DNA from: a virus | Lineage: Duplodnaviria > Heunggongvirae > Uroviricota > Caudoviricetes | Length of the DNA stretch: 36,745 bases | Virus record (IMG/VR): IMGVR_UViG_2585427964_000003 | Direction: 5' to 3' (one strand) | Shown: positions 1 to 36,745 of the stretch, piece after piece | Layout: each line of letters begins with the position of its first letter | How positions within the stretch are numbered: the stretch's first letter is position 1 | Position numbers and translations under genes: made by a program | The notes under the pieces: model-generated | What the model saw: only the letters and a program-made list of their open reading frames with translations | The model's database searches: none | What the model was told of the DNA's origin: nothing

Positions 1-219
1 TTACATCCACATAATTTGCTGCCCTGACGGCAACGGGTGCGGCCTCACGGCGTGGACTTCTCCCGGCTTCACGATGTATCGCTGTACCGACTCATAAGTG
101 ATGAACGTGGCGCTGCAATTCACGTTCTGGCACTGGTGATAACGCTCTTTTGTCGTGTCAGTGATATAGCGGCTTGTACGCGCATGTGCGGCATGCTGGC
201 ATAAAGGACAATGAAACAT
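1..219 (-). CDS. ogr: Late transcription activator Ogr (zinc-finger)
   Basis: ORF 1..282 contains MFHCPLCQHAAHARTSRYITDTTKERYHQCQNVNCSATF..., recognised as P2 Ogr (72 aa, C4 zinc finger). Internal ATG at 217-219 gives 72 aa and has an upstream GGAAGAGG Shine-Dalgarno; the longer ORF-track start is probably not used. Confidence 0.9.
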   Translation of the reverse strand: MFHCPLCQHAAHARTSRYITDTTKERYHQCQNVNCSATFITYESVQRYIVKPGEVHAVRPHPLPSGQQIMWM

Positions 220-300
220 CGCGAGCACCTCTTCCGGTTTTGTTGATGGTGCCATTTTAGTTAATTTATCCTTATAAAACAAACAGATAAAATAAAAACA

Positions 301-1464
301 TCACTCATTATCTTCTGTTTCGTACTCCACATCAGAAAGCCTGACCTCAAGCTCCAAGGACGTCGTGAAGCCGCTATTATTCAGAAAATGTGTCACCTTA
401 GTGATTGTCCAGTCCTGCTCGTCTATGACGCGCTTAAAGCCTGACACTTTAACCGGTGTTTCCGTGTAAATATCTGCCCGACCGGTAGCCAGGCTGATGG
501 AGAACTCCGCTACGCCCCGTTGCAGTTTATCCCACTTCGCCTGAGCGGCGCGCATGGCCTGCGCTTTCGTGGCATATACCGTAGTCAGGGCAAAAACGTT
601 ATCAGCCTCACCGGCCATGTATTCACCTTCGCGCGCTTCCGGTACTTTAGGCGCTTTCTTCTGCGTGACTGGTTTCGCTTTCGGGTGCTCCAGTGCGCGC
701 AGGTGTTTCTCTTTCTTTTTGCGTTTCAGTTTTACCTTCTGCTTTTGCGGCTTCGGGTCTTTGGTGTGAAGCCACTTTGCCGTTACGCCGGTATAGGCTC
801 CACGGTCAGCAATCGCAAAATGATGACGGTCGCCGTCGCTGCGGGTGATGGTAATCTGCGGGATTTTTTTACCGCTGGCCGTCACCCCCTGCCCCGCTTT
901 GAGAAACAACAGTTTTCCCATTTTTACCGACACCTCACCGCCGTTGCGTTCAGCAAGGCGGGTCAGGAATTTTGCATCAGACTCCTGCGACTGGTCGATG
1001 TGCGGGATTTTAATTCCGGCCAGTGACGGAGCGACACTGGCTTCCAGCCTGTTACGGGAGGCTATCGCCTCAACAATCGCACCGAGCGTGGTGTCATGCC
1101 AGGAGCCTTCACGGCGGGAATTGAGCGTCCCGCGAAAATCTGCACTCCGGGCGCGGATGGTGACCACATCCGGTGCGCCCCGGTGTTCAACCTCATCAAC
1201 GGTAAATTTCCCTTTGCATACCAGGGCAAAACCTTTCCAGCCGATATACACCGTCAGGACAGCGCCACGAACCGGCAGCCCGACCTGCCCGTCGGCATCG
1301 TTCAGTTCAATATCAAGCTGGTCAGCCTCAAAGCCCCGGTTATCCGTCAGGGTCATGCTCATCAGACGGTCGCTGATATTGCCGGTAATATCCCTGCTGT
1401 CGAGCATCAGCATGTAATCCGGCGTCAGCGTACTGCCTGCATCAAATGTCAGCGCATCCAGCAT
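301..1464 (-). CDS. D: Tail protein gpD (late control gene D)
   Basis: 387-aa ORF, same length as P2 gpD from memory; lies between U and ogr as in P2. Confidence 0.9.
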   Translation of the reverse strand: MLDALTFDAGSTLTPDYMLMLDSRDITGNISDRLMSMTLTDNRGFEADQLDIELNDADGQVGLPVRGAVLTVYIGWKGFALVCKGKFTVDEVEHRGAPDVVTIRARSADFRGTLNSRREGSWHDTTLGAIVEAIASRNRLEASVAPSLAGIKIPHIDQSQESDAKFLTRLAERNGGEVSVKMGKLLFLKAGQGVTASGKKIPQITITRSDGDRHHFAIADRGAYTGVTAKWLHTKDPKPQKQKVKLKRKKKEKHLRALEHPKAKPVTQKKAPKVPEAREGEYMAGEADNVFALTTVYATKAQAMRAAQAKWDKLQRGVAEFSISLATGRADIYTETPVKVSGFKRVIDEQDWTITKVTHFLNNSGFTTSLELEVRLSDVEYETEDNE

Positions 1465-1943
1465 TATCCCGCCCCCGTCATACCCGTGAATTTAGTCGCC
1501 ATACTGCCAGCCTTACCGATGAGCGATTCCGCCTGTTTACCGATATCGCCATAAAGCGCGGCCAGTGATTCATCAACGCGGGTGAGCGACAGCGTAAAAT
1601 CAATTTTTCGGGGTGTGCCATCTGCAAAGAAAATACTCCCTGTTTCACTCACCCTGCTGATGACATACATGCCGTAAATCATGCCGGTGCCATCCAGCAA
1701 CGGCCACGCCCGGCCTTCCTCTGCCATCAGCCTGAGCGTGGTCATCGTCAGCTTCCCGCCGGTCAGTTCGGGATAAAGCACGCCGGCAAGTGTGATGTTT
1801 TCCTCGCCAACACCGAGAAACTGAAAGGCATCCCGTTTACCGATACGGGAATTTGACGGCCAGCGATAATCTGATTCACGCTGCATGGTCTGGTGTGGCA
1901 GCGTCTGGCGCATAAAAACAAACATACCTAACGCGAGCATCAT
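1464..1943 (-). CDS. U: Tail protein gpU
   Basis: 159-aa ORF, size and position match P2 gpU; stop overlaps D start. Confidence 0.9.
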   Translation of the reverse strand: MMLALGMFVFMRQTLPHQTMQRESDYRWPSNSRIGKRDAFQFLGVGEENITLAGVLYPELTGGKLTMTTLRLMAEEGRAWPLLDGTGMIYGMYVISRVSETGSIFFADGTPRKIDFTLSLTRVDESLAALYGDIGKQAESLIGKAGSMATKFTGMTGAG

Positions 1944-1957
1944 TTTTCGTCACCTCC

Positions 1958-4405
1958 TTAACCGTCATGCATCATGCTGGCACGGGCGCGCGCACGTTTA
2001 TCCCGCTCGTATTTTTCGAGCGCATCCTGTAACTGGCGGTCAAGCTGTGTCCCCGGCGCAGTACCACCCGTCAGGCTGATGTGATATTCGTTTTTACTCT
2101 GGTCCACATAAGAGCGGCCAGCCGGTGCCGTAACCGGCTGATAAGCCTGATAGCCTGCATAAGAGCTGGTCGCCGGAATATAACCACCGCTGCCATACGT
2201 GGCGGCTTGAGTTCTGGCGGCGGTCTGGTCAAGTGTGTCTGACTCTTTGTTGATAACACCGAGTTTTTCCAGTACCCAGTCAATTCCGCTGCGCAGTTTG
2301 TTGAACGCATTAAGCGGCAGCATCAGCGCGTCAGCCAGTGCCTGCCCGAACATGACGCCAGTATCACGGCAACGGTTCAGGGTGTCCTGGGTGGCTTTGA
2401 CCGGGGCAATCAGGTTTTTAAACCACTGCCACGCGGCCTGTAACTTTTCGCCCAGCCAGTCAAACACCGGCTTAAGTGGCGTGAACAGTTCCCCCACCGG
2501 CGCAAATGCCGCTTTCAGCCCTTCCATCACACCGCCAAAGAATGCGCTGACAGGCTCCCAGTATTTACGGATAAGCAACGCCCCGGCGACAATGGCGGCC
2601 ACCACGGCCACAACCGGCCAGCTAATCGCCCCGATGGCGGTCATAACAGCACTGCCAACCGTCGTGAAGATTGCCCCCATTGCGCCTGCTGCCGCGATGA
2701 TGGCATTGATGCCGGTGATAACCGGCCAGGCTACAAGACCAATGGCACCGATGATGCCAGTAAGCGCCAGCGCGCCACCGGCAATTAGGCCAATGGTTGA
2801 CGCCAGTGATTTGTTTTTCTGGATCCAGCCGTCGAGTTTTAACACATACTTTGTGGCCGTCTGCGTGAGCTTACGCAGTGCGCCTTCCTGCTGGTCAAAC
2901 AGGTCAGTCCCCACCGCTTCATAAGCGGACTGAAACTCCTTAAAGTCACCGCCGAGGTTGTCCTGCATGATTTTAACCAGCTCTTCCGTTTTACCGTCTG
3001 AGGCTTTCAGTGTGGCGGTCAGCTTATCCAGTTTTCCGCTTGCAGCCGCTGCCAGTAAAACGTTCGCTGATTTCAGGGCTTCCTCACCAAAAATGGTTTT
3101 AAGGTATTCCCCCTTCTGAGACGTTCCCAGCTTGTGTTTATCAAAGCTGGCCTGAATCTCTTTCAGAATGGTGAACAACGGACGCATATTTCCCTTTTTG
3201 TCCGAGGTTTTAACGCCAAGCTCTTTGAGTGCATCCCATGCTTTTCCAGTCGGTGCCTGTAATCGGGTGACAACGGCACTGCCACCCGTACCCGCCATTG
3301 ACCCCCTGATGTTATTGTCATGCAGCACACCTGTCATGGCCGCTGCCTGTTCAAGACTTACACCTGCCGTCCTCGCAACCGGACCGAGGTAAGTCAGTGC
3401 ATCACTGAGTCCCTGAAAATCAGCCGCCGACTTATTCATCGTTGCCGACAACACGTCGCCCACATGGCTGACATCATCATTTGACAGTTGAAAGGATGCC
3501 TTAGTCCCCAGCAACAGTTGCGCGTTTTCTTCCATCGACCGCTGATTCGCCAGTGCCATATTCAGCGTGACCGGCGTTGCCGCCTGAATAGCCGCAGCAT
3601 CTCCACCCGCTTTCGCAATGATAATCTGCGCACCGGCCGCATCATCCGCTGAGGCGGCGGTATTGTCGCCGAGCTGGCGCGCCTGTTTGCGGAGCGCGGC
3701 CATTTCGGCGGAATCTTTTGCCACACCGAGCACGGCCTGCAATTCTGAGTTTTTCTGCGCAAACTCATAACCGGGCATCAGCAGCTTAACTCCGGCCATC
3801 GTTCCCGCCGCCGCAATCCCCACACCGGCAGCGCCCACTGAGGCCATATTTCCGGCAAGTTCTTTTCCTGCCTGATAACGCTGTTTGACTGCGTTAAGTT
3901 TTGCCTGTTGTGCACTGACACGCGCCAGCGCGTCACGCTGCCGGTTAAGCTGTGCGGTGGTTTCACTGATACGGTTTTTCAGCCCCTGCTCATCATGTGC
4001 AAGATTGCGGGTATTAATTCCCACAGCGGCCAGTTCCCGCTGCTGGCGTTTAACGGAATCCGTCAGGCGGTTATATTTCGCCTGTAAGTCCTCCGCCGCA
4101 CGCTTTGCGGATTCCAGCACTTTCGCCTGAGCACGGGTCGGACGTTCAGTGTTTTTAAACTGTGTGGCAAGGGCTTCGGCCTCCTGCCGTGCCTTTTCAA
4201 GTGCATGACCAGTCACGGCGAGCTGTGCGCTGGTCTTGCGAAATCCCTCAATACGGGATGCGTGACCGTTCAGCTCGCGCAGTGATTTTTGTGTTTCCCG
4301 GATATCCCCCGACAGCGACTTGCTCGCTGTGCGGATGGATTTAAACGGGCGGGATGCCTGGTCAACAGCCCTGAGCAATACCTGTAATTTTACATTGTTA
4401 CTCAT
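1958..4405 (-). CDS. T: Tail tape measure protein gpT
   Basis: 815-aa ORF (P2 T is 815 aa); alanine/glycine-rich hydrophobic central segment and coiled-coil-like N-terminus typical of tape measure proteins; sits between E/E' and U. Confidence 0.92.
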   Translation of the reverse strand: MSNNVKLQVLLRAVDQASRPFKSIRTASKSLSGDIRETQKSLRELNGHASRIEGFRKTSAQLAVTGHALEKARQEAEALATQFKNTERPTRAQAKVLESAKRAAEDLQAKYNRLTDSVKRQQRELAAVGINTRNLAHDEQGLKNRISETTAQLNRQRDALARVSAQQAKLNAVKQRYQAGKELAGNMASVGAAGVGIAAAGTMAGVKLLMPGYEFAQKNSELQAVLGVAKDSAEMAALRKQARQLGDNTAASADDAAGAQIIIAKAGGDAAAIQAATPVTLNMALANQRSMEENAQLLLGTKASFQLSNDDVSHVGDVLSATMNKSAADFQGLSDALTYLGPVARTAGVSLEQAAAMTGVLHDNNIRGSMAGTGGSAVVTRLQAPTGKAWDALKELGVKTSDKKGNMRPLFTILKEIQASFDKHKLGTSQKGEYLKTIFGEEALKSANVLLAAAASGKLDKLTATLKASDGKTEELVKIMQDNLGGDFKEFQSAYEAVGTDLFDQQEGALRKLTQTATKYVLKLDGWIQKNKSLASTIGLIAGGALALTGIIGAIGLVAWPVITGINAIIAAAGAMGAIFTTVGSAVMTAIGAISWPVVAVVAAIVAGALLIRKYWEPVSAFFGGVMEGLKAAFAPVGELFTPLKPVFDWLGEKLQAAWQWFKNLIAPVKATQDTLNRCRDTGVMFGQALADALMLPLNAFNKLRSGIDWVLEKLGVINKESDTLDQTAARTQAATYGSGGYIPATSSYAGYQAYQPVTAPAGRSYVDQSKNEYHISLTGGTAPGTQLDRQLQDALEKYERDKRARARASMMHDG

Positions 4406-4825
4406 TCGTGTTTCCGCTTCGCCGGAGCGCCTTTTCGCGCCATGTGATGAGTTCGGTCAGGCTCATGGGATACAGTTCTGATGGCGGCCAGTGAAATATC
4501 ACTGCCACATCCGCCATCAGGTCATCGACCGACAGATTTTTCGGGAACGTCACTGCACCGAGTTCGGCGACAAAAAACCGACCACCTTACCGGCCAGCGC
4601 CACAAGGTCAGGCAGTTCCAGCGCGGCGACTTCCTGCTCGGTCAGCATCGGTGCCGTCATGCGCGGCAGCACCTTAATCAGTGCATCGACTTCTGAGTTT
4701 GCGACCGCAGCCAGACTGACACCGCGCAGCGTCCCCGCACTGGGTTTCATCAGCGTGACCTGTTCGATAACCTGCTCACCACGCCTGACCGGATTGTCCA
4801 GGGTAATCACATTTTCTTTGTTCAT
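4398..4825 (-). CDS. E: Tail assembly chaperone gpE+E' (programmed -1 frameshift product)
   Basis: Manual translation: after a -1 slip at the T6G slippery heptamer (minus strand, plus coordinates 4572-4578) the reading frame stays open to a TAA at 4400-4398, giving 142 aa, the length recalled for P2 E+E'. The stop overlaps the T start region. Confidence 0.75.
4550..4825 (-). CDS. E: Tail assembly chaperone gpE
   Basis: 91-aa ORF MNKENVITLDNPVRRGEQVIEQVTL..., size and position match P2 gpE. Confidence 0.88.
   Translation of the reverse strand: MNKENVITLDNPVRRGEQVIEQVTLMKPSAGTLRGVSLAAVANSEVDALIKVLPRMTAPMLTEQEVAALELPDLVALAGKVVGFLSPNSVQ
4572..4578 (-). other. Slippery heptamer TTTTTTG for the E/E' -1 programmed ribosomal frameshift
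   Basis: Plus strand AAAAAAC at 4572-4578 (CAAAAAAC 4571-4578) is TTTTTTG on the coding strand, in-frame as GGT TTT TTG within gpE, 9 codons before the gpE stop. Confidence 0.75.
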
Positions 4826-4881
4826 GGTTTTCTCACTTCTGAATCGGGGTTAACCGGTCAGCCAGGCTGACCGGATGAAAA

Positions 4882-5400
4882 TTACAGGCCGATATTGCGG
4901 CGGTGTTGCTCCAGCCGGTCGACGCCATTCACCTTCTCAATCATGTTGATGGTGTCGATTTCGACCAGTTCCTTACCGTCCATCGTCAGCCGGAAATAGG
5001 TGCAGACCACGGAGATTTTCGACTCGGTGTCTTCTCCCTGTTTCCCCTCGCCGGTGTCGATTTCTTTCTGACGTCCACGCATGACCACCTCGACGGCCAC
5101 AGTTTCGCCGGTATCGTCGCGCTGGTAAGAGCCTGCAAAACGAATCGGCACAGCATCCACACCGATTGCGGCGTAAAGCTCCCAGATAACCGAATCCGGG
5201 AAGCCCCCGAGCGACCACTCCATTGACAGTGCATCGTCATCAAGGCCGAGGTCTACCGGTGCGCTGCCGTTCATCCCCGCACCGCGATAGTTTTCGAGCT
5301 TACGGGTCAGTTTTGGCAGCGTGACGGACTTTGCAACGCCCTGATAGCTGTAGCCGTTCAGAAAGACGTTCATTAACTTGAGTTTGCGCGGCATTGCCAT
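4882..5400 (-). CDS. FII: Tail tube protein gpFII
   Basis: 172-aa ORF, size and position match P2 FII. Confidence 0.9.
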   Translation of the reverse strand: MAMPRKLKLMNVFLNGYSYQGVAKSVTLPKLTRKLENYRGAGMNGSAPVDLGLDDDALSMEWSLGGFPDSVIWELYAAIGVDAVPIRFAGSYQRDDTGETVAVEVVMRGRQKEIDTGEGKQGEDTESKISVVCTYFRLTMDGKELVEIDTINMIEKVNGVDRLEQHRRNIGL

Positions 5401-5412
5401 CGGTCAGGCTCC

Positions 5413-6603
5413 TTAATTGCTGTTAACCGAGGTGACCAGATTTGCCAGGTATTTATCGGTAATACGCTGGCGCAGGGTCAGGTTTTCGAGAGGAGGCACC
5501 GGGGTATAGTCGTAGTCGATATACAGTTTTCCGGCCTTGAGGGTTTCCGCATCGTTGGATTCTTCGCTGAACCAGCAGGTCGCATCCACGATATAGCCGT
5601 TTGTTTTCAGCTCACGGAATTTGGCATTGATGCCGTCAACGATGTCGCGAATCAGCGTTGCGGTGATGGGCTTGTCCACCGCCCACATGTGCGCCTCAGC
5701 CATCGTGTCGGCCAGCACCTGCGCGGTGCGGGTGTAGTTTTCAAAGAGGAACAGCGGGTCATCGGAGCAGGTACGGTTACCCCAGAAGCGGAAACCGTCG
5801 CGGCGAATCAGCGTTGTGACGCCTGACTCGTTAAGCAGGTCAGCATCGGTGCCGGACTCCTGCAAATCCCAGAATACAGATGCGCTGATGCCGGTAACAC
5901 CGTTCACCCCGACATTGGACAGCGTTTTATGCCAGCCCTGCTCCTGGTCGATTTTAGCGCGCAGACCCAGCGCACGGGCGGTGGCATACGCGGTGGCAGT
6001 GGTACTGGTGACCGTATCCCATGCGAGGAAATCCGGCCAGATGACCATCAGCTCACGCTGGCTGAAATTCTGACGGTAGGCTTTCACCTCGGAAATAGTT
6101 TTACAGCCCCATGCGCTGATATACCCGAAAGCGCGCAGCTTCTGACAGACTGATGCCAGTGCAACAGCCACCTCTTTGGTGTCCAGTCCCGGCACGCCGA
6201 GAATACGCGGTTTAACACCAGTTACCGACTCCGCCGCCAGCAGGGCTTTCAGTCCGGTGTACTGACCGTTTTCGTCGGTGGTGCCGATGATATTGGAAAC
6301 GGTCTGCGCGAGTTTCGTTTCTTCGTCGTCGCCGGTGCCGTCTTCCACACGCACGACAACGGTGACCGGTTTTGACTGGTCGGCGATGGCCTGCAACGAT
6401 GCCGCCAGCGTGCCTTTTTTACCGGCCTTTGCAATTGCGCTCTGCACATTGGTAATCAGCACAGGTTTATTGAGGGGGAAGGTTTCCGCATCCGCATCGC
6501 TGGCCGTGCAAACCATGCCGACAATGGCAGTGGATACAGTGGAAATGACGCGGGTGCCATCGTTAATCTCCAGCACCTGCACGCCATGATGATAGTCACT
6601 CAT
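5413..6603 (-). CDS. FI: Contractile tail sheath protein gpFI
   Basis: 396-aa ORF, size and position match P2 FI. Confidence 0.92.
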   Translation of the reverse strand: MSDYHHGVQVLEINDGTRVISTVSTAIVGMVCTASDADAETFPLNKPVLITNVQSAIAKAGKKGTLAASLQAIADQSKPVTVVVRVEDGTGDDEETKLAQTVSNIIGTTDENGQYTGLKALLAAESVTGVKPRILGVPGLDTKEVAVALASVCQKLRAFGYISAWGCKTISEVKAYRQNFSQRELMVIWPDFLAWDTVTSTTATAYATARALGLRAKIDQEQGWHKTLSNVGVNGVTGISASVFWDLQESGTDADLLNESGVTTLIRRDGFRFWGNRTCSDDPLFLFENYTRTAQVLADTMAEAHMWAVDKPITATLIRDIVDGINAKFRELKTNGYIVDATCWFSEESNDAETLKAGKLYIDYDYTPVPPLENLTLRQRITDKYLANLVTSVNSN

Positions 6604-6780
6604 CCGTTTAACTCCGTGGTTAATGGGTGCAACTATTTTCTGTTGGGCAGTGCATGAGACGCTATTTGACCTGGCTGGTCAGTGGATGAAACAACAGATA
6701 AAGAAAAGGCGGGCAATCAGCTTGCCTGCCTTGATTTGTACTCTCTCTGTTTCCAACTGACAAATTACGTAACCAAAATT

Positions 6781-6796
6781 CTGTCAAATCTGACAG
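6781..6796 (-). terminator. Hairpin CTGTCA-AATC-TGACAG, followed on the minus strand by AATTTTGG; putative terminator of the 6864..7556 cargo gene
   Basis: Perfect 6-bp inverted repeat with 4-nt loop about 70 nt downstream of the minus-strand stop at 6864; short stem and short U tract, so weak. Confidence 0.3.
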
Positions 6797-6863
6797 CCTG
6801 TTTTGAGCGAAGAGCGGACCTGAGATTGTGGTATGCTAATTTATGGGGAGCAGGTCAATTGTA

Positions 6864-7556
6864 TTAGTTATCTTTTTGCTTTTCTTTATCCCATTTCTTT
6901 GCAGTGGTCTGATACCACTCTTCACGTGCTCGTTGTTCCTCGGCTCTGTCACTTGAATTATAGTTGTCTGTTTTAATTTTTTTGCTTCCCTGGGAAATCG
7001 GCCTCCAGTCTTCTCTAATCTTTTTCATCTGCTCAGCTATCTGTGTCATTGGACTCCTTGCACCTAAGTAGCTAACCCCCTCGAAAGAAGCCATATCATA
7101 AGAATACTCATTCCGCTCTCTTTCAGTTGAGCCCGGCTGTTTAGACCAGCTAATACTAACAGAATAAACTTGATCTTTAATCTGGTCATACTTACAAAGA
7201 CTGCTGTTGAGGGAATGGCCGTTTTTCAATACGCTAACCTTGCTAAATGGTATACCTTTATTTTTTCTATGTTCTGCATTAACCAGTGGGGGATTAAATC
7301 CGACTTCAATATCATAGGCTGGGGCATTTCCGGTATTAGCAATATTGATATCAAAATAAAAAGCAGCCCAAGAATTTGGTTCAAGAGTCACAACGACATG
7401 AGGTTGAACTGATGCGTCAACCATCCTTTTTGTCTCGTCTGCTAATAGCCTTGTTACTCTCCACAAGAAAAATGTAGCAACTGCTGTTAGCAATGCTGCC
7501 AAAGCGGAGATAAGTGTACTTACTGTGTTTATATGCTCTGCGATAAATTCGATCAT
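6864..7556 (-). CDS. Hypothetical membrane-anchored protein (cargo in Z/fun-equivalent variable locus)
   Basis: 230-aa ORF with AAGGA Shine-Dalgarno 7 nt upstream of ATG; one N-terminal hydrophobic helix (VSTLISALAALLTAVATFFLW), then a soluble domain and a lysine/glutamate-rich C-terminus. Visibly AT-rich compared with flanking P2 genes. No family recognised by eye. Confidence 0.6.
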   Translation of the reverse strand: MIEFIAEHINTVSTLISALAALLTAVATFFLWRVTRLLADETKRMVDASVQPHVVVTLEPNSWAAFYFDINIANTGNAPAYDIEVGFNPPLVNAEHRKNKGIPFSKVSVLKNGHSLNSSLCKYDQIKDQVYSVSISWSKQPGSTERERNEYSYDMASFEGVSYLGARSPMTQIAEQMKKIREDWRPISQGSKKIKTDNYNSSDRAEEQRAREEWYQTTAKKWDKEKQKDN

Positions 7557-8047
7557 GAGTTGTCCTTGGGGGCGTACTAATTGTTTTCAATACTAAAATA
7601 GCGCCGAGCTTGAAAAATTGCACACTTATAGTTCGATTTACCTCAACAGTTAAGGCTTCAACTTCCCCCATGCACCTCACCCAGCCCAAGACTGTATGAG
7701 GTCTGACAAAGAACTTCCTGACACTTGAAAACGAGGCAACGGCTAGGGTTTCTCGTAGGGCAAGGATTGAATACGAAGCCTGTATATTGCTCCGCGAACA
7801 CTGCTGAGGGCAGTTTAAATGTTGGGCGTTTATGTAGCCTTTCACTCACCAGCATGAGTTCAATGTCTGTGAGTTACCGACAACAATATAAAGGGGGTGG
7901 CATCATCATATATCCAAGCTAGAGTCAAATCCTCTAACTGGTTTTATGATCAGTGTCAATTGTTTGATTATTAAACGTTTACGAAGCAGCACGGGAGCCA
8001 TATAACTAATGGGCAGGTATAAGCCTGTATCACGAGGAATCAGTAAA

Positions 8048-8227
8048 ATGGCTGATGATAAGACCAAAATCGGTACCCCTGACAATGATTTAATAAGTAT
8101 CAAACAGGATTACGAGAGACGTGATTGGGCTGAAAAGTTTGGAGTTAGCGAGGCCAAACTTGTTCAAGCCGTACAGGCTGTAGGTCATTCGGCTAAGAAA
8201 GTACAGGCATGGCTTAAAGACCATTAA
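8048..8227 (+). CDS. Small DUF3606-like protein
   Basis: MADDKTKIGTPDNDLISIKQDYERRDWAEKFGVSEAKLVQAVQAVGHSAKKVQAWLKDH; the pattern (basic N-term, Y-E-x-x-W-x-x-KFGVS, AVxxVGxSA) matches my recollection of DUF3606 proteins. ATG at 8048 has an AGGAA Shine-Dalgarno; the ORF-track start at 8009 is probably upstream of the real start. Confidence 0.55.
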   Translation: MADDKTKIGTPDNDLISIKQDYERRDWAEKFGVSEAKLVQAVQAVGHSAKKVQAWLKDH

Positions 8228-8233
8228 TATATG

Positions 8234-8259
8234 AGCGCCTTTCTAGGCGCTTTTTTCTT
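8234..8259 (+). terminator. Rho-independent terminator after the DUF3606-like gene
   Basis: AGCGCCT-TTCT-AGGCGCT stem-loop (7-bp stem) immediately followed by TTTTTTCTT, 7 nt after the stop codon. Confidence 0.6.
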
Positions 8260-8332
8260 TGTCCTTTGGGAGATGATTTATGGCTAATAATGTATTACTT
8301 ACGACCTCATTAAAACGAAAGATTATGCGGCT

Positions 8333-8554
8333 GTGTATGATGCAATTAAATCTTTAGGAAATTGGGCTTTAACAACTGAATCGAACTGGTATGTTAACTG
8401 TAGTTACTCTGCCGAGGATGCAGCCAAAATTGTGAGGGCGGTCATGGATAGTGATGATAAGCTTATTGTTGTAGACGCAACCAATAACTCAGCTTATTGG
8501 TACAATCTCTCAGATGAAGTTAGTAACCAAATTCTGACTGAGTGGAACAAGTAA
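8333..8554 (+). CDS. Hypothetical small protein (GTG start in ORF track; possibly frameshifted)
   Basis: 73-aa ORF beginning with GTG and no Shine-Dalgarno. A 25-codon ORF with a strong GGGAGA Shine-Dalgarno starts at ATG 8280 in another frame and overlaps it. AT-rich. Confidence 0.35.
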   Translation: MYDAIKSLGNWALTTESNWYVNCSYSAEDAAKIVRAVMDSDDKLIVVDATNNSAYWYNLSDEVSNQILTEWNK

Positions 8555-8583
8555 TTAAAGGGGGTGGGTACCCCCCCCTTTAA
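8555..8583. terminator. GC-rich hairpin (AAAGGGGG-loop-CCCCCTTT), likely bidirectional terminator
   Basis: Begins 1 nt after the stop at 8554; lies between the plus-strand cargo genes and the converging minus-strand G gene. Confidence 0.5.
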
Positions 8584-8776
8584 TTCAGAAACTATCATGA
8601 TTGAAACATTAAATATACTGGGTTAATTCTTTCATCCTTGCTCCCTTGCTATATGTCCTGAAAGCGTCCTTTTTAGCCTTCTGCTCAGTATGTCCGGTAA
8701 TGGCACAGAGCGGACTGTCAGATTAGGCTTTACTCTGTGCCATAGATATGTAAGCTCCCACCAGAGCTCATACAAC

Positions 8777-9304
8777 TTATTGCGGCATTTCCGGCCATTC
8801 AGGATTTGCAGGATCCACACGACTGACCAGAACGCTGTAGCGTTCCCAAGACTCCAGCCGTGTGCGCTCCTCCTCTGTTGCCATGTTCAGTCTGACCGCG
8901 CGCTCCAGCGGCAAAATCACGGATTCAGCATCTGCAAGAAGTCTGGCTTTCCGAATTTCTGCCTGCTGCTGCAATTCCTCTGCCGTATAAATGCGTTTAA
9001 TCACTTTGCCGTCCTTAAACATCCAGTTCCCTGAAATGTCCGCCCGTCGGTTAGCAGTAATATCCGCCACTTCAACAACACTTAATCCATCCGGTCTGAT
9101 AGCTGTCACATCCTTTTCCACATAGCGGATGATATTATCTTTGTCGTACGCTATTTTTATCGTGTCATCAGCAAAATACTTTTGTTGTTCGTACCAGTTC
9201 TTACCATCTTCTGAAAAAAACCAGACAACATCAAAGTCCTTTGTCAATTGATATTGTTCAACCGTTTTTGGATTACCCGCCTTAATATTTTTTAAATGCT
9301 GCAT
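8777..9304 (-). CDS. G: Tail fibre assembly protein gpG
   Basis: 175-aa ORF (P2 G is 175 aa) immediately downstream of H. Confidence 0.85.
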
Positions 9305-9307
9305 AAA

Positions 9308-11554
9308 TTATACCTGCGCCACGTTATACCATGTCCCGTTAATGTATTTCTGCACCGGTCTGTAATATACGCCACCAATGTTATCGGCAGAGTTTGAGCC
9401 GGTATCCTGAACAATAATGCCGGTATATACGCAACCTGACGGAGCCTGATGCGTCCATGTAGTACCATTATTTGCTGGTTTATATGTAGATGCACCGCCC
9501 AGCCGCATGTCTCTCACATAACGTGAATCTGACTCAGCTTTGGTGTATGCACCAACATCTCCCGCTGAGGGTTTTCGTGTTGTGGTATAGAAATCAGACC
9601 AGCCAGATTCAAAACCATAACCATCACGGGCTGACCTGTAAGATATACCGCCATTTTTATAATTCACACGAAACTGTACAGCCGGGCAGCTACCAGCATT
9701 TATATTAAAGTGAAGAATTAATGCAGATGCTCCCCCAATCAGAGCGTTGTATGCGCCACTGTCCCAATTCCATCCAACGGCTGTATCACCATTAACCGTA
9801 TTACCTGTCTGCCGAAGTGCAAATGCACCGACATTTCTGGCATTAAGGGTAATATCTCCAGAACCATCAAAGGCAACACCTGCTATTTTCCTCGGTGTTT
9901 CGAGTTTTGAGGCTGTTGCAGCATTTCCTGAAAGGTTGGAAATAAATGGATGTGAGCAGTAATAACCGCGCCCATTTTTAAAATCCAGAATAGCCTGTGC
10001 GTTCGTGCTTTCTGTAGCGGGATTAGTTGCCCCCCACTTATATGTCGTTTGACCGACGACATAATCCTCTGTCGGAACAATAACCGTTAGCCCTTCCTCT
10101 GCAAGAATTTGCACAGGGAAAGCTCTGGCTTCAACATAAAAAACACTACATACATCATCATCTTTCAGGCTTGTAACAATGGAATGGATTGAACGCTCAT
10201 TGGTCTGATACGTCCAGAAATAACCTGCCGCATATGAACCACGATCAGTCCATCCTCCGGGCATAACCATGCCATTAAACTCGCAGTTATTCATTACATA
10301 ATCGCCGTTATAACAACCAGTGGAAATAACGACGCGGGATGCCATTTCTCCTGAAAGGCTGGCAGCACGGCGAAAGATAACGGGATACCACTTCCCGGCA
10401 ACGACATTTGCAGGGGCTGCAAACGAATACTTTCGCATTCCCTTTTTCTTATCCACTTCACCTTTGCTGTAAACATTAATGTTACTCAGGAAGCGTTCTT
10501 TATCAGGAATATCCGCACCGTTCTGATCTTTCTGAAGACGTTTTTCAGCATTGTCATTGGCAGACTTCACCGCTTTTGGTGTTGCGGCCAGCGTTTCAGA
10601 ATCACTGTTGGTGGCGCTACTTAGCTGGACAAGACCTTTTCGCGCTGTGGTGGCATCCTGTGCAGTGTATTTCCCGTTAGCAAGGTCATACGCTGTCTTA
10701 ACCGCCTTTGGCGTTGCGGCCAGCGTTTCAGAATCGCTGTTGGTGGCACTACTGAGCTGAACAAGGCCTTTTCGCGCGGTGGTGGCGTCCTGCGCGGTGT
10801 ATTTGCCATTAGCAAGGTCATATGCTGTCTTAACTGCCTTCGGCGTTGCTGCGAGCGTCTCAGATTCGCTGTTGATGGCACTACTTAGCTGAACAAGACC
10901 TTTTCGCCCCGTGCTGGCGTCCTGAGCGGTATATTTTCCGTTAGCAAGGTCATACGCTGCCTTAACCGCTTTCGGCGTTGCAGCCAGCGTTTCAGATTCA
11001 CTATTGGTCGCGCTGCTTAACTGAGTAAAACCTTTTGCAGTCAGTGAGGCGTCCGGGTGGCGTCGTGACTGTTCGTGTTCTGCAATTTTGTCATCAACGT
11101 AATCCTGCGTCGCCATCACCGTTGTGGTGTCAATGGTCAGATCCACTGAGGCCACACTGCTGACGATAATGACCATGCGGCAGGTCTGCGAACGTCCTGA
11201 GCCTTCGGCAAGGGCTGGCTTATAACTTTCGGCCATGTTCGCCACGGCAATTAACGTTCCCGCATCATCGTACAGGCCAAGCTCACGCATCCAGAAACCG
11301 CCCACCTCCGGCGGAATAACCAGCTCTGCGATAATATAATTACTGTTTCGTTTGTCCTGGCTGATTTTGTTCAGCGCATGTCGCCAGACTTCGTGGATAA
11401 GCCCGGTCTGTCCGGCATCCGGGACAGGCAATTTACCACCGCCATCCCCGACGGCCATCGTGGTAATGTTGACCTTCCGCCCTCCCGGCGCGGTTGCCGC
11501 TGCCAGCTTTGCTGCACCGGCAGTGGTGATAACGGTTTTGAATTTTGTGCTCAT
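9308..11554 (-). CDS. H: Tail fibre protein gpH
   Basis: 748-aa ORF; N-terminus MSTKFKTVITTAGAAKLAAA... typical of P2-like H; contains tandem phage tail-fibre repeats (SETLAATPKAVK.AYDLANGKYTAQDA). Confidence 0.9.
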   Translation of the reverse strand: MSTKFKTVITTAGAAKLAAATAPGGRKVNITTMAVGDGGGKLPVPDAGQTGLIHEVWRHALNKISQDKRNSNYIIAELVIPPEVGGFWMRELGLYDDAGTLIAVANMAESYKPALAEGSGRSQTCRMVIIVSSVASVDLTIDTTTVMATQDYVDDKIAEHEQSRRHPDASLTAKGFTQLSSATNSESETLAATPKAVKAAYDLANGKYTAQDASTGRKGLVQLSSAINSESETLAATPKAVKTAYDLANGKYTAQDATTARKGLVQLSSATNSDSETLAATPKAVKTAYDLANGKYTAQDATTARKGLVQLSSATNSDSETLAATPKAVKSANDNAEKRLQKDQNGADIPDKERFLSNINVYSKGEVDKKKGMRKYSFAAPANVVAGKWYPVIFRRAASLSGEMASRVVISTGCYNGDYVMNNCEFNGMVMPGGWTDRGSYAAGYFWTYQTNERSIHSIVTSLKDDDVCSVFYVEARAFPVQILAEEGLTVIVPTEDYVVGQTTYKWGATNPATESTNAQAILDFKNGRGYYCSHPFISNLSGNAATASKLETPRKIAGVAFDGSGDITLNARNVGAFALRQTGNTVNGDTAVGWNWDSGAYNALIGGASALILHFNINAGSCPAVQFRVNYKNGGISYRSARDGYGFESGWSDFYTTTRKPSAGDVGAYTKAESDSRYVRDMRLGGASTYKPANNGTTWTHQAPSGCVYTGIIVQDTGSNSADNIGGVYYRPVQKYINGTWYNVAQV
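10560..11035 (-). repeat. Tandem repeat, period 132 bp (44 aa), about 3.6 copies, inside gene H
   Basis: The GCGTTTCAGA motif recurs at 10591, 10723, 10855 and 10987 (spacing exactly 132 bp); the protein shows four near-identical 44-aa units. Confidence 0.85.
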
Positions 11555-11564
11555 TATTCCTCAC

Positions 11565-12095
11565 TTATCCGGGGTAAACCGTAATTACATCGCCGTCATA
11601 AGCCACACCACCGGCAAACAGGTAGCCGGGAATGTCCCGGGTAATGTTCAGACCAATAAGGTGGCGGCTTGCAGGTTTGGCATCAGCAATCAGCCGTTCC
11701 ATTTCCTGATACATTGCCTCTGTGATGCCGCTTTCCAGTACACCAATATCAAGCCGGAAGGTGCCGGGCGGGTCACTGTTTTCCCACCACTCCGTCACGT
11801 TGATGAGATAGCCGAGCGGCTCCACCACACGCCGGATTGCACCTATTGTGCCTTTATGACAGTGGATGAAATACGCATCGCGGATAACGGCGCGTTTTGT
11901 CGCTTCCGGCCACTTTTCATCCCACCTGTCGACCGAAAACGCCCACGCCAGCCACGGCAGCAGATTTGCCGGACAGGTATCCGGGTTCCACAGCTCACGA
12001 ATACTGACCGGCGTTTTTTCAATTTCCGCACAGGCTTTTGCGGCAGCAACTTCAAGCGGTGATGAGCCGGTCGGCAGCAGTCGCGAATCACTCAT
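11565..12095 (-). CDS. I: Baseplate assembly protein gpI
   Basis: 176-aa ORF, size and position match P2 gpI. Confidence 0.88.
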   Translation of the reverse strand: MSDSRLLPTGSSPLEVAAAKACAEIEKTPVSIRELWNPDTCPANLLPWLAWAFSVDRWDEKWPEATKRAVIRDAYFIHCHKGTIGAIRRVVEPLGYLINVTEWWENSDPPGTFRLDIGVLESGITEAMYQEMERLIADAKPASRHLIGLNITRDIPGYLFAGGVAYDGDVITVYPG

Positions 12096-12996
12096 CCGAG
12101 CCTCCGGTCACGACGCGGTATTCGGTACAGAAAGACGCCTGCGTACTGTTGAGCACGATGTCAGCCAGTGGTGCAGTCAGTTCGACACGCTGCACGCCTT
12201 CCACATGCAAAGCGGCATAAATGGCAGACAGACGGATGTCGCGCCCCAGCCGGTGCTGTGCCGTGATATACGCTTCCAGTTTTTTTACTGCGGCCGCGCG
12301 GATGGGTTCGCTTTCGGGACCAGGGTAAAGGTAAAGCGTGGCGTTTATCTGGTATTCAACGATGGCGGCAGACTGCACGGTCACGCGGTCGGCCACCGGC
12401 CTGACGTCCTCGCCATTAACGGCGTTACGCACCACAGCCAGCAGGTCTTCGGATGCGACGCCGTTATTTTCACGTGACAGCACAGAGATGGTGACACAGG
12501 CAGGAGACGGACTGGTGACAGAAATATCCGCGACACGCCCGTCAGCACTGCGACCATGATACTGATAGGCTCCCACTGACCCGGCGACGCTTAAGCCCTC
12601 AAAAGCCTGCTGAATACGCAGACGATAATCGGTGTCAGATTCCATCACTGCCGGTGTCGGCGGAATGGTCGAATCATCTGCCGGGGTGATAGTCAGGCGC
12701 GTGGTGTTGTAATTGGCACCAATCACATCAAGGTCATTACCGGCGGCACAGGCCAGCATCACCGCCCGTGCGGCCTCATTCACACGCTGACGCCAGATAA
12801 GCTCACGATAAGCATTTTCTTCCAGCAGTTTGACGAGAGGCTCAGATTCCAGTGTCAGGGTACGGGCGACCGCCTCCTGCTGATCTTCCGGGTAAAGGGA
12901 AATCAGTGTCGCCTTGCGTTCAGCGAGAATGCTTTCAAAGTCCAGCTCCTCGACCACATCTGGTGCGGGTAGCTGGTTCAGGTCGATAATCGGCAT
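12088..12996 (-). CDS. J: Baseplate protein gpJ
   Basis: 302-aa ORF, size and position match P2 gpJ; overlaps I by 8 nt. Confidence 0.88.
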   Translation of the reverse strand: MPIIDLNQLPAPDVVEELDFESILAERKATLISLYPEDQQEAVARTLTLESEPLVKLLEENAYRELIWRQRVNEAARAVMLACAAGNDLDVIGANYNTTRLTITPADDSTIPPTPAVMESDTDYRLRIQQAFEGLSVAGSVGAYQYHGRSADGRVADISVTSPSPACVTISVLSRENNGVASEDLLAVVRNAVNGEDVRPVADRVTVQSAAIVEYQINATLYLYPGPESEPIRAAAVKKLEAYITAQHRLGRDIRLSAIYAALHVEGVQRVELTAPLADIVLNSTQASFCTEYRVVTGGSDE

Positions 12997-13000
12997 GGTT

Positions 13001-13348
13001 TCAACTCACAGGGATGGTTAATGAAAGTGGCTGGCCGGTGTCGTTGTGCTGGCCGGTTAACGTGACCGTCATTCGCCCGTCAAAACGGCGCTCAGTGGTG
13101 ACGGATGACAGGGTGACGCGGGGTTCCCATTTCAGCACCGCCATGTAACAGGCGACCTTAATCTGCAACTCAAGCGCCGGGGTCTGCGGCTGGTCAATCA
13201 TTGATGCCAGCAACGAGCCGTAATCACGACGCATCACCCGTGAGCCGACCGGTGTGCGCAGGATATCGCCGATACTCTGGCTGATATGCTCAAGGTCAGT
13301 GACAGTCAGGCCATCACTGCGATTCATTCCGAGATAACGCGCTGTCAT
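13001..13348 (-). CDS. W: Baseplate wedge protein gpW (gp25-like)
   Basis: 115-aa ORF, size and position match P2 gpW. Confidence 0.88.
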   Translation of the reverse strand: MTARYLGMNRSDGLTVTDLEHISQSIGDILRTPVGSRVMRRDYGSLLASMIDQPQTPALELQIKVACYMAVLKWEPRVTLSSVTTERRFDGRMTVTLTGQHNDTGQPLSLTIPVS

Positions 13349-13980
13349 AAAGGGCTCCCGGTTGTGCCGCCACTGTCGCCGGGGTGTTTATGGGTATGCA
13401 GTACCTTACCGTTTGATGAGAGTTCACCGCCGGTGTGTTCAATGTTGCCGCGCATCGTCCCGCCCTTCTGCACTTCCAGCGTGCCGGTAATCAGCCTGTT
13501 GGTGCAGACCACCTCCGGGGTGTCCAGGGTGACGCGGGTTGATGCTTTCACCATGACCACCGGCACCGTGGCAGTAACAGAATCAGAAGCCGTCACGCTG
13601 GCCGTTTTAATTCCGCTTACCGTGAGTGCACTGGTTTCGGGTTCATATTCAATCACCGCCCCGTCAGGGAAACGGATATGCAGGGCATCCGCCGACACAG
13701 ACGGCGAGGGGTTATCGCCGGAATACATCCCCGGCAGAACGAACGCCGTGTCGAGTTCACCACCCACGGCCAGAATCAGCACCTGTTCCCCCACGGAAGG
13801 TGCCCACCATGTGCGCGAACGTCCTGCGCGATGGGTCAGCCACTGAAGCCAGTCGGTGCACATGCCGCCGGTCTGCACGCGGCAGCGACCGGCGTTAAGG
13901 TCGGTTTCGACGATAATGCCGGTGCGAATCATGTTGCGCAGTGCGCGCGCGAGTTCCTGAATATTTGCGAGAGTGTTCAT
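13345..13980 (-). CDS. V: Baseplate spike/hub protein gpV
   Basis: ATG at 13980 gives 211 aa (MNTLANIQ...), the length recalled for P2 V. The ORF-track start at 13998 is a TTG. Confidence 0.85.
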   Translation of the reverse strand: MNTLANIQELARALRNMIRTGIIVETDLNAGRCRVQTGGMCTDWLQWLTHRAGRSRTWWAPSVGEQVLILAVGGELDTAFVLPGMYSGDNPSPSVSADALHIRFPDGAVIEYEPETSALTVSGIKTASVTASDSVTATVPVVMVKASTRVTLDTPEVVCTNRLITGTLEVQKGGTMRGNIEHTGGELSSNGKVLHTHKHPGDSGGTTGSPL

Positions 13981-14063
13981 GCGTGTGAGATTGCACAATA
14001 TATAAAAGTTATGCTATCTGGATTCATTTGTAGAACGACCATACAACATTCGAGGAGAGCGTA

Positions 14064-14849
14064 ATGTTCAGTGATAATGTGACTAATGCGTGGTGGTTTA
14101 TCTCTTTGTATCTATTTTTATTAATAGCATTAACATTTGTTACCTTTGGTAAAAGTAATCTTATGAGGTTTATTGCACATCATTTCAATCTTGAGTATTC
14201 AGACAGAAAGTTAAAAATGCTCGACAAAAAATGGCGCGACATTCAACTATTTAAAATAATTAACGGAATCAATGTATCAGGCATCGAAGATGTGAGAATG
14301 ATACAGCAGGGGCTGATTGATGGAAAACTAAAAACATCGTATTTTTTCCTTACTCGCTTCTGGGGTGACATAACAAAACCACCACACATAATTAAAACAA
14401 TAATTGTAATTCTGGCCAGTATTATTTATATTCTCTTCGCATGTTATATACACAACAAACAATCCGCTATAGTAAGAGATGCCATAGGCATACCATATAA
14501 AAATATGATGTACTATGTTTATAGTGACAAAGTTCTTTTATCCTTCAAAAATAAAGCAGTTGAATTTAATAAAACTTATAGCCTTGCCGATTGCAAGAGA
14601 CTGCAAAACGTATTTATAAAAGACACACTTCCTGAAATCGCCTGCAATAAGCTCTTACAGCTAAACGAGGAGGACTCGGAATGGTTAAGTCAGGAGATTA
14701 AAGATAATAACAGCCAAAAAAAAGCATTATTAATAATATCCCTCATCTATTTCATTTCAGGTCTGGTTATATTCCTGTCATATACAAAATTCCTTTACGC
14801 CAATAAGAAGGTTGTAGAATACAAAGCATCAAATAAAAATCACTCATAA
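14064..14849 (+). CDS. Hypothetical integral membrane protein, three predicted TM helices (cargo in orf30-equivalent locus between V and S)
   Basis: 261-aa ORF on the opposite strand to the late operons; GAGGAGAG Shine-Dalgarno 4 nt before ATG; hydrophobic segments WWFISLYLFLLIALTFVTF, IIKTIIVILASIIYILFACYI and ALLIISLIYFISGLVIFLSY; strongly AT-rich with Lys/Asn/Ile-rich codon usage. Confidence 0.65.
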   Translation: MFSDNVTNAWWFISLYLFLLIALTFVTFGKSNLMRFIAHHFNLEYSDRKLKMLDKKWRDIQLFKIINGINVSGIEDVRMIQQGLIDGKLKTSYFFLTRFWGDITKPPHIIKTIIVILASIIYILFACYIHNKQSAIVRDAIGIPYKNMMYYVYSDKVLLSFKNKAVEFNKTYSLADCKRLQNVFIKDTLPEIACNKLLQLNEEDSEWLSQEIKDNNSQKKALLIISLIYFISGLVIFLSYTKFLYANKKVVEYKASNKNHS

Positions 14850-14855
14850 ACCTCT

Positions 14856-14890
14856 AAACATTGAGCGACCAGCATGGCCGCTCAATGTTT
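14856..14890. terminator. Perfect 12-bp inverted repeat hairpin (AAACATTGAGCG - 11 nt loop - CGCTCAATGTTT) between convergent genes
   Basis: Lies 7 nt after the stop of the 14064..14849 gene and 31 nt after the stop of minus-strand S; A/T runs form the stem ends. Confidence 0.5.
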
Positions 14891-14920
14891 AATTGCGCAT
14901 CAGCCTCTGCCTGGATAAAA

Positions 14921-15373
14921 CTAACGCTCAAGGTGAGCCAGGATAATCTCTTCAATCATCTGCACATCCTCACCGGTAAAGCCGAGCAGAGGACGCGCCG
15001 GATAATCAATTTTCTTACCGTCTTTCCGGTTTTCTTCCGACAGACCGAACTGATGCACGCTGGCGATTTTCGGTGACTTCCCGCCGTAAAACTCCATTGA
15101 TGCCTGTTCCGGGCTGGCGCGGATATGCAAAAAACGACTGGTGATAAGTTTCGCAAACATTTTTCGCTTAACACGACCAGTCTTTTTTCTGGCGCTCTGC
15201 TGCTGGCGTGGCACGTAGGGTGTGCCGTCCGGGGCTTTCTGTGCCATCACCCGACGCTGCTGACTCTGCCGCAGACGTTTCGCCAGTTCGGCACTCAGTC
15301 GTCGACGCCCTGACGGTGACAGCGACTCAATCAGTCCGGTCAGCCGGTCTTCAAAACGCTTAAACTCATTCAT
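14921..15373 (-). CDS. S: Tail completion / virion morphogenesis protein gpS
   Basis: 150-aa ORF, size and position match P2 S. Confidence 0.88.
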   Translation of the reverse strand: MNEFKRFEDRLTGLIESLSPSGRRRLSAELAKRLRQSQQRRVMAQKAPDGTPYVPRQQQSARKKTGRVKRKMFAKLITSRFLHIRASPEQASMEFYGGKSPKIASVHQFGLSEENRKDGKKIDYPARPLLGFTGEDVQMIEEIILAHLER

Positions 15374-15833
15374 CCCACTTGCTCACCAGTTCGCCATTGA
15401 TATAAAGCTCCATCGGGCGGGTGACCGGCTCCGGCGGCGTGGGTTCCGGGATATTCTTCACATGCAGCGCGCCGTCCACCTCACTGACCAGCGTGCGCTC
15501 GGTCAGCATCAGGCTGATGCTGATATCAAAGCTGCTGTCATTGTTGATGTCTGCATAAAACGTGAAGCCCTTTTTCTGACCTTCGTAAGTGGTCATGATG
15601 TCGGGCTGATTTTCCCGCAGCCACGCCAGCACCGGCACGATGAGCAGGTCAAAATCACCGGTAAAGTCGGTCACAATCACATTGAGCGTGTAACGCTTTT
15701 CGAACGACAGCGACGTCGCCAGCGTGGAGGCAATACTCCCGTTATCCACGAATATCCGAAGCATCTCTGGACTGGTTTTCAGCACCGTGACGGCATCAGT
15801 CAGCGCCCTGCGCAGGCTGTCGGGTTTGAGCAT
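15366..15833 (-). CDS. R: Tail completion protein gpR
   Basis: 155-aa ORF, size and position match P2 R. Confidence 0.88.
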   Translation of the reverse strand: MLKPDSLRRALTDAVTVLKTSPEMLRIFVDNGSIASTLATSLSFEKRYTLNVIVTDFTGDFDLLIVPVLAWLRENQPDIMTTYEGQKKGFTFYADINNDSSFDISISLMLTERTLVSEVDGALHVKNIPEPTPPEPVTRPMELYINGELVSKWDE

Positions 15834-16086
15834 CGTTTTCGTCCTGACAGTGTTTAATCATTTTTACCTGGCTGGCACAGCGTGCCAGCGCGTTCTCAAG
15901 CTGCCGGATATCAGCACTTAAATCGCCGTTCGTCTCCGGGTCACTGCCCGGCATCGGGCAAAGGCTCACTTTCGGGCAGGCGTTGGCGACAATCACTGGC
16001 GTCGGTGCAGGCCGGGCGCTGGTGCAACCGGCGCACAGCATCAGGCAGGTCAGCACCGTACCAGCGGCGAAAATCTTCGTTTTCAT
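15796..16086 (-). CDS. lysC: Outer-membrane spanin lipoprotein LysC (Rz1-like)
   Basis: 96-aa ORF with signal peptide and lipobox (LMLCAGC), proline-rich; sits in an alternate frame overlapping the 3' end of lysB and the 5' end of R. Confidence 0.8.
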   Translation of the reverse strand: MKTKIFAAGTVLTCLMLCAGCTSARPAPTPVIVANACPKVSLCPMPGSDPETNGDLSADIRQLENALARCASQVKMIKHCQDENDAQTRQPAQGAD

Positions 16087-16366
16087 TCAGTAACCTCGTG
16101 ATGGTTTTCTCGCGCTGTGCTTCACGCTTCGCGGCGTTTTCCAGCTCCTGACGCAGTGCCACCTGCGCCAGCTCGTTTTTGTCTGCCCTGGTGAGGGCAA
16201 CATGAAGCTGATTTTTCAGCATGGTGATGGTCGTCTGCTGCCCGCTGGCGACGTTATTCGCCCTGTCCAGCGAGGCGCGCAGGCTGGCATTTTTGTGTTT
16301 CACCAGAAACAGACCGGACACCGCCAGCGATAACAACACGACCAGCACAATCATCAGCTTTGACAT
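15941..16366 (-). CDS. lysB: Inner-membrane spanin LysB (Rz-like)
   Basis: 141-aa ORF with N-terminal TM helix (LMIVLVVLLSLAVSGLFLV) and coiled-coil periplasmic region; P2 LysB is 141 aa. Confidence 0.85.
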   Translation of the reverse strand: MSKLMIVLVVLLSLAVSGLFLVKHKNASLRASLDRANNVASGQQTTITMLKNQLHVALTRADKNELAQVALRQELENAAKREAQREKTITRLLNENEDFRRWYGADLPDAVRRLHQRPACTDASDCRQRLPESEPLPDAGQ

Positions 16367-16779
16367 GGTTCCCGCCCCTCAAAACGCTGACGGCAGGCCG
16401 TGCGTATCAGCCGGAAGAACAGTGACGCCACGAGATAAATCAGCGCGGTAAAAATCCATCCGGCGGCGACCAGCGAGATAAATGTCGCCACCATCACCAC
16501 CAGAGCCGCCGCCCGTCTGCGCCACGGCACCGGCTGCAAAAACAGCGACGTGACAATCTTCACGGCCAGCGATTCCGGCGGCAGCTCCCGCCCGTAGCGT
16601 TCCAGCACATACTCCGTGGCATACACGCCGACACCACCGGCAACCACACAGATAACCGTCGCCAGAATCGCCCAGGCAGCGACAAAACTGACGGCCACGC
16701 TCTGCGGGTAAATCAGGGACAGTGCCAGCATCAGCGCCAGCGACACGTTCAGCATCAGTGAAAGGGATAATTTCTTCAT
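16354..16779 (-). CDS. lysA: Lysis regulatory membrane protein LysA
   Basis: 141-aa ORF with multiple TM segments, between K and lysB; P2 LysA is 141 aa. Confidence 0.82.
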   Translation of the reverse strand: MKKLSLSLMLNVSLALMLALSLIYPQSVAVSFVAAWAILATVICVVAGGVGVYATEYVLERYGRELPPESLAVKIVTSLFLQPVPWRRRAAALVVMVATFISLVAAGWIFTALIYLVASLFFRLIRTACRQRFEGREPCQS

Positions 16780-16793
16780 GGTGTTTACTCCGT

Positions 16794-17291
16794 TTAAGCC
16801 GGTACGCCGCCAGCGGTACGCCAGACGGTGACCAGTTTTTCCAGTGAATGCTCACGCTGACCGTAACCGGCACCCGGCAGGGACGCCCAGATATTGCGAC
16901 AGCGTGAAATGGCGCGCTCAATGCGTCCCGCCCGGATGTCATCCAGTGCACCGCGTTCGCGGATCAACTGAATGGCGAGTCTGTCCTGTGACAACGGACT
17001 GAAATCCGGCAGGGCAAGCTGTTTGCGGTAATGCGGCCAGAACAGGTAAAGCTGCTGATAGCGACCGGAGGCCGTGGATTTTTCACCGCGACGGTTAAAC
17101 ACCTTCGCCGGTCGGCCATGCGCGAACGGGTGGTCACTGTAGTCAGTGAAAATTTCCGGCTTCCCGTCCAGTCCGGTGACTATCACGTCATAGCCCCGGT
17201 TTTTCGTCAGCGGATGATTCGCCGTCCCTTCGGACACGGCCAGCATGTCGAGAAAGGCCGCGATATTCTGATGCGTGTTAATTACCGGCAT
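16794..17291 (-). CDS. K: Endolysin (lysozyme) gpK
   Basis: 165-aa ORF MPVINTHQNIAAFLDMLAVSEGT... (lysozyme-like catalytic E in SEGT context); size matches P2 K. Confidence 0.9.
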   Translation of the reverse strand: MPVINTHQNIAAFLDMLAVSEGTANHPLTKNRGYDVIVTGLDGKPEIFTDYSDHPFAHGRPAKVFNRRGEKSTASGRYQQLYLFWPHYRKQLALPDFSPLSQDRLAIQLIRERGALDDIRAGRIERAISRCRNIWASLPGAGYGQREHSLEKLVTVWRTAGGVPA

Positions 17292-17572
17292 TACGGTTTC
17301 CCCCTGCCCTTAAAGCGGCGCTGAATGGCAATCTCAATCACCTGATAACCGGCGATACCCAGCATGGAGCCGATGCCGCACACCGCAGGCAGTGACAGGT
17401 CAGGAAACTGCACCAGAACAACACCGGCAACCATCGAGACAAAACCACCGAGCAACATGCGCCCGATAAACAGACGCGGGGTGATGGGTTCACCACCGGC
17501 AAGCACCTTGCCGACAACAATCAGCACCCCAATCATGAAAAGCGACAGGACGCTTTTTTCTTCTGCTGTCAT
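17291..17572 (-). CDS. Y: Holin gpY
   Basis: 93-aa ORF with TM helices; size and position match P2 Y. Confidence 0.85.
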   Translation of the reverse strand: MTAEEKSVLSLFMIGVLIVVGKVLAGGEPITPRLFIGRMLLGGFVSMVAGVVLVQFPDLSLPAVCGIGSMLGIAGYQVIEIAIQRRFKGRGKP

Positions 17573-17575
17573 GCG

Positions 17576-17779
17576 TTACTCCCACAGATTGACAGTTTCA
17601 GCCACGGGCGCGGTCTGAACGTCGGGCAGTTCGACAGCGGTGCCGTGTGGCAGCACCGCACCCAGTTCAGCCAGTCCCGGATTTGCGGCGAGCACGGTCT
17701 CAACCACGCCCTCAGTGCGCCCGTAATACCGGACACAGATGGCGTCGAGCGTGTCGCTCTGTAGCGCAAAGGTCTTCAT
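17576..17779 (-). CDS. X: Tail protein gpX
   Basis: ATG at 17777-17779 (MKTFALQSD...) gives 67 aa as in P2 X; the start overlaps the L stop as ATGA. The ORF-track start at 17848 is upstream of this. Confidence 0.85.
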   Translation of the reverse strand: MKTFALQSDTLDAICVRYYGRTEGVVETVLAANPGLAELGAVLPHGTAVELPDVQTAPVAETVNLWE

Positions 17780-18288
17780 CAGATTTGACTCACGATGCAG
17801 CGCGGCTTGTCCTGGATACGCGCCACCGCCCAGCGCATATCCCGCCACAGTTCATCAATGGTGCTGTCAATGCTGTCAGCCTTCTTGTCACCTTTCGCAC
17901 TGGCATCCACGCCGCGATAACGCTCATAAAGCGACGCGGTCGCCATCGCACACACGGCGCGCTCGTAGTAAAAAACTTTGATGCTTTCACCGTCGATGTC
18001 GTCCGCCGGGACGTCCGCCAGACGCGTAAAACCGGCAGCAATTTTCTGTTCGCGGTACTCGTACAGCTCCGCATTCGTTTCAGCCATGCCTGACTTGATG
18101 GCCTCACGCAGACGGGCGGGGGCGACGGTCTGCTCAAGGCGCATACGTTCCCGGACGCGCTTCGGATCGATATCGGGAAAAAAGAACGTGTTTTTAATCA
18201 CCGGCTCGTCGCCTGCCGGTTGCGGGATGACCACCGTACCCTCACCGGACACGGGAGCCTCCTTTCGCGGAATAATCAGCGTCATCAT
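17779..18288 (-). CDS. L: Head completion protein gpL
   Basis: ATG-ATG at 18283-18288 (MMTLIIPRKE...) with a GAGGTAG Shine-Dalgarno gives 169 aa as in P2 L; the ORF-track start at 18348 is probably too far upstream. Confidence 0.85.
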   Translation of the reverse strand: MMTLIIPRKEAPVSGEGTVVIPQPAGDEPVIKNTFFFPDIDPKRVRERMRLEQTVAPARLREAIKSGMAETNAELYEYREQKIAAGFTRLADVPADDIDGESIKVFYYERAVCAMATASLYERYRGVDASAKGDKKADSIDSTIDELWRDMRWAVARIQDKPRCIVSQI

Positions 18289-18387
18289 GACTACCTCTGA
18301 AAAGTCGGGCGGTGGACGCCGGTGCAGTGTCAGGTGATTCACCCTCACTGACCGGCGTGCCGCCCTGGCGCGGGGCGCATTCGGTTG

Positions 18388-18465
18388 TTAACTGGCTTTC
18401 TTTTTCGGGCGTCCACGTTTTGCCGGTGTCACGCTCCGGGTCTTACGTGGGGCGCGGGTGGCCGC
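18388..18465 (-). pseudogene. M: Orphaned 3' end of terminase gene M, separated from its 5' part by the IS insertion
   Basis: Manual translation of the minus strand from the left target-site duplication reads in-frame AATRAPRKTRSVTPAKRGRPKKKAS-stop (TAA at 18390-18388), continuing the M frame interrupted at 21047. Confidence 0.7.
18461..18465. repeat. Target-site duplication GCCGC (left copy) of the IS21-family element
   Basis: GCCGC directly abuts the left IS terminus TGCGTATT...; an identical GCCGC at 21047-21051 abuts the right terminus. Confidence 0.7.
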
Positions 18466-18658
18466 TGCGTATTTTCATGAAAGGAGATCACTCAATAACT
18501 TCCATCGAGATCGGGTAATAACATTTGAACAGATCGCTGAATAACATCGATGGAGATCACTTTTGACTCATTTTGTTATTCAGTGATCTCCATCAATGTT
18601 ATTGGAACTTCACAGGTGTGTTGATCTGTATCTTTTGCCATTCCGGTAAAGGATACCT

Positions 18659-20200
18659 ATGCCAACAGTTCCAATTTCTATGAGAAAACTTAAAGAAATT
18701 CTTAGGCTTAAATACGGTGTTGGACTCAGCCATCGACAAATTGGTCGTAGTCTTGCAATCTCCCCTTCCGTTGTATCCAGATATGCTAATCGGGCGGCTC
18801 AACTTGGCATAAAGCAGTGGCCCTTACCTACAGGATGGGATGATACAAAACTAAAACATGCGTTCCTTCAGACCCAGGTTAAGATGAAGAAGCACTCTCT
18901 GCCTGACTGGGCTACAGTACACCGGGAACTGCGTAATAAATGCGTGACGCTGCAGCTACTCTGGGAAGAATACTGTGAGCGTAATCCAGGCGGTTTTTAC
19001 AGCTATAACCATTACTGCCGGATGTACCGTGAATGGCTCAAAACCACTTCACCATCAATGCGTCAGGTACATAAAGCTGGCGAAAAACTTTTCGTTGATT
19101 ACTGTGGACCTACCGTTGGCGTTACCGACCCTGAGACCGGAGAAATAAGAACTGCTCAGGTCATCGTAGCTGTTCTCGGGGCATCAAGTTACACATGGGC
19201 AGAGGCCACCTGGTCTCAGCAGCTTGAAGACTGGGTGATGAGTCATGTTCGCTGCTTCCAGTGGTTGGGTGGCGTTCCTGAACTTGTTGTTCCGGACAAT
19301 CTGAAAAGCGCCACATCCAGGGCATGTAAGTATGATCCTGACGTTAACCCTACCTACCAGCAGATGCTTGAGCATTATAATGTCGCAGTTTTGCCTGCGC
19401 GGCCACGTAAACCGAAAGATAAAGCCAAAGCTGAAGTTGGCGTTCAGGTTGTTGAACGCTGGATCATGGCCCGAATCAGGCATGAGATCTTCTACAGCCT
19501 TGCATCGCTTAATCAGCGCATTCGGGAGTTGCTGGAAAGACTGAATAACAAAATAATGCAGAAGTTGGGTTATTCACGTGCAGAACTCTTCATCCAGCTT
19601 GATAAACCCGCACTGAAGCCTCTTCCTGAAGCCAGTTACAGTTACACCCTGGTGAAGAAAGTCAGAGTTCATGCCGATTACCACGTGGAAATCGACAAAC
19701 ATTACTACTCGGTTCCATGTTCGCTGTTAGGCCAGCAACTGGAAGCATGGATCTCCGGAGAACTGGTAAGACTCTTCAATCAGGGGCAGGAGGTTGCTGT
19801 GCACCCGCGCAAGCGTACTTATGGCTACAGTACCCGCAACGAGCACATGCCTGAAGCTCATCGACAGCATGCCACCTGGACGCCAGAGCGTCTTCTGGAA
19901 TGGGCGGGGCACATAGGCAGTGAAACTCATAGTTATGTGCTTCATATACTGAACTCTCGTCCACATCCGGAACAAAGCTATCGCTTCTGCCTTGGACTCC
20001 TGAACCTTCATAAAAAATACAGTAAAGCCAGACTTAATGCAGCATGTGCAAGAGCTCTGAAAACAAAGGTATGGCGTCTGTCAGGTATTAAATCGATCCT
20101 GGAAAAAGGTCTGGATAAACAACCTGTTCAGGATCCAAAACCAGATCTGTTATCCACGATGGAACACGAAAACGTACGCGGCAGTGAGTATTACCACTGA
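18659..20200 (+). CDS. istA: IS21-family transposase IstA
   Basis: 513-aa ORF with N-terminal helix-turn-helix (LSHRQIGRSLAISPSVVSRY) and a DDE-type integrase core; AAGGA Shine-Dalgarno before the ATG. Confidence 0.85.
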   Translation: MPTVPISMRKLKEILRLKYGVGLSHRQIGRSLAISPSVVSRYANRAAQLGIKQWPLPTGWDDTKLKHAFLQTQVKMKKHSLPDWATVHRELRNKCVTLQLLWEEYCERNPGGFYSYNHYCRMYREWLKTTSPSMRQVHKAGEKLFVDYCGPTVGVTDPETGEIRTAQVIVAVLGASSYTWAEATWSQQLEDWVMSHVRCFQWLGGVPELVVPDNLKSATSRACKYDPDVNPTYQQMLEHYNVAVLPARPRKPKDKAKAEVGVQVVERWIMARIRHEIFYSLASLNQRIRELLERLNNKIMQKLGYSRAELFIQLDKPALKPLPEASYSYTLVKKVRVHADYHVEIDKHYYSVPCSLLGQQLEAWISGELVRLFNQGQEVAVHPRKRTYGYSTRNEHMPEAHRQHATWTPERLLEWAGHIGSETHSYVLHILNSRPHPEQSYRFCLGLLNLHKKYSKARLNAACARALKTKVWRLSGIKSILEKGLDKQPVQDPKPDLLSTMEHENVRGSEYYH

Positions 20201-20211
20201 TACGGGATCCA

Positions 20212-20961
20212 ATGATGAATCATCTTTACGAACAACTGACCGCACTTAAACTCACCGGCTTCCGTGATGCGCTTAAAAAGCAACTTGCTCAGCCGGGCAC
20301 ATACCAGGAGCTGGGCTTCGAAGAACGCCTGTCATTACTGACAGCAGAAGAACTAACCTGCCGTGAAAACAGGAAGGCAGAGCGTCTGATCAAACATGCA
20401 CGGTTCAGACTTAATGCTGAGTTATCAAAGCTGGATTATCGTAACAATAGAGGGCTGGACAGGGCCCTCATCCGTTCACTCAGTCAGGGAAACTGGTTAA
20501 CCCTGAAACAAAATATTTTACTGACCGGGGCCACCGGCAGCGGTAAAACGTTCCTGGCATGTGCACTTGGTCATAATGCCTGCCGACAGGGATACAAGGT
20601 CTACTATTATCGCCTTAAAGCGCTGATGGAACAGTGCTATCAGGGGCATGCTGATGGAAGATACAGCAAACTTTTGACCAGGCTGAATAATAGCGATCTG
20701 CTGCTTCTGGATGACTGGGGGCTGGAACCTCTCTCATCAGAACAGCGTAGCGACCTGCTGGAAATAGTGGATCTGATGTACCAACGAGGCTCAATCATCG
20801 TAGTGAGCCAGTTGCCGGTGGAAAACTGGTACAAAATGATCGGAGACTCCACACATGCGGATGCCATCCTAGATCGACTGGTTCATGGCAGTATCAAGAT
20901 CGAACTTAAAGGAGAATCAATGCGGAAAATACAATCTCCGTTGACCGAAGGAGATCAGTGA
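20212..20961 (+). CDS. istB: IS21-family ATP-binding helper protein IstB
   Basis: 249-aa ORF with Walker A (GATGSGKT) and Walker B (LLLLDDWG), the typical IstB AAA+ architecture, immediately downstream of istA. Confidence 0.88.
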   Translation: MMNHLYEQLTALKLTGFRDALKKQLAQPGTYQELGFEERLSLLTAEELTCRENRKAERLIKHARFRLNAELSKLDYRNNRGLDRALIRSLSQGNWLTLKQNILLTGATGSGKTFLACALGHNACRQGYKVYYYRLKALMEQCYQGHADGRYSKLLTRLNNSDLLLLDDWGLEPLSSEQRSDLLEIVDLMYQRGSIIVVSQLPVENWYKMIGDSTHADAILDRLVHGSIKIELKGESMRKIQSPLTEGDQ

Positions 20962-21018
20962 AGGTAATTTAAAAACGGTTCTGTGAAAGTGACACGAACC
21001 GATCTCCATCGATGTTAC

Positions 21019-21711
21019 TCACCGATCTCCTTCACGGTAATACGCAGCCGCTTTGGGCTGCGGCTTCGGTTTCAGCTCCCGCTCCAGTCGTTCAATCTCT
21101 TTTTTGACGCCTGCCTGACAGTCGAGCTGTGTCGCACGTTGCAGGTGCGCCAGCGCCCCTGCGGCATCACCAGCGTCACGCAGAAACAGACCGGTGATTT
21201 TGTGCAGCTTTGCGCGCACTTCATCAGGCATGTCTGCCGTGGCGGTAAGTTCAAGGGTGTCCGTCAGCAGGCGGGTATCCACGGATTCACCGGCAGCGTG
21301 AGCGCGCATGGCCGCGAGTGCCACTTCCTCGGTGAACATGTACGGCGGGGTGCGGCGGTGTTTACCCGGCATGGTCAGACCGTACTTCAGGGCATAACGG
21401 GCAATCTCCAGCGCACCGGCAATATCGCCGGTATCCAGACGCCACAGCATGACCGTCATCAGAATGTCATCCTGTGCACCTTTGCCCTGCTCCAGCACGC
21501 CGTTCACCCACGGCAACCAGAACGGCAGCAGTTCGCGTTTTTTCGCGGCCTTCAGCTCTTTTGAATAAATCGCTTTCAGTGTGCGCTGGTCTGCGGCGAG
21601 CTTAACCAGCATCTGCTCATAGACAGTTGCATGTCGCAGCGGGGCGGCTTCCCGCTGCGCGGTCATCGCTGCCGAGACCCGCATCATGTGGCGCTGTGCG
21701 GGACTCGTCAT
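21019..21711 (-). pseudogene. M: Terminase small (endonuclease) subunit gpM, 3' end interrupted by IS insertion
   Basis: 230-aa ORF MTSPAQRHMMRVSAAMTAQ...; its last 8 codons (AYYREGDR-stop) are encoded by the IS right terminus. Native sequence runs up to the GCCGC duplication at 21047-21051. Confidence 0.8.
21047..21051. repeat. Target-site duplication GCCGC (right copy)
   Basis: Identical 5-mer to 18461-18465, directly flanking the right IS terminus. Confidence 0.7.
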
Positions 21712-21714
21712 CGG

Positions 21715-22788
21715 TTACGCTCCCGGCTCTGCGGTCGCCCTGGCCGGTGTGGAGAAATCACCGACCTTAATTTTTTCCACCAGACAACCGGCGGCGTAGT
21801 CTTCCACCACGTAATCAATGTTCATTGACTCGTAGTTCTCCACGCGGTCGAGTTTCGGGTTTTCCACAATCACGCGGCGATGGCTGTCATCCATGTAGTA
21901 GATGGACAGGTTTTCCAGCTTCGTGATGAGCATCGCATCCGCCGGGAAGTACGGGACGCGTACCGCCGGCAGGTTACCGATGCGTTTCTGGCTGATGATG
22001 ACGTCAGCGGCCAGCATTTCGCTGTTGTCCTGCTCCTTGTTGACGATGGGGAAATACTTGTCCGCCAGTAGCTGACGTCCCACAATCACCACAAGGTCAG
22101 GGTCTTCCTGATACCACGGCTCAATCAGGTTGTTGGTCGCATCCATCACCAGTGCATCGAGGCTGGCATAATCACCGCCCTTACCCACGCGGATGACCTC
22201 AGAGGTCGTGTGACCTTCCTCGTCAGTGACCTTGCTCATCACGCGCGCCGGGGCTTCATTGCGGTATTTCTGCAGCCAGCCGACCGCCACATCCTGCAGC
22301 ATCGGATTGCTGCTGCGGTCAGAGGTTTCGGCACGCTTCACGCCGTTAAAACCGGCCATGATGAAATCAAGGGACTGGCGTTTGATAATGGCGTTACGGA
22401 TACGGAGCTGGAAATCCTGATAACGCGCCCACAGGTCAAGCGTTTTGTAGCGGATATAAAAATCGAAGTTAATCTGGTCGCATTCGTACTTGTTTGACGC
22501 CAGCTTCGAGAAGTCCTTCGGCTGACGCTCGGTGCCACCGGCGGTGTCGGTGGTGCTGGCGATGGAGCCGGTGACACCAATACCAATTTTTTCCCCTTTC
22601 ATTTCGCTGACCGGCACAATGTTGATGCGGGTCAGAAAGTCAGAGGACTCCTGCATGGTGTTCATCAGGGTCTGGGTGACCGACGGTTCAACGGTGAATT
22701 TTTTCGACACATCACCGGCGTCGATGCCGTTCAGTTCGGCAACACGGGACAGGTAAGCATTAAATTTAAAGCGGGTTTCCTGGCGCAT
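21715..22788 (-). CDS. N: Major capsid protein gpN
   Basis: 357-aa ORF, size and position match P2 N. Confidence 0.92.
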   Translation of the reverse strand: MRQETRFKFNAYLSRVAELNGIDAGDVSKKFTVEPSVTQTLMNTMQESSDFLTRINIVPVSEMKGEKIGIGVTGSIASTTDTAGGTERQPKDFSKLASNKYECDQINFDFYIRYKTLDLWARYQDFQLRIRNAIIKRQSLDFIMAGFNGVKRAETSDRSSNPMLQDVAVGWLQKYRNEAPARVMSKVTDEEGHTTSEVIRVGKGGDYASLDALVMDATNNLIEPWYQEDPDLVVIVGRQLLADKYFPIVNKEQDNSEMLAADVIISQKRIGNLPAVRVPYFPADAMLITKLENLSIYYMDDSHRRVIVENPKLDRVENYESMNIDYVVEDYAAGCLVEKIKVGDFSTPARATAEPGA

Positions 22789-22846
22789 AGTTTTTCCTGA
22801 AATTAAGGGTTAATCGTGAAGGTTTTCCCGGACTGACTGACACCGG

Positions 22847-23701
22847 TCAGCAGTTCGTCATCAGGGCGTCACCGCCACCACCGGTGGCCTTGCTGCGGCG
22901 CTGCTGGGTCAGACTTTCGGTGTGGTCGAGACTGTTTTTCAGGCGGGTGAATGCCTGGCTGGTTTCATCCGCCCTGTCAGTCACCTCCTGCTTAAGTGCG
23001 GAAAAGGCGTTTTCCATCTCAGCGAGGCGCTGCTCAGTGGCGCTCAGTTTTTCCTGCACATGTTCAGCAACAGCGGTCACCGCTTCATGCACGTCATTCA
23101 GACGGGCGTCATCGCTGGCCTGTTTACGGCCAAAAATGGATTTCACCTTTTCGGTCAGGGCGGTGAACACGGTTTCAGGCAGGTCTTCAAATTCCAGCTC
23201 AACGGGCGTTGCCACTGAAATCAGGTTTTCAGGGCTTAATTTGAAGCGGTTCAGAGGGTTGTGTTTTGCCGTGCGGCAGAATTCCAGGTATTCCGTACCG
23301 AGGCTTGCCGGGTCATCGGTGACGGCCAGACCCACCAGATAACATTTGCCTGTGTTGGCAAAGTTCGGCTGAATTTCCATTGAGGTATAGACCTTCTGCG
23401 CGGCCTTGTTCATCGCGATAAGGTCATCGGTCGGGGTGATTTTCGCAAACAGCGCCCATTTGCCTTTCAGCGCCGAATCATCGTCAATCTTTTCGGCCTT
23501 CAGTTCGACCACATCGCCATAACGCTTAAAAATGCCGTCAGGCAGGATGCCGCGCAGATGTTCCAGGTTAATGCGGCAACCATAGACACGCGGGTCAAAG
23601 GTTTCGGCCATTTCCTGAATATCCTGCGCACTGATGACACGCCCGTCACAGGTGTCACCCTCAACGCCGATACGAAAGAATTTTGAGACTTTTTTTGCCA
23701 T
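22847..23701 (-). CDS. O: Capsid scaffolding protein gpO
   Basis: ATG at 23699-23701 (MAKKVSKFFRIG...) gives 284 aa as in P2 O; the ORF-track start at 23767 is further upstream. Confidence 0.88.
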   Translation of the reverse strand: MAKKVSKFFRIGVEGDTCDGRVISAQDIQEMAETFDPRVYGCRINLEHLRGILPDGIFKRYGDVVELKAEKIDDDSALKGKWALFAKITPTDDLIAMNKAAQKVYTSMEIQPNFANTGKCYLVGLAVTDDPASLGTEYLEFCRTAKHNPLNRFKLSPENLISVATPVELEFEDLPETVFTALTEKVKSIFGRKQASDDARLNDVHEAVTAVAEHVQEKLSATEQRLAEMENAFSALKQEVTDRADETSQAFTRLKNSLDHTESLTQQRRSKATGGGGDALMTNC

Positions 23702-23874
23702 TGTCAGGAGTCCTGAATAGTGATTAGAGGAGTCACATGTCGGCATCAGTTTCCCGACGATGCGCATCCTCCGCCATCAGTCCCGGATGGCTTATCACTG
23801 ACACAACAGCACCTTAGCGAATCGCAGGGCGCGACTCAGTAGCCTTGCCGTGTATTCATCACGGCGAGGTATTC

Positions 23875-25647
23875 ATGACCATCACCACAGACACCACTCT
23901 TTTACACGACCCGCGTCGTCAGGCGGCGCTGCTGTACTGGCAGGGGTTTTCCGTGCCGCAGATTGCCGCCATGTTGCAGATGAAACGCCCGACGGTGCAG
24001 AGCTGGAAACAGCGCGACGGCTGGGACAGCGTTGCCCCCATCAGCCGTGTCGAAATGAGTCTGGAAGCGCGGCTGACCCAGCTCATCATCAAACCGCAGA
24101 AAACCGGCGGTGACTTCAAGGAAATTGACCTGCTGGGACGCCAGATTGAACGACTGGCACGGGTAAACCGTTACAGTCAGACCGGCAACGAGGCAGACCT
24201 TAATCCGAACGTCGCTAACCGCAACAAAGGCGGGCGGCGCAAACCGAAAAAGAATTTTTTCAGTGACGAGGCCATCGAAAAGCTGGAGCAGATTTTCTTT
24301 GAGCAGTCTTTCGACTATCAGTTGCACTGGTATCGCGCCGGGCTTGAGCACCGCATCCGCGATATCCTGAAATCCCGCCAGATTGGCGCGACGTTTTATT
24401 TTTCCCGCGAGGCGCTGCTGCGCGCCCTGAAAACCGGCCATAACCAGATTTTTCTGTCGGCCAGTAAAACGCAGGCGTATGTGTTCCGCGAATACATCAT
24501 CGCCTTTGCCCGTCTGGTTGACGTTGACCTGACCGGTGACCCGATTGTCCTGGGCAATAACGGTGCAAAACTGATTTTTCTCGGCACCAACTCCAACACC
24601 GCACAGAGCCATAACGGCGACCTGTACGTCGATGAGATTTTCTGGATCCCGAATTTTCAGGTACTGCGTAAGGTGGCATCAGGTATGGCCTCACAGAGTC
24701 ACCTGCGCTCGACCTATTTCTCCACCCCGTCCACGCTGGCGCACGACGCCTACCCGTTCTGGTCGGGTGAACTGTTCAACCGGGGACGCGCCAGCGCCGC
24801 CGAACGCGTGGAAATCGACGTCAGTCATAACGCCCTTGCCAGCGGGCTTCTCTGTGCGGACGGCCAGTGGCGGCAGATTGTCACCATTGAGGACGCCCTG
24901 AAAGGCGGCTGCACGCTGTTCGACATTGAGCAGCTCAAACGCGAAAACAGCGCCGACGATTTTAAAAACCTGTTCATGTGTGAATTTGTTGACGACAAGG
25001 CGTCGGTGTTCCCGTTCGAGGAGCTGCAACGCTGTATGGTCGACACGCTGGAAGAATGGGAAGACTATGCGCCGTTTGCCGCCAATCCGTTCGGCTCACG
25101 TCCGGTATGGATTGGTTACGACCCGTCACACCGTGGCGACAGCGCCGGATGCGTGGTACTGGCACCGCCGGTGGTGGCCGGTGGCAAATTCAGAATACTT
25201 GAGCGTCACCAGTGGAAAGGCATGGACTTTGCCACCCAGGCTGAATCCATCCGCAAACTCACCGAAAAATATAACGTCGAATACATCGGTATTGATGCCA
25301 CCGGCCTCGGTGTCGGCGTGTTCCAGCTCGTGCGCTCGTTCTATCCCGCCGCGCGCGATATCCGCTACACGCCGGAAATGAAAACCGCAATGGTGCTCAA
25401 GGCAAAAGACGTTATCCGCCGTGGCTGTCTGGAATATGACGTCAGCGCCACCGACATCACCAGCTCGTTTATGGCTATCCGCAAGACCATGACCAGCAGC
25501 GGACGCAGCGCCACCTATGAGGCCAGTCGCAGCGAGGAAGCCAGCCACGCCGACCTCGCCTGGGCGACCATGCACGCCCTGTTAAATGAGCCACTCACCG
25601 CCGGTATCAGCACCCCGCTGACATCCACCATTCTGGAGTTTTACTGA
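23875..25647 (+). CDS. P: Terminase large (ATPase) subunit gpP
   Basis: ATG at 23875 with a GAGG Shine-Dalgarno gives 590 aa (MTITTDTTLLHD...) as in P2 P; divergent from O. Confidence 0.9.
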   Translation: MTITTDTTLLHDPRRQAALLYWQGFSVPQIAAMLQMKRPTVQSWKQRDGWDSVAPISRVEMSLEARLTQLIIKPQKTGGDFKEIDLLGRQIERLARVNRYSQTGNEADLNPNVANRNKGGRRKPKKNFFSDEAIEKLEQIFFEQSFDYQLHWYRAGLEHRIRDILKSRQIGATFYFSREALLRALKTGHNQIFLSASKTQAYVFREYIIAFARLVDVDLTGDPIVLGNNGAKLIFLGTNSNTAQSHNGDLYVDEIFWIPNFQVLRKVASGMASQSHLRSTYFSTPSTLAHDAYPFWSGELFNRGRASAAERVEIDVSHNALASGLLCADGQWRQIVTIEDALKGGCTLFDIEQLKRENSADDFKNLFMCEFVDDKASVFPFEELQRCMVDTLEEWEDYAPFAANPFGSRPVWIGYDPSHRGDSAGCVVLAPPVVAGGKFRILERHQWKGMDFATQAESIRKLTEKYNVEYIGIDATGLGVGVFQLVRSFYPAARDIRYTPEMKTAMVLKAKDVIRRGCLEYDVSATDITSSFMAIRKTMTSSGRSATYEASRSEEASHADLAWATMHALLNEPLTAGISTPLTSTILEFY

Positions 25648-26681
25648 TGAGCAAGAAAAAAGGGAAAACACCGCAACCTGCGGCAAAAACAATCACCGCC
25701 AGCGCTCCGAAAATGGAGGCATTCACCTTTGGTGAGCCGGTGCCGGTACTCGACCGCCGTGACATTCTGGATTACGTCGAGTGCATCAGTAACGGCAGAT
25801 GGTATGAGCCACCGGTCAGCTTTACCGGTCTGGCAAAAAGCCTGCGTGCTGCCGTGCATCACAGCTCACCGATTTACGTCAAACGCAATATTCTGGCTTC
25901 AACGTTTATCCCGCACCCGTGGCTGTCCCAGCAGGATTTCAGCCGCTTTGTGCTGGATTTTCTGGTGTTCGGTAATGCGTTTCTGGAAAAGCGTTACAGC
26001 ACCACCGGTAAGGTCATCAGACTGGAAACCTCACCGGCAAAATATACCCGCCGTGGCGTGGAAGAGGATGTTTACTGGTGGGTGCCGTCCTTCAACGAGC
26101 CGACAGCCTTCGCGCCCGGCTCCGTGTTTCACCTGCTGGAGCCGGATATTAATCAGGAGCTGTACGGCCTGCCGGAATATCTCAGCGCCCTTAACTCTGC
26201 CTGGCTGAATGAGTCGGCCACGCTGTTCCGCCGCAAGTACTACGAAAACGGCGCACATGCCGGATACATCATTTACGTCACTGATGCCGTGCAGGATCGC
26301 AATGATATCGAAATGCTCCGCGAAAACATGGTGAAGTCGAAAGGCCGCAACAACTTTAAAAATCTGTTTCTCTATGCCCCACAGGGGAAAGCCGACGGCA
26401 TTAAAATTATCCCGCTCAGTGAAGTGGCGACGAAGGATGATTTTTTTAATATCAAAAAAGCCAGCGCCGCAGACCTGCTGGACGCGCACCGCATCCCCTT
26501 TCAGTTGATGGGCGGCAAGCCGGAGAACGTCGGGTCGCTGGGTGATATTGAGAAAGTGGCAAAGGTCTTTGTCCGCAATGAGCTTATCCCGTTACAGGAC
26601 AGGATCCGCGAGATAAACGGCTGGCTCGGTCAGGAGGTCATCCGATTTAAAAACTACTCACTGGACACTGACAACGGCTGA
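25647..26681 (+). CDS. Q: Portal protein gpQ
   Basis: 344-aa ORF, size and position match P2 Q; start overlaps the P stop (TGATG). Confidence 0.92.
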   Translation: MSKKKGKTPQPAAKTITASAPKMEAFTFGEPVPVLDRRDILDYVECISNGRWYEPPVSFTGLAKSLRAAVHHSSPIYVKRNILASTFIPHPWLSQQDFSRFVLDFLVFGNAFLEKRYSTTGKVIRLETSPAKYTRRGVEEDVYWWVPSFNEPTAFAPGSVFHLLEPDINQELYGLPEYLSALNSAWLNESATLFRRKYYENGAHAGYIIYVTDAVQDRNDIEMLRENMVKSKGRNNFKNLFLYAPQGKADGIKIIPLSEVATKDDFFNIKKASAADLLDAHRIPFQLMGGKPENVGSLGDIEKVAKVFVRNELIPLQDRIREINGWLGQEVIRFKNYSLDTDNG

Positions 26682-26686
26682 ACATC

Positions 26687-26708
26687 GCCGCCTGCGGGCG
26701 GCTTTTTT
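26687..26708 (+). terminator. Rho-independent terminator downstream of Q
   Basis: GCCGCC-TGCG-GGCGGC stem-loop followed by TTTTTT, 6 nt after the Q stop. Confidence 0.75.
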
Positions 26709-26850
26709 ACACCCCGTCATCACGCCCTCACACGCTCACCACCGCACAAAACAGCCCGCAGGCAAACCAACGCCCCGGCTAACAATCTAAACACCATCAT
26801 GACGCGCTCAGACGCTGAAAAAATAAAATCAGCACCACCGCCAGCGCGCA

Positions 26851-26869
26851 GTGCTTTCCCCGCCTCGCC
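26851..26869. other. cos cohesive-end site (P2-type 19-nt sequence)
   Basis: GTGCTTTCCCCGCCTCGCC is the reverse complement of GGCGAGGCGGGGAAAGCAC, which I recall as the P2 19-nt cohesive end; it lies between Q and the cargo/A region as expected. Confidence 0.8.
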
Positions 26870-27016
26870 CGCCCGCTTCATGCAGGGCTTTAAATGCAGT
26901 GCAGCAGTAATGGTTAGAATGCGCCAGCACTGATGTTAGATACCAGAACTGGCATTTAAAAATGAATGCAAATAAATGCACCAAACTAATTACTTACTGA
27001 CAAAAAATAAGTAAAA

Positions 27017-27901
27017 TCAGGCGCAAGTTGGCATTGAGACCCCTTTCAGGGTATTAGGAATAATTATTTCAGGAGAAAAAATCATCACTTCCTCTCCAGA
27101 TTTTTTGAGATGTGCTGTATATTGCAATGAATACTCAACTTGCGGAAATCCATTATAAATATCTTTAATTTCCTTAGCGTTATCATAAGAAACAAGCCAA
27201 TTTGGGAAATTAATTTCTGTGAGTTTCTTCATAACCAATACATGGTCATCATGCTCATAAAAATTCCTGTAAAGCCCTTGCCCTTTAATATAGTAAGGAG
27301 GATCCAAATACAAAAGAATTTTATTTTTATCCACCTTTCCCATATTATCCATAAAATTCAAGGCATCAAGAAAATCCAAAGCATCCAGATTAGTTACTAC
27401 TATTCTTTGATTATAATTTGCTATCTTCTCAATTCTTGAAATTAAATCCGCCCTGTTAAAGCGAACATCCATTTTCCATTTTCCATTTTGTGATTTCCCG
27501 CCTATAACCCCCGCCTTGAGAATACCTGAACGATTTGTTCTATTTAAGAAAAACGCAGCAAAGCCAACCTCAAGCTTAGTAAACTCAGAAGGATTCGAAA
27601 TAACATAGCGATGAAAAGACCATTCATCCATATCTATCTTTGCTCGGCTAATAAGTCGGCAAAGCTCATCAGTATCACTAACAACAGATGACCAAAAAGA
27701 ATAAACAGCAAAATCTGCATCATTTATATAGATTTTACGGACATACTCTTCCAATAATAATTCTAAAGCCACCCCTGCACCACCAGCGTAAGGTTCTGCA
27801 TATGCTCCATCATTCAACGAGTTTTTTTCAATAACATCTTTTAAAAAGTAAGATAACTTACCTTTCCCGCCGGGGTATCTTAATGGAGTATAAAATTTCA
27901 T
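27017..27901 (-). CDS. Dam-class (D12 family) N6-adenine DNA methyltransferase
   Basis: 294-aa ORF with GAGGG Shine-Dalgarno; motifs YPGGKGKL near the N-terminus, PYAGGAG (SAM-binding FxGxG-like) and LDPPYY (catalytic DPPY). Strongly AT-rich; lies in the tin/old-equivalent position. Confidence 0.8.
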   Translation of the reverse strand: MKFYTPLRYPGGKGKLSYFLKDVIEKNSLNDGAYAEPYAGGAGVALELLLEEYVRKIYINDADFAVYSFWSSVVSDTDELCRLISRAKIDMDEWSFHRYVISNPSEFTKLEVGFAAFFLNRTNRSGILKAGVIGGKSQNGKWKMDVRFNRADLISRIEKIANYNQRIVVTNLDALDFLDALNFMDNMGKVDKNKILLYLDPPYYIKGQGLYRNFYEHDDHVLVMKKLTEINFPNWLVSYDNAKEIKDIYNGFPQVEYSLQYTAHLKKSGEEVMIFSPEIIIPNTLKGVSMPTCA

Positions 27902-27938
27902 AAATCCCTCTCATTCCTGATTTTGTAGTTTATCAGTT

Positions 27939-27958
27939 TCTGGACATCCATGTCCAGA
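27939..27958. promoter_or_regulatory. Perfect palindrome TCTGGACA-TCCA-TGTCCAGA upstream of the methyltransferase gene (candidate operator)
   Basis: 8-bp perfect inverted repeat with 4-nt spacer in the 69-bp gap between the two cargo genes, 38-57 nt upstream of the methyltransferase ATG. Confidence 0.4.
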
Positions 27959-27970
27959 TGTAGACAAATC

Positions 27971-29476
27971 TCACTCACTCCAAATAAGGCTTAATAACAA
28001 CTCAAAGTTATCCCACTCAGTGTTGACAGCCTCTTTTGAGGGAATTAAGTGTGGGTTATGTACATACTGCTGCAATGAACCATCATGTTTAGTTATTTGG
28101 CTCGAGAAAGTTATTACAGCCGTACATTGACTCCCCGTCATCTTTTTATTTTCCCGAAGGAAATTAGCACACATTTTAACCTTATCATGAAGCCCTGGAG
28201 TTCTATGTGGTTCCTTAAATTGTAACTTGTTTTCTTCAACAAAAGTGCTTACAGAGAGATCTATAAATATTCTCAACAATATTGAGATAGCATTAGGGGT
28301 GTTATCAAATGTCAGATGCGACTTAAGCTCATTAAATATTCTAGAGCATTTCTTATGCCCTCTAAAATTAAATTTCACATAAGATGGCACCAACACATTA
28401 CGATCTACTTTAGGAGGAGTTTTTCCCTTGTTTTTATTCTGTTCCGTGCCCGAAACTTTAGATTTACTCTCTTCTGTGCCTACATGTCTAGAATAATCAT
28501 CTTCCTGTTTATCCACACCTGTATTCTTTAAGGCATCACCTTCTGAAAGACCTACTTTCTTTACACTCACAGATGCATCATTTTTGTCAATAGAATCATG
28601 TTTTTTCTCTGTAAGAAAAGATTTAGGCTCCAGTAAACTCCACGGCTTATCTAAAAGAGATTCTGAAGGTTTTATTTTTTGTTCAATAATAAATGTAACC
28701 CTGTCATCTTGGCTACGAATCCTATTAACAGTAAAACAAGCCTTACCTTTATCATCCTCTTCAATCATTACATCTAAAATATTTTTTAATTGTGCACAAA
28801 AACGTTCATAAGGCTGATATGAGTATAGAACTCCATTAATGCTTTTTAAATTAAAATAATCCCTCACCTTTAAATCACCAAAAAGACGCGTGATGTTTGT
28901 GATTTTTAAAAGTCTTTTTTTAGCAATTATCTCTTTATATAAATCAGTATTGAACTCTATAAATGTAAGTATTTGATTACCAAATGACTGCTTACCCATC
29001 CTAGCCAGATGTCGTGCTTTTTCTGTTGCAGTCCATTCAACTCTTCCAACTCCAGCATTTTGACCAGTATGCTTTAAATTGACCCAATGCTCATATTCAT
29101 CATCGTCAAAAAGAACGCAGTTATCTATAACATTAATATCTTTAAGCTGAGTAATCTTAAGTTTTTCAAAAGCTTTCCGTGCTTTTTCTGTTGGTGCAAG
29201 TCTAGGAGAGTGTAAAAGTTTAAGGGCTGTAACTCGACGATTACCTTCAGCAACGACGAAAAAGCCAGATTCCTCTTCACTAGGATAAACTAATATGTTT
29301 TCAGACGGATCTAAACCTTTCGAAGCAATATCTTTAGCCAAGCGATAAATGCGGTCGTACTGCAAGTCAAGCATCTTGGCAATAGCATCACGCTGATTTT
29401 CTGCTGACGTCGGGAAACGAGGGTTATCAACATCCAAAAGTAACTTATTGATATTCATTGATTTTAGTTGATTCAT
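27971..29476 (-). CDS. ParB/Srx-fold nuclease-domain protein with long C-terminal extension (cargo gene)
   Basis: N-terminal region LLLDVDNPRF ... ILVYPSEEESGFFVVAEGNRRVTALKLL carries the ParB N-terminal domain signature (GxRR). A Lys/Glu/Ser-rich low-complexity linker is followed by a roughly 150-aa C-terminal domain of unrecognised type. Start chosen at ATG 29474-29476 (AGAGGA Shine-Dalgarno 8 nt upstream, 501 aa); the ORF track extends to 29545 (524 aa). AT-rich. Confidence 0.7.
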   Translation of the reverse strand: MNQLKSMNINKLLLDVDNPRFPTSAENQRDAIAKMLDLQYDRIYRLAKDIASKGLDPSENILVYPSEEESGFFVVAEGNRRVTALKLLHSPRLAPTEKARKAFEKLKITQLKDINVIDNCVLFDDDEYEHWVNLKHTGQNAGVGRVEWTATEKARHLARMGKQSFGNQILTFIEFNTDLYKEIIAKKRLLKITNITRLFGDLKVRDYFNLKSINGVLYSYQPYERFCAQLKNILDVMIEEDDKGKACFTVNRIRSQDDRVTFIIEQKIKPSESLLDKPWSLLEPKSFLTEKKHDSIDKNDASVSVKKVGLSEGDALKNTGVDKQEDDYSRHVGTEESKSKVSGTEQNKNKGKTPPKVDRNVLVPSYVKFNFRGHKKCSRIFNELKSHLTFDNTPNAISILLRIFIDLSVSTFVEENKLQFKEPHRTPGLHDKVKMCANFLRENKKMTGSQCTAVITFSSQITKHDGSLQQYVHNPHLIPSKEAVNTEWDNFELLLSLIWSE

Positions 29477-29832
29477 CAACATATCCTCTGTTGAATCTTT
29501 ATGATAAAAATTAATTATTTTTATCATAAATGATAGCGTAAACATAGTCTTATGAACGACATCAGCCCTGAAGCTTCAAAACTATCATTTACGTTTGCGA
29601 GGCACCATCTATCACATTGATTTATAATAAGTATCTTTATCTTCACTGCATTGCTCTCAAAAAATCACATAGATGGAAATTCCCCGTTGACACACTCCCA
29701 AGTGATGCAGATACATTTCAAGTGCTTCATACACATGATAACGGCTATCCCCCTAAATTCTGTGCGTTTCTTTTCCCTCCAGCACAAGGTTGAAATATCT
29801 TGCGTGCAGCTTTACTTTGTGAATCTTTGTCA

Positions 29833-32124
29833 TTATATCCGCGCCATTACTGTTGAGAATCCCGGCCACTCATCAGCGACCGGATACGTGAATTTTTTCC
29901 CGTCATAATTTACGGTCGCGCCACGCGCCAGCACCTCAAGCTCCCATCGTTGCGGCCTGATACCGTTCTGAGCGAGGTCAACGCGGATACGGGTAATTTG
30001 CAATCGTTCCGACCGGGTCAGTCTGGCCGACGGTGCTATTTCATGCGGTTTTAACGGGCTTCCGGCTCTTTGCTGACGATTTGGTGTTCTCAGTCCGTGT
30101 TTTAATGCGCCCCTGAGCGCCCTCACGACCTCCGGGTCATTCCATTCGATAACACCGTCATCAACCAGATTAAGCACTGCTGCGACGTGCTCAGAAGGTG
30201 TGGGAGCCGGTAACGAAGTATCACCACTGGTGAGCTTTCCACAGTTATTGACAGGACTCCGAGGCGCGGCGATGCCGCTTTTTAAAGTCAAAGGCTCAAC
30301 GACCGGAACTTTCAGCACAATGCGCCAGTCCGTCGTTCTGGTGATATGAATATGACGCGCGCCGAGATGCGGCGCGTAAATGCCGACCACTCTCTCGACT
30401 TCTTCCTCATACTCGTTAACGTCATCTGACGGGCTACGGGCGACCCTGACAGTCTGACAATCGCGCGGGACATTTGCCCCACCCTGCGCGCTGATATACA
30501 ACGCAAAATCACCACTGTCTGCGGCGGCGCGTGCAGCCTCGACGCGTTCGTCAAACTCATCAGCAATGCTGACGCCGCGAGGCAATTTGCGTAGCTCACG
30601 GTAAGCCCCCATTGTCGGCAGGCCAACCGTTTTAAATTGCGGGATGCGCCACGTTGACGCCCATGCGGTAACAGCCGCGGCAGTATCTTTAAGCGGCTTA
30701 CCGGTATCGTTATCGAGCTGACCATCCAGTGCATAGCCGTCGATATTTTTTGAAATGTATTTCGCGATATATCCCGCAGCACCGCCCCGGTTAAGGTGTT
30801 TTGCCTGAAAACGGTTTCGCGCAGCGCCTCTTTCGTCACCATCCTCTTTGAGCGCATAGCGACGCATGATTTCGATAATCTGGTTACGCTGGCGTGGATT
30901 ACAAAAAAGCATCATATGCCAGTGCGGCGTTCCGTCGTGGTGTGGCTCGACGACACGCAAACCGTAGACCTGTAAATCATTATCCTTGAATGCCGTGCGC
31001 ATCAGGCTCCAGATACGGCAGAGATAACGCTGCGCATCCTTTGGATTAAATGCCTCATCGTTCCAGCCGTGATTAAGCTGAACGGTTTTACTTTCGCCTT
31101 TTCCGACCTGACGTGTCGGGTGATACTTTGACGGCGCGGTCAGCGTGATAAACATCCCCACATCACCCTCTGCGGCGGCGTAACGCTCAATACCGGCAAT
31201 GGTGTTCATCAGCTCCATCCGGCGAATTTCAGGATTAGAAATACTGCCCATCACCTTACTGATAAGGTCGATGCGCTCGCCGGTTTCCCTGTTTTCAAGG
31301 TCACACGATTTAAGAAATTCCAGATTTGCCTGGCGGCGCGCACGCACATCACGAATGGCATGTTTACTGGCATAAGGAGAACGGTCTTTATTGACCTCCC
31401 CGACAGCTATCAGTAAAGCTTCATGCCAGCGCATACGCTGGCCTTTAAGCTGATGAGTCCACCACTCATCGTTAAACAGGCGGGCAATGGCAGAATATGC
31501 CTGCCTCGTGGTTATCTGTCCTTTACGGTATTTTTTCCAGTAGAGCGGGGAAATATTGAAAGCACGTGCAGCGCCAGCAACATGACCATACAGATGATCC
31601 TGCGCCTCATCCGTAAACAGTGATTCTTTTTCGCCATGCGCATCCACCCAGGCATCGCAGAGTTCCTCATACATCATGAAAAGCTGCGATGAAATACGGG
31701 CGGCAAACTTTTTCAGCTCCTTGTCATTCATCCCCGGCAGACGCGCATAGTGGTCACGCTCAGCCAGAAACAGCAACGACGCGTCGGTGTTCATTTCATG
31801 GCGCTGATTCACGCGCTCAATGCGCGGCCATAAACGACGCTGAAAAGTGGATGTGAGGAAATAAAACCCGTGTACCGGGCTTTTATTGCGCCGGATGTAG
31901 TCATAGCGTGAAGTAAACAGCGAGCGCAAAAAGTAAGGCAGGCGGTTAATCGTGGATAAAACCCCTTGCACCTGACGCATCTCGTCACGTGTAAGGGGTC
32001 TTTCGCGCCCGACGGCCTCGCGTGGCGCGTTCCATGCATAAGCACCGGTAAACGTCTTACCGGTGCCTGCAGCAAATGCTGACGTAGTTACGCAGGTGTA
32101 TTGCTCCTGGAAAGAATGACTCAT
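29833..32124 (-). CDS. A: Replication initiation endonuclease gpA (rolling-circle)
   Basis: 763-aa ORF MSHSFQEQYTCVTTSAFAAGTGKTFTGAYAWNAP...; size and position match P2 A (about 761 aa from memory). Confidence 0.92.
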   Translation of the reverse strand: MSHSFQEQYTCVTTSAFAAGTGKTFTGAYAWNAPREAVGRERPLTRDEMRQVQGVLSTINRLPYFLRSLFTSRYDYIRRNKSPVHGFYFLTSTFQRRLWPRIERVNQRHEMNTDASLLFLAERDHYARLPGMNDKELKKFAARISSQLFMMYEELCDAWVDAHGEKESLFTDEAQDHLYGHVAGAARAFNISPLYWKKYRKGQITTRQAYSAIARLFNDEWWTHQLKGQRMRWHEALLIAVGEVNKDRSPYASKHAIRDVRARRQANLEFLKSCDLENRETGERIDLISKVMGSISNPEIRRMELMNTIAGIERYAAAEGDVGMFITLTAPSKYHPTRQVGKGESKTVQLNHGWNDEAFNPKDAQRYLCRIWSLMRTAFKDNDLQVYGLRVVEPHHDGTPHWHMMLFCNPRQRNQIIEIMRRYALKEDGDERGAARNRFQAKHLNRGGAAGYIAKYISKNIDGYALDGQLDNDTGKPLKDTAAAVTAWASTWRIPQFKTVGLPTMGAYRELRKLPRGVSIADEFDERVEAARAAADSGDFALYISAQGGANVPRDCQTVRVARSPSDDVNEYEEEVERVVGIYAPHLGARHIHITRTTDWRIVLKVPVVEPLTLKSGIAAPRSPVNNCGKLTSGDTSLPAPTPSEHVAAVLNLVDDGVIEWNDPEVVRALRGALKHGLRTPNRQQRAGSPLKPHEIAPSARLTRSERLQITRIRVDLAQNGIRPQRWELEVLARGATVNYDGKKFTYPVADEWPGFSTVMARI

Positions 32125-33128
32125 TCACATACACCGGCATAGACACTACTGCAAACGGCTTTATCATTCGCCGAAGCCAGTAAATCAAACTGAGTACCCC
32201 CACGCGTTGTCATTGTCCAGTCATGGTAGGTTTCTATTCCGTATGCCTCGACTGTTACAATCTCAATACGACGTTCTGCGCGTAGCGGATCATGTGTGGA
32301 TGGGAAAAAAGTGGAATTTCCCCGACGGGAGCACGACGCAACCAGTCGTTCCCATTCAGCAACCCGTTTTATTTCCTCCGGCCACCGGCGAAAAATTTCT
32401 GCCAGTTCAGATTTACGGACATGAATACATGGCATACAACCAACACGGCCACACCCCTGCTGATATAACGGATTTGGCTTAATGTCATGTCTTCTGGCTA
32501 TTGCAAATACATCTTCATGCTTCCAGTGCAAAATCGGGCGATATACATGCAATCCGGGGGTGTTGTCTGCATCCTCTTCCCAGACAGGTAAAGCAGCGCG
32601 TGATGGCGATTCCTGAGCACGCACTCCCTGCCAGCTAATCACTTCCTCAAATTCATTGAGTAAAGGCAATATTACCTGAGAACGCACGGGCTCATGTTTC
32701 AGTTCAAATGTGCAAAATCTGGCTTTGGTTGATGGGAAACGCCCCTTCCACAGACACAAATCAAGAAACGGGATACCCGTTGGTTTGAGAATTTCCAGCG
32801 CACAACTGATGCGCTGGTGCGCTTCTTCTTCCGACATTCCACAATCGTTAACCAACAAATCAGGCCATTTGGTCTGGATAAACTTGCGCTTTGATTCAAT
32901 CCGGCAGGAAAAATCAGCTCTGACTCTTTTAATTGGGCCAAGCCGTTTTTCCAGATAATCCAGATATTTCATTGTCTGTGGATGTTCATGTCCCGTATCA
33001 GCAAAAACCGGCAATATGGGTACATTTTCTTCAATAGCGACAAGCCACTGAGCAAGGCTGTCCTTTCCACCTGAAACAAAAATAACATTGATGGTATTTT
33101 CAGTATGGCAACGAGCATCAGTAATCAT
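32121..33128 (-). CDS. PAPS reductase / DndC-like PP-loop ATP pyrophosphatase family protein
   Basis: 335-aa ORF with N-terminal PP-loop VIFVSGGKDS and a C-terminal cysteine cluster (GCGRVGCMPC). Start overlaps the orf83-like stop and its stop overlaps the A start (ATGA at both junctions). Confidence 0.75.
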   Translation of the reverse strand: MITDARCHTENTINVIFVSGGKDSLAQWLVAIEENVPILPVFADTGHEHPQTMKYLDYLEKRLGPIKRVRADFSCRIESKRKFIQTKWPDLLVNDCGMSEEEAHQRISCALEILKPTGIPFLDLCLWKGRFPSTKARFCTFELKHEPVRSQVILPLLNEFEEVISWQGVRAQESPSRAALPVWEEDADNTPGLHVYRPILHWKHEDVFAIARRHDIKPNPLYQQGCGRVGCMPCIHVRKSELAEIFRRWPEEIKRVAEWERLVASCSRRGNSTFFPSTHDPLRAERRIEIVTVEAYGIETYHDWTMTTRGGTQFDLLASANDKAVCSSVYAGVCE

Positions 33129-33403
33129 TCAGACGCTCCTCTGGAGAACGCCTCTGAACAACGCTTGCTGAGTTGCTCAACCTGCGCGTTTAAATCAGCA
33201 AAAGACTTTGCGCTTCCGGTCAGAATATCGTGATGCATCAGGCCGGAAACGAGCTGGCTTAATTTCGGGTAATAACCAACCACCGCCAGCCATTCCTGAC
33301 CGGCGTTTTTACCGCTTTCCGCTCTCTTTTTCTCGTGGAGAATAAACTGAAAGCTGTCACTGGTAACGACATAACGTTCGCCAATTTCGATACGAATACT
33401 CAT
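33125..33403 (-). CDS. P2 orf83-like early protein
   Basis: 92-aa ORF in the position of P2 orf83; coupled to neighbours by overlapping stop/start. Confidence 0.6.
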   Translation of the reverse strand: MSIRIEIGERYVVTSDSFQFILHEKKRAESGKNAGQEWLAVVGYYPKLSQLVSGLMHHDILTGSAKSFADLNAQVEQLSKRCSEAFSRGASE

Positions 33404-33624
33404 GCCATTCTCCGGTAATGCTTGTTTTTTGCTTCAAAGACTGACTGGCAGGAAACACAACGCGTGGCTGACGGATAAGCTGCACGACGGGCAGCAGGTA
33501 TTGGCGCGTCACACTCTTCGCAAACCAGCGCAGAAGCACCGCAATGTTTTACCCTTGCCGCGTTAATCTGGCGCTCCAGTAATTCAGCCTGTTGTTCCTG
33601 AATAAAATCTACGTTGTCCGGCAT
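33400..33624 (-). CDS. P2 orf82-like TraR/DksA-type zinc-finger protein
   Basis: 74-aa ORF with C4 pattern CGASALVCEEC ... CVSC typical of the TraR/DksA family; position matches P2 orf82. Confidence 0.7.
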   Translation of the reverse strand: MPDNVDFIQEQQAELLERQINAARVKHCGASALVCEECDAPIPAARRAAYPSATRCVSCQSVFEAKNKHYRRMA

Positions 33625-33929
33625 TACCAGCTCCTTTTATCGTTAAGTTTCCTGGACACATCAGCGCAATAACTGACGAGTTCTGTCGTTAATTTTGTCA
33701 GTTCATCCACTGAGGAGATTTGCTTGTGGAATACAGCGCGTTTAACAAGTAAATTGACCACATCAGACAGGAGGTTTAATTCATTCTGATAAATCGCGAT
33801 AACAGATTCAGTTATGTCGCGTTTTTCTTTATCAAGACAAAGTTGAATAAGAGACAAATCGCCATTTTCCATAACAGCGATTTTTAAGGCGTTATTCAGT
33901 AATACAACTGAATGAGAACAGGACATCAA
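33624..33929 (-). CDS. P2 orf81-like early protein
   Basis: 101-aa ORF; start overlaps the upstream stop (ATGA). True start could be an internal Met. Confidence 0.55.
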
Positions 33930-34150
33930 AGTACCTCCCCGCGAGACAATCCGATATTGTGAAATTTTTCCGACTCCTGACTGAGCAGCTCGACTATCTC
34001 CACACGGGATAACTCCGCCTTTGTGATGTGGCGAATCATGGCGTCAAGATGAGAAGAAAAACGCGTCGCAGCGTCGGCCTGTGCTTCGGTCCTGGCCTGT
34101 TGCAGCAGTAATGCGTATTTACCGCACTGATTTTCAGAAACTGTATGCAT
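33926..34150 (-). CDS. P2 orf80-like early protein
   Basis: ATG at 34148-34150 (MHTVSENQ...) has a GGAG Shine-Dalgarno 7 nt upstream; the ORF-track start at 34183 lacks one. Confidence 0.55.
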
Positions 34151-34213
34151 GACTTTCTCCAGGCAAAAAGAAGCCCCGCACAATTAAGTGCGTTAAAAAC
34201 TCTGGTTAATTAC

Positions 34214-34714
34214 TTAATGCAGATATTGCTCTGGTTTTACCGACGTCAGAATTGTCGGTGCATACTCAAACAGGCTGAATAATTCACGTAATGCACGGAA
34301 TAAAGCATCACGCCAGTAACATGACTCTTCATTAATTCGCCAGTATGGCTGGTTAAATTCTTTTTCTGTCAGTCGTGCGTGCATAAATAAAGTACGACGC
34401 TGACTGACGGTTAAAAAACTAATATATGCATACTCACTTGCGCCAACCTGACGGCGTTTTGAGAATGCCCCACGCAATTCATCAATTGCACATACCAGTC
34501 GTTCACGTTCGACGTCGTTCATTTCTTCAAAACGCATCGTTGCGTGACGCTGTTTTAACTGTGCATGAAAGCAAACCGTTAGCCGTTCGCGCTCCATCAT
34601 CTGATTATAATAATCACATGTCTCCTGCCAGCGAGGGACGGCCAGATGCTTACCAATTATCCGGCGCATAGTTGCTGGCTGTTTTTCAACGAGATTGAGC
34701 GTCATCACTGTCAT
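34214..34714 (-). CDS. B: Replication protein gpB (helicase-loader-like)
   Basis: MTVMTLNLVEKQPATMRRIIGKHLAVPRWQETCDYYNQMMERERL... closely matches my recollection of P2 gpB; 166 aa from the ATG at 34714, which overlaps the upstream stop as ATGA. Confidence 0.9.
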   Translation of the reverse strand: MTVMTLNLVEKQPATMRRIIGKHLAVPRWQETCDYYNQMMERERLTVCFHAQLKQRHATMRFEEMNDVERERLVCAIDELRGAFSKRRQVGASEYAYISFLTVSQRRTLFMHARLTEKEFNQPYWRINEESCYWRDALFRALRELFSLFEYAPTILTSVKPEQYLH

Positions 34715-34947
34715 TTCCATACCCTCCGGCTTTTCAGAAAGGTCAGAGCCTTTTTTAACGGACTCTGTTTTTTGGTGCGGATAATGATTCCCTTGCGTCC
34801 CTTCCCGTGGGTGATGGTGAAGTCAATCGCCCTGGGGCTTTCGTTACGCAGTAACTGAGCAATACAACGAGGCTCGTTCATCCTTTCCACCTTAAGCCGC
34901 ACGGCCATGTCTTGATTTGCTGTAACTAATGCGATTTTTCCAGTCAT
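34711..34947 (-). CDS. P2 orf78-like small basic protein (start uncertain)
   Basis: ORF 34711..35001; the internal start MTGKIALVTANQDMAVRLKVE... would give 78 aa. The stop overlaps the B start. Start not resolved (candidates at 35001, 34968, 34947, 34908). Confidence 0.4.
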   Translation of the reverse strand: MTGKIALVTANQDMAVRLKVERMNEPRCIAQLLRNESPRAIDFTITHGKGRKGIIIRTKKQSPLKKALTFLKSRRVWK

Positions 34948-35263
34948 GCCATTCTGTCGGAGCTTCATCAACCAGTTGGGCTGCGTACTTGTCCCACTCA
35001 CGGCGATTAATCCATAATTCAGCTTTCCCTCTTGGTTTTAATGGGTCTGTCATGTAGAAGGCTGGCAGCTTTCCTGCTTTAGCCATTTCAGCCACCGCGC
35101 GTGGTGTCTTACCGATGTAAAGAGCAAAACCTTCTTTCGACAGCAAATCAGATGGGCGCTCTGAAATCTGAATGCTTTTACGTTTGGCTTCATTTTCGAA
35201 ACTTGCCTCATCGCTAGTTGGACAAGAAATTTCTACATTTGTCGTCACTTTGCTATCCTCCAT
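34892..35263 (-). CDS. cox: Cox-like excisionase / transcriptional regulator with N-terminal extension
   Basis: C-terminal two thirds (FALYIGKTPRAVAEMAKAGKLPAFYMTDPLKPRGKAELWINRREW) fit the pattern recalled from P2 Cox. The 123-aa ORF is about 30-45 aa longer at the N-terminus than P2 Cox (91 aa), so the true start may be downstream or non-ATG. Confidence 0.6.
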   Translation of the reverse strand: MEDSKVTTNVEISCPTSDEASFENEAKRKSIQISERPSDLLSKEGFALYIGKTPRAVAEMAKAGKLPAFYMTDPLKPRGKAELWINRREWDKYAAQLVDEAPTEWHDWKNRISYSKSRHGRAA

Positions 35264-35266
35264 AAG

Positions 35267-35319
35267 ATTTGCGATTCACCAACTGGAGCCATCTAGAGCC
35301 TTTTTGAGTGAATCGCAAA
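35267..35319. promoter_or_regulatory. Perfect 13-bp inverted repeat ATTTGCGATTCAC (27 bp spacer) GTGAATCGCAAAT in the cox-C divergent control region; candidate operator
   Basis: Read directly from the sequence; spans the intergenic region between the divergent cox-like and C genes. Confidence 0.5.
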
Positions 35320-35333
35320 TTGCCAAGTAACAA

Positions 35334-35339
35334 TATAAT
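35334..35339 (+). promoter_or_regulatory. Candidate -10 hexamer TATAAT for the repressor promoter (Pc)
   Basis: Perfect TATAAT 18 nt upstream of the C ATG; no convincing -35 at 17 bp spacing (AATCGC), so weak. Confidence 0.3.
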
Positions 35340-35356
35340 TGGAGATTAGCAAAATT

Positions 35357-35656
35357 ATGTCAAGTAAACAAAGTGAGAAACTAAAGCTCATCCGTGAATC
35401 CGAACGCCTTAAAACTAAGGAACTTGCTGAATTAATTGGAATTAATTACTACACATATCATGGATATGAATCAGGAAAATCAAAAATGCCTATGGAAGCA
35501 GGTATGAAGCTGTTTAAGCATCCACGCTTTCGCAAGTATCGTGACTGGTTCATGTTTGATGAAACAGATCCAGCAGCTGGACAAATAGCCCCGGCTCTCG
35601 CACACATTGGGCAAGACTCAACAACCTTGCACCACTCAGACCAGAAGACTGGCTGA
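35357..35656 (+). CDS. C: Immunity repressor C
   Basis: ATG at 35357 with a GGAG Shine-Dalgarno gives 99 aa (the P2 C length); helix-turn-helix region LKTKELAELIGINYYTYHGYESGKS and C-terminus GQIAPALAH.GQ...QKTG resemble P2 C from memory. The ORF-track start at 35339 is a TTG. Confidence 0.85.
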   Translation: MSSKQSEKLKLIRESERLKTKELAELIGINYYTYHGYESGKSKMPMEAGMKLFKHPRFRKYRDWFMFDETDPAAGQIAPALAHIGQDSTTLHHSDQKTG

Positions 35657-35749
35657 CGATTTATTCAGCATATGTGTGTAGTAAATGTACGAAAGAAAAT
35701 TGCATTAATTTTCAAGTAGTAGAAGTAAACAGCGTCATCGGAGGGCTTT

Positions 35750-36745
35750 ATGTCTATTAAAAAGCTCGATGATGGTCGTTATGAAGTGGACGTCAGACCG
35801 CAGGGTGCAGATGGAAAACGTATCAGGCGGAAATTTAAAACTAAAGGTGAAGCTCAAGCATTCGAACGTCATGTACTGGTTAACTACCACAACAAAGAGT
35901 GGTTGGAGAAACCAGCCGACCGCCGAACTCTTACAGAGTTGTTAGGCAGATGGTGGATATATCACGGAAAATCACATGAGCGTGGAGATATTGAACGGGG
36001 GCGTTTAACGACAATAATCGCCAAATTTGCAGAAATGGGAGTGTCCAGAGCTGACCAGCTAACAAAGAAAACGATAACTGATTATCGCGTTGTAATGATG
36101 AACGATGGTCTAAAACCAGCCAGCGTAAATCGACATCTGGCAATAATGAGTGGGATGTTCACCAAGTTAATTGACGCCGGTGAATACCACTCTCACAACC
36201 CGTTCCGTGAGATTAAACGGTTACGTGAAGCTGTTACGGAAATGGCTTTTTTGTCCAGTGAAGAGATTACGCGGCTGTTATCCATGCTCGATGGTGATGA
36301 ATTAAATGCAACTCTGGTCTGCCTTTCTACTGGTGGACGCTGGAGTGAAGTGTCTAATTTAAAAGCTGAACACATCATTAACCAGATGGTTACGTTTATG
36401 AAAACTAAAAACGGAAAACGCAGGACAATTCCCGTTTCGCAGGACCTGATTAAACGGATCAAGACCAAAAATTCAGGCAGGCTTTTTAATGCCAGTTACT
36501 ACAAAGTGCGTAACGCTCTCAGGGAAGTAAAACCCGATTTACCTGACGGACAAGCAGTACATGTTTTGAGGCATACATTTGCCACACATTTTATAATGAA
36601 TGGAGGTAACATAATCACATTGCAGCGCATCCTGGGTCATTCTAACATTCAGCAAACTATGACCTACGCACACTTTGCACCGGATTTCTTACAAGATGCT
36701 GTGACTCTTAACCCGGTGTCAGGAATGTCCATAATGCGTCCATAA
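35750..36745 (+). CDS. int: Tyrosine integrase
   Basis: 331-aa ORF with GGAGGG Shine-Dalgarno; C-terminal catalytic motifs (R...HVLRHTFATHF...LGHSNIQQTMTYAHF) typical of phage tyrosine recombinases; the stop codon is the last 3 nt of the window. Confidence 0.92.
   Translation: MSIKKLDDGRYEVDVRPQGADGKRIRRKFKTKGEAQAFERHVLVNYHNKEWLEKPADRRTLTELLGRWWIYHGKSHERGDIERGRLTTIIAKFAEMGVSRADQLTKKTITDYRVVMMNDGLKPASVNRHLAIMSGMFTKLIDAGEYHSHNPFREIKRLREAVTEMAFLSSEEITRLLSMLDGDELNATLVCLSTGGRWSEVSNLKAEHIINQMVTFMKTKNGKRRTIPVSQDLIKRIKTKNSGRLFNASYYKVRNALREVKPDLPDGQAVHVLRHTFATHFIMNGGNIITLQRILGHSNIQQTMTYAHFAPDFLQDAVTLNPVSGMSIMRP

Follow-up and report, generated by a model that had tools for sequence, protein, structure and literature searches.

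The lysogenic-conversion genes of phage P2 (Z/fun, old, and tin) are reported to be AT-rich, and T4 Imm, P22 SieA, HK97 gp15, and lactococcal Sie2009 are small, membrane-anchored products of single-gene morons with a narrow host and phage range. The Z region of P2-like phages is an established site of horizontally acquired genes, among them the T5-exclusion gene fun(Z) (PMC3091744), and the Z/fun locus has been described as a mixed-purpose hotspot (bioRxiv 10.1101/2024.10.15.618418). The analysis of Rousset et al. (2022) was limited to the Q-A (old/tin) hotspot. For P4 hotspots, six of eight randomly picked unknown cargos proved to be defensive (PMC13586616).

The window analyzed here, a whole stretch of 36,745 nucleotides, is a P2-like prophage. 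The interval between its FI gene (tail sheath, Pfam match Phage_sheath_1; 5413-6603, minus strand) and its G gene (tail-fiber assembly, Pfam match Caudo_TAP; 8777-9304, minus strand) is where P2 carries Z/fun. A preliminary description, made from the letters of the DNA, had reported an AT-rich 230-residue minus-strand ORF with a good Shine-Dalgarno at this position, and all of these features were found: ORF1 (6864..7556, minus strand) starts with ATG and encodes 230 aa, its GC content is 0.38-0.43 as against 0.56-0.60 in FI, and AAGGA lies at 7563-7567 on the minus strand, 6 nt 5' of the ATG, where a ribosome-binding site had already been annotated in a GenBank record (AJ512682, see below). 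In P2, this interval is occupied by the Z/fun gene (299 aa), which has the orientation of ORF1, but the equivalence is one of position only: Fun(Z) has no Pfam match, its BLASTP comparison with ORF1 gave E = 1.4, and the two proteins are unrelated. ORF1 is a real gene under purifying selection, since its dN/dS against enterobacterial orthologues was 0.04-0.2 and 1,667 clusters at 50% identity matched the family profile, 532 of them at E below 1e-10. A 142-aa minus-strand ORF at 7417-7845, which overlaps the start of ORF1, matched no family and was treated as spurious.

Neither the sequence of ORF1 nor its locus is new, as both have been deposited and catalogued. Over the 2.17-kb FI-G interval, the identity with AJ512682 ("Bacteriophage P2-EC53 proviral Z-region, ORF1") is 97.5%. 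The gene has been in GenBank since about 2002, and besides ORF1 this record annotates an RBS, a -10 signal, and inverted repeats on the left and on the right. The P2-EC53 product (CAD54906), named "ORF1, putative lysogenic conversion protein," is 98% identical to ours. The interval is likewise 97.9% identical to that of the viable phage R18C (protein QDP43518), and the morons at the fun(Z) site were given as of unknown function in the R18C paper (PMC6823313). The P2-EC53 and R18C copies are in all material respects the same gene as the window ORF1, with 98-99% identity at the amino acid level and with its FI-G position, neighbors, and inverted repeats; the window cassette differs from them by a 4-bp deletion in its third gene. 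At least 80% of the interval was present in 99 of 5426 complete E. coli genomes, and the cargo occurred in only three phage records.

The preliminary description had recognized no family. This was borne out as far as characterized families go, but ORF1 has catalogued relatives besides P2-EC53 ORF1: it matched phrog_11802 over its full length (residues 1-230 of 230, E = 3e-147; PHROG label "unknown function"), and PGAP has given the name "DUF8453 domain-containing protein" to a copy from this locus with 99% identity, which is the basis of the DUF8453 label used here. Searches of a Pfam copy, NCBIfam, and PADLOC returned only sub-threshold noise (Phe_tRNA-synt_N, TMEM260, SecE, and SLATT_4 on the transmembrane helix), and the PADLOC-DB v2.0 HMMs, which cover catalogues to 2023 and include Rst and the PD-T4/T7/Lambda systems known from P2 and P4 hotspots, gave no family at E up to 1. 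Profile comparison with PDB sequences brought up only TFAM and designed coiled coils, which aligned with the charged helix at E of at least 0.04 and were rejected as compositional. No Pfam domain was found in seven members with N-terminal extensions of up to ~100 residues or in three with shorter extensions, and a literature search on P2-EC53, DUF8453, the accessions, and phrog_11802 found no paper naming the ORF1 protein. Judging by these searches, no characterized family claims the protein. Members of the family occur in alpha-, beta-, and gamma-proteobacteria, and Bacillus phages have a distant relative; among viral contigs, 20 of 22 matches were the same E. coli cassette.

The FI-G interval also carries two plus-strand genes, which together with the inverted repeats around the cassette go beyond the preliminary description. 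The second cassette gene (8048..8227) encodes a DUF3606 protein of 59 aa as annotated by PGAP, and the third (about 8280..8554) a phrog_1090 protein that is 92 aa long in APEC O78 and R18C; the window copy of the third gene has lost 4 bp near 8290 and is thereby frameshifted, which leaves only a 73-aa ORF starting with GTG (8333-8554). The inverted-repeat arms are 33 nt long and imperfect: the FI-side arm (6787..6819) is the "right inverted repeat" of AJ512682 and the G-side arm (8692..8724) its "left inverted repeat," and the backbone halves AATCTGACAG (6787-6796) and CTGTCAGATT (8715-8724) form a perfect 10-bp inverted repeat. In Pantoea leporis, the cassette lies on the chromosome, in no P2 prophage, between an acetoin operon and an integrase fragment, and its homology with the window breaks inside both arms, at ~6803/6804 and ~8707/8708. 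We placed the FI-side cassette end at 6804 because the Pantoea homology stops at about 6803/6804; the G-side end falls at ~8707. These bounds agree with the inverted-repeat annotation of the original record. In E. coli lambdoid prophages, the cassette lies in the stretch of morons that separates the replication genes from hokD/Q. Because the block recurs in P2-like prophages, lambdoid prophages, and the Pantoea chromosome, the cassette is a discrete unit that is mobile between unrelated phage families and chromosomes.

Several smaller elements accompany the genes. The small hairpin that had been described after ORF1 was found 3' of its stop codon at 6781-6796 (minus strand; CTGTCAGATTTGACAG, with a 6-bp stem, then AATTTTGG), within the P2 backbone half of the inverted repeat. 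A terminator-like hairpin with an 11-bp stem lies upstream of FI at 6706-6732; the tool scored it on the plus strand, and its assignment to the minus strand follows our reading of the T-run TTTTCTTT in the sequence. On the other side, between the cassette genes and G, a GC-rich hairpin (8553..8585) is terminator-like on both strands. The ~490-bp intergenic region from which ORF1 and the DUF3606 gene diverge (7557..8047) has a single annotated promoter element, the -10 signal of AJ512682 at roughly 7885; our promoter scan of this region found no sigma-70 consensus, with 8/12 the best score of a looser scan, and an Rfam scan of 6500-8900 yielded nothing approaching gathering scores.

The single N-terminal transmembrane (TM) helix, the soluble domain, and the charged K/E-rich tail that had been read from the ORF by eye were all recovered. 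The sole hydrophobic segment spans residues 12-30 (KD mean 2.05), and we delimited the TM segment as codons 12-31 (7464..7523, minus strand); a second such segment is absent. AlphaFold2, run on a 27-sequence alignment (mean pLDDT 78), modeled a helix at 2-49, a seven-strand beta-sandwich at 54-154, a low-confidence linker, and helices at 169-188 and 201-229. The Ig-like sandwich region (codons 50-158; 7083..7409, minus strand) contains the near-invariant residues N74, G76, and A80 (in an "NTGNA" loop), P89, W137, and Y151. The C-terminal part (codons 169-230; 6867..7052, minus strand) comprises the conserved helix 169-188 (KKIREDW), a D203-R204 motif in which R204 is also near-invariant, and a poorly conserved K/E-rich terminal helix; residues 166-230 include 16 K/R and 12 D/E among 65.

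The flanks of the TM segment hold no K/R on the N-terminal side and four on the C-terminal side, and the pattern is general: among 27 aligned members, the N-flank has 0-2 K/R (0 or 1 in 26 of 27) and the C-flank 3-4 in 22 members, in which the hydrophobic window is in register, or 1-2 in the remaining five, in which the window is shifted or R36 is replaced by Gly. On the basis of this K/R pattern and the positive-inside rule, we predict an N-out/C-in topology, with ~11 residues outside and ~200, including the sandwich and the tail, in the cytoplasm. In three homologues that are much extended N-terminally, the conserved TM segment is preceded by a hydrophobic signal-like segment and an acidic linker, an arrangement that would agree with this orientation and lends it weak support. 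Domains of the Ig-like and CARDB-like kinds are found more typically outside the cytoplasm, which makes the predicted topology provisional.

The most conserved stretch of the protein (codons 24-49; 7410..7487, minus strand) forms a heptad a/d/e stripe on one helix face, made up of T24/A25, T28, L31, T35, L38/A39, T42, and M45/V46. In a set of 93 diverse representatives, whose median identity to the query was 35%, the juxtamembrane helix 32-49 was the most conserved part, above the sandwich, and T28, L31, T35, L38, and T42 were each 91-95% conserved. Conservation over residues 14-48 was periodic, with a peak at 100 degrees per residue (permutation p about 8e-4). The strongest constraint on the protein is thus on one face of a continuous helix that spans the inner membrane half and extends ~15 residues further, into the cytoplasm. 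Because juxtamembrane conservation has helical periodicity, we infer that this face is a helix-helix interface, probably a homo-oligomeric one, rather than part of a passive anchor.

Structural comparison gave weak matches only (TM-scores 0.25-0.41), with archaeal pilins and flagellins among them and with Kir/KirBac channels, in which a TM helix is followed by a cytoplasmic Ig-like domain, among the best. We rejected membership in the Kir/KirBac channels: ORF1 has one hydrophobic segment where Kir channels have two TM helices and a pore loop, and an IRK Pfam match is absent. In its predicted plan, ORF1 may be likened to Kir/KirBac channels and to the IRK-domain effector of the Hailong defense system (PMC13586616), as membrane effectors in which an Ig-like domain on the cytoplasmic side comes after a TM helix. 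A type IV pilin-like protein was rejected as well, in view of an N-terminus (MIEFIAEHINT) that has no K/R and no class III signal peptide, as was an anti-sigma factor, whose usual layout would be inverted by the predicted N-out orientation with a cytoplasmic C-terminal domain; no sigma-factor gene is adjacent.

To find partner genes, we clustered all against all the neighbors lying within six genes of the homologue at 43 loci from alpha-, beta-, and gamma-proteobacteria. No partner gene was conserved across these 43 loci, and recurrences were confined to loci that share several other neighbors, namely a group with ParB_N and DUF932 genes and the Pseudomonas queA-tgt-yajC site. Because no neighbor is conserved, the family is a stand-alone module, and a toxin-antitoxin or other multi-gene system was rejected at the family level. 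The suggestion of a single-gene exclusion or abortive-infection protein is therefore reasonable, as far as "single-gene" goes, for the family; it is less secure for the present locus, since in E. coli the gene nearly always comes with the two other cassette genes.

The homologues occupy many kinds of mobile element. The Pectobacterium homologue lies in an ICE (TraG/TraI), those of Xanthomonas and Klebsiella in integrase islands, that of Yokenella in an island that carries a resolvase gene together with one of the YagK/YfjJ family, and that of Salmonella in an islet between ParE-type and Gp49/HTH-type TA pairs. Enterobacter and E. coli NCTC11023 carry it in a resolvase/DEAD-helicase element, with AbiJ_NTD4 as the neighbor in one and DUF3800 in the other. 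In ~460 E. coli genomes, a P4-like satellite remnant (Icd-like, DUF5375, and primase genes) holds a homologue convergent with AbiJ-NTD4, so that this convergent arrangement occurs in two different elements. The copy in the remnant has lost its first ~39 codons and with them the TM helix, and transposase fragments lie directly upstream of its 5' end; because these ~460 genomes retain only this N-terminally truncated, TM-less copy, the gene is evidently lost with ease. Gabija, a type IIG RM system, and IetA/MzaA were each found upstream of a homologue at single loci, and GmrSD lies near the homologues in one group of loci (ICEs). Defense genes adjoin only a minority of the homologue loci, and their association with the family is suggestive. 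Taken together, these contexts are those expected of a mobile gene with an accessory or conflict role.

Together, these data identify ORF1 as a horizontally mobile accessory ("moron") gene for a bitopic inner-membrane protein of predicted topology. Our leading reading of its function, which we would put a little short of an even chance, is that of an autonomous protein for anti-phage defense or competition between mobile genetic elements, acting on the inner membrane from its cytoplasmic side. Along the TM and juxtamembrane helix, the Thr/Leu heptad face would drive the assembly of a helical bundle, and the cytoplasmic sandwich and conserved helix 169-188 would form the sensing or binding module. 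Activation would then cause either membrane perturbation and abortive infection, which we modestly favor, or a block to the entry of an incoming genome. Abortive infection is favored because almost all of the conserved mass is predicted to be cytoplasmic and because the protein is conserved over three proteobacterial classes and many element types; this is easier to reconcile with a trigger or effector of general action than with a receptor or an injection block specific to a phage. As with the topology and the oligomerization, we infer expression in the lysogen and any anti-phage activity. Speaking for an anti-phage role are the breadth of the family, the conserved helix face, the lack of a conserved neighbor, the hotspot site, at which anti-phage genes are frequent, the Abi, TA, and RM company, the presence of PD-Lambda-5 at the other hotspot of the same prophage, the precedent of the P4 hotspots, and the weak Kir-like fold matches; speaking against it are the absence of a PADLOC match, the sites amid housekeeping genes, the small share of loci with adjoining defense genes, the promoter scan that found no promoter, and the ready loss of the gene. 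Imm, SieA, gp15, and Sie2009 offer a parallel in that they too are small, phage-borne, membrane-anchored, single-gene moron products, whereas the ORF1 family differs from them in spanning three proteobacterial classes and in having a mass that is mostly predicted to be cytoplasmic, and no relation to them in sequence or fold was detected.

A somewhat unlikely, though substantial, alternative is that ORF1 is a lysogenic-conversion or host-fitness factor unrelated to defense, a membrane-anchored scaffold that modulates the envelope, transport, stress responses, or element maintenance. The name under which P2-EC53 ORF1 was deposited in AJ512682 and the mixed-purpose character ascribed to the Z/fun hotspot would both suit such a role, and many homologues are chromosomal singletons amid housekeeping genes, such as enolase/rib-rodA in a sphingomonad and queA-tgt in Pseudomonas. 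Conservation across alpha-, beta-, and gamma-proteobacteria also suggests that the protein interacts not with a particular phage but with some component conserved among hosts. Against this, ORF1 has no enzymatic or transport domain, the neighbors that recur are Abi, TA, RM, and mobile-element genes, and the rapid horizontal mobility and repeated loss of the gene are typical of conflict genes.

Quite unlikely, and partly overlapping with the defense or competition reading, is the possibility that ORF1 and the DUF3606 and 92-aa phrog_1090 proteins constitute one three-gene system, for instance an effector with its regulators or antitoxin. In E. coli the association is close: ORF1 was present at a coverage of at least 80% in 104 genomes, the two-gene part in 102, and the whole interval in 99, so that about 99-102 of the ~104 ORF1-bearing genomes have all three. 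The genes also move jointly as an inverted-repeat-bounded block through P2-like prophages, lambdoid prophages, and the Pantoea chromosome, and ORF1 and the DUF3606 gene diverge around their common intergenic region. Against such a system, the Pantoea copy (93% identical) was alone among the 44 genome loci in having DUF3606 and phrog_1090 genes close by; neither gene accompanies the homologue of Kosakonia, at 89% identity, or any homologue more distant than that. Moreover, the third gene is frameshifted in the window while ORF1 is intact, and the plus-strand pair is bracketed by 21-nt direct repeats of its own (7880-7900 and 8547-8567), which hint at a separately acquired sub-module.

That ORF1 is instead a lysis or morphogenesis accessory of the P2 lytic cycle (a holin, antiholin, or tail-assembly helper), as a small single-TM protein on the same strand amid late tail genes might suggest, is highly improbable, and we rejected a holin or lysis regulator: the gene sits between tail genes in an inverted-repeat-bounded cassette with terminator-like hairpins on both sides, homologues are also carried by ICEs, by integrase islands, by a satellite remnant, and at chromosomal sites free of phage genes, P2 itself and most P2-like phages are without ORF1, the three phage records being those that have the cargo, and the P2 genes that we checked, L (head completion), M (small terminase), and tail genes, are present elsewhere in the window.

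Returning to the defense or competition reading, a bolder version of it, unlikely when taken as a whole, would make DUF8453/PHROG 11802 a new and widespread single-gene anti-phage family: its Thr/Leu-lined bundle would act as a gated membrane lesion under the control of its own Ig-like sensor, a Kir-like "sensor plus pore in 230 residues," and it would be shuttled by an inverted-repeat cassette among P2-like and lambdoid phages, satellites, ICEs, and chromosomes. A defensive ORF1 would represent a compact, partner-less family of membrane effectors with ~1,700 clusters at 50% identity across Proteobacteria that PADLOC v2 missed, and would add a new single-gene family to the hotspot-borne membrane Abi and Sie proteins. 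It would also provide a function for the cargo of ~2% of complete E. coli genomes and of R18C, which is viable and genetically manipulable. If it is not defensive, ORF1 would be an ordinary uncharacterized moron. The inverted-repeat cassette, near-identical across its settings, is in itself an example of moron transfer between unrelated phage families.

The three-gene cassette at the P2 Z/fun site of this prophage (~6804-8707), which comprises the 230-aa predicted membrane protein ORF1, a DUF3606 gene and a phrog_1090 gene, is bounded by inverted repeats at 6787-6819 and 8692-8724, and the breakpoints of cassette homology fall inside the repeat arms. Lambdoid E. coli prophages likewise carry the cassette within their moron region (4999-6690 of locus L087), and it is also found on the Pantoea leporis chromosome, where it adjoins an integrase fragment (8380-11000 of locus L013). 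The Pantoea copy of ORF1 (10001-10603 of the same locus) is 93% identical but stops after ~200 codons, apparently as a result of a frameshift, and lacks the C-terminal charged helix.

Within the cassette, 21-nt direct repeats (…AAAGGGGGTGG) at 7880-7900 and 8547-8567 flank the DUF3606/phrog_1090 gene pair, and the second of these repeats is included in a hairpin at 8553-8585. This pair may represent a sub-module that was acquired separately. The phrog_1090 gene itself (8280-8554, plus strand) carries a 4-bp deletion near 8290 that shifts the reading frame, such that a 73-aa ORF with a GTG start is all that remains in the window; the product is 92 aa in E. coli APEC O78 and in the viable phage R18C.

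A paralogue of ORF1 with 74% nucleotide identity resides within a P4-like satellite remnant, as in E. coli Ecol_AZ147 (6045-7848 of locus L010), and is present in ~460 complete genomes; an AbiJ-NTD4 gene lies next to it in convergent orientation. The paralogue is missing its first ~39 codons, which include the TM helix, and transposase fragments lie directly upstream of the shortened 5' end; existing annotation presents it as an intact 190-aa hypothetical protein. In the Pectobacterium ICE (L006-L008, L055), the ORF1 homologue adjoins a divergent 532-aa sigma-54 activator, and the neighbour set matching these loci, taken as a whole, yielded a PADLOC match to RtcR_PspF2--CARF_AAA_HTH (E = 2e-96).

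Elsewhere in the window prophage, a complete PD-Lambda-5 system occupies the old/tin (Q-A) hotspot (27017-29545, minus strand), with a 524-aa A protein (E = 6e-168) and a 294-aa, D12 methyltransferase-like B protein (E = 1e-121). Between V and S, the orf30 moron site holds a 261-aa ORF (14064-14849, plus strand) with no family match in Pfam or PADLOC; R18C has a different, uncharacterised ORF there. Adjoining replication gene A is a 335-aa PAPS-reductase-domain protein (32121-33128, minus strand) with weak PADLOC matches to SspD, BrxP and DndC. Finally, an IS21-family element (18659-20961, plus strand), encoding a 513-aa IstA-like protein with rve and Mu-transposase C domains and a 249-aa IstB, is inserted between the head-completion gene L (17779-18348) and the small-terminase gene M (21019-21711).

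Follow-up and report, generated by a model that had tools for sequence, protein, structure and literature searches.

Two small open reading frames lie next to each other between tail genes of a P2-like prophage, and the second looks broken. Does this part of the locus encode two functional products, or is it one gene that has lost its reading frame? We addressed this question in a 36,745-nucleotide stretch of viral DNA (IMG/VR record IMGVR_UViG_2585427964_000003; hereafter the window), the whole of which is a P2-like prophage.

The genes (8009-8554) occupy the cargo (Z/fun) position of the prophage. The tail-fibre assembly gene G (8777-9304; Caudo_TAP) is on one side and the sheath gene FI (5413-6603) is on the other, both on the strand opposite to these cargo genes. 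GC content is 0.38-0.42 in the cargo locus compared to 0.55-0.60 in the flanking tail genes. A sequence-only reading of the window had placed two small AT-rich genes on the opposite strand in a Z/fun locus, and the GC values and the positions of G and FI confirm this. Compositionally distinct and non-essential genes between G and FI are characteristic of P2 Z/fun cargo (morons), the annotation of AJ512682 labels such a locus the Z region, and the Z/fun locus is a known hotspot for accessory and defence genes (PMC13586616). The Fun(Z) gene of P2, which excludes T5, is likewise AT-rich cargo between G and FI. However, the genes themselves are unrelated, as the window locus holds ORF1, a DUF3606 gene and a gene that we refer to as Cas2-like. 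ORF1 (6864..7556, minus strand; 230 aa; phrog_11802) has an N-terminal hydrophobic segment, is the other cargo gene of this type of Z locus, and is annotated in AJ512682 as a "putative lysogenic conversion protein". We computed an inverted repeat around the entire cargo locus (left arm 6787..6819, right arm 8692-8724); inverted repeats are also annotated in AJ512682. A promoter scan of positions 6550-8850 gave zero predictions and did not locate the promoter of the two small genes, and a literature search on "P2-EC53" found no paper.

The first of the two small genes is intact. It extends from 8048 to 8227 on the plus strand, is preceded by a Shine-Dalgarno sequence (GAGGA, 8034-8038, plus strand), and encodes a 59-aa DUF3606 protein (Pfam PF12244, E 2.2e-18; phrog_10779) that is identical to WP_001406733.1 from E. 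coli EC6563, with 0 mismatches in the DNA from 7900 to 8227. Compared to the copies in loci L006 and L084, its dN/dS is ~0.03. The gene is followed on the same strand by an intrinsic-terminator-like element (8233..8258) consisting of a stem-loop (8233-8252) and then TTTTTT, with a folding energy of -13.3 kcal/mol (z -4.05). The description of a DUF3606-like gene with its own terminator was thus borne out. An equivalent GCGCC..GGCGC hairpin is found upstream of the Cas2-like gene in other contexts.

The second gene begins normally and then fails. Its Shine-Dalgarno sequence (GGGAGA, 8268..8273, plus strand) is 6 nt before an ATG at 8280 and is conserved in all aligned loci. This ATG opens only 25 codons (8280..8357, plus strand; stop 8355-8357), encoding MANNVLLTTSLKRKIMRLCMMQLNL. 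A 73-aa ORF called mechanically from a GTG (8333-8554, plus strand) lies in another frame and has no Shine-Dalgarno-like motif upstream; upstream, its frame stays open as far as 8291, with TAA at 8288-8290 closing it. These features were as the sequence-only reading had described them. A bidirectional terminator hairpin (8553..8585; -20 kcal/mol) lies 3' of the gene, and the length of its G/C tract differs between genomes.

We found that homologous loci contain a single intact ORF that starts from the same Shine-Dalgarno sequence and ATG. The intact gene is a 279-nt ORF encoding 92 aa (MANNLFITYDL...). RefSeq annotates 279-nt coding sequences at this locus in EC6563, NWU_3 and NCTC9008, and one is also present in the record of phage R18C (positions 15385-15663; the RefSeq protein is WP_000002748.1). 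In the R18C paper both ORFs are described as morons without a known function (PMC6823313). The intact 92-aa protein is encoded in 20 near-identical IMG/VR loci. Of 5426 complete E. coli genomes, 100 have the gene; every one of these (100/100) has a full-length match to the intact form, and identity is at least 99% in 92/100. The window copy shares with the P2-like prophage and R18C genes (WP_000002748.1, QDP43516.1) the gene, the locus, the Shine-Dalgarno sequence and ATG, and the terminators, and the DNA is identical except for one lesion. The gene in those elements is intact (279 nt, 92 aa), and a 4-bp deletion and a T>G substitution in codons 5-7 set the window copy apart.

The lesion (8291..8296, plus strand; alignments A1 and A4) combines T>G at 8292 with the loss of 4 bp and converts the intact AATAATTTATTTATTAC to AATAATGTATTAC. 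The lost 4 bp leave a tandem TTAT/ATTT repeat in codons 5-7 one unit short, the exact placement of the loss being ambiguous within 8291..8296. Only codons 1-4 (MANN) of the 25-codon ORF are original. Codons 7-92 and the stop codon are stranded downstream (8294..8554, plus strand), where they are 100% identical to intact alleles (by tblastn, R18C residues 7-92 match 8294-8551 at 100%), and the GTG ORF is contained within this remainder. The lesion is the sole difference from EC6563 across 7900-8554, and therefore it is recent.

Based on these results we conclude that a conserved accessory ("moron") gene of P2-like prophages, encoding 92 aa, has recently been inactivated at 8280-8554, and we put the probability of this at roughly 0.88. 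There are intact orthologues at the same locus, and a frame-breaking lesion removes essential parts: the window copy is very probably an ordinary recent pseudogene. The earlier suggestion of a gene split by a frame change, originally about 95 aa, was right. The region is best annotated as one pseudogene and not as two small ORFs. At least one pseudogene is present in 98% of P2-like prophages (PMC13586616).

Ribosomes initiating at the unchanged Shine-Dalgarno sequence and ATG would translate MANN and a further 21 codons out of frame before terminating at 8355-8357. The other 86 codons are intact but startless, with GTG 8333, which has no Shine-Dalgarno sequence, as the first in-frame start. 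Any product from this GTG would lack part of helix 1 and all of strand 1, including the invariant Y9-D10-L11. Because the remainder is startless and a product from GTG 8333 would be truncated in this way, the window gene is probably dead. Some reinitiation may occur at GTG 8333 at a low level, as may rare -1 slippage. We considered a programmed frameshift and rejected it: there is no slippery heptamer, the region 8262-8345 is no more structured than shuffled sequences (z -0.04), and only this allele has the arrangement.

The sequence-only reading had offered a second possibility, a functional two-ORF arrangement in which a 25-aa leader peptide regulates, or is coupled to, a downstream 73-aa protein. 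Termination-reinitiation is physically conceivable, as the stop codon of the short ORF (8355-8357) is 22 nt downstream of GTG 8333. However, the same ATG opens an ORF of 91-93 aa in the homologous loci and genomes that we examined (more than 200), none of which has a two-ORF arrangement with a conserved 25-aa peptide. The 25-aa sequence is confined to this allele and consists of conserved codons read out of frame, and the putative downstream product would start without a Shine-Dalgarno sequence and without strand 1 and Y9-D10-L11. We regard the leader peptide as refuted by these comparisons, and a functional arrangement of this kind as very unlikely.

It was also conceivable that the real genome has an intact gene and that the 4-bp gap is a sequencing or assembly error. 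Among the 100 gene-positive complete E. coli genomes, none has the deletion, and exact-pattern scans of the GTDB representative genomes, IMG/VR and JGI metagenomes did not find the frameshift allele. In addition, an unrelated contig (L100, coverage ~1) differs by another indel at the same AT-rich spot, so this spot can be miscalled. Against an error, a search for proteins exactly matching the 73-aa ORF, the one route by which the allele was recovered, retrieved a contig from an independent metagenome assembly (ENA ERZ13616587, NODE_302105) that is 100% identical to window positions 7980-8551 (572/572 bases), including both the deletion and T>G. The two assemblies might conceivably share a systematic error or a source strain. 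The type of lesion, loss of a repeat unit together with a substitution, is not that of a homopolymer miscount. Furthermore, when we compared 33 other R18C proteins to the window, we found no frameshift or premature stop except in gpM, which is split by an insertion sequence (for tail fibre H, the match to R18C was limited to diverged segments). Indel errors are therefore not widespread in the assembly, and we consider an artefact quite unlikely.

How the lesion arose can be proposed from its form. Slipped-strand mispairing during replication would account for the loss of one repeat unit. The scans did not reveal an intermediate allele with T>G alone, and we therefore only infer in which order, and by what mechanism, the two changes occurred. 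Loss of exactly one tandem tetranucleotide unit might also suggest a phase-variable ON/OFF switch operating by slippage in the ATTT/TTAT repeat. However, the intact gene has just two repeat units, far below the numbers at known contingency loci, the one unit left after the deletion is destroyed by T>G, and all 100 gene-carrying complete E. coli genomes retain a full-length intact match without the deletion. These observations make a switch exceedingly improbable.

What was lost can be judged from the intact family. We collected 141 homologues, nearly all of 91-93 aa and with the common N-terminus MANNLF[IV][TS]YDL. Matches at E<=1e-3 included 2454 representatives of 50%-identity clusters, spread over Proteobacteria and their phages; most are apparently single-domain proteins of ~92 aa, as judged from 150 that were listed. 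Values of dN for the gene were 0.14-0.29, with saturated synonymous sites. Longer members were uninformative when we looked to domain fusions as a functional clue. A 1507-aa member that has Baseplate_J and CBM domains probably arose by read-through or by fusion during gene calling, and others are tandem duplications.

No Pfam model passed its threshold for the family, the only sub-threshold matches being to DUF3884 and Cas2; sub-threshold matches to CRISPR_Cas2 were found in 21/43 members (best E 1.1e-3), and one member, P0001, had none. Cas2 models in PADLOC, which have no curated cut-off, matched with a best E of 6.8e-5. There was no match in NCBIfam, nothing better than E 0.12 in a profile search of PDB sequences, and only uncharacterised proteins (best E 3e-3) in the BFVD viral fold library. 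The AF2 model of the intact protein has a pLDDT of 95.4 and the topology b-a-b-b-a-b-b-a, with the invariant Y9-D10-L11 at the end of strand 1 across the family. A Foldseek search of the PDB with this model returned 7vxr as the top match, followed by many Cas2 entries.

The model resembles CRISPR-associated Cas2 (PF09827) in its predicted b-a-b-b-a-b ferredoxin fold and in the conserved Asp that ends strand 1. It differs in that the family scores fall under every curated threshold (the PF09827 gathering score is not reached), and in that the intact protein has a helix at the C-terminus, where Cas2 has the strand used to bind Cas1 (PMC10491678). We found no cas1 or CRISPR array in the contexts examined and no Cas1 family among the Pfam matches in 20 mapped loci, where the neighbours are integrases, phage structural genes and small ORFs. 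A relationship to Cas2 is consistent with the predicted fold and the sub-threshold HMM matches on which it is based, ferredoxin-like folds being common.

The top match, 7vxr, is BPSL1038 of Burkholderia pseudomallei, a member of a Cas2/VapD nuclease sub-family that features metal-independent dsDNA endonuclease activity (PMC10491678). In BPSL1038 the ferredoxin fold is modified and has an additional long helix at the C-terminus (PMC10491678), and our model has a helix at residues 80-90 after a strand at 72-76. The two are not matched at the sequence level (profile search of the PDB, 7vxr E>10). BPSL1038 has the motif D11(X20)SST, whereas the family has an invariant D10 and S36 (D10-X25-S36), in a T-E-S-N-W context, and no SST. 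In addition, BPSL1038 is chromosomal in Burkholderia, and the family member here is a phage moron. Based on the confidently predicted fold, we suggest that the intact protein belongs to the Cas2/VapD-type ferredoxin-fold superfamily as a stand-alone member and is closest to BPSL1038.

VapD, which has VapX as its partner, and the product of the gene described here are both small Cas2-like proteins, and each is encoded on a mobile element with a small gene upstream. By this analogy, the DUF3606 gene and the Cas2-like gene might form a toxin-antitoxin-like pair, as the sequence-only reading had proposed, and the frameshift would be the loss of the toxin. Several observations could be accommodated by such a pair. 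The two genes form a cassette (7937..8704, plus strand; 79% identity by blastn to the integrase-adjacent locus of other enterobacterial islands, L006), and this ~770 bp cassette moves jointly between the P2 cargo locus and the integrase-adjacent locus in Enterobacterales. In its predicted fold the protein shows a relationship to VapD and a weaker one to GhoS (PMC10491678). The DUF3606 gene is still intact in the window, and the Cas2-like gene has been disrupted repeatedly in other strains (IS insertions in P0071 and P0081), which would fit a costly gene.

In contrast, the linkage between the genes is neither tight nor conserved. They are separated by a 52-nt spacer that contains the terminator hairpin (-13.3 kcal/mol, T-run), an arrangement unlike that of such pairs, whose genes overlap or lie within a few nt of each other and are co-transcribed. 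The upstream gene is DUF3606 in 28 loci, all close relatives of the window locus, and an unrelated 42-aa lysine-rich protein in 18. In the 46 distant loci examined the Cas2-like gene is alone, with no conserved upstream gene and no conserved neighbours beyond overlapping alternate-frame ORFs; this argues against a strong toxin, which would not stand alone. Conversely, homologues of the DUF3606 protein at 56-77% identity are found without a Cas2-like neighbour. The conserved co-occurrence that defines type II toxin-antitoxin systems is therefore not seen. Even within the "same" cassette, dS is 0.41 for DUF3606, whereas synonymous sites in the Cas2-like gene are saturated, and this discordant divergence indicates recombination between the two genes. 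PADLOC gave nothing above noise for DUF3606, and the helical loop insertions of VapD are absent from the AF2 model. Unlike VapX/VapD, the upstream partner here is neither conserved nor tightly coupled, and most family members are alone. We conclude that the DUF3606 gene is intact and independent and travels with the Cas2-like gene as a cassette, not as an obligate pair. A toxin-antitoxin-like pair is not supported and we consider it unlikely.

Few unannotated cargo genes of the P2 Z/fun hotspot are as common as the intact gene, and the predicted fold and weak profile matches of its product link it here to the Cas2/VapD/BPSL1038 superfamily. This provides a hypothesis for a widespread "hypothetical protein", namely that it has a D10-dependent activity directed at nucleic acid. 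We infer that the intact protein could be a small dimeric nucleic-acid binder or cleaver that the prophage expresses and that plays a part in mobile-element conflict. We also raise, tentatively and as a prospect well short of even odds, the idea that the 92-aa family is an uncharacterised stand-alone Cas2/VapD-like class carried by temperate phages in cargo hotspots as a mobile-element conflict factor. If so, the protein might work as a small nuclease that confers superinfection exclusion, or it might mimic Cas2 and thereby disturb CRISPR adaptation, and the loss-of-function alleles (the frameshift in the window and the IS21-family insertions in other E. coli strains) would be a mark of cost to the host.

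The terminase gene M (gpM) of the window prophage is interrupted by an IS21-family element. This insertion and the pseudogene at 8280-8554 mark the prophage as decaying.

We found that the window is a P2-like (Peduovirus) prophage. A tblastn comparison with the proteins of the P2-like phage R18C gave the gene order ogr, D, U, T, E, FII, FI, then G, H, I, J, W, V, S, R, followed by the lysis genes, X, L, M, N, O, P, Q, A, B, cox, C and int. Two small genes lie in cargo between FI (5413-6603, minus strand), which borders it on the left, and G (8777-9304, minus strand), on the right; this is the position that fun(Z) occupies in P2. The cargo locus is AT-rich (GC 0.38-0.42, versus 0.55-0.60 in the adjacent tail genes). 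An imperfect inverted repeat flanks it (6787-6819 and 8692-8724), and AJ512682 annotates the same repeat for the 'Z-region' of P2-EC53. The locus is a known hotspot for accessory and defence genes (PMC9122126, PMC13586616).

The elements that the sequence-only reading had described at 8009-8554 are all present. The first gene (8048-8227, plus strand) encodes a DUF3606 protein (Pfam E 2.2e-18). It has a Shine-Dalgarno sequence (8034-8038, plus strand) and is followed by a terminator hairpin (8233-8252, then T6, plus strand; -13.3 kcal/mol, z -4.05). At the second gene, the Shine-Dalgarno sequence GGGAGA (8268-8273, plus strand) lies 6 nt ahead of ATG 8280, which opens just 25 codons. What remains of the gene is a 73-codon ORF with a GTG start (8333-8554, plus strand) in a different frame, open back to 8291 and bounded by TAA 8288-8290. 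A second, bidirectional hairpin follows (8553-8585, -20 kcal/mol).

We found that the second gene, which encodes a Cas2-like protein, is intact at homologous loci. By megablast, 102 of 5426 complete E. coli genomes contain region 7900-8650, as do phage R18C and P2-EC53. At homologous loci RefSeq annotates the DUF3606 protein WP_001406733.1, then a single 279-nt CDS (WP_000002748.1) that begins at the equivalent of the window's Shine-Dalgarno and ATG and encodes 92 aa (MANNLFITYDLIKTKDYAAVYDAIKSLGNW...TEWNK). In the alignment, the window reads ATGGCTAATAATGTAT----TACTTAC where all others read ATGGCTAATAATTTATTTATTACTTAC. In codons 5-7, one tandem tetranucleotide unit is lost and a T is changed to G (G8292); the 4-bp deletion may have arisen by replication slippage. 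These five positions aside, no difference separates the window from the closest intact allele, that of E. coli EC6563, over 7900-8227 and 8294-8554, and residues 7-92 of the remainder are 100% identical to the R18C protein. Given this identity, the inactivation is recent and shows no secondary decay. The window copy is very probably an ordinary recent pseudogene, which supports the proposal that a single gene of about 95 aa had been frameshifted.

The rival explanation is a sequencing or assembly error. The lesion was present in 0/100 complete E. coli genomes carrying the gene (best identity over 8250-8350, 95.2%, which corresponds to the five differences), and in all 100 the full length matched the intact form. 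The frameshift allele was also absent from GTDB representatives, IMG/VR and JGI metagenomes in exact-pattern scans. An exact-protein look-up of the 73-aa ORF returned two ENA metagenome contigs. One of these, ERZ13616587 NODE_302105 (572 nt), matches window 7980-8551 at 100% identity, lesion included. The other, with coverage of ~1, has a different 1-nt indel that is probably an error. When 34 R18C proteins were compared with the window, the Cas2-like gene was the sole frameshifted one; gpM was split by an insertion sequence, and tail fibre H matched in diverged segments only, yet its 748-aa ORF is open. We consider an artefact very unlikely and conclude from these comparisons that the lesion represents an apparently genuine, rare allele.

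Translation from the native start now yields MANN plus 21 nonsense residues. The first start in the stranded frame, GTG 8333, falls at residue V20 of the full-length protein, and no Shine-Dalgarno sequence precedes it. The intact protein was modelled with AF2 (pLDDT 95.4, pTM 0.85). Strand 1 spans residues 3-10 and closes with the invariant Y9-D10-L11; helix 1 spans residues 17-25. If initiated at V20, a product would, on this model, lack strand 1 and part of helix 1, and any GTG-initiated fragment would presumably be non-functional. The alternative of a leader peptide plus a downstream gene is refuted by its own test, comparison with homologues, because the 25-aa peptide is an out-of-frame reading of conserved codons and occurs in no homologue. 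Programmed frameshifting or phase variation was also rejected. A slippery site is absent, no structure was found (8262-8345 folds like its shuffles), and the intact gene has merely two repeat units, the remaining one of which is destroyed by the T>G change.

The intact protein belongs to a large family. A word-indexed search gave 141 homologues, almost all of 91-93 aa, from Enterobacterales and tailed-phage contigs. With a full HMM search the family grew to 2454 cluster representatives (50% identity) at E<=1e-3, of which 416 had an E-value of 1e-10 or better; among the representatives listed, most were single-domain proteins of ~92 aa and a few were tandem duplications. Family loci came from Gamma-, Beta- and Alphaproteobacteria, Desulfobacterales, Campylobacteraceae and others. 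The invariant positions are M1, A2, N4, Y9, D10, L11, Y17, L27, G28, S36, Y39, D58, D61 and W90. Between enterobacterial copies dN was 0.14-0.29 with synonymous sites saturated, and this is therefore a protein-coding gene under purifying selection. Members P0193, P0207, P0211, P0232, P0278 and P0280 of the representative library (200-260 aa) contain two tandem Cas2-like repeats, which would fit a normally dimeric protein.

The protein passes no curated Pfam or NCBIfam model and matches phrog_1090, a phrog without known function. Sub-threshold matches to Pfam CRISPR_Cas2 were obtained for 21 of 43 family members, with E 1.1e-3 at best. Several PADLOC Cas2 profiles also matched the family (best E 6.8e-5). 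Foldseek against the PDB placed 7vxr at the top (prob 1.0, TM 0.58), then many Cas2 entries; none of the matches, 7vxr included, was at E<=1e-3. We rejected identity with CRISPR Cas2 because the curated thresholds were not reached and neither cas1 nor a CRISPR array was found in any of the contexts examined. BPSL1038 (PDB 7vxr), which cleaves dsDNA as a stand-alone Cas2/VapD-like endonuclease, carries a catalytic D11 and an additional helix at its C-terminus (PMC10491678). The modelled protein shares this helix (80-90) and places an Asp at the corresponding position; in contrast, the D(X20)SST motif is not kept, the family having D10-X25-S36. We class the intact protein within the Cas2/VapD-type fold superfamily, as a stand-alone member that comes closest to BPSL1038. 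It might work as a dimer and, through D10, bind nucleic acid or act on it as an enzyme. The intact gene may be expressed in lysogeny and act in conflict between mobile elements, a role suggested because the locus is an accessory and defence hotspot. Placing a moron family that is widespread but annotated as 'hypothetical' in the Cas2/VapD/BPSL1038 fold class is the one modestly new result.

It had also been suggested that the two genes form a toxin-antitoxin-like pair. Close relatives (at least 71% identity) do keep DUF3606 upstream of the Cas2-like gene at the same spacing, and they do so in two settings, the P2 Z-locus and, in other enterobacterial islands, a terminal site beside an integrase (shared DNA, window 7937-8704, 79% identity). 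However, the upstream partner varies. At 18 other enterobacterial loci DUF3606 gives way to an unrelated lysine-rich protein of 42 aa (MAKKTVVRSAITGQFV...), with an equivalent hairpin, a Shine-Dalgarno sequence and the Cas2-like gene after it, and 46 more distant loci showed no conserved neighbour. DUF3606 homologues (56-77% identity) of Yersinia ruckeri, Burkholderiales and Pseudorhodoferax lack a Cas2-like neighbour. Between the window and homologous locus L006, the DUF3606 proteins are 97% identical (dS 0.41) and the Cas2-like proteins 76% identical, with synonymous sites saturated. This discordance therefore indicates recombination between the two genes, and the sequences imply a putative junction near the inter-gene hairpin. 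That hairpin is a terminator standing between the two genes, a further point against an obligate pair. An obligate toxin-antitoxin pair is very unlikely, and the suggestion is unsupported.

The lysine-rich family (41-42 aa; M[AS]K[KR]xVVRSAITGQFV...AKRHPxTT[IV]TETIK) takes the place of DUF3606 upstream of the Cas2-like gene. Its genes are unannotated (L014 3814-3942, L020 3819-3944 and 16 further loci), adjoin integrases at prophage ends, and have no Pfam or NCBIfam match.

An IS21-family element (18467-21047) is inserted in the terminase small-subunit gene M. It encodes IstA (18659-20200, 513 aa, rve and Mu-transposase C domains) and IstB (20212-20961, 249 aa, PF01695, E 2e-67). The match to R18C DNA runs to 21048 and picks up again at 18466; the two segments overlap by 5 bp, the target-site duplication. 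The element cuts gpM ~25 residues ahead of its C-terminus, so the prophage is probably packaging-defective. In two proteins from other E. coli, P0071 and P0081, the Cas2-like gene is fused by read-through to the two ends of the same element (fusion termini ...VRIFMKGDHSITSIEIG and MKVTRTDLHRCYSPIS...; matching window 18469-18520 and about 20985-21030). The element therefore hit the Cas2-like gene in other strains. In homologue P0011 the N-terminus is replaced. The gene has thus been disrupted independently in other strains, which favours the view that it is costly. Neutral prophage decay would explain the disruptions equally well; 98% of P2-like prophages are reported to have at least one pseudogene, mostly in cargo loci and of unknown function (PMC13586616).

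Copies of a 21-nt direct repeat, ACAAnnAATnAAAGGGGGTGG, bracket the two-gene cassette with a spacing of 667 nt (7880-7900 and 8547-8567; 81% identity, identical 11-nt core). The left arm of the terminator hairpin is formed by the second of them, and the repeat may be a recombination scar or chance. The G/C tract of that terminator (8560-8578) differs in length between genomes, with C-runs of ~6 to 10 in aligned loci. Tail fibre H (9308-11554, minus strand, 748 aa) contains ~3-4 tandem copies of a ~45-aa repeat, KGLVQLSSATNS[DE]SETLAATPKAVK[TA]AYDLANGKYTAQDA[ST]T[GA]R, and its C-terminal half is divergent from that of R18C (35% identity). The second P2 cargo site (orf30 position, between S and V) holds a 261-aa ORF on the opposite strand (14064-14849, plus) that had no family match above noise. 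At 27017-29545 (minus strand), the cos-proximal hotspot between Q and A encodes a 294-aa adenine methyltransferase of the D12 class and a protein of 524 aa whose only match, RepB/ParB-like, is weak. A 335-aa PAPS-reductase-domain protein (32121-33128, minus strand) adjoins replication gene A.

Follow-up and report, generated by a model that had tools for sequence, protein, structure and literature searches.

The tail-fiber gene H of a P2-like prophage carries a 132-bp tandem repeat in the stretch of DNA analyzed here (36,745 nt, hereafter the window), which raises the question of whether this repeat expanded recently in the lineage or was inherited as an old arrangement. The first-pass annotation of the window described the nucleotide copies as highly similar, suggested recent duplication, and pointed to a possible recombinational instability of the repeat. 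The answer depends on what the repeat encodes, on how far its units have diverged from each other and from those of related genes, and on how the number of units varies in the family.

Architecture of gene H and its repeat array

The repeat had been placed at 10560..11035, with Tandem Repeats Finder proposed as a check. Run on positions 9500..12500, the program returned a single array at 10565..11036, within 5 bases of that placement, with a period of 132, 3.6 copies, 85% matches, 0% indels and a score of 650. The array lies in frame within the 748-aa ORF of gene H (Table 1) and encodes three full 44-aa units and a fourth unit reduced to a core of 26-30 aa, after which the sequence diverges. 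The translated units agree with the 44-aa consensus given in the first pass. The fourth unit matches the unit profile at positions 1-30 only, the arrays of relatives that have 3 to 5 units end in a unit 93-98% identical to it, and the "first-unit" class represented by unit 1 is recognizable in all relatives when the units are aligned. An 86-aa minus-strand ORF at 10621..10881 results from reading the repeat in another frame.

The repeat belongs to a family already catalogued in Pfam, PF03406 (Phage_fiber_2, "phage tail fibre repeat"). The protein reaches 263.5 bits against a cut-off of 22 (E = 4e-80) in four separate stretches, so the repeat match is far beyond chance. These units sit between an N-terminal domain that matches PF12571 over aa 1-151 (197 bits, E = 2e-58, covering profile positions 1-150 of 150) and a distal part similar to the Mu fiber protein S/S'. 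The PF12571 domain is presumably the baseplate-attachment end, an assignment suggested by the name of the family and by where the N-terminus lies in the related Mu fiber (PMC11915804). On the other side of the array, a phmmer search of PDB sequences aligned aa 288-362, comprising the last unit and the linker, with residues 99-173 of Mu S (5yvq, 8ju3; E ~6e-16), and aa 572-746 with residues 318-486 of the Mu S/S' fusion (8ju3_A; E = 5e-59). Pfam also reports a weak gp37_C match at aa 592-676. The distal part (aa 363-748) is presumed to bind the receptor.

The neighboring genes agree with this assignment. Genes W, J, I, H and G follow each other on the minus strand (Table 1) in the order annotated likewise in P2 and in the P2-like prophage of E. 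coli APEC O78, with which the window is colinear at 94-99% identity. The J-I-H-G order and the PF12571 domain uphold the earlier statement that the repeat lies inside a P2-type tail-fiber gene H; the gene has the PF12571 N-terminus, the P2 gene order and the downstream assembly gene of a P2-type gpH. The G equivalent is annotated as "tail fiber assembly protein" in APEC O78. The H protein itself matches the "tail fiber protein" annotated in APEC O78 (WP_000104680.1) at 100% identity, and the gene is also 100% identical in three NWU strains. The gene was thus already annotated identically in RefSeq, and phage isolates carrying this four-unit H gene are already in GenBank.

Other parts of the window contain the following features. 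An insertion of ~2.6 kb relative to the APEC O78 prophage, at 18467..21055 in the head/terminase gene block, contains an IS21-family pair (istA and istB, Table 1); because this IS21-type insertion lies in the head/terminase block, the prophage copy may be defective. At 27017..29545 (minus strand), where the window has no alignment with the APEC O78 prophage, a two-gene anti-phage defense pair lies beside the portal gene and encodes a 524-aa protein matching PD-Lambda-5_A (E = 6e-168) and a 294-aa D12-class adenine methyltransferase matching PD-Lambda-5_B (E = 1e-121). Another stretch unaligned to APEC O78, at 32121..33128 (minus strand) and adjoining a replication gene, encodes a protein of 335 aa that contains a PAPS-reductase domain (E = 5e-35) and gives weak SspD/DndC/BrxP-like matches. 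The position between the fiber-assembly and tail-sheath genes, where P2 has its Z/fun cargo, is occupied at 6864..7845 (minus strand) by ORFs of 230 and 142 aa that gave no Pfam or PADLOC match; a relative described below (L104) has a GapS4a family gene at this position. A 261-aa ORF at 14064..14849 (plus strand) lies on the opposite strand inside the tail/baseplate block; it gave no family match, and its APEC O78 equivalent is annotated as "hypothetical protein". Over 12894..13401 the window retains intact W and J, whereas a deletion in APEC O78 (L107) leaves a truncated baseplate gene, and the APEC O78 prophage is also without the stretch corresponding to 16795..17807 of the window. The two prophages share an identical H gene and differ in their decay.

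Table 1 Coordinates of gene H, its parts and the other genes discussed (window positions)
Feature	Coordinates	Strand	Remarks
Tail-fibre gene H, P2-like (Peduovirus) prophage, 748 aa	9308..11554	-	PF12571, four PF03406 stretches, weak gp37_C
Fibre N-terminal domain, aa 1-151	11102..11554	-	PF12571, Phage tail-collar fibre protein N-terminal
Repeat unit 1, aa 175-218	10901..11032	-	GFTQLSSATNSESETLAATPKAVKAAYDLANGKYTAQDASTGRK; 81.8% nt identity to units 2 and 3
Repeat unit 2, aa 219-262	10769..10900	-	87.9% nt identity to unit 3
Repeat unit 3, aa 263-306	10637..10768	-	100% identical to unit 3 of alleles L047 and L049
Repeat unit 4, core only, aa 307-~332	10559..10636	-	GLVQLSSATNSDSETLAATPKAVK; junction to distal part
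Linker after last unit, aa 333-362	10469..10558	-	SANDNAEKRLQKDQNGADIPDKERFLSNIN; resembles Mu tail-fibre protein S
Distal part, aa 363-748	9311..10468	-	Presumed receptor-binding; aa 572-746 Mu S/S'-like
Tail-fibre assembly protein (gene G equivalent), 175 aa	8777..9304	-	PF02413 Caudo_TAP, E = 4e-33
Gene W	13001..13348	-	
Gene J	12088..12996	-	
Gene I	11565..12095	-	
istA, 513 aa	18659..20200	+	rve and Mu-transpos_C_2
istB, 249 aa	20212..20961	+	IstB_IS21, E = 2e-67

Age of the four-unit array

The P2 gpH protein (NP_046775.1) is 669 aa long, as stated in the first-pass annotation, and contains two unit matches, one full and one core. The segment lengths are 174 + 44 + 26 + 425 aa in P2 and 174 + 3x44 + 26 + 416 aa in the window, so that two extra units (+88 aa) and a distal part shorter by 9 aa explain exactly the 79-aa excess of the window's protein. 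Copy number therefore accounts for the extra length as had been supposed, offset by the 9 aa lost from the distal part. The step from two units in P2 to four in the window would fit a recent tandem duplication that enlarged a two-unit, P2-like gene in this lineage, in which case the array might still be recombinationally unstable, and such duplications do occur in relatives: one (L003) has identical units 2 and 3, and another (L104) has five units including a pair that is 99.2% identical.

The divergence between the units of the window argues against this origin. Near-identical DNA copies with low synonymous divergence, by which a recent duplication would be recognized, were not found among the full units of the window, which are pairwise 81.8%, 81.8% and 87.9% identical; the copies are thus less similar than the first pass had described. 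Most of the codon differences between units are silent; units 2 and 3, the closest pair, differ by 14 synonymous and 2 non-synonymous codons. By the Nei-Gojobori method, dS between the units is 0.62-0.91 (0.62 for units 2-3 and 0.8-0.9 for the other pairs), compared with 0.05-0.13 for the N-terminal domain among E. coli alleles, where nucleotide identity is 97-99%, and 0.24 for the same domain against an E. albertii prophage. With dN/dS at 0.03-0.11, the units are shown to be under strong purifying selection at the protein level.

Comparison with other four-unit genes leads to the same result. When 31 distinct four-unit haplotypes were compared, each position was 92-95% identical from allele to allele, against 82-89% between different positions. 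Same-position identity exceeds between-unit identity, so the four positions are orthologous across alleles and predate the diversification of the alleles. In the same 31 haplotypes we found no excess of within-gene over between-gene unit identity of the kind that concerted evolution would leave (85.8 vs 85.3%, 81.9 vs 82.0% and 89.0 vs 89.1%, respectively). Four units in the same register are present in 38/80 close relatives (the best 80 of 424 IMG/VR matches), and H genes of Citrobacter, Salmonella, Buttiauxella, Scandinavium, Yokenella and others have 1-4 units, also in the same register, beginning at residue 174/175. Homologous genes with the same four copies and diverged nucleotide sequences, a pattern at odds with recent expansion, are therefore largely what the family presents.

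The length of the allele is constant as well. All records of this allele in complete E. coli genomes (at least 97.6% identity) are exactly 2247 bp long (17/17; several of them belong to the same clone, so that they represent roughly eight independent strains), and copy-number differences among these near-identical alleles were not found. Variants with three or five units and the distal type of the window do exist, but at about 93-95% identity. These records also bear on the accuracy of the unit count. Tandem repeats are a classic cause of collapsed or expanded assemblies, and many H proteins in the databases are partial; against a mis-assembled unit number, the identical 2247-bp gene occurs in independent complete genomes (APEC O78, NWU_1/3/4, EC6563 and others) and in the IMG/VR locus L072, and the units differ at 12-18% of positions, which makes their placement unambiguous. 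The probability of an assembly artifact is therefore negligible.

A recent duplication in the window is refuted by the synonymous divergence between its units; the better match of these units to their positional counterparts in other alleles than to each other, the shared register and the single length of near-identical alleles also weigh against it, and we consider it very improbable. The four-unit arrangement in the window is an old, inherited allele and not a recent expansion, and its unit count is a stable character of the allele and not a sign of ongoing instability.

Recombination and copy number in the family

The reading that we favor, with a probability of roughly 0.85, is that an old, inherited array of four PF03406 units serves as the proximal shaft of gpH, while rare exchange and the swapping of distal parts vary the copy number. 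The four copies would form a proximal shaft segment of the P2-type gpH, presumably as a trimer, to which each unit may add a fixed length, and the four-unit allele would be kept by purifying selection on the protein. Copy number (1-6) would shift by rare in-register unequal exchange between units, and also when distal receptor-binding modules are swapped at the last unit. The conserved core of this unit (...SETLAATPKAVK), which is common to lambdoid Stf, P1 S and Mu S, could provide a homology patch and act as the recombination junction for module swapping.

Structural information on the repeat is limited as follows. The AlphaFold2 monomer model of the full protein, computed from a 19-sequence alignment, had a mean pLDDT of 39 and a pTM of 0.27 and was unusable, leaving the shaft-spacer role without support from the model; its one hint, of low confidence, is that each unit contains a short strand and a helix of 11 residues. 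A 2021 study (PMC8078820) modeled PF03406 along with other repeat families for want of a known structure, and the in-situ Mu structure includes an atomic model of the gp49 N-terminus only, with the residue range not stated (PMC11915804).

Several observations mark the repeats as a zone rich in recombination. The four-unit alleles have a nucleotide diversity of 0.067 in their repeats, about 3.5 times the 0.019 of the N-terminal domain, and by the Hudson-Kaplan estimate the repeats require at least 67 recombination events per kb, compared with 21 per kb in that domain. In the aligned units, a limited set of variant blocks is redistributed like a patchwork among units and alleles. The break to the distal part always falls inside the last unit, after 26-36 residues. 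Exchange partners are ample, since 392 phage records contain the PF03406 motif, among them lambdoid side tail fibers, Stx phages, P1 S and Mu/D108 S. Haggard-Ljungquist et al. reportedly proposed in 1992 that conserved fiber motifs mediate the horizontal exchange of receptor-binding modules, and Sandmeier is said to have expressed the same view in 1994; the recombination-rich repeat zone fits this long-standing view.

The patchwork raises the question of whether units 1 and 2 of the window were replaced by a patch from a diverged, unsampled fiber gene, which would make the array old and its present combination young. From unit 3 through to the stop codon, the alleles L047 and L049 agree with the window at 99-100% identity, and in the N-terminal domain at 97.5%, yet over units 1-2 identity falls to 85-89%. 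Moreover, the unit 1 and unit 2 haplotype of the window is found at 95% identity or more in 17 complete-genome E. coli records only, the next match being at most 87.5%, and the shared variant blocks are scattered over units and alleles. On the other hand, when 5,426 complete E. coli genomes were searched for possible donors of the divergent units 1-2, no match between 87.5% and 95% identity turned up, and many short conversion tracts over a long time could give a similar pattern. We regard such a mosaic import as having about even odds; it would refine the favored reading, with which it is compatible, and is not a true alternative to it.

The number of units varies in the family. The 80 IMG/VR loci closest to the N-terminal domain of the window, out of 424 matches, comprise 6 genes with one unit, 24 with two, 2 with three, 38 with four and 10 with five, frequencies that do not represent an unbiased population estimate. 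Six units were found among protein-database entries, many of which are partial H proteins. Copy number mostly tracks the type of distal part: 669-aa P2-type genes all have two units and 709-aa genes all have five. Rare exceptions are L104 and L105, in which the distal type of the window follows five and three units, respectively, and L013, in which a 440-aa type follows five.

Recent changes can be recognized in a few of these genes. A pair of full units at least 95% identical is present in just 4/53 genes having at least three units, namely L003 (100%), L043 and L104 (both 99.2%) and L014 (97%). In L003 (IMGVR_UViG_3300045988_127872), units 2 and 3 are identical over 132 bp; in L104 (E. coli EH01-18-02, NZ_CP063518.1), units 3 and 4 of the five are the nearly identical ones, and both match unit 3 of the window. 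L003 and L104 thus carry truly recent unit duplications or conversions. The near-identical pairs in these four relatives indicate that recent duplications happen in the family, though not in the window. The instability suspected in the first pass is therefore weakly supported at the level of the family, with its range of 1-6 units and its four relatives with fresh duplicates, and does not extend to the allele of the window, which has one length in all its records.

Since each distal type has a characteristic copy number, the number of units might be tuned to hold total fiber length constant as distal modules are swapped. The correlation between copy number and distal-part length does have the negative sign that such compensation predicts, but it is not significant over 28 distal types (Spearman rho -0.25, p = 0.21), giving no sign that copy number is tuned, and total length varies as much (standard deviation 90 aa) as the distal part does on its own (92 aa). 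Length compensation is thus improbable.

The array could also be more than a passive spacer. It might be maintained as a zone of recombination whose units stay synonymously diverged, which would protect the array against deletion, while short conversion tracts and in-register exchanges with other fiber genes shuffle variants and occasionally change the unit number. If so, a changed unit number would alter the reach of the fiber and the host range. Such a zone would be compatible with the excess diversity, with the scattering of shared blocks and with the private unit 1-2 haplotype, none of which demonstrates selection, and we consider this extension of the favored reading rather doubtful.

Beyond correct annotation, the repeat finding matters little. 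Of practical use are the full account of the length difference from P2 H, the stability of the unit count as an allele character, and the core of the last unit, which would mark the natural junction for the exchange of distal receptor-binding modules and is relevant to the engineering of P2 and tailocin fibers; the repeat is not discussed in the P2 fiber-engineering papers PMC9594776 and PMC9942202.

Comparison with known fibers

Short repeats of variable number are known from other fibers. The pseudo-repeats of the adenovirus fiber shaft and the repeats of T4 gp34/gp37 form a trimeric shaft between an attachment domain and a receptor-binding tip. The likeness of these shafts to the array of the window would be an analogy of layout.

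A sequence relation exists with the other PF03406 fibers, including Mu S, P1 S, lambdoid Stf and the fibers of Stx phages, which share the motif …QLSSATNS.SETLAATPKAVK… with the window. Tandem copies are also present in lambdoid Stf, of which PhiR42_1 is 88% identical across two units, and in Mu S the residues that align with the window are those matching its last unit and linker. These fibers differ from the window in having other N-terminal attachment domains and mostly one or two units, whereas it was the P2-type H genes that showed, in this analysis, the regular 44-aa array of as many as six units.

The closest known system is P2 itself. Gene H has the same J-I-H-G position in P2 and in the window, with a Caudo_TAP gene downstream; codons 1-174, which encode the N-terminal domain, are 96.9% identical at the nucleotide level, and the 44-aa repeat starts at residue 175 in a shared register. 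The differences are the number of units, two in P2 against four in the window, and the type of distal part, which is unrelated past the last core (425 aa in P2, and 416 aa of the Mu S/S'-like type in the window). Among phages with a four-unit H gene, Escherichia phage 9W and Peduovirus P22H4 are 97.8% identical to the window over the whole gene. In Yersinia phage vB_YpM_46 and in vB_EcoM-12474II-V, the N-terminal domain and the four units are colinear with those of the window at 93-95% identity; their distal parts diverge past ~nucleotide 1049, whereas those of 9W and P22H4 do not.

What the first reader, a model, noticed from the sequence alone, without database searches (positions are those of the whole stretch)
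13981..14849. S-V variable locus carries an opposite-strand, AT-rich gene for a three-TM membrane protein
Seen in sequence: between V (start 13980) and S (stop 14921), where P2 has orf30, a plus-strand 261-aa ORF with a strong Shine-Dalgarno encodes three hydrophobic helices and lysine/asparagine-rich loops. Its composition and orientation differ sharply from the flanking late operons. Inference: horizontally acquired cargo; small membrane proteins in such loci are frequently superinfection-exclusion or abortive-infection factors.
Basis: partly seen in the sequence, partly recalled or inferred. Interest (0 to 1): 0.55.

Follow-up and report, generated by a model that had tools for sequence, protein, structure and literature searches.

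The report
Phage P2 orf30 membrane-protein gene
The AT-rich gene between tail genes V and S is phage P2's long-known but uncharacterised orf30, which encodes a three-pass inner-membrane protein that sits in the same slot across P2-like prophages and may help the host exclude other phages, though that role is untested.

Summary
A 261-codon plus-strand ORF (14064-14849, about 32% GC against 55-61% in the flanks) with a GGAG ribosome site lies between gpV (start 13980) and gpS (stop 14921), and it encodes three hydrophobic helices.

It is not a replacement for P2 orf30. It is orf30 itself: 86% amino-acid and 92.8% nucleotide identity, and the same length, slot and strand.

- **Family.** It belongs to a small family (PHROG 2407, unknown function).
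- **Synteny.** Members only 22-33% identical occupy the same V|S slot, in the same opposite orientation, in 20 of 22 P2-like viral contigs.
- **Composition.** Every member is 30-36% GC whatever the phage GC.
- **Allele swapping.** Alleles swap between near-identical phages.
- **Survival in remnants.** The gene stays intact in decayed prophage and P4-like remnants.
- **Predicted topology.** N-out/C-in, with a basic cytoplasmic loop and a periplasmic domain that has exactly two cysteines in 27 of 27 members.
- **No known relatives.** It matches no Pfam or PADLOC model above threshold and has no significant fold match.
- **Slot occupancy in E. coli.** orf30 fills the slot in 460 of 1578 genomes that carry V/S. 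Most of the rest are empty, and rare alternatives include a RelA/SpoT-domain protein.

My best reading, at about 0.4 confidence, is a prophage accessory protein acting at the cell envelope to exclude other phages. The function is untested. The object itself is already known.

The parts
13345..13980 (-). gpV (baseplate spike), the left flank of the slot. Its ATG is at 13980-13978.
   Evidence: synteny with P2 gene V; annotated 'phage baseplate assembly protein V' in matching E. coli genomes.
13981..14063 (.). 83-bp divergent control region. It holds the pV late-promoter region and the Ogr activator site (equivalent to 14022-14049; TGT-N11-ACA at 14029-14045). It also holds the orf30 ribosome-binding site (GGAG 14053-14056). 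No strong sigma-70 promoter for orf30 was found. The best candidate by eye is weak: TTGCAC at 13991-13996, N18, then TG-n-TATCTG at 14012-14020.
   Evidence: P2 record features transferred by alignment. The region is 98% conserved among 8 alleles whose ORFs differ by up to 12%. The consensus scan found no promoter-like site upstream of the ATG. Sequence read.
14064..14849 (+). orf30 coding sequence (261 aa plus stop), the orthologue of P2 Orf30 and a member of PHROG 2407.
   Evidence: All 8 alleles compared are intact and the same length, with dN/dS 0.45.
14091..14147 (+). TM1 (residues about 10-28). The short acidic N-terminus is predicted to be periplasmic.
   Evidence: Hydropathy. No K/R in the N-terminus of any of 27 members. 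pN/pS is about 1.1, so only hydrophobicity appears constrained.
14148..14384 (+). Loop 1 (residues 29-107), predicted cytoplasmic, basic and helical. It is the best-conserved part of the family (D59-x-Q61-L-F, N-G68-I-N, D76, G87).
   Evidence: Alignment A3. Family-wide net charge +5.0. pN/pS 0.36. AF2 helices 48-67, 74-86 and 91-94.
14385..14453 (+). TM2 (residues about 108-130).
14454..14720 (+). Loop 2 (residues 131-219), a predicted periplasmic domain of four beta-strands (141-173) followed by two helices. The helices carry the Cys pair C177 (14592-14594) and C194 (14643-14645), a probable disulfide.
   Evidence: AF2 models. Exactly 2 Cys in this loop in 27 of 27 members; C194 is invariant. 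Net charge about 0.
14721..14846 (+). TM3 (residues about 220-242) and the basic C-terminal tail (243-261), predicted cytoplasmic.
   Evidence: tail net charge +1.8; K254 nearly invariant.
14855..14891 (.). Symmetric hairpin (AAACATTGAGCG...CGCTCAATGTTT). It is a probable bidirectional intrinsic terminator that closes both orf30 and the converging O-operon transcript ending with S.
   Evidence: RNA fold -22.7 kcal/mol, z = -3.6, 0 of 200 shuffles as stable. Annotated in P2 as the putative rho-independent terminator of the O operon.
14921..15373 (-). gpS (tail completion), the right flank of the slot.

Best explanation
**Identity (shown).** This is phage P2's gene orf30, carried by a P2-like prophage. 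It is a self-contained unit set against the flow of the two late operons: its own ribosome site, a 261-codon ORF and a shared bidirectional terminator.

**Protein (predicted).** It is a three-pass inner-membrane protein.
- The N-terminus lies in the periplasm.
- An 80-residue basic helical loop lies in the cytoplasm.
- A 90-residue beta/alpha domain, stabilised by a conserved cysteine pair, lies in the periplasm.
- A basic tail lies in the cytoplasm.

**Evolution (shown).** It belongs to a small family found almost only in P2-like prophages, their remnants and one P4-like remnant. The family normally sits in this same V|S slot, stays AT-rich everywhere, diverges far faster than its neighbours, and is exchanged as alleles between otherwise near-identical phages.

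**Mechanism (inferred).** The protein is most likely made in the lysogen and works at the cell envelope for the benefit of host and prophage. The most probable action is excluding other phages at or near genome entry across the inner membrane. In that picture the variable periplasmic domain contacts the invader or a host entry factor, and the conserved cytoplasmic loop binds a conserved partner. It probably plays no part in building P2 virions.

Identity and architecture are near-certain. The exclusion role is the leading guess, not a demonstrated function.
For: **Identity.**
- 92.8% nucleotide and 86% amino-acid identity to P2 orf30, with the same length, slot and strand.
- Full-length match to PHROG 2407, E = 2.6e-144.

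**Topology.**
- Three hydrophobic segments.
- Family-wide charge pattern: N-terminus -1.5, loop 1 +5.0, loop 2 -0.4, tail +1.8. Exactly two Cys in loop 2 in 27 of 27 members.
- Two AF2 models agree (pLDDT 77 and 78.5, pTM 0.57 and 0.58).

**A real, selected gene.**
- All 8 alleles examined are intact. dN/dS is 0.45 overall and 0.36 in both loops, against 0.07-0.14 for V, S, W and R.

**Conflict-like evolution.**
- Members 22-33% identical to this one sit in the same slot in 20 of 22 viral contigs, while J, W, V and R are 56-84% identical.
- L028 and L032 have V 96% and J 100% identical but family proteins only 55% identical. L037 and L042 have J 97% identical and family proteins 25%.

**Acts for the host or lysogen rather than the virion.**
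- P2's record calls it nonessential.
- About 57% of sampled E. coli V/S junctions are empty.
- The gene is intact in four decayed elements carrying unrelated alleles: L036, L046, L009 and the P4-like remnant L047.
- In Pantoea it overlaps the stop codon of int, downstream of cI, so it lies in the lysogenic operon.

**Defence neighbourhood.** The same slot elsewhere holds a RelA/SpoT-domain protein that matches a PADLOC candidate, an ApeA-like protein, and a HigBA-like pair. A NACHT protein lies beside one remnant.

**Moron-like unit.** AT-rich composition, its own terminator, and an empty allele of the site in related phages.
Against: - No convincing sigma-70 promoter was found upstream, so expression in the lysogen is not shown.
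- Neither of the two papers I read that tested anti-phage systems from P2-like prophages mentions orf30. This is weak negative evidence.
- From my own knowledge, P2 vir mutants plate on P2 lysogens. If so, any exclusion cannot be directed at P2 itself.
- Fast divergence and a dN/dS of 0.45 could also reflect relaxed constraint on a membrane protein.
- Guilt by association within a mixed-cargo slot is weak evidence.
Confidence: 0.4

Rival explanations
1. Abortive-infection effector. Orf30 is a latent membrane-damaging protein. Its cytoplasmic loop senses a phage product, after which it depolarises or permeabilises the inner membrane and kills the infected cell before progeny form.
For: It is a single-gene multi-TM protein in a slot that elsewhere carries toxin-type cargo (HigBA-like, RelA/SpoT-domain, ApeA-like). 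Loop 1, the strongly conserved cytoplasmic loop, could be a sensor. The persistent AT-richness would suit H-NS silencing of a toxic gene, an idea taken from the abstract of bioRxiv 10.64898/2026.09.05.749240, whose text I could not read.
Against: No similarity to any known Abi or effector model. The conserved disulfide-bearing periplasmic domain has no obvious role in a purely cytoplasm-triggered pore. No antitoxin or partner gene is conserved next to it.
Confidence: 0.15
2. Lysogenic-conversion factor unrelated to phages. Orf30 is an envelope protein that changes host physiology (stress tolerance, colonisation, resistance to colicins or other envelope-targeting agents) and is kept because it helps the host.
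For: It is retained intact in decayed prophages and in chromosomal contexts without phage genes (L009, L010, L036, L046). It is nonessential for P2. It is present in 460 and absent from the rest of 1578 E. coli genomes that carry V/S, which fits a niche-dependent benefit. It is a membrane protein with a periplasmic domain.
Against: Allele swapping and extreme divergence between near-identical phages are more typical of conflict genes than of housekeeping-like fitness factors. The family is almost confined to P2/P4-type elements. Its slot neighbours are defence-type genes.
Confidence: 0.2
3. Phage lytic-cycle accessory. Orf30 helps P2's own infection, for example by tuning lysis timing, preventing re-adsorption or DNA injection into already-lysing cells, or conditioning the membrane for tail or DNA passage.
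For: It has held a conserved position beside the lysis/tail-completion operon and the spike gene V in 20 of 22 P2-like viral contigs. Its 5' region overlaps the Ogr-activated pV control region, which is 98% conserved. In some relatives a -10-like element lies about 45-50 nt from the Ogr-type site on the family gene's side; I read this by eye from the sequences printed and did not test it.
Against: It is on the opposite strand to both late operons. It is annotated nonessential in P2. It is absent from about 57% of sampled E. coli V/S junctions. It is intact where the virion genes have decayed. In Pantoea it lies in the cI-int operon. It does not match holin, antiholin or spanin families.
Confidence: 0.1
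4. Recently acquired, essentially neutral foreign DNA. Orf30 is an AT-rich ORF that landed in a permissive intergenic site and has no maintained function.
For: AT-rich composition. Presence/absence polymorphism. dN/dS is higher than in the neighbours, and TM1 evolves near-neutrally.
Against: A 261-codon open frame at 32% GC is very unlikely to stay open without selection. All 8 alleles are intact and loop dN/dS is 0.36. Homologues 22-33% identical keep the same length, architecture, Cys pair, slot and orientation. AT-richness is the same across hosts and phages of 43-64% GC, so it is not an un-ameliorated recent import.
Confidence: 0.05

Closest known systems
Bacteriophage P2 Orf30 (AAD03281.1, AF063097 9439-10224) / PHROG 2407
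   Same: Same gene: 86% amino-acid and 92.8% nucleotide identity, 261 aa, the same slot between V and S, the same opposite orientation, and the same upstream Ogr site and downstream terminator. Full-length PHROG match.
   Different: Only allelic differences, concentrated in TM1 and TM2. Neither the P2 record ('nonessential') nor PHROG ('unknown function') assigns a function.
Pfam DUF6216 (PF19723), an uncharacterised family of about 270 residues
   Same: Five of 27 family members give co-linear sub-threshold matches over TM1 and loop 1 (best 24.3 bits, E = 2.2e-5). The profile length (270) is similar to the protein. One distant member carries a precomputed PF19723 tag.
   Different: The window protein does not match at all. 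No member I scanned individually reaches the 27.3-bit gathering score. DUF6216 itself has no known function, so it adds no mechanism.
Inner-membrane superinfection-exclusion proteins of temperate and virulent phages (P22 SieA, HK97 gp15, T4 Imm; from my own knowledge)
   Same: What it may work like: a small phage-encoded inner-membrane protein, dispensable for phage growth, encoded as a compositionally odd stand-alone unit among structural genes, and highly variable between related phages.
   Different: No detectable sequence similarity. No annotated exclusion PHROG or Pfam family is hit by any of 27 members. Orf30 is larger, with three TM segments and two folded loops of 80-90 residues. No exclusion phenotype is known.
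The other nonessential genes of P2 known for phage interference: old, tin and fun(Z)
   Same: Accessory genes at recognised variable sites of P2-like genomes. PMC3091744 lists the orf30 site with the TO-region and Z-region as three such sites. old, tin and fun are established phage-interference genes (PMC9122126, PMC9519451).
   Different: No sequence similarity to them is shown here. Those loci hold hundreds of unrelated systems. The V|S slot is dominated by one family, with swapped alleles or an empty site.
Claudin/TARP-type fold (helical membrane bundle with an extracytoplasmic beta-sheet and a conserved disulfide)

Membership tests
P2 Orf30 / PHROG 2407 | Full-length sequence similarity to P2 Orf30 | tested here: met
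   BLASTP 86% identity over 261 of 261 residues, E = 1e-169. PHROG 2407 E = 2.6e-144, positions 1-261 of 261.
P2 Orf30 / PHROG 2407 | Location between late genes V and S, on the strand opposite to both | tested here: met
   The same arrangement holds in 20 of 22 viral contigs carrying divergent members.
P2 Orf30 / PHROG 2407 | Three-TM architecture with two Cys in the second loop | tested here: met
   (27 of 27 members).
Pfam DUF6216 (PF19723) | Score at or above the curated gathering threshold (27.3 bits) | tested here: not met
   The window protein gives no hit. The best member I scanned individually scores 24.3 bits. Five of 27 members match at E <= 0.01.
Moron (autonomous accessory transcription unit in a phage genome; Hendrix-type definition, from my own knowledge) | Inserted between genes that are adjacent in related phages | tested here: met
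   The empty V|S junction has a 66-bp spacer in most E. coli P2-like prophages.
Moron (autonomous accessory transcription unit in a phage genome; Hendrix-type definition, from my own knowledge) | Composition distinct from the surrounding genome | tested here: met
   GC 0.32 against 0.58.
Moron (autonomous accessory transcription unit in a phage genome; Hendrix-type definition, from my own knowledge) | Own terminator | tested here: met
   Hairpin 14855-14891, -22.7 kcal/mol, z = -3.6. Annotated as a terminator in P2.
Moron (autonomous accessory transcription unit in a phage genome; Hendrix-type definition, from my own knowledge) | Own promoter, active in the lysogen | tested here: inconclusive
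   The consensus scan finds no site upstream, and only a weak TTGCAC-N18-TATCTG candidate is visible by eye. Indirect support: the Pantoea homologue lies in the cI-int operon. Expression itself cannot be tested with these tools.
Known superinfection-exclusion protein families (SieA, SieB, Imm, Sp, HK97 gp15, Cor/Llp, Sie2009) | Sequence or profile similarity to a characterised member | tested here: not met
   PHROG and Pfam scans of the window protein and of all 27 members hit only the unknown-function PHROG 2407.
Known superinfection-exclusion protein families (SieA, SieB, Imm, Sp, HK97 gp15, Cor/Llp, Sie2009) | Blocks infection by a superinfecting phage when expressed | not testable with these tools
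   Needs plating and DNA-entry assays. No report was found in the papers searched.
Known anti-phage defence systems (PADLOC-DB 2.0) | Match to any defence-protein model | tested here: not met
   0 families at E <= 10.
Phage lysis proteins (holin, antiholin, spanin) | Family match and co-transcription with the late lysis operon | tested here: not met
   No Pfam or PHROG lysis family is hit. The gene converges on the lysis/tail-completion operon instead of being part of it.
Claudin/TARP fold | Significant structural superposition | tested here: not met

The most novel reading that the evidence does not exclude
Orf30 founds a family specific to P2-like phages: inner-membrane proteins with no detectable structural relative that act as a swappable 'exclusion allele'. 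Each allele would block genome entry of a different set of competing phages through its variable, disulfide-bonded periplasmic domain. The gene would be kept AT-rich so that H-NS holds it in check. On this reading the V|S slot would be a previously unlisted, single-family immunity locus of P2-like prophages, present in about 8% of complete E. coli genomes.
Probability: 0.25. Interest if true: 0.6.

Novelty: already known. Interest (0 to 1): 0.35.

Why it matters
orf30 has been annotated in the P2 reference record (AF063097) as a nonessential gene of unknown function. It is carried by 460 of 5426 complete E. coli genomes. P2-like prophages are now recognised as major carriers of anti-phage systems, but the two papers I read that tested systems from these prophages do not mention orf30.

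If Orf30 is an envelope-level exclusion factor, a common E. coli prophage gene would gain a function. A further defence site, occupied by one family, would be added to P2-like genomes. A membrane protein with no detectable structural relative would become available for study.

The patterns found here are conserved slot, persistent AT-richness, allele swapping and survival in decayed prophages. They make the question directly testable and give concrete constructs: the C177/C194 pair, the loop-1 motif, and allele swaps between phages.

Tried and rejected
**Family and defence libraries.** Pfam, NCBIfam and PADLOC scans of the window protein gave nothing above threshold. A PHROG scan of all 27 members gave only the unknown-function family.

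**Locus searches.** Scanning genome contigs failed for four alignments because no stretch was conserved enough. Only the A5 subgroup could be scanned, so the host range I report is partial.

**Literature.** The one paper that might link DUF6216 to defence (bioRxiv 10.64898/2026.09.05.749240) is indexed but could not be opened. I use only its abstract, and only as a lead. Searches for orf30 found no functional study.

**Ideas rejected.**
- The 357-aa and 246-aa alternative cargoes of the E. coli slot are not divergent family members (hhalign probability below 1%).
- An Ogr-activated promoter for orf30 does not fit this window. The site centre is about 25 nt upstream of the ATG, so a start about 55 nt downstream of the centre would fall inside the ORF.
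- A lysis-gene role is unlikely (opposite strand, no family match).
Full report
**1. The observation**

The ORF is there. The ORF listing gives 14064-14849 on the + strand, 261 aa, ATG start. GGAG lies at 14053-14056, seven bases before the ATG.

GC falls to 0.32-0.36 across the ORF from 0.55-0.61 in the flanks. By my own estimate, at that composition about 7.5% of random codons are stops, so a 261-codon open frame is not a chance event.

A Kyte-Doolittle scan finds three hydrophobic stretches (about 10-28, 108-130, 220-242). The protein is 10.3% Lys and 6.9% Asn. The flanks are gpV (13345-13980, -) and gpS (14921-15373, -).

**2. What it is**

The region is 92.8% identical in DNA to bacteriophage P2 at the annotated gene orf30 ('nonessential'). 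It also matches 20 other P2-group phage records from E. coli and Yersinia. The protein is 86% identical to P2 Orf30 over all 261 residues without gaps. It covers PHROG 2407 ('unknown function') end to end. So the finding is P2 orf30 itself, not a gene that replaces it.

The P2 record places two features here that transfer by alignment. One is the Ogr activator site of the pV late promoter, at window 14022-14049, just upstream of the orf30 ribosome site. The other is a putative terminator of the O operon between the orf30 stop and the S stop. That hairpin (14855-14891) folds at -22.7 kcal/mol (z = -3.6). It is symmetric, so it can close both converging transcripts.

The 83-bp V-orf30 spacer is 98% conserved among eight alleles whose ORFs differ by up to 12%. 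The consensus scan finds no sigma-70-like promoter upstream of the ATG. I can point only to a weak TTGCAC-N18-TATCTG candidate.

**3. How the slot behaves in E. coli**

A query spanning V-orf30-S matches 1578 of 5426 complete E. coli genomes, and 460 of them carry orf30. In an evenly spaced sample of the ranking, about 57% of junctions span only 1155 bp. These are empty, with a 66-bp spacer. Rare alternatives are:
- a 359-aa RelA/SpoT-domain protein that also matches the PADLOC candidate PDC-S33 (L002);
- an unrelated 357-aa ORF (L003);
- a 246-aa same-strand ORF, apparently the 741-bp ORF that PMC6823313 reports at this site in phage R18C (L014).

The two hypothetical proteins are not divergent family members.

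In the occupied allele the whole spacer is replaced, right up to the V start and S stop codons. The cassette brings its own Ogr-type site and terminator.

**4. The family**

A word-indexed search of 5.8 billion proteins found only five clusters, four of them 75-96% identical and one 41% identical from Enterobacter. An exhaustive HMMER search of 1.84 billion representatives found 44 hits. About 23 are full-length, 239-271 aa, and 18-32% identical. All 27 aligned members hit PHROG 2407 and no annotated PHROG.

The alignment shows invariant G68, G87, C194 and I212, and near-invariant G29, Q61, D76 and K254. The best-conserved block lies in loop 1 (D-x-Q-L-F-R-x-x-N-G-I-N-V ... D-A ... G-x-L).

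Five members give sub-threshold, co-linear matches to Pfam DUF6216. The best of those I scanned individually scores 24.3 bits against a 27.3-bit cut-off. DUF6216 is probably a distant sister family, and it too is uncharacterised.

**5. Architecture**

Across the 27 members, the segment before TM1 has no Lys or Arg (net charge -1.5). Loop 1 is net +5.0, loop 2 is -0.4, and the tail is +1.8. Loop 2 holds exactly two cysteines in every member. By the positive-inside rule, and because paired cysteines are expected in the oxidising periplasm, the topology is:
- N-terminus out;
- loop 1 (29-107) cytoplasmic;
- loop 2 (131-219) periplasmic;
- C-terminus in.

Two AlphaFold2 runs, with 6 and 12 sequences, agree (pLDDT 77.1 and 78.5, pTM 0.57 and 0.58). 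Both give a long TM1 helix and three short helices in loop 1. After TM2 come four beta-strands (141-173) and two helices that carry C177 and C194. A long helix through TM3 follows.

No structure search is significant. Claudin/TARP-type folds head both PDB lists, but with TM-scores of 0.13-0.21. I record that as a resemblance of layout only.

**6. Evolution: the main new result**

- **Same slot.** Two scans of IMG/VR returned 22 contigs encoding family members. I mapped P2 genes onto them by tblastn. In 20 the family gene lies between V and S on the opposite strand, exactly as here. Two have it just beyond R, and one has it after int.
- **Hosts.** Named relatives come from Yersinia frederiksenii, Enterobacter, Leclercia and Pantoea.
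- **Fast divergence.** In those contigs J, W, V and R are 56-84% identical to the window's proteins. The family protein is 22-33% identical.
- **Constant AT-richness.** Every member is 30-36% GC (GC3 0.29-0.41) whether the flanks are 43% or 64% GC. AT-richness is a maintained property of the family, not the mark of a recent import.
- **Allele swapping.** Divergence of the family protein tracks V poorly (Spearman 0.32, against 0.67 for V versus J). L028 and L032 have V 96% and J 100% identical but family proteins 55% identical. L037 and L042 have J 97% identical and family proteins 25%. Alleles of one family are therefore exchanged within the slot.
- **Selection within E. coli and Yersinia phages.** Eight alleles are all intact and the same length, and they look mosaic. 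dN/dS is 0.45 against 0.07-0.14 for V, S, W and R. By region it is about 1.1 in TM1 and 0.36 in both loops. The loops carry the constraint.

**7. Where else the gene lives**

- In Pantoea sp. S-LA4 a member (23% identical) overlaps the stop codon of the integrase of a 186/P2-like prophage, downstream of cI. It is therefore within the lysogenic operon.
- In another Pantoea strain the same gene sits at the same chromosomal place with, at most, a small possible integrase remnant (a 79-aa ORF) left of the prophage.
- L036 and L046 are heavily deleted P2-type remnants, with D fused to V and only fragments of S and R. Both still carry an intact family gene. The two proteins are only 21% identical, so these are independent cases. 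A NACHT-domain protein lies about 1.5 kb from the gene in L046.
- In Leclercia the gene lies in a decayed P4-like satellite, between an alpha-primase fragment and host genes. PMC13586616 lists that end of P4 as a minor defence site.
- One member sits in a plain chromosomal context.
- No partner gene is conserved.
- Other cargo sharing the V|S slot in relatives includes an ORF6N protein with a HigB/HigA-like pair (identified by eye from the translations, not scanned), and an ApeA-like protein.

**8. Mechanism**

Shown:
- identity with P2 orf30;
- dispensability, both as annotated and by natural absence;
- coding constraint;
- conserved slot and orientation, and constant AT-richness;
- allele exchange;
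- survival in decayed elements.

Predicted: the topology, the periplasmic disulfide domain, and the bidirectional terminator.

Inferred: the protein acts in the lysogen at the envelope. The most likely role is excluding other phages at genome entry (about 0.4).

The rivals are an abortive-infection membrane effector (0.15), a non-phage lysogenic-conversion role (0.2), a lytic-cycle accessory (0.1), and neutral foreign DNA (0.05).

Against the defence reading:
- no homology to any known system;
- no clear promoter;
- no mention of orf30 in the two papers I read that tested systems from P2-like prophages;
- from my own knowledge, P2 vir grows on P2 lysogens, so P2 itself would not be the target.

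**9. Comparison and novelty**

The object is already known. orf30 is annotated in the P2 reference record, and PMC3091744 names its site as one of three horizontally variable regions of P2-like phages, citing earlier work. I found no function assigned in any paper I could search.

What I did not find described in those papers is the family-level picture: one family holding the slot in P2-like prophages of several enterobacterial hosts, persistent AT-richness, allele swapping, a predicted N-out/C-in topology with a conserved periplasmic Cys pair, and retention in remnants.

A specialist would not be surprised to see orf30 in a P2-like prophage, hence the modest score. These patterns do turn an old loose end into a testable hypothesis.

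Noticed in passing
window 18531-21028 (ORFs 18659-20200 + and 20212-20961 +): An IS21-family insertion sequence lies between late genes L (17779-18348) and M (21019-21711), on the opposite strand. It encodes IstA (rve and Mu-transposase C-terminal domains) and IstB (IstB_IS21, E = 2e-67). Its terminal inverted repeats are at 18531-18558 and 21001-21028 (28 nt, 93% complementary). It probably interrupts the O-N-M-L...S late operon, so this prophage may be defective while orf30 stays intact.
   Followed up: partly
window 27017-29545 (-): The classic P2 hotspot between portal gene Q and replication gene A carries a two-gene PD-Lambda-5 system. The A component is 524 aa (PADLOC E = 6e-168). The B component is a 294-aa D12-class adenine methyltransferase (E = 1e-121).
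   Followed up: partly
window 32121-33128 (-): A 335-aa PAPS-reductase-domain protein (Pfam E = 5e-35, with weaker PADLOC matches to SspD, DndC and BrxP) lies immediately beside gene A.
   Followed up: no
window 6864-7845 (-): The Z/fun variable locus between FI and G holds two overlapping ORFs (230 and 142 aa). Neither has a Pfam or PADLOC match.
   Followed up: partly
L002 1082-2161 (E. coli GIMC1405:EC_Lstone01); L039 1891-3672; L035 8760-10400; L046 8335-10218: Other cargo in or beside the V|S slot of related prophages. L002 has a 359-aa RelA/SpoT-domain protein that matches PADLOC PDC-S33. L039 has an ApeA-like 593-aa protein. L035 has an ORF6N protein with a HigB/HigA-like pair. L046 has a NACHT-domain protein next to a prophage remnant. 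The slot behaves as a small defence-type hotspot.
   Followed up: partly
window 14921-15373 compared with L022-L043: gpS is only 42-55% identical between this prophage and the other P2-like contigs, while its neighbours R, V, W and J are 56-84% identical. The gene next to the slot is itself unusually divergent, or it exists as distinct allelic types.
   Followed up: no
window 14043-14047; L002, L004, L014 and L022-L043 spacers: An ACA(C)AAC motif, the distal half of the Ogr-type activator site, recurs about 65-75 nt from the V start in every version of the slot. L002 has two copies, one at each end of its cargo, as if the insertion duplicated the pV activator site.
   Followed up: partly
literature (bioRxiv 10.64898/2026.09.05.749240): A 2026 preprint on H-NS silencing of AT-rich antiviral loci in E. 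coli mentions DUF6216, the Pfam family that five Orf30 relatives match below threshold. The text could not be opened, so the context of that mention is unknown.
   Followed up: partly

Follow-up and report, generated by a model that had tools for sequence, protein, structure and literature searches.

An ISEc12 insertion in terminase gene M of a P2-like prophage

Insertion sequences of the IS21 family generate target duplications of 4-8 bp. Their ends are TG...CA terminal inverted repeats built from several IstA-binding motifs (PMC10122671), and the prototypes IS21 and IS5376 (PDB 8B4H, 8Q4D, 8Q3W, 5BQ5) combine such multi-repeat ends and a short target duplication with an istA-istB gene pair, encoding a DDE transposase and an AAA+ helper. 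For ISEc12 a 5-bp target duplication has been published, with ACTGC as an example, and the copy in tssM of EC958 (ST131 clade C) has the same 5-bp duplication and inactivated its gene by simple insertion (PMC10711316). In phage P2 the small terminase subunit gpM (247 aa) is the product of gene M, and a single O operon comprising O, N, M, L, X, Y, K, lysA, lysB, R and S is given in the P2 record.

The window, i.e. the whole stretch of 36,745 nucleotides of viral DNA that was analysed, carries an IS21-family element with the following parts.

18466..21046, plus strand: ISEc12, IS21-family insertion sequence, 2581 bp (100% identity to E. coli copies; ends as in nine others)
18466..18603, plus strand: left terminal inverted repeat region with terminal TGCGTATT and three sub-terminal GGAGATC-core repeats, L1 at ~18476-18499, L2 at 18540-18561 and an inverted copy at 18582-18603 (repeat search, motif listing)
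18659..20200, plus strand: istA, DDE transposase, 513 aa (NCBIfam transpos_IS21, Pfam rve, Mu-transpos_C_2)
20212..20961, plus strand: istB, AAA+ helper ATPase, 249 aa from the first ATG (Pfam IstB_IS21, NCBIfam IS21_help_AAA)
20947..21046, plus strand: right terminal inverted repeat region with terminal AATACGCA and three GGAGATC-core repeats, cores at 21024-21030 and 21001-21007 on the minus strand and an inverted copy at 20950-20956 (repeat search, gapped end alignment)

The organisation of the element is that of the IS21 and IS5376 prototypes. Both genes are on the plus strand, istA followed by istB after 11 bp (in RefSeq the istB start of identical copies is placed one codon later, at 20215). 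IstA matched transpos_IS21 (1.3e-92, 310 bits, cut-off 160), rve (2.7e-10 over residues 139-252) and Mu-transpos_C_2 (2.6e-16 over 322-385), and its N-terminal region gave a weak sigma-70 region-4-like helix-turn-helix (HTH) match at about residues 11-46. Candidate catalytic residues are D147, D213 and E259; in the alignment with IS5376 IstA (structures 8Q4D/8B4H, 3e-13) these fall on acidic positions, and the VD(Y/W), (P/F)DN and K(A/V)E motifs are conserved. The predicted protein is accordingly arranged as expected for the family, a DDE (RNase H-fold) IstA with an N-terminal HTH and a beta-barrel after the predicted catalytic core. IstB matched IstB_IS21 (2.2e-67, 227 bits), IS21_help_AAA (1.8e-80, 270 bits, cut-off 200) and the IS5376 IstB structures 8Q3W/8Q4D/5BQ5 (2e-27), and contains both the Walker A (GATGSGKT, 106-113) and the Walker B motif (LLLLDDWG, 163-170) of an AAA+ IstB. 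On the other hand, the E-values against IS5376 reflect a distant relationship, the ISEc12 IstA has an extra C-terminal region of ~120 aa (513 aa versus ~400 in IS5376), and ISEc12 differs from both prototypes in having a third, inverted sub-terminal repeat at each end.

The element runs from TG to CA, with coordinates checked base by base, and has a lower G+C content (47.4%) than the remainder of the window (50.6%). Its outermost bases form an 8/8 terminal inverted repeat, and a gapped end-to-end alignment extends the likeness between the two ends to ~50 bp when one gap is allowed. The GGAGATC-core repeats, three at each end, are putative IstA-binding motifs of the kind that marks the family; all seven GGAGATC occurrences of the 36.7-kb window lie inside the element, six of them within ~130 bp of an end. 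At the thresholds used, a promoter scan detected no sigma-70-like site, either ahead of istA or directed outward from the ends. Only weak terminator-like matches were seen on the minus strand of the element (region total for both strands 8, expected 3.0 +/- 1.7). Scans of the complete window for Rfam families and tRNA genes were negative.

More than 1,700 E. coli records match the element with a query coverage of 80% or more; among the matches listed the best cover positions 1-2581 at 100% identity, in E. coli chromosomes and plasmids. Identical 2581-bp copies are labelled 'IS21-like element ISEc12 family' by RefSeq/PGAP, with the products IstA WP_001298859.1 and IstB WP_001016257.1, and it is on this annotation that the name ISEc12 rests. 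ISEc12 is a multicopy element, present at a median of 3 places per carrying genome. Nine other independent copies, retrieved with their flanks, are each exactly 2581 bp long with the same ends and unrelated flanking bases. The first-pass annotation had proposed an IS21-family element of this extent, bounded by imperfect inverted repeats and encoding an IstA with HTH and DDE features and an IstB with Walker motifs; its boundaries and its 513-aa istA and istB proved exact to the base, and the family, domain and terminus assignments agree with the profile matches and the nine copies.

The element is flanked by a direct repeat and by the two parts of gene M.

18388..18465, minus strand: orphaned 3' end of gene M with its stop codon (aligns to P2 gpM residues 223-247)
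18461..18465, no strand: GCCGC target-site duplication, left copy (read directly; same as 21047-21051)
21019..21711, minus strand: interrupted gene M, small terminase subunit, ORF of 230 aa (ORF list, Pfam Phage_term_smal, alignment)
21047..21051, no strand: GCCGC target-site duplication, right copy (read directly)

The insertion site is codon 222 of the 245-codon gene M, 23 codons before its stop, and istAB are oriented opposite to M. The remaining product, M', consists of residues 1-222 of intact M followed by eight IS-encoded residues (AYYREGDR) and ends at a stop inside the right end of the element; codon 222 now ends in the first base of the IS, a silent change. The whole Phage_term_smal domain is kept (2.6e-48 over residues 35-164), and the tail that M' has lost is a basic stretch of 23 residues, TRAPRKTRSVTPAKRGRPKKKAS, retained in the orphaned end. 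There, P2 gpM residues 223-247 are found at 100% identity by tblastn (18465..18391), the first two aligned residues overlapping the duplicated GCCGC.

Deletion of 18466..21051, i.e. the element plus one repeat, gives M back an uninterrupted frame of 245 aa. The reconstructed 260-bp empty site is 100% identical, without gaps, to six E. coli prophages whose 'terminase endonuclease subunit' is intact, and 97-98% identical to P2, R18C and other Peduoviruses. The restored protein matches the uninterrupted 245-aa M of strain 789 (WP_000203442.1) at 100% identity. To P2 gpM it is 99% identical over 245 aa, and the entire C-terminal tail is shared (23 of 23 residues). It differs from gpM by a 2-aa deletion (EP), and the gene is a gpM-type small terminase gene that is split in the window and currently cut short by the IS. 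Uninterrupted M genes have a single GCCGC at the insertion point.

Once the ends are taken as given, the flanks would agree over 5 bp by chance with a probability of ~1/1024. Among the nine other ISEc12 copies the duplication is 5 bp in seven, 7 bp in one and 8 bp in one, so the 5-bp duplication at M agrees with seven of the nine and with the published case (PMC10711316), and lies within what defines the family. The ten duplications (GCCGC, CTGAC, CCGTT, GCATA, ACTGG, CGGTT, CTCTG, CCCAC, ATTAAAG and ACCATAGA), taken together with the published ACTGC, reveal no obvious target consensus. A 6-bp reading (GCCGCT) was considered, as a T follows both GCCGC copies (18466 and 21052), and was rejected since every copy of the IS starts with this same T. 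The earlier claims of a 5-bp duplication, of an M frame restored by removing the element and one repeat, and of an empty site that should align to intact M genes were thus all borne out.

Taken together, the locus almost certainly arose by a single simple transposition of ISEc12 into gene M of a P2-like prophage; none of the results speaks against the insertion as such. According to published IS21 work (PMC11208146, PMC10122671), IstA, the DDE transposase, would bind the multi-repeat ends and bring them into synapse, whereas the AAA+ ATPase IstB would assemble on the target DNA, bend it, and recruit and activate IstA. The two 3'-CA ends would then be joined to the target at positions staggered by 5 bp, and the staggered joining followed by gap repair would give the GCCGC duplication.

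The host of the insertion is a P2-like (Peduovirus) prophage that is otherwise intact. All 28 tested late and regulatory genes (Q through ogr), plus A and B, are present in P2 order (ogr-D...L-M-N-O / P-Q), most P2-homologous proteins are 92-100% identical (lower for G, orf30 and the distal part of H), and the other P2 genes of the window are full length and free of stops. The immunity/integration module is divergent from P2 (int 53%, C 51%, cox 35%). Genes for integration, immunity and replication are intact, as is a PD-Lambda-5 anti-phage defence cassette. Downstream of the insertion in the late operon are L, X, Y, K, lysA, lysB, lysC, R and S, down to 14924, the first of these being:

17779..18288, minus strand: gene L, head completion (tblastn, full-length, 99.4% to P2)

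The first-pass annotation had called the transposition clean and probably recent. Clean it is, with a perfect duplication and an exact empty site; recency is plausible and weakly testable, and no date is possible. A 140-bp query across the left junction gave only two-piece matches in 5,426 complete E. coli genomes (from ISEc12 elsewhere in M), and neither the GTDB species representatives nor the JGI metagenome contigs contained a 26-nt junction word. As the junction was found in no collection searched, the event is, going by these collections, private to its source lineage. Besides the absence of the junction elsewhere, the perfect duplication, the intact istAB and the otherwise intact prophage speak for a recent event.

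The insertion could instead be real and old, fixed in a lineage missing from the searched collections, which we consider rather unlikely. The 100% identity of the element carries no information about age, because ISEc12 is nearly invariant (0-1 mismatches among ten copies) and IS identity is therefore no clock. Moreover, ISEc12 can persist as a clade marker, as in tssM of ST131 clade C (PMC10711316), and the closest prophages in complete genomes are 95-99% identical, so close relatives of the source are unsampled. No near-identical IS-free parent prophage was found among the matches to complete E. coli genomes, the best 12-kb match to the prophage being 99.2% over 91%. Strains 789 and A5 were rejected as parents; their empty site is 100% identical over 260 bp, but the prophages are only 95-98.5% identical, with different cargo and immunity regions. 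What weighs against great age is that the junction is absent from all three collections and that secondary decay is not seen in the other prophage genes, the duplication or istAB.

The insertion would place 2.6 kb of foreign DNA between the late promoter P_O with O-N-M and L, X, the holin and endolysin genes, lysA/B/C, R and S. Because the element parts these genes, the prophage is most likely unable to form infectious particles or to lyse its host efficiently. From the sequence we infer loss of M function together with polarity on L through S. M' retains the Pfam small-terminase domain, and the main damage may be the polarity on downstream genes. The retained domain and the weakness of the terminator-like matches on the minus strand of the element count against these two effects. 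It is very improbable that the insertion is phenotypically silent, with a working M' (222 + 8 aa), read-through into L-S and a viable prophage carrying ISEc12 between hosts. Such a reading could draw on the wholly kept domain at residues 35-164 and on the presence of ISEc12, at 100% identity, in four deposited phage genomes (PhiR12_1, _2, _2_star and _4). However, these phages, at 52-54 kb, do not belong to the P2-like group and have the IS near tail-fibre-assembly genes. The identity of the lost tail to P2 at 23 of 23 residues suggests constraint, the antisense 2.6-kb element lies in the operon upstream of the essential L, X, R and S, and the ogr-to-int span of 36,745 bp is ~9% longer than the whole of P2 (33,593 bp).

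A mis-assembly instead of a true insertion, in which a repeat copy was collapsed into the prophage contig, is extremely improbable. ISEc12 is multicopy, and short-read assemblies often break or mis-join at such elements, but a mis-join would not give a perfect 5-bp duplication with flanks contiguous in the M frame, and comparable insertions occur at many other P2-like prophage sites in finished genomes. That the GCCGC repeats are coincidental, with true ends elsewhere or an adjacent deletion or rearrangement on arrival, was tested and can be rejected with hardly any reservation, since the GC-rich locale does hold similar words (GCGGC at 21060-21064) but full-length matches and nine copies with their own duplications establish the ends independently, and excising exactly the IS and 5 bp yields a sequence that occurs naturally, without gaps or missing bases.

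ISEc12 is also found in the P2-like late-gene block of complete E. coli genomes, with duplications of 5 bp, occasionally 7 or 8. Compared to the ISEc12 copies annotated in RefSeq, such as the one in tssM of EC958, only the target is different here, codon 222 of M. The S88 lineage has the element in N; D5/elppa10, AVS0051 and AVS0193 in M; and 64.1 in the L-M spacer. Further sites in P2-like prophages are in O, S, lysA, P, Q, T and V, and all these insertions are at nucleotide positions different from the codon-222 site. An ISEc12 copy lies no more than a few kb from M in about 40 of the ~1,494 complete E. coli genomes with this M region; many different sites are occupied, and both orientations are represented. 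For uniformly random placement a rough estimate is 2-3 genomes. With respect to the late operon, the element is oriented as here in 26 genomes and the other way in 14, without strong bias, the genomes not being independent events. A minor question is raised as to why ISEc12 is so frequent in P2-like late genes. That it genuinely prefers this block, for example through IstB choosing bendable DNA by its structure, rather than being merely tolerated there, we regard as quite unlikely.

In summary, a known element, acting by a known mechanism with a common outcome, has brought about what is most likely a routine IS inactivation of a prophage. The locus is best annotated as a P2-like prophage with gene M disrupted by ISEc12, probably defective in particle production and lysis. 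Since the two junction sequences turned up in none of the collections searched, they could serve epidemiology as a lineage marker. If the target preference were true, the M insertion would be one more case of recurrent IS-driven grounding of P2-like prophages in which the defence cargo is kept.

Direct reading and script indexing of 18300..21250 placed the element and its flanking GCCGC repeats at exactly the positions proposed in the first-pass annotation, which had described an IS21-family insertion in gene M (small terminase subunit) with a 5-bp target-site duplication. The features of the insertion are listed below.

18461-18465, left GCCGC repeat, from direct sequence reading
18466..21046, ISEc12 element, 2581 bp, beginning TGCGTATT and ending AATACGCA
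18659..20200, istA open reading frame (ORF), 513 aa, same strand as istB
20212..20961, istB ORF, 249 aa, same strand as istA
21019..21711, minus strand, interrupted M ORF (M'), 222 native residues plus AYYREGDR
21047-21051, right GCCGC repeat, from direct sequence reading

Nine other independent ISEc12 insertions, recovered with both flanks, were each exactly 2581 bp with the same TG and CA ends; each had unrelated flanks and only 0-1 base different from the copy in the window. Their direct repeats were 5 bp in seven cases, 7 bp in one and 8 bp in one, and a 5-bp duplication (ACTGC) has been reported for ISEc12 in ST131 tssM (PMC10711316). With the ends fixed independently, the chance of a 5-bp flank match is approximately 1/1024. 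A 6-bp repeat, GCCGCT, was ruled out because the T is the invariant first base of the element. Within the coding sequence of M, the target pentamer also forms an arm of a short inverted repeat (GCCGC-N8-GCGGC, 21043..21064), terminator-like by consensus scan and probably incidental.

The 513-aa protein matched the NCBIfam model "IS21 family transposase" (310 bits, cut-off 160) as well as Pfam rve and Mu-transpos_C_2, and the 249-aa protein matched Pfam IstB_IS21 (2e-67) and the NCBIfam "IS21-like element helper ATPase IstB" (270 bits, cut-off 200). Both align to the solved structures of the IS21-family element IS5376 (IstA to 8Q4D/8B4H, 3e-13; IstB to 8Q3W/8Q4D/5BQ5, 2e-27), and IstA D147, D213 and E259, IstB Walker A (GATGSGKT) and Walker B (LLLLDDWG) are present. 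The similarity of the two ends runs on for ~50 bp once a single gap is allowed. A GGAGATC-core motif occurs three times at either end, twice as a direct and once as an inverted copy, the same multi-repeat terminal architecture as described for the IS21 family (PMC10122671). GGAGATC occurs seven times in the 36.7-kb window, always inside the element, and six of these words are no more than ~130 bp from an end. In DNA sequence, many chromosomal and plasmid copies in E. coli match the full 2581 bp at 100% identity, and 1,909 of 5,426 complete genomes have a match; from the RefSeq product name of identical copies ("IS21-like element ISEc12 family") and literature usage, the element is assigned to ISEc12.

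Deletion of 18466..21051 gave a 260-bp empty site, which was found at 100% identity and ungapped in six complete E. coli genomes, inside an intact "terminase endonuclease subunit" gene, and at 97-98% identity in phage R18C, P2 and ~100 other Peduovirus records. The comparison with intact M genes named in the first-pass annotation was thereby passed. The restored ORF (245 aa) matches the intact M of E. coli strain 789 (WP_000203442.1) at 100% identity and P2 gpM at 99%. Three substitutions and an indel of 2 aa separate it from gpM, and its 23 residues 3' of the junction are the same as in P2. Ends, duplication and empty site all agree, and support an IS21-family insertion into M.

The window extends from the ogr stop to the int stop and is therefore essentially one P2-like prophage. 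A tblastn search with 33 P2 proteins showed that all genes except M are full length and stop-free, with the late genes in P2 order and mostly 92-100% identical; int, C and cox diverge (53%, 51% and 35%). The insertion falls at codon 222 of 245 of M, so that M' retains the complete Pfam small-terminase domain (residues 35-164) and loses the basic tail TRAPRKTRSVTPAKRGRPKKKAS. Since the P2 record shows a single O operon (O, N, M, L, X, Y, K, lysA, lysB, R, S), the element, with istAB antisense to it, would part the promoter from at least nine downstream genes. This anatomy suggests that M has lost its function and that the insertion is polar on the genes from L to S. The tail-fibre gene H (9308..11554, minus strand) encodes 748 aa versus 669 in P2; two tandem segments (10802..11554 and 10538..10789) match P2 H residues 168-251, and in the C-terminal, receptor-binding part identity to P2 falls to ~36%.

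The prophage also carries the following cargo and immunity genes.

6604..8776, Z/fun cargo hotspot, between tail sheath FI and tail-fibre assembly G
6864..7556, 230-aa ORF in the Z/fun hotspot, phrog_11802
27017..27901, minus strand, PD-Lambda-5 gene B, type II-like DNA methyltransferase, 294 aa, 1e-121
27971..29545, minus strand, PD-Lambda-5 gene A, 524 aa, PADLOC 6e-168
32121..33128, minus strand, PAPS-reductase-domain protein, 335 aa, Pfam 5e-35, phrog_424
34881..36745, immunity/integration module, 35-53% identical to P2
34892..35263, cox-like gene, 123 aa
35339..35656, C-like gene, 105 aa
35750..36745, int, 331 aa

The two-gene PD-Lambda-5 anti-phage system (27017..29545, minus strand) occupies a cargo hotspot flanked by portal gene Q and replication gene A, the site of tin/old in P2, and is intact alongside the IS-interrupted late operon. 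The PAPS-reductase-domain gene, directly downstream of replication gene A, has weaker SspD/BrxP/DndC-like matches and is without counterpart in P2. The 230-aa ORF had no Pfam or PADLOC match, the following ~1.2 kb held no ORF >80 aa except an overlapping 142-aa GTG ORF, and an Rfam search of the Z/fun hotspot gave no match; in related prophages this site is taken up by an S1 peptidase or abortive-infection gene. Given its low identity to P2, and since it showed no DNA-level alignment to the IS-free P2-like prophages of E. coli strains 789 and A5, the module gives this prophage a different immunity and att specificity.

The exact junction was absent from 5,426 complete E. coli genomes, GTDB species representatives and JGI metagenome contigs, and the source genome had no close relative in these collections (best prophage matches 95-99% identical). 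A recent, lineage-private event fits, because the duplication is perfect, istAB intact and the prophage otherwise undecayed, and the insertion is likely recent. Sequence identity gives no clock, as copies of ISEc12 hardly differ from one another wherever they occur.

When IS21-family elements transpose, a tetramer of IstA brings both repeat-bearing ends into synapsis; decamers of IstB bend the target DNA, recruit IstA and activate it, and strand transfer takes place at the kink (PMC11208146, PMC10122671). By analogy, an IstA tetramer would have paired the ends of ISEc12, with IstB decamers kinking the target in M and bringing in and activating IstA; staggered joining and gap repair would then yield the short duplication. 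Element and mechanism are both known and the type of target is common, so that the finding is not new in kind.

ISEc12 is also present, full length and at 100% identity, in four Escherichia phage genomes of 52-54 kb (PhiR12_1, _2, _2_star and _4; PV340549.1, PV340550.1, PV340551.1 and PV340553.1), near a tail-fibre assembly gene and annotated as hypothetical proteins only.

In complete E. coli genomes (among them those we label L001, L002, L007 and L012-L017) ISEc12 has inserted many times, and independently, in the late region of P2-like prophages. Sequence-verified sites are the L-M spacer, M (two other positions), N, O (two positions), S, lysA and the S-V spacer; a third other M position (AVS0193) is indicated by the spacing of a two-piece junction match, and sites in P, Q, T and V by annotation only. 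Within a few kb of M the element was found in 40 genomes (same orientation as here in 26, opposite in 14), far above a rough expectation of ~2-3 under random placement (~1 place per genome, a ~7.6-kb stretch in 5 Mb, ~1,494 genomes that have the M region). These insertions shared no target consensus and were not strongly biased in orientation. A true target preference for the P2-like late region is a possible but less likely explanation of the recurrence; the simplest is that selection on the inactivation of prophages is relaxed or positive.

Follow-up and report, generated by a model that had tools for sequence, protein, structure and literature searches.

A single copy of the insertion sequence ISEc12 has transposed into codon 222 of gene M, which encodes the small terminase subunit of an otherwise intact P2-type prophage, and the insertion is flanked by the usual 5-bp target duplication. 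The window, by which we mean the whole stretch of DNA that was analysed, is 36,745 bp long, or 34,159 bp if the IS is taken out. Three consequences, a truncated product (M') without its AT-hook-like motif, polarity on genes L to S and a larger genome, probably act jointly to disable the prophage. The lesion is real and well explained, and it represents an ordinary means of disabling a prophage. The coordinates of the features are collected in Table 1.

Table 1. Features of the interrupted late region and of cos (positions in the window).
Feature	Position	Strand	Remarks
S	14921-15373	-	
R	15366-15833	-	
lysC	15796-16041	-	
lysB	15941-16366	-	
lysA	16354-16779	-	
K	16794-17291	-	
Y	17291-17572	-	
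X	17576-17779	-	
L	17779-18288	-	
P_O operon genes now behind the IS	14921-18288	-	All ORFs intact
Orphaned 3' end of M	18388-18465	-	Residues 223-245 plus stop, duplicated bases first; collinear with intact M of strain A5
Codons for KRGRPKKK	18397-18420	-	AT-hook-like core of the lost tail; R-G-R-P-x-K conservation among homologues
Left target-site duplication GCCGC	18461-18465	.	Direct repeat; point of overlap of both BLAST segments to L004, an uninterrupted prophage
ISEc12 (IS21 family), complete copy	18466-21046	+	2,581 bp, 5'-TG...CA-3'; RefSeq match
Left terminal inverted repeat region	18466-18605	+	IstA-site-like cores GAGATC(A/G)(C/G) at 18484, 18507 and 18553; inverted copy at 18583
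istA, transposase	18659-20200	+	513 aa; Pfam rve and Mu-transpos_C_2; NCBIfam transpos_IS21, 310 bits (cut-off 160)
istB, AAA+ helper ATPase	20212-20961	+	249 aa; Pfam IstB_IS21, E 2e-67; NCBIfam IS21_help_AAA, 270 bits (cut-off 200)
Right terminal inverted repeat	20990-21046	+	Two cores (20999, 21022), 23 bp spacing
M', truncated small-terminase gene	21019-21711	-	230 aa; 222 native codons, 8 IS-coded (AYYREGDR) and TGA
Right target-site duplication GCCGC	21047-21051	.	Direct repeat; BLAST against L004
Genes of the P_O operon upstream of M	21715-23701	-	N 21715-22788, O 22847-23701; intact
P_O, candidate Ogr-type late-promoter element	23788-23805	-	TGTGTCAGTGATAAGCCA; 5 of 6 positions of TGT-N12-ACA
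cos	26815-26869	-	19-nt P2 cohesive-end sequence GGCGAGGCGGGGAAAGCAC (26851-26869) and A/T tract (26815-26834), 17 bp apart

Gene M and its truncated product

Gene M lies between the major capsid gene N and the head-completion gene L in the P2-type late cluster. Packaging in P2 requires gpM together with gpP (PMC7552001). M' is a member of the Pfam family Phage_term_smal (PF05944, E 3e-48; score 163.8 bits, cut-off 29.4, covering residues 35-164) and of phrog_74, terminase small subunit. It is identical to WP_050427764.1. The IS provides the third base of codon 222, a synonymous change, and the protein ends in ...KPQPKAA followed by the IS-coded residues.

The orphaned 3' end on the other side of the element reads AATRAPRKTRSVTPAKRGRPKKKAS* and has 25 codons rather than 24. 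The duplicated target site accounts for its first five bases, namely codon 1 and two bases of codon 2, so that the native residues that have been lost number 23 (223-245). When rejoined across the duplication, M is 738 nt long and encodes 245 aa, and a stretch of 282 nt spanning the rejoined site has uninterrupted counterparts of 100% identity in five complete E. coli genomes. In strain A5 the annotation gives the gene 738 nt and names its 245-aa product a terminase subunit (WP_000203442.1). The first-pass annotation had reconstructed a native protein of this length and had proposed that its basic C-terminal tail was removed, and both statements are borne out, the 23 native residues being replaced by AYYREGDR.

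The native protein shares 97-99% amino acid identity over all 245 residues with the M proteins of P2-type phages (PF05944), among them Wphi, HK241 and P2 isolates, and the gene has the same position between N and L. It differs from them here in that the last 23 residues are swapped for 8 IS-coded ones, and the native allele has 245 aa whereas some P2-type alleles have 247 aa (744-nt CDS).

The insertion site

Target duplications of 5 bp are the rule for IS21 (PMC10122671), and one was present in every case among seven other ISEc12 insertions that were inspected. The reading frame of M is restored by duplication lengths of 2, 5 or 8 bp only, and the direct repeat that is seen is 5 bp long.

The source is a draft assembly, in which an assembler might have put an IS copy wrongly in M. 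The chance of this is negligible. The two 5-bp repeats match perfectly, neither junction is missing, the whole IS is spanned by a single 3.25-Mb contig, and the identical M'-IS junction and 230-aa product (WP_050427764.1) recur in two NCBI assemblies and in two independent sequencing-run assemblies. As the same product and junction are found in independent assemblies, and 20.7 kb of the window match GCA_000714895.1 with 100% identity, the insertion is not an assembly artefact. When the exact junction was searched for among 5,426 complete E. coli genomes, no genome had an insertion at this site. Four apparent junction matches were rejected, these being ISEc12 elsewhere in M.

The element

The inserted sequence combines an istA-istB pair, imperfect TG...CA inverted repeats, a 5-bp duplication and near-identity to ISEc12, which places it in the IS21 family, whose members have istA, for an HTH plus DDE transposase, directly followed by istB, for an AAA+ helper. 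Over its full length it is 100% identical to RefSeq copies labelled 'IS21-like element ISEc12 family'. The element begins with TGCGTATT and ends with AATACGCA, and the GAGATC(A/G)(C/G) core occurs three times at the left end and twice at the right end; multiple L1/L2-type repeats are usual at IS21 ends (PMC10122671). Its GC content is 47%, against 56-58% in the flanking DNA. Sequence, istA-istB, ends, repeated internal sites and 5-bp target duplication are those of ISEc12, and the element itself shows no difference; the insertion site alone is distinctive, and it occurs in no complete RefSeq E. coli genome. Because the IS is 100% identical to other ISEc12 copies, the insertion must be recent. 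ISEc12 is present in 1,366 of the 5,426 complete E. coli genomes. The RefSeq annotation starts istB one codon later than we do.

The lost C-terminal tail

The AlphaFold model of M has a mean pLDDT of 91, its last helix comprises residues 203-213, and residues 214-245 are coil with a pLDDT of 67-76. The predicted core is a helical repeat of the TPR-like kind, in which no DNA-binding domain can be recognised. M' is predicted to retain the entire folded core and to lose 23 disordered residues; because the truncation falls beyond the last predicted helix, loss of M function is uncertain. The tail is specific to a clade, about half of 112 diverse family representatives ending no more than 10 residues past the core. 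Since it is absent in about half of the distant members, the tail is not required for the core function of the family, and M' might stay active.

R-G-R-P-x-K is invariant in 101 of 102 close (enterobacterial) homologues, which have 82 distinct tails, and the remaining tail columns are 30-66% conserved; distant members of the family do not have the motif. As this core is invariant while the surrounding tail varies freely, selection on it is implied. An AT-hook consists of a G-R-P core with flanking Arg/Lys in a disordered region, and KRGRPKKK has this composition in a tail that is predicted to be coil. The HMGA AT-hook likewise has a GRP core with flanking Arg/Lys in a disordered basic segment, but the M tail has no profile match, its DNA binding is putative and its context is bacterial and viral. 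The Pfam AT_hook model, which is very short, did not match M even at E <= 10; HMMER filters drop weak matches. Many M homologues carry a 186-type tail variant, KRGRGRPRK, which matches the first HMGA1 hook. A PDB sequence search with gpM gave no match, the family having no deposited structure, and no paper that connects AT-hooks with small terminases was found.

The one putative DNA-contact element that can be recognised in M of this clade is the tail, and it may bind the A/T tract next to cos. For AT-hook binding in the minor groove of A/T-rich DNA the sign is circumstantial: the tract is conserved in composition and is separated by 17 bp from the cohesive end. The first-pass annotation had described the tail as basic and plausibly DNA-binding. 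The invariant AT-hook-like core and the lack of a DNA-binding domain in the folded core favour that description, but the tail is clade-specific and loss of function in M' is uncertain, so that the claim stands in part. We tentatively propose, as a possibility that we would not call probable, that the AT-hook of enterobacterial gpM positions an otherwise DNA-blind, TPR-like small terminase on the cos-adjacent A/T tract, and that the window holds a natural hook-less allele which would be packaging-dead even with read-through. Such a tail, with its conserved AT-hook-like motif, on a small terminase predicted to be TPR-like would offer a simple idea of how P2-type terminases find cos.

cos and genome size

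The cohesive-end sequence has a single exact match in the window and none in 100 shuffles, and position 26869 aligns with base 1 (cosL) of P2 (AF063097). Across five phages the A/T tract by cos is conserved in its A/T richness, not in its sequence, and it lies between conserved GC-rich blocks. The isolated P2-type phages of E. coli and Yersinia that are listed have genomes of 29.2-34.8 kb. The interrupted genome (about 36.9 kb) is about 2 kb longer than any listed isolated E. coli P2-type phage.

Late transcription and polarity

The ONMLKRS genes of P2 form a single Ogr-dependent operon driven by P_O, and the late promoter consensus is TGT-N12-ACA (PMC3931495). The window contains four exact matches to this consensus, fewer than expected by chance, none of which is at a known late promoter; with one mismatch allowed, P_O and P_F are recovered. 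Consensus scanning detected neither a sigma-70-like nor a TGT-N12-ACA site between the IS and L, and between M and S a scan of this kind only found no promoter above background. The left end of the IS has no outward promoter above background (best candidate 8.5, null mean 8.7). In IS21 the outward -35 box is located in the right inverted repeat (PMC10122671), which here faces N, away from L. Genes L through S, whose distance from P_O has grown by 2.6 kb, agree in length with the annotation of the A5 prophage, which is uninterrupted.

The stop codon of M' (21019-21021) is followed by about 2.55 kb of antisense IS sequence, where the ORFs are short and lack ribosome-binding sites. Antisense IS RNA contains 10 hairpin-plus-T sites of the intrinsic terminator type, which is chance level (6.8 +/- 2.7 expected). 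Its composition (C 23.9%, G 23.5%) is not that of a C-rich, G-poor Rho-loading region, and because one 100-nt window alone has C-G >= 0.10, no strong Rho-loading site is predicted. An Rfam search of positions 17500-22000 gave no match.

Insertions of IS1 and IS2 in gal and lac are polar. Polar amber mutations are known in P2, and P4 Psu relieves them (PMC7552001). The present arrangement resembles classical polar IS insertions and the amber mutations of P2 late operons, the latter relieved by Psu, a Rho antagonist, in having a premature stop and a long untranslated stretch in a multi-gene operon without an internal promoter. It differs from the classical polar insertions in that polarity is a prediction here and the antisense IS RNA has no evident C-rich rut-like region or terminator. 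We consider polarity on L, X, Y, K, lysA/B/C, R and S to be likely.

Effect on the prophage

M would be made as a 230-aa protein which keeps the folded helical-repeat core and lacks the disordered, basic 23-residue tail with its AT-hook-like motif. Late transcripts started at P_O would reach L to S only after about 2.55 kb of antisense IS RNA that is not translated. These genes appear to have no promoter of their own, and their expression would fall by Rho-type polarity, as it does with IS insertions and polar P2 ambers. The genome between cos sites would grow from about 34.2 to about 36.9 kb. Truncation, polarity and size would jointly prevent the prophage alone from producing infectious particles or lysing its host efficiently, and immunity, integration, replication and defence cargo would remain intact.

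The insertion could instead be nearly silent: M' would work, RNA polymerase would read past the IS, and the prophage would be viable, though its burst might be smaller. The position of the truncation beyond the last predicted helix, the many tail-less family members, terminator and rut signals that do not rise above background and the intact downstream ORFs are all consistent with this. We regard it as rather improbable, however, as selection is implied by the invariance of R-G-R-P-x-K within a clade whose tails otherwise vary freely, an operon known for polarity now has 2.55 kb of RNA that is not translated, and the genome is about 2 kb above any isolated E. coli P2-type phage listed. The reading that we prefer is a disabled prophage. 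The first-pass annotation had predicted polarity on L to S and a prophage that is likely to be defective unless the IS supplies an outward promoter. The IS does lie between P_O and L to S and no outward promoter was found in it, which supports both predictions; the former is weakened by the lack of a strong terminator or C-rich Rho site, and as regards the latter the loss of M' function is uncertain. For annotation we suggest that the prophage be marked as probably defective, although every other gene is intact, and that both fragments of M be merged into a single pseudogene.

ISEc12 in P2-like late regions

ISEc12 is found within the L-O region +/- 3.5 kb in 64 complete genomes (29 in one orientation and 35 in the other), a count of genomes in which clonal relatives are included; about 3-4 would be expected from its genome-wide density (5,553 places in 28 Gb). 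At least eight distinct sites were mapped, of which four are in M and the others in S, in the spacer between M and L, and in O. The eight mapped duplications (GCCGC, CCGTT, TCACC, GCATA, CTGAC, ACGCC, ACAGG and GCGGA) share no target consensus. Protein clusters described as 'partial terminase' are heterogeneous contig-end fragments and were left out of the counting of IS events. A specific hotspot in M was rejected, since S, N, O and the spacer between M and L are hit as well and there is no excess in M given the gene lengths. Orientation bias was rejected on the counts of 29 and 35 genomes, an apparent bias in the junction search being an ascertainment effect of the query design.

The lesion could be favoured by selection, in which case the prophage is grounded and neither lyses its host nor escapes, immunity and the PD-Lambda-5 cargo stay with the host, and the frequency of ISEc12 in late regions is explained. 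The number of genomes compared with expectation, the number of distinct sites and the intact PD-Lambda-5 defence pair point in this direction. The counts include clonal descent, however, and purifying selection against insertions elsewhere may also contribute to the contrast; IS accumulation in prophages is generally attributed to neutrality, and this allele is both recent, judging from the identity of the IS to other copies, and rare, being present in a handful of assemblies and 0 of 5,426 complete genomes. We think selection unlikely. A structural preference of ISEc12 for P2 late DNA, making the region a hotspot, would account for the same excess over chance, and IstB is described as picking deformable target DNA by its shape (PMC11208146). 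This is very doubtful, as the eight duplications have no shared consensus, the sites are scattered across 8.5 kb with both orientations represented, the share of M is no larger than expected from N and O once gene lengths are allowed for, and IS21 has no clear sequence specificity in vitro (PMC10122671). Late-region ISEc12 insertions may be a common route by which P2-like prophages are immobilised in E. coli, with immunity and defence cargo kept.

Induction and rescue

Apart from the insertion, ogr, cos and all other late genes are intact. The prophage repressor is short and of the P2 type, and P2 is the classic example of a temperate phage that is not inducible (PMC5009727, citing Bertani & Bertani 1970). 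Induction with mitomycin C, suggested in the first-pass annotation as a check, is thus ill suited to this prophage. E. coli genomes contain up to three copies of M, and a co-resident P2-like prophage could complement the lesion in trans. 'Defective' prophages are often rescued in trans (PMC2669165). The IS-riddled defective prophages of the E. coli O157 Sakai pool (PMC2669165) likewise include an otherwise complete prophage with an IS in a morphogenesis gene, but they have multiple defects and their partial rescue has been shown experimentally, whereas the prophage described here has a single lesion in a P2-type genome.

ISEc12 insertion in the small-terminase gene

The gene interrupted in this P2-type prophage is P2 M, which encodes the small terminase subunit gpM, and the interrupting element is ISEc12, with 100% identity to RefSeq copies carrying that annotation. 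Full-length ISEc12 is found in 1,366 of 5,426 complete E. coli genomes. Its ends are imperfectly inverted and carry GAGATC(A/G)(C/G) cores, three at the left end and two at the right end, with a spacing of 23 bp, and the flanking GCCGC repeat agrees with the 5-bp target duplications of IS21 elements (PMC10122671). Excision in silico of the element and one GCCGC copy restores a 738-nt M of 245 amino acids, the length annotated for the terminase subunit in E. coli strain A5, which carries an uninterrupted relative of the prophage. The restored protein has 97-99% identity with M of P2-type phages; its identity with the homologue in phage 186 is 67%. A 282-nt stretch across the rejoined site is present in 1,492 complete genomes, five of them with 100% identity.

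The insertion reported in the first-pass annotation is thus confirmed, together with its coordinates and the eight IS-encoded codons (AYYREGDR) that end the truncated M. The orphan 3' fragment has 25 codons, not 24, because its first five bases (codon 1 and two bases of codon 2) are the duplicated target; native residues 223-245 are lost. The 230-aa product and its junction are present, unchanged, in two NCBI assemblies, one of which matches the window identically over 20.7 kb, and in two independent read-set assemblies. The junction is absent from the 5,426 complete RefSeq E. coli genomes searched; the allele is real and belongs to a small lineage.

Features of the prophage and of the ISEc12 insertion
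Feature	Coordinates	Strand	Remarks
ogr	1-219		72-aa product, intact
230-aa cargo ORF, phrog_11802 (unknown function)	6864-7845	minus	Between FI and G, P2 Z/fun slot
261-aa ORF, phrog_2407 (unknown function)	14064-14849	plus	Opposite to neighbours; between S and V
Reconstructed M	18388-18465 and 21052-21711
GCCGC direct repeat	18461-18465 and 21047-21051		Flanks ISEc12
ISEc12	18466-21046		2,581 bp; first bases TG, last bases CA
IstA transposase		plus	513 aa
IstB ATPase		plus	249 aa
New stop of M	21019-21021
P_O-type element	23788-23805		5/6 positions of TGT-N12-ACA
cos and A/T tract	26815-26869		Cohesive-end match at 26851-26869
PD-Lambda-5 protein B, methyltransferase-like	27017-27901	minus	E 1e-121, intact
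PD-Lambda-5 protein A	27971-29545	minus	E 6e-168, intact
335-aa protein, PAPS-reductase domain	32121-33128	minus	Early operon, adjoins gene A
Integrase gene	35750-36745

The lost C-terminal tail

The element cuts M at residue 222, past the last predicted helix, sparing the core and removing the tail alone. This basic tail had been proposed to bind DNA. Full-length enterobacterial homologues of the P2/186 clade have 82 distinct tails with net charges of +8 to +12, in which R-G-R-P-x-K lies 5 to 8 residues short of the C-terminus in 101 of 102 proteins, the remaining tail positions being 30-66% conserved. The motif has the form of an AT-hook, with basic residues either side of a GRP core, and its retention in the clade strengthens the DNA-binding proposal. 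The tail is a clade-specific module, however, and no requirement of the family: among 112 diverse representatives with a complete core (50%-identity clusters), about half end 10 residues or fewer after the core, and tails that extend further vary and are often acidic. The Pfam AT-hook model did not match the M tail, and our literature search found no paper tying an AT-hook to a small terminase.

An A/T tract of 15-17 nt, flanked by two conserved GC-rich blocks, is separated from the cohesive end by 17 bp. Its A/T richness is kept across P2-type, 186-type, Klebsiella and Enterobacter phages and its sequence is not; speculatively, it might be a partner of the M tail. The P2 cos is intact beside the tract, whose composition was compared in five P2/186-type phages.

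Structure prediction, at high confidence, gives reconstructed gpM a TPR-like helical-repeat fold, which would differ from small terminases that combine a helix-turn-helix with an oligomerisation domain. A PDB sequence search detected no relative of the gpM family. The near-invariant AT-hook-like core on such a predicted TPR-like protein is modestly new.

Effects on late transcription and genome length

P2 has four Ogr-dependent late promoters, with ONMLKRS under P_O, the promoter upstream of O (PMC3931495); gpM and gpP are required for packaging, and polar amber mutations are suppressed by P4 Psu (PMC7552001). In the window, a P_O transcript that continues past the new stop runs through about 2.55 kb of RNA antisense to the IS, in which the ORFs are all short and lack ribosome-binding sites. 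A long untranslated RNA after a premature stop is the classical setting of Rho-dependent polarity. Two observations speak against polarity: hairpin-plus-T sites in this RNA are no more frequent than chance would give (10, with 6.8 +/- 2.7 expected), and the RNA shows no overall C-richness (C 23.9%, G 23.5%), an excess of C being confined to one 100-nt window. Some polarity on L, X, Y, K, lysA/B/C, R and S (L-S) is therefore likely. The ribosome-binding site of L itself (GAGG, 7 nt before the ATG) is retained.

In IS21 the right end carries a -35 box directed outward, and the left end a -10 box that serves istA (PMC10122671). The right end in the window points to N and not to L, and therefore supplies no promoter for L-S. 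Outward candidates at the left end scored 8.5 at best, against a mean best of 8.7 in random segments, and the stretch from the IS to L has neither a TGT-N12-ACA-type element nor a sigma-70-like site.

Beyond tail loss and polarity, the two effects named in the first-pass annotation, the element has a third: the prophage genome grows from about 34.2 kb to about 36.9 kb. Among the matches of our searches, isolated P2-type phages of E. coli and Yersinia measure 29.2-34.8 kb. The earlier interpretation is reasonable and can be demonstrated in part only. The mechanism, an IS knock-out probably accompanied by polarity, is that of many defective prophages, and prophages classed as 'defective' can be rescued by relatives in the same cell (PMC2669165). 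Genomes hold up to three copies of M. P2 is the textbook non-inducible temperate phage (PMC5009727). All components of the lesion are already catalogued and its novelty is low.

ISEc12 in other P2-like late regions

Insertions of ISEc12 are frequent in P2-like late regions: counted over L-O +/- 3.5 kb, the element is present in the orientation of the window in 29 complete genomes and in the opposite orientation in 35. Given its genome-wide density (5,553 places in 28 Gb), about 3-4 genomes would be expected among some 1,500 with this prophage type, a rough comparison uncorrected for clonal descent and for selection acting against insertions at other places. This high frequency is modestly new. 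The counts for the two orientations reject an orientation bias, the apparent bias being an effect of query design.

Seven other insertions were mapped, of which M has three, the 5' end of O two, and the M-L spacer and S one each. M is therefore no special hotspot. All seven have 5-bp duplications of unshared sequence. Overall at least eight distinct sites were mapped in the 64 complete E. coli genomes, both orientations included (loci L001-L003 and L009-L012). In strains 64.1 and GPEC673, which have the spacer insertion, M is intact, yet L-S are split from P_O. The insertion in S belongs to a P2-like prophage remnant (L012; E. coli VE-V10-F, NZ_AP027971.1) whose M is cut by a deletion abutting an oxidoreductase pseudogene; this locus is a later stage of prophage decay.

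Prophage layout and cargo genes

The prophage fills the window, which opens at the stop codon of ogr and closes where the integrase gene ends. The minus-strand late genes follow the P2 order (D, U, T, E, FII, FI, G, H, I, J, W, V, S, R, lysC/B/A, K, Y, X, L, M, N, O), with P and Q on the plus strand. The P2 cohesive-end sequence has a single exact match, which in alignment falls on base 1 of the P2 record AF063097. The strain A5 prophage is collinear and 95-98% identical except in the cargo and immunity regions, gene lengths equal those annotated there, and visible damage is confined to M. The immunity/integrase end (35339-36745) is unlike that of strain A5 from 34881 onward, where the alignment stops, and the integrase gene has 996 nt against 1,014 nt; the difference fits an exchange of modules between late and regulatory regions.

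A cargo pair matching the PD-Lambda-5 defence system occupies the P2 old/tin slot, which has Q/cos on one side and A on the other. In the Z/fun slot the phrog_11802 ORF is overlapped by a 142-aa ORF, and strain A5 has an abortive-infection gene instead. The phrog_2407 ORF had no defence or Pfam match above the cut-off; it is found in strain D5 too. The stretch encoding the PAPS-reductase-domain protein is unaligned with the strain A5 prophage, and the protein has weaker matches to the SspD, DndC and BrxP models.

Follow-up and report, generated by a model that had tools for sequence, protein, structure and literature searches.

What is carried by the AT-rich DNA that lies next to cos in a P2-like E. 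coli prophage? The window analyzed here, a stretch of 36,745 nucleotides (IMG/VR record IMGVR_UViG_2585427964_000003), contains two co-oriented minus-strand genes between cos (26851–26869) and the end of replication gene A (29833). One (27971–29476) encodes 501 amino acids and the other (27017–27901) 294; in the following, A and B refer to these two genes and their products. The initial annotation had located both open reading frames correctly and proposed a candidate defense or DNA-modification module, which it rated as the strongest candidate for an undescribed system in the window. The defense role is well founded, as a near-identical allele from ECOR7 gives phage resistance. The claim of novelty does not hold: the pair is PD-lambda-5 (Vassallo et al., 2022; PMC9519451), as judged by full-length PADLOC matches and near-identical proteins.

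Position, Composition, and Boundaries of the Gene Pair

The GC fraction is 0.352 in A, 0.350 in B, and 0.35 over 26900–29750, compared with 0.516 in the rest of the window and 0.53–0.57 in the flanking portal, terminase, and replication genes, in agreement with the earlier remark that the pair is more AT-rich than the P2 backbone. Both genes and the AT-rich island are real features, well past chance expectation. On the portal side, the hotspot is bounded by a 19-mer at 26851–26869, read directly as the reverse complement of GGCGAGGCGGGGAAAGCAC, which we take to be the P2 cos cohesive end. The other edge is formed by a frameshifted DUF3850 pseudogene remnant (29752–29833, minus strand) directly after the replication gene. 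Its coordinates derive from the RefSeq annotation of NZ_CP095856.1, in which the region is 100% identical, with locus positions 5253–5334 mapped onto the window. A and B are separated by a same-strand spacer of 69 nt (27902–27970), which implies that they probably form a two-gene operon.

The longest open reading frame of A (27971–29545) has 524 codons for amino acids. The start at 29476 is the better choice because a GAGGA Shine-Dalgarno sequence (29488–29484) lies 7 nt upstream, RefSeq uses the same start, and profile alignments begin at residue 23–24 of the long frame. The resulting 501-residue protein (27971–29476, minus strand, stop codon included) corresponds to RefSeq WP_001563630.1. 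Besides the ribosome-binding site, the upstream control region (29484–29542, minus strand) contains the promoter-like hexamers TTTACG-17-AATAAT at 29542–29514, a match that, taken alone, is at chance level (12 found versus 10.6 expected). A perfect 14+5+14 palindrome of 33 bp, TTTATGATAAAAAT-AATTA-ATTTTTATCATAAA (29498–29530), spans the −10 hexamer and the start region; its 14 perfect pairs compare with a maximum of 12 in 2000 shuffles of the 165-nt region. The palindrome was rejected as a family-wide operator, as only 4 of 79 homologous upstream loci exceed their shuffles.

The Gene Pair Is an Allele of PD-lambda-5

A matched the PADLOC model PD-Lambda-5_A (PDLC03998) with an E value of 6.3e-168 and 557 bits over model positions 1–465 of 466, the alignment covering residues 24–523 of the long open reading frame. 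It was also matched by a further 24 PADLOC A-subfamily models and by PHROG 9592 (E = 1.6e-210). B matched PD-Lambda-5_B (PDLC04018; E = 1.4e-121) over positions 1–280 of 291. E. coli strain A7, isolated from an orangutan (genome of 4,836,060 bp), carries a copy to which A is identical at 500 of 501 positions and B at 292 of 294. The validated ECOR7 proteins have the accessions RCQ13837.1 and RCQ13838.1. The second of these, PD-lambda-5B, does not differ at any position from the methyltransferase of A7 (100% identity), and from this and the orangutan host, among other evidence, we infer that A7 is ECOR7. The two alleles differ by three substitutions, V308A in A and A180V and V288G in B, from which no functional difference is expected. 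The A7 flanks are identical in order (terminase, portal, the A-B pair, the DUF3850 remnant, and the replication endonuclease), and the P2 hotspot is shared. With gene content, gene order, and hotspot all shared, full-length model matches, and only three amino acid differences, the pair is almost certainly an allele of PD-lambda-5, carried as cargo of the cos-proximal hotspot in a P2-like E. coli prophage. In the profile searches that the initial annotation had suggested as a check, both genes matched PD-Lambda-5 models and B also matched the D12 family. Strong full-length homology to a characterized restriction-modification (R-M) system, which it had named as an argument against its own reading, was found in spirit, but the match is to a defense system and not to classical R-M.

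The ECOR7 system was cloned and validated as two genes by Vassallo et al. (2022, Nat Microbiol; PMC9519451). It protects against nine of 10 phages, with the strongest effect on T-even phages, and also blocks lambda-vir, the phage used for selection (PMC9519451). Table S1 of that study gives "No" for escape plaques with the PD-lambda-5 clone, and T-even phages are described there as intrinsically resistant to most R-M systems. Because no escape plaques arise and T-even phages are the best restricted, PD-lambda-5 does not appear to be ordinary restriction. The same authors had already annotated its products as "ParB/HEPN, methyltransferase" and considered a logic that combines R-M with abortive infection (Abi) (PMC9519451). 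The system is a known one: it was described, named, and validated in 2022, and standard tools for finding defense systems flag it (PD-Lambda-5 in PADLOC and DefenseFinder). A 2013 catalog (PMC3710099) already contained ParB-HEPN fusions, as well as operons that combine a HEPN gene with genes for a ParB nuclease and a DNA methylase. In the searchable literature, a search for a mechanistic study of PD-lambda-5 turned up nothing beyond census papers and papers that repeat the "compact R-M/Abi" remark, and Rousset et al. (2022), in the main text of their study of P2/P4 hotspots, name neither a ParB nor a methyltransferase system. To these accounts the present analysis adds the family-wide absence of the HEPN Rx4–6H motif, the invariance of six HEPN-domain residues, the likeness to KorB and PadC, and the retention of the cassette in 78 of 80 loci, all set out below.

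Predicted Architecture of A

A is composed of a ParB/sulfiredoxin (ParB/Srx)-fold N-domain, a helical middle domain, a disordered linker, and a HEPN-fold C-domain. Sequence profiles give few leads outside the PD-Lambda-5 and PHROG models: A has no Pfam match, reaches only 14 bits with NCBIfam RepB against a cutoff of 201.5, and has no relative among PDB sequences in a profile search. The family itself is large, with ∼6,000 clusters of protein relatives at 50% identity. Across 52 A-family sequences, compared down to 29% identity, N18, R20, E77-R81, H136, N140, R359, E383, R402, Y471, H473, and N474 are invariant; stray Pfam matches among these sequences are to DUF5677, DUF4145, and Csm6-HEPN.

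The N-domain (residues 1–125; 29102–29476, minus strand) contains N18 and R20, the invariant N-terminal NPR motif, and the GxxR phosphate-binding box E77-G-N-R-R81, identical in 52 of 52 sequences. Residues 77–81 are the EGNRR of the string VAEGNRRVTAL from which a ParB fold had been proposed; this string, like the methyltransferase motifs PYAGGAG and DPPY, is present as reported. The proposal stands as regards the ParB/Srx fold and the GxRR box, but not as regards Pfam ParBc (PF02195), which matches none of the 52 family members at E < 0.05. By structural comparison, the N-terminal half of A is nearest to the CTP-binding ParB relatives KorB, PadC, and ParB, with sulfiredoxin-ATP and SerK also among the top matches, and pNOB8 ParB-N aligns with A over 148 residues. 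Judged from fold and motif, the N-domain may bind an NTP.

Residues 126–292 (28601–29101, minus strand) contain the invariant loop W131/H136-T-G-x-N140-x-G142/W148, of which positions 141–144 have low pLDDT, and after it a predicted, mostly helical domain. In Foldseek alignments of 204–289 columns, this domain is matched by the segment of KorB and ParB that follows their N-domain, and it is a candidate DNA-binding module. The linker that comes next (residues 293–355; 28412–28600, minus strand) is rich in K, S, D, and E, has pLDDT below 50 for residues 294–354, and varies from 14 to 73 amino acids across the family. The lone difference of A from the A7 copy, V308A, falls in it.

The ParB/KorB-like fold raises the question of whether A could be a partition or regulatory (IbrB-like) ParB that serves the prophage through a parS-like site, and not a defense effector. 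A homolog with 77% identity carries the database name "IbrB-like-binding regulator," and the perfect 33-bp palindrome upstream of A might be taken for such a site. This reading is extremely improbable. Analogous to the ParB, KorB, Noc, and PadC CTP switches, which are the best structural matches of its N-terminal half, A retains EGNRR and NPR throughout the family; unlike them, it has no ParA partner, no parS array, no C-terminal dimerization domain, and no ParBc match. Indeed, no ParA-like gene recurs among 80 A-family loci, no repeated site array was found in 26700–29900, the palindrome is not conserved upstream of homologs, the RepB score is below the cutoff, the C terminus has a HEPN fold in place of a ParB dimerization domain, and the element is an integrated prophage. 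The resistance phenotype published for the nearly identical cloned allele effectively refutes a partition-module identity.

The HEPN-Fold Domain Lacks a Conserved Rx4–6H Motif

In the predicted structure, residues 356–501 (27974–28411, minus strand) adopt the HEPN helical fold, to which the domain can be assigned. The long C-terminal domain of A that had been called unrecognized is present, but its fold is a familiar one, already labeled ParB/HEPN in PMC9519451. Nine of its residues are invariant: R359, P364, E383, L384, R402, L429, Y471, H473, and N474. The canonical HEPN catalytic motif, Rx4–6H, is not conserved across the 52 A-family sequences. Upstream of the invariant H473 the sequence reads S/T-L-Q-x-Y-V, with no arginine 4–6 residues before the histidine. 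The only Rx4H in A, R425-H430, occurs in just 26 of 52 sequences, half of the family, and was therefore discarded as a candidate for the catalytic motif. Since Rx4–6H is not conserved in the family, the HEPN domain of A could be noncatalytic. HEPN families with a conserved histidine and no arginine do exist, for example c2405 (PMC3710099).

B Is a D12-Class Adenine Methyltransferase

B (27017–27901, minus strand; RefSeq WP_000675356.1, "DNA adenine methylase") is a D12-class N6-adenine DNA methyltransferase of 294 amino acids. It matches PF02086 over positions 1–245 of 253 (E = 3.6e-16; 60.1 bits versus a cutoff of 22), and its motif I (PYAGGAG, at 37) and motif IV (DPPY, at 200) are intact. 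The earlier description as Dam-class is right at the level of the D12 class, but B is not a Dam ortholog, as it scores 47 bits with NCBIfam Dam (TIGR00571), below the cutoff of 114.85. The PADLOC model MTase_II (PDLC03358) is matched with E = 3.3e-103, and orphan-methyltransferase models are matched more weakly. As host for PD-lambda-5, Vassallo et al. used an MG1655 derivative that lacks the mrr region (PMC9519451), a choice consistent with methylation-dependent Mrr toxicity and hence with B being active in vivo.

A and B Are Linked across Distant Phyla

In 78 of 80 loci from Proteobacteria, Bacillota, Bacteroidota, Actinomycetota, Chloroflexota, Patescibacteria, and a Micrarchaeota MAG, A is followed immediately downstream by a D12 methyltransferase homolog in the same orientation. 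Of the two exceptions, one is a contig that ends just after A; in the other, B is encoded on the opposite strand, so that A and B are adjacent in 79 of 80. For 73 distant loci with B after A on the same strand, the median gap, estimated from HSPs, is 28 nt (range 6–111 nt). No third gene recurs in most of the 80 loci. OLD/AAA_15 ATPases (12 loci) and integrases (4 loci) are recurrent, but as they are found on either side of the pair, they are neighbors and not components. Co-divergence of A and B, measured by bit score, is too modest (Spearman 0.32) to be used as evidence.

Adjacency on this scale bears on whether the two genes act together at all. B might be an orphan methyltransferase that shields prophage or host DNA from other restriction systems, and A an abortive-infection toxin that is complete in itself and has a different form of regulation. 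Orphan Dam-like methyltransferases are commonly carried by phages, and the weaker PADLOC matches of B to orphan models fit such a role. Separate functions are nonetheless highly improbable: the genes stay together in very distant phyla and in differing genomic contexts, so unlinked functions are not expected, and PD-lambda-5 was defined and cloned as two genes (PMC9519451).

A Model for Self-Marking and Effector Control

The reading we favor, with a probability of about one-half, combines a methyltransferase self-mark, a ParB-like sensor, and a HEPN effector. B, as an active D12-class m6A methyltransferase, would mark its own target sequence in the genome of host and prophage. A would act as a single-chain sensor-effector in which the ParB/Srx N-domain and the DNA-reading helical module are connected by the flexible linker to the HEPN output. 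Unmarked phage DNA entering the cell would be engaged by the ParB-like module, probably in a nucleotide-dependent manner as in the KorB, ParB, and PadC switches. Engagement, probably by bringing about the pairing of two HEPN domains, would then license the HEPN domain, which would most likely act as an RNase, and phage and host gene expression would be shut down; the ParB domain may additionally nick DNA. R-M-style epigenetic self-marking would in this way be joined to an abortive-infection-style effector, which matches the published idea of a compact R-M plus abortive infection system. The parts of the model differ in strength. That methylation is the self-mark that keeps A silent is likely. 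Whether the HEPN domain is a catalytic, RNA-targeting effector is evenly balanced, and that the ParB module senses DNA in an NTP-dependent manner, rather than being the main nuclease, is plausible at slightly below even odds.

A simpler possibility is an unusual Type II-like R-M system, in which the ParB-fold domain cuts unmethylated sites and the HEPN domain serves only dimerization or DNA handling, with no RNase role. The strict pairing of a nuclease candidate with a methyltransferase across phyla, the match of B to a Type II MTase model (E = 3e-103), and the family-wide absence of Rx4–6H speak for it, and PMC12839542 cites ParB/Srx proteins that nick DNA. Further points of likeness to Type II R-M are that the methyltransferase stands alone, has intact SAM-binding and DPPY motifs, and is strictly paired with a single effector gene, and that a self/non-self logic through DNA methylation is probable. 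In place of a recognized endonuclease fold (PD-(D/E)XK, HNH, GIY-YIG, PLD, or half-pipe), however, A has ParB/Srx and HEPN domains, and the nearest structural relatives of its N-domain are CTP switches, not nucleases. Six HEPN residues (R359, E383, R402, Y471, H473, and N474) invariant down to 29% identity are hard to square with a purely structural domain. The published phenotype, too, departs from R-M: no escape plaques were recorded for the validated clone (Table S1, PMC9519451), and the phages blocked best, the T-even phages, have modified DNA that resists most R-M systems. Plain restriction is therefore unlikely.

The strength of the block on T-even phages and the absence of epigenetic escape plaques would also suit an alarm derived from the host methylome. 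Here, chromosome breakdown induced by the phage would free m6A nucleotides or oligonucleotides, which bind the ParB/Srx domain and switch the HEPN domain on, while phage DNA itself goes uninspected. ParB/Srx is a nucleotide-binding fold, with sulfiredoxin-ATP, SerK, ParB, KorB, and PadC as the top structural matches. There is a precedent in an unrelated E. coli defense module that, according to a 2026 preprint, is triggered by Dam-derived m6-dAMP from the phage-degraded chromosome (PMC12871103). We consider this reading very unlikely, as the DNA-binding part of KorB/ParB aligns with the domain that follows the N-domain of A, which suggests that DNA is read and not a free nucleotide. In addition, lambda is not known for extensive degradation of the host chromosome, but lambda-vir is also blocked by PD-lambda-5.

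A broader formulation, quite unlikely in our judgment, holds that PD-lambda-5 is not restriction. B would write a private m6A mark, and the ParB/Srx domain would be either a receptor for released methylated nucleotides or oligonucleotides or a CTP-gated clamp on unmarked DNA, licensing a HEPN domain without Rx4–6H. If true, it would be the first ParB-type nucleotide switch to serve as an epigenetic danger sensor.

The published protection is unusually broad, T-even phages included, and the cassette is conserved across many phyla. The question is now sharper: how does a methyltransferase-coupled ParB-like switch control a HEPN domain without the canonical catalytic motif? The invariant positions E77-R81, H136/N140, R359, E383, R402, and Y471-H473-N474 offer targets for mutagenesis.

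Among HEPN abortive-infection modules linked to R-M, PrrC with EcoprrI and the ParB-HEPN and MAE_28990 contexts (Anantharaman et al., 2013) likewise couple a HEPN-fold effector to DNA modification. In contrast to these modules, PD-lambda-5 places sensor and effector on one 501-residue chain with the methyltransferase as sole partner, has no separate restriction enzyme whose failure is monitored, and does not conserve Rx4–6H. The DUF262/GmrSD-type enzymes (BrxU and SspE) and PD-T4-2 (DUF262 plus HEPN) resemble it in another respect, the coupling of a ParB/Srx-superfamily NTPase-like domain to a nuclease-type defense effector.

Identity of the AT-rich cargo pair

Between the 3′ end of the P2-type replication gene A (29833) and a 19-mer at 26851-26869 (the reverse complement of GGCGAGGCGGGGAAAGCAC), which we take to be the P2 cos end, lie two ORFs on the minus strand, one at 27017-27901 (294 aa; protein B) and one at 27971-29545 (524 aa in its longest form; protein A). 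Both genes have a GC content of 0.35, as does the segment 26900-29750, compared with 0.516 in the window outside this region and 0.53-0.57 in the portal, terminase and replication genes. The initial annotation had reported two co-oriented AT-rich genes with ParB-like and methyltransferase motifs, and this observation was confirmed in every detail: EGNRR is found at residues 77-81 of protein A, and PYAGGAG and DPPY at residues 37 and 200 of protein B. The true start of protein A is predicted to be at 29476, giving the 501-aa form whose numbering is used here, because GAGGA lies 7 nt upstream, RefSeq places the start at the same position in identical genomes, and profile alignments cover the long ORF only from residue 23-24 onwards. 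E. coli EC6563 is 100% identical to the window throughout the region. Directly after replication gene A, RefSeq annotates a frameshifted and truncated DUF3850-domain pseudogene in the identical genomes (about 29752-29833, minus strand), which looks like a scar of former hotspot content after cargo replacement.

The pair had been put forward as a candidate for an undescribed system, a claim that has to be withdrawn, as it is already known as PD-lambda-5, published in 2022. Protein A matches the PADLOC model PD-Lambda-5_A over its full length (E 6.3e-168), with 24 more A-subfamily models also matching, and protein B matches PD-Lambda-5_B (E 1.4e-121) and a Type II methyltransferase model (E 3.3e-103). 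PHROG 9592, to which no function is assigned, matches protein A at 1.6e-210. PD-lambda-5 was isolated from E. coli ECOR7 (QOWS01000001 264599-267059; proteins RCQ13837.1 and RCQ13838.1) and labelled "ParB/HEPN, methyltransferase" by its authors (Vassallo et al., 2022; PMC9519451). The cassette spans 2460 bp in the window versus 2461 bp in ECOR7, and protein B is identical at 292 of 294 positions to the sequence carrying RCQ13838.1. E. coli strain A7, which has the same host as ECOR7, the orangutan, encodes the RCQ13838.1 methyltransferase at 100% identity in its complete genome (4,836,060 bp); A7 appears to be ECOR7. Its adjoining protein A is identical to that of the window at 500 of 501 residues, the sole change being V308A in a disordered linker, and the terminase, portal, DUF3850 remnant and replication endonuclease flank the pair in both. 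On every point that could be tested, the pair agrees with PD-lambda-5, and we put the probability of this identity at about 0.98. The earlier reading of the pair as hotspot cargo with a defence role was right.

In A7 (NZ_CP028767.1), the portal gene beside PD-lambda-5 is annotated as frameshifted, which may mean that the prophage from which the validated system came is defective. RefSeq names for the two A proteins, one residue apart, differ ("hypothetical protein" versus "ParB N-terminal domain-containing protein"), and WP_001072651.1 bears both names in different genomes.

Domain architecture and conserved residues

Protein B falls in the D12 class by its Pfam match (PF02086; 60.1 bits, cut-off 22), and among solved structures 7m6b is its closest relative (E 2e-12). 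The earlier "Dam-class" label holds for the D12 class but not for Dam itself, the NCBIfam Dam model giving 47 bits, below its cut-off of 114.85. Protein A has no Pfam domain match, and ParBc (PF02195) gave no match at E < 0.05 among 52 members of the A family.

Protein A was modelled by AlphaFold2 with a 52-sequence alignment, and three regions emerged. The N-terminal half (residues 1-290) is confidently predicted, the linker (294-354) is disordered with pLDDT <50, and the C-terminal domain (365-498) is confident and all-helical; linker length varies from 14 to 73 aa over the family. The C-terminal domain, described earlier as long and unrecognised, is accordingly assigned a HEPN fold. The assignment is far better supported than it was by the published HHpred analysis, in which ParBc was well supported (96.4%) and HEPN weakly (DUF4145 35.6%, RiboL-PSP 8%) (PMC9519451). 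Its predicted fold places protein A in both the ParB/Srx and the HEPN superfamily, in keeping with the earlier description of a ParB-fold protein paired with a D12 methyltransferase.

Conservation was assessed over 52 A-family sequences with identities down to 29%. Invariant in all 52 are, in the ParB half, E77-G-N-R-R81, W131, H136, G138, N140, G142, W148, R197, V250, I253 and R259, and, towards the C terminus, R359, P364, E383, L384, R402, L429, Y471, H473 and N474; N18 and R20 are kept wherever the N terminus is covered (51 sequences). The canonical HEPN motif, Rx4-6H, does not characterize the family. No arginine stands 4-6 residues ahead of H473, and the sole Rx4H in the window protein (R425-H430), present in 26 of 52 sequences, was rejected as the HEPN catalytic motif.

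Pairing and distribution

The cassette is present in 22 of 5,426 complete E. coli genomes, in each case chromosomal, as one copy and at least 99% identical. A word-indexed search returned 204 relatives of protein A, and when 1.84 billion cluster representatives were searched exhaustively with a profile, 6,052 relatives reached E <= 1e-3 and 1,799 reached E <= 1e-30. Synteny was examined in reference genomes of many phyla, at 80 loci in all. In 78, the gene immediately downstream, on the same strand, encodes a D12 methyltransferase homologue with 31-71% identity to protein B; of the two exceptions, one locus stops at a contig end and in the other the methyltransferase gene is on the opposite strand. 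No third gene recurs in most of the 80 loci. A and B therefore form an obligate unit. Set beside such pairing, unlinked functions for the two proteins seem very improbable. Integrases lie near the pair in 4/80 loci.

At 12 of the 80 loci, all distant (L003, L005, L012 and nine more), a gene for a 560-aa OLD/AAA_15 ATPase (PF13175, PF13304) adjoins the pair, upstream or downstream, an arrangement suggestive of defence-island clustering and reminiscent of old in the same P2 hotspot.

No A homologue above 60% identity was found among the deposited phage genomes of INPHARED, and the E. coli allele is thus known only from prophages in bacterial assemblies. Full-length matches in INPHARED come at best from Vibrio and Pseudomonas phages, with 25-28% identity. 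In Pseudomonas phage OQ658368 (comparison locus L085), an unannotated D12 methyltransferase homologue (locus positions 4436-5239; 45% identical to B, E 3e-56) sits in a 1-kb "empty" gap beside the A homologue, on the opposite strand.

Proposed mechanism and related systems

PD-lambda-5 was characterized in an MG1655 derivative with the mrr region deleted; it protects more strongly against T2, T4 and T6 than against lambda-vir, the selecting phage, and no escape plaques are recorded in Table S1 (PMC9519451). ParB-HEPN fusions had been catalogued before, as had operons that combine a HEPN gene with genes for a ParB nuclease and a methylase (Anantharaman et al., 2013; PMC3710099). Our literature search found no mechanistic study of PD-lambda-5, later papers either restating the original authors' remark on a compact R-M/Abi logic or counting the system in censuses.

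Protein B may methylate the genome, and its mark would keep protein A from harming the cell. Two observations argue for this, the strict pairing of A with an intact methyltransferase and the choice of an mrr-deleted cloning host, and methylation as a self-mark is judged probable. Protein A would act as both sensor and effector, comprising a ParB/KorB-like nucleotide-switch fold, a helical module, a flexible tether and the HEPN domain. When the ParB-like half engages unmarked DNA, the HEPN domain would be licensed to cleave RNA, a model favoured because HEPN domains are generally dimeric RNases. The chances that HEPN is the catalytic effector are about even, and those that the ParB half senses in an NTP-dependent way, rather than serving as the main nuclease, fall a little short of that; the ParB domain possibly nicks DNA. 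This sensor-effector model accounts better than ordinary restriction for the published lack of escape plaques and for how strongly T-even phages are restricted. The fold and residue data make the mechanism of this widespread, broadly protective system directly testable.

At the level of self-marking, PD-lambda-5 probably works like a restriction-modification system. Protein A has no recognised restriction-endonuclease fold, however, in line with the non-classical effector anticipated in the initial annotation, and for this reason the pair is not placed among Type II systems; a plain Type II-like system with the ParB domain as nuclease is unlikely. Alternatively, methylated breakdown products of host DNA could be the ligand, an alarm derived from the methylome. 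Its logic has a precedent (PMC12871103), and we consider it distinctly less likely still. A role in partition or regulation is scarcely credible: a ParABS module was rejected, there being no recurrent ParA gene at the 80 loci and no parS array within 26700-29900, and the HEPN domain replaces the dimerisation domain.

In phage Wphi (NC_005056, 29419-32589; comparison locus L083), the same cos-proximal hotspot holds gp98, gp96 and a DNA cytosine methylase, "mth". Wphi gp98 (401 aa) shares with PD-lambda-5_A only the ParB N-domain, roughly residues 1-160 (PADLOC E 3e-24), and matches the candidate model PDC-M38A at 9e-25. The Wphi cassette is a second, different ParB-like and methyltransferase cassette at the same site, and a related gene is present in the "Peduovirus P2" record OU784549.

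Upstream palindrome and a second cargo candidate

The PD-lambda-5_A start codon is preceded, at a distance of 22 nt, by a perfect 14+5+14 palindrome, TTTATGATAAAAAT-AATTA-ATTTTTATCATAAA (29498-29530), that overlaps a promoter-like -10 element. It exceeds all of 2000 shuffles (maximum 12 pairs) and is a candidate autoregulatory operator. It is not kept upstream of distant homologues, where shuffles were exceeded in 4/79 loci.

Elsewhere in the window, a 335-aa ORF at 32121-33128 (minus strand) carries a PAPS-reductase domain (PF01507, E 5e-35) and has partial PADLOC matches to SspD (2.7e-21), BrxP (8e-13) and DndC. With a stop codon that overlaps the replication gene A start, the ORF sits inside the P2-type early operon. 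P2 itself is not known to have a PAPS-reductase gene at this position. The ORF could be a second cargo gene or one related to DNA modification.
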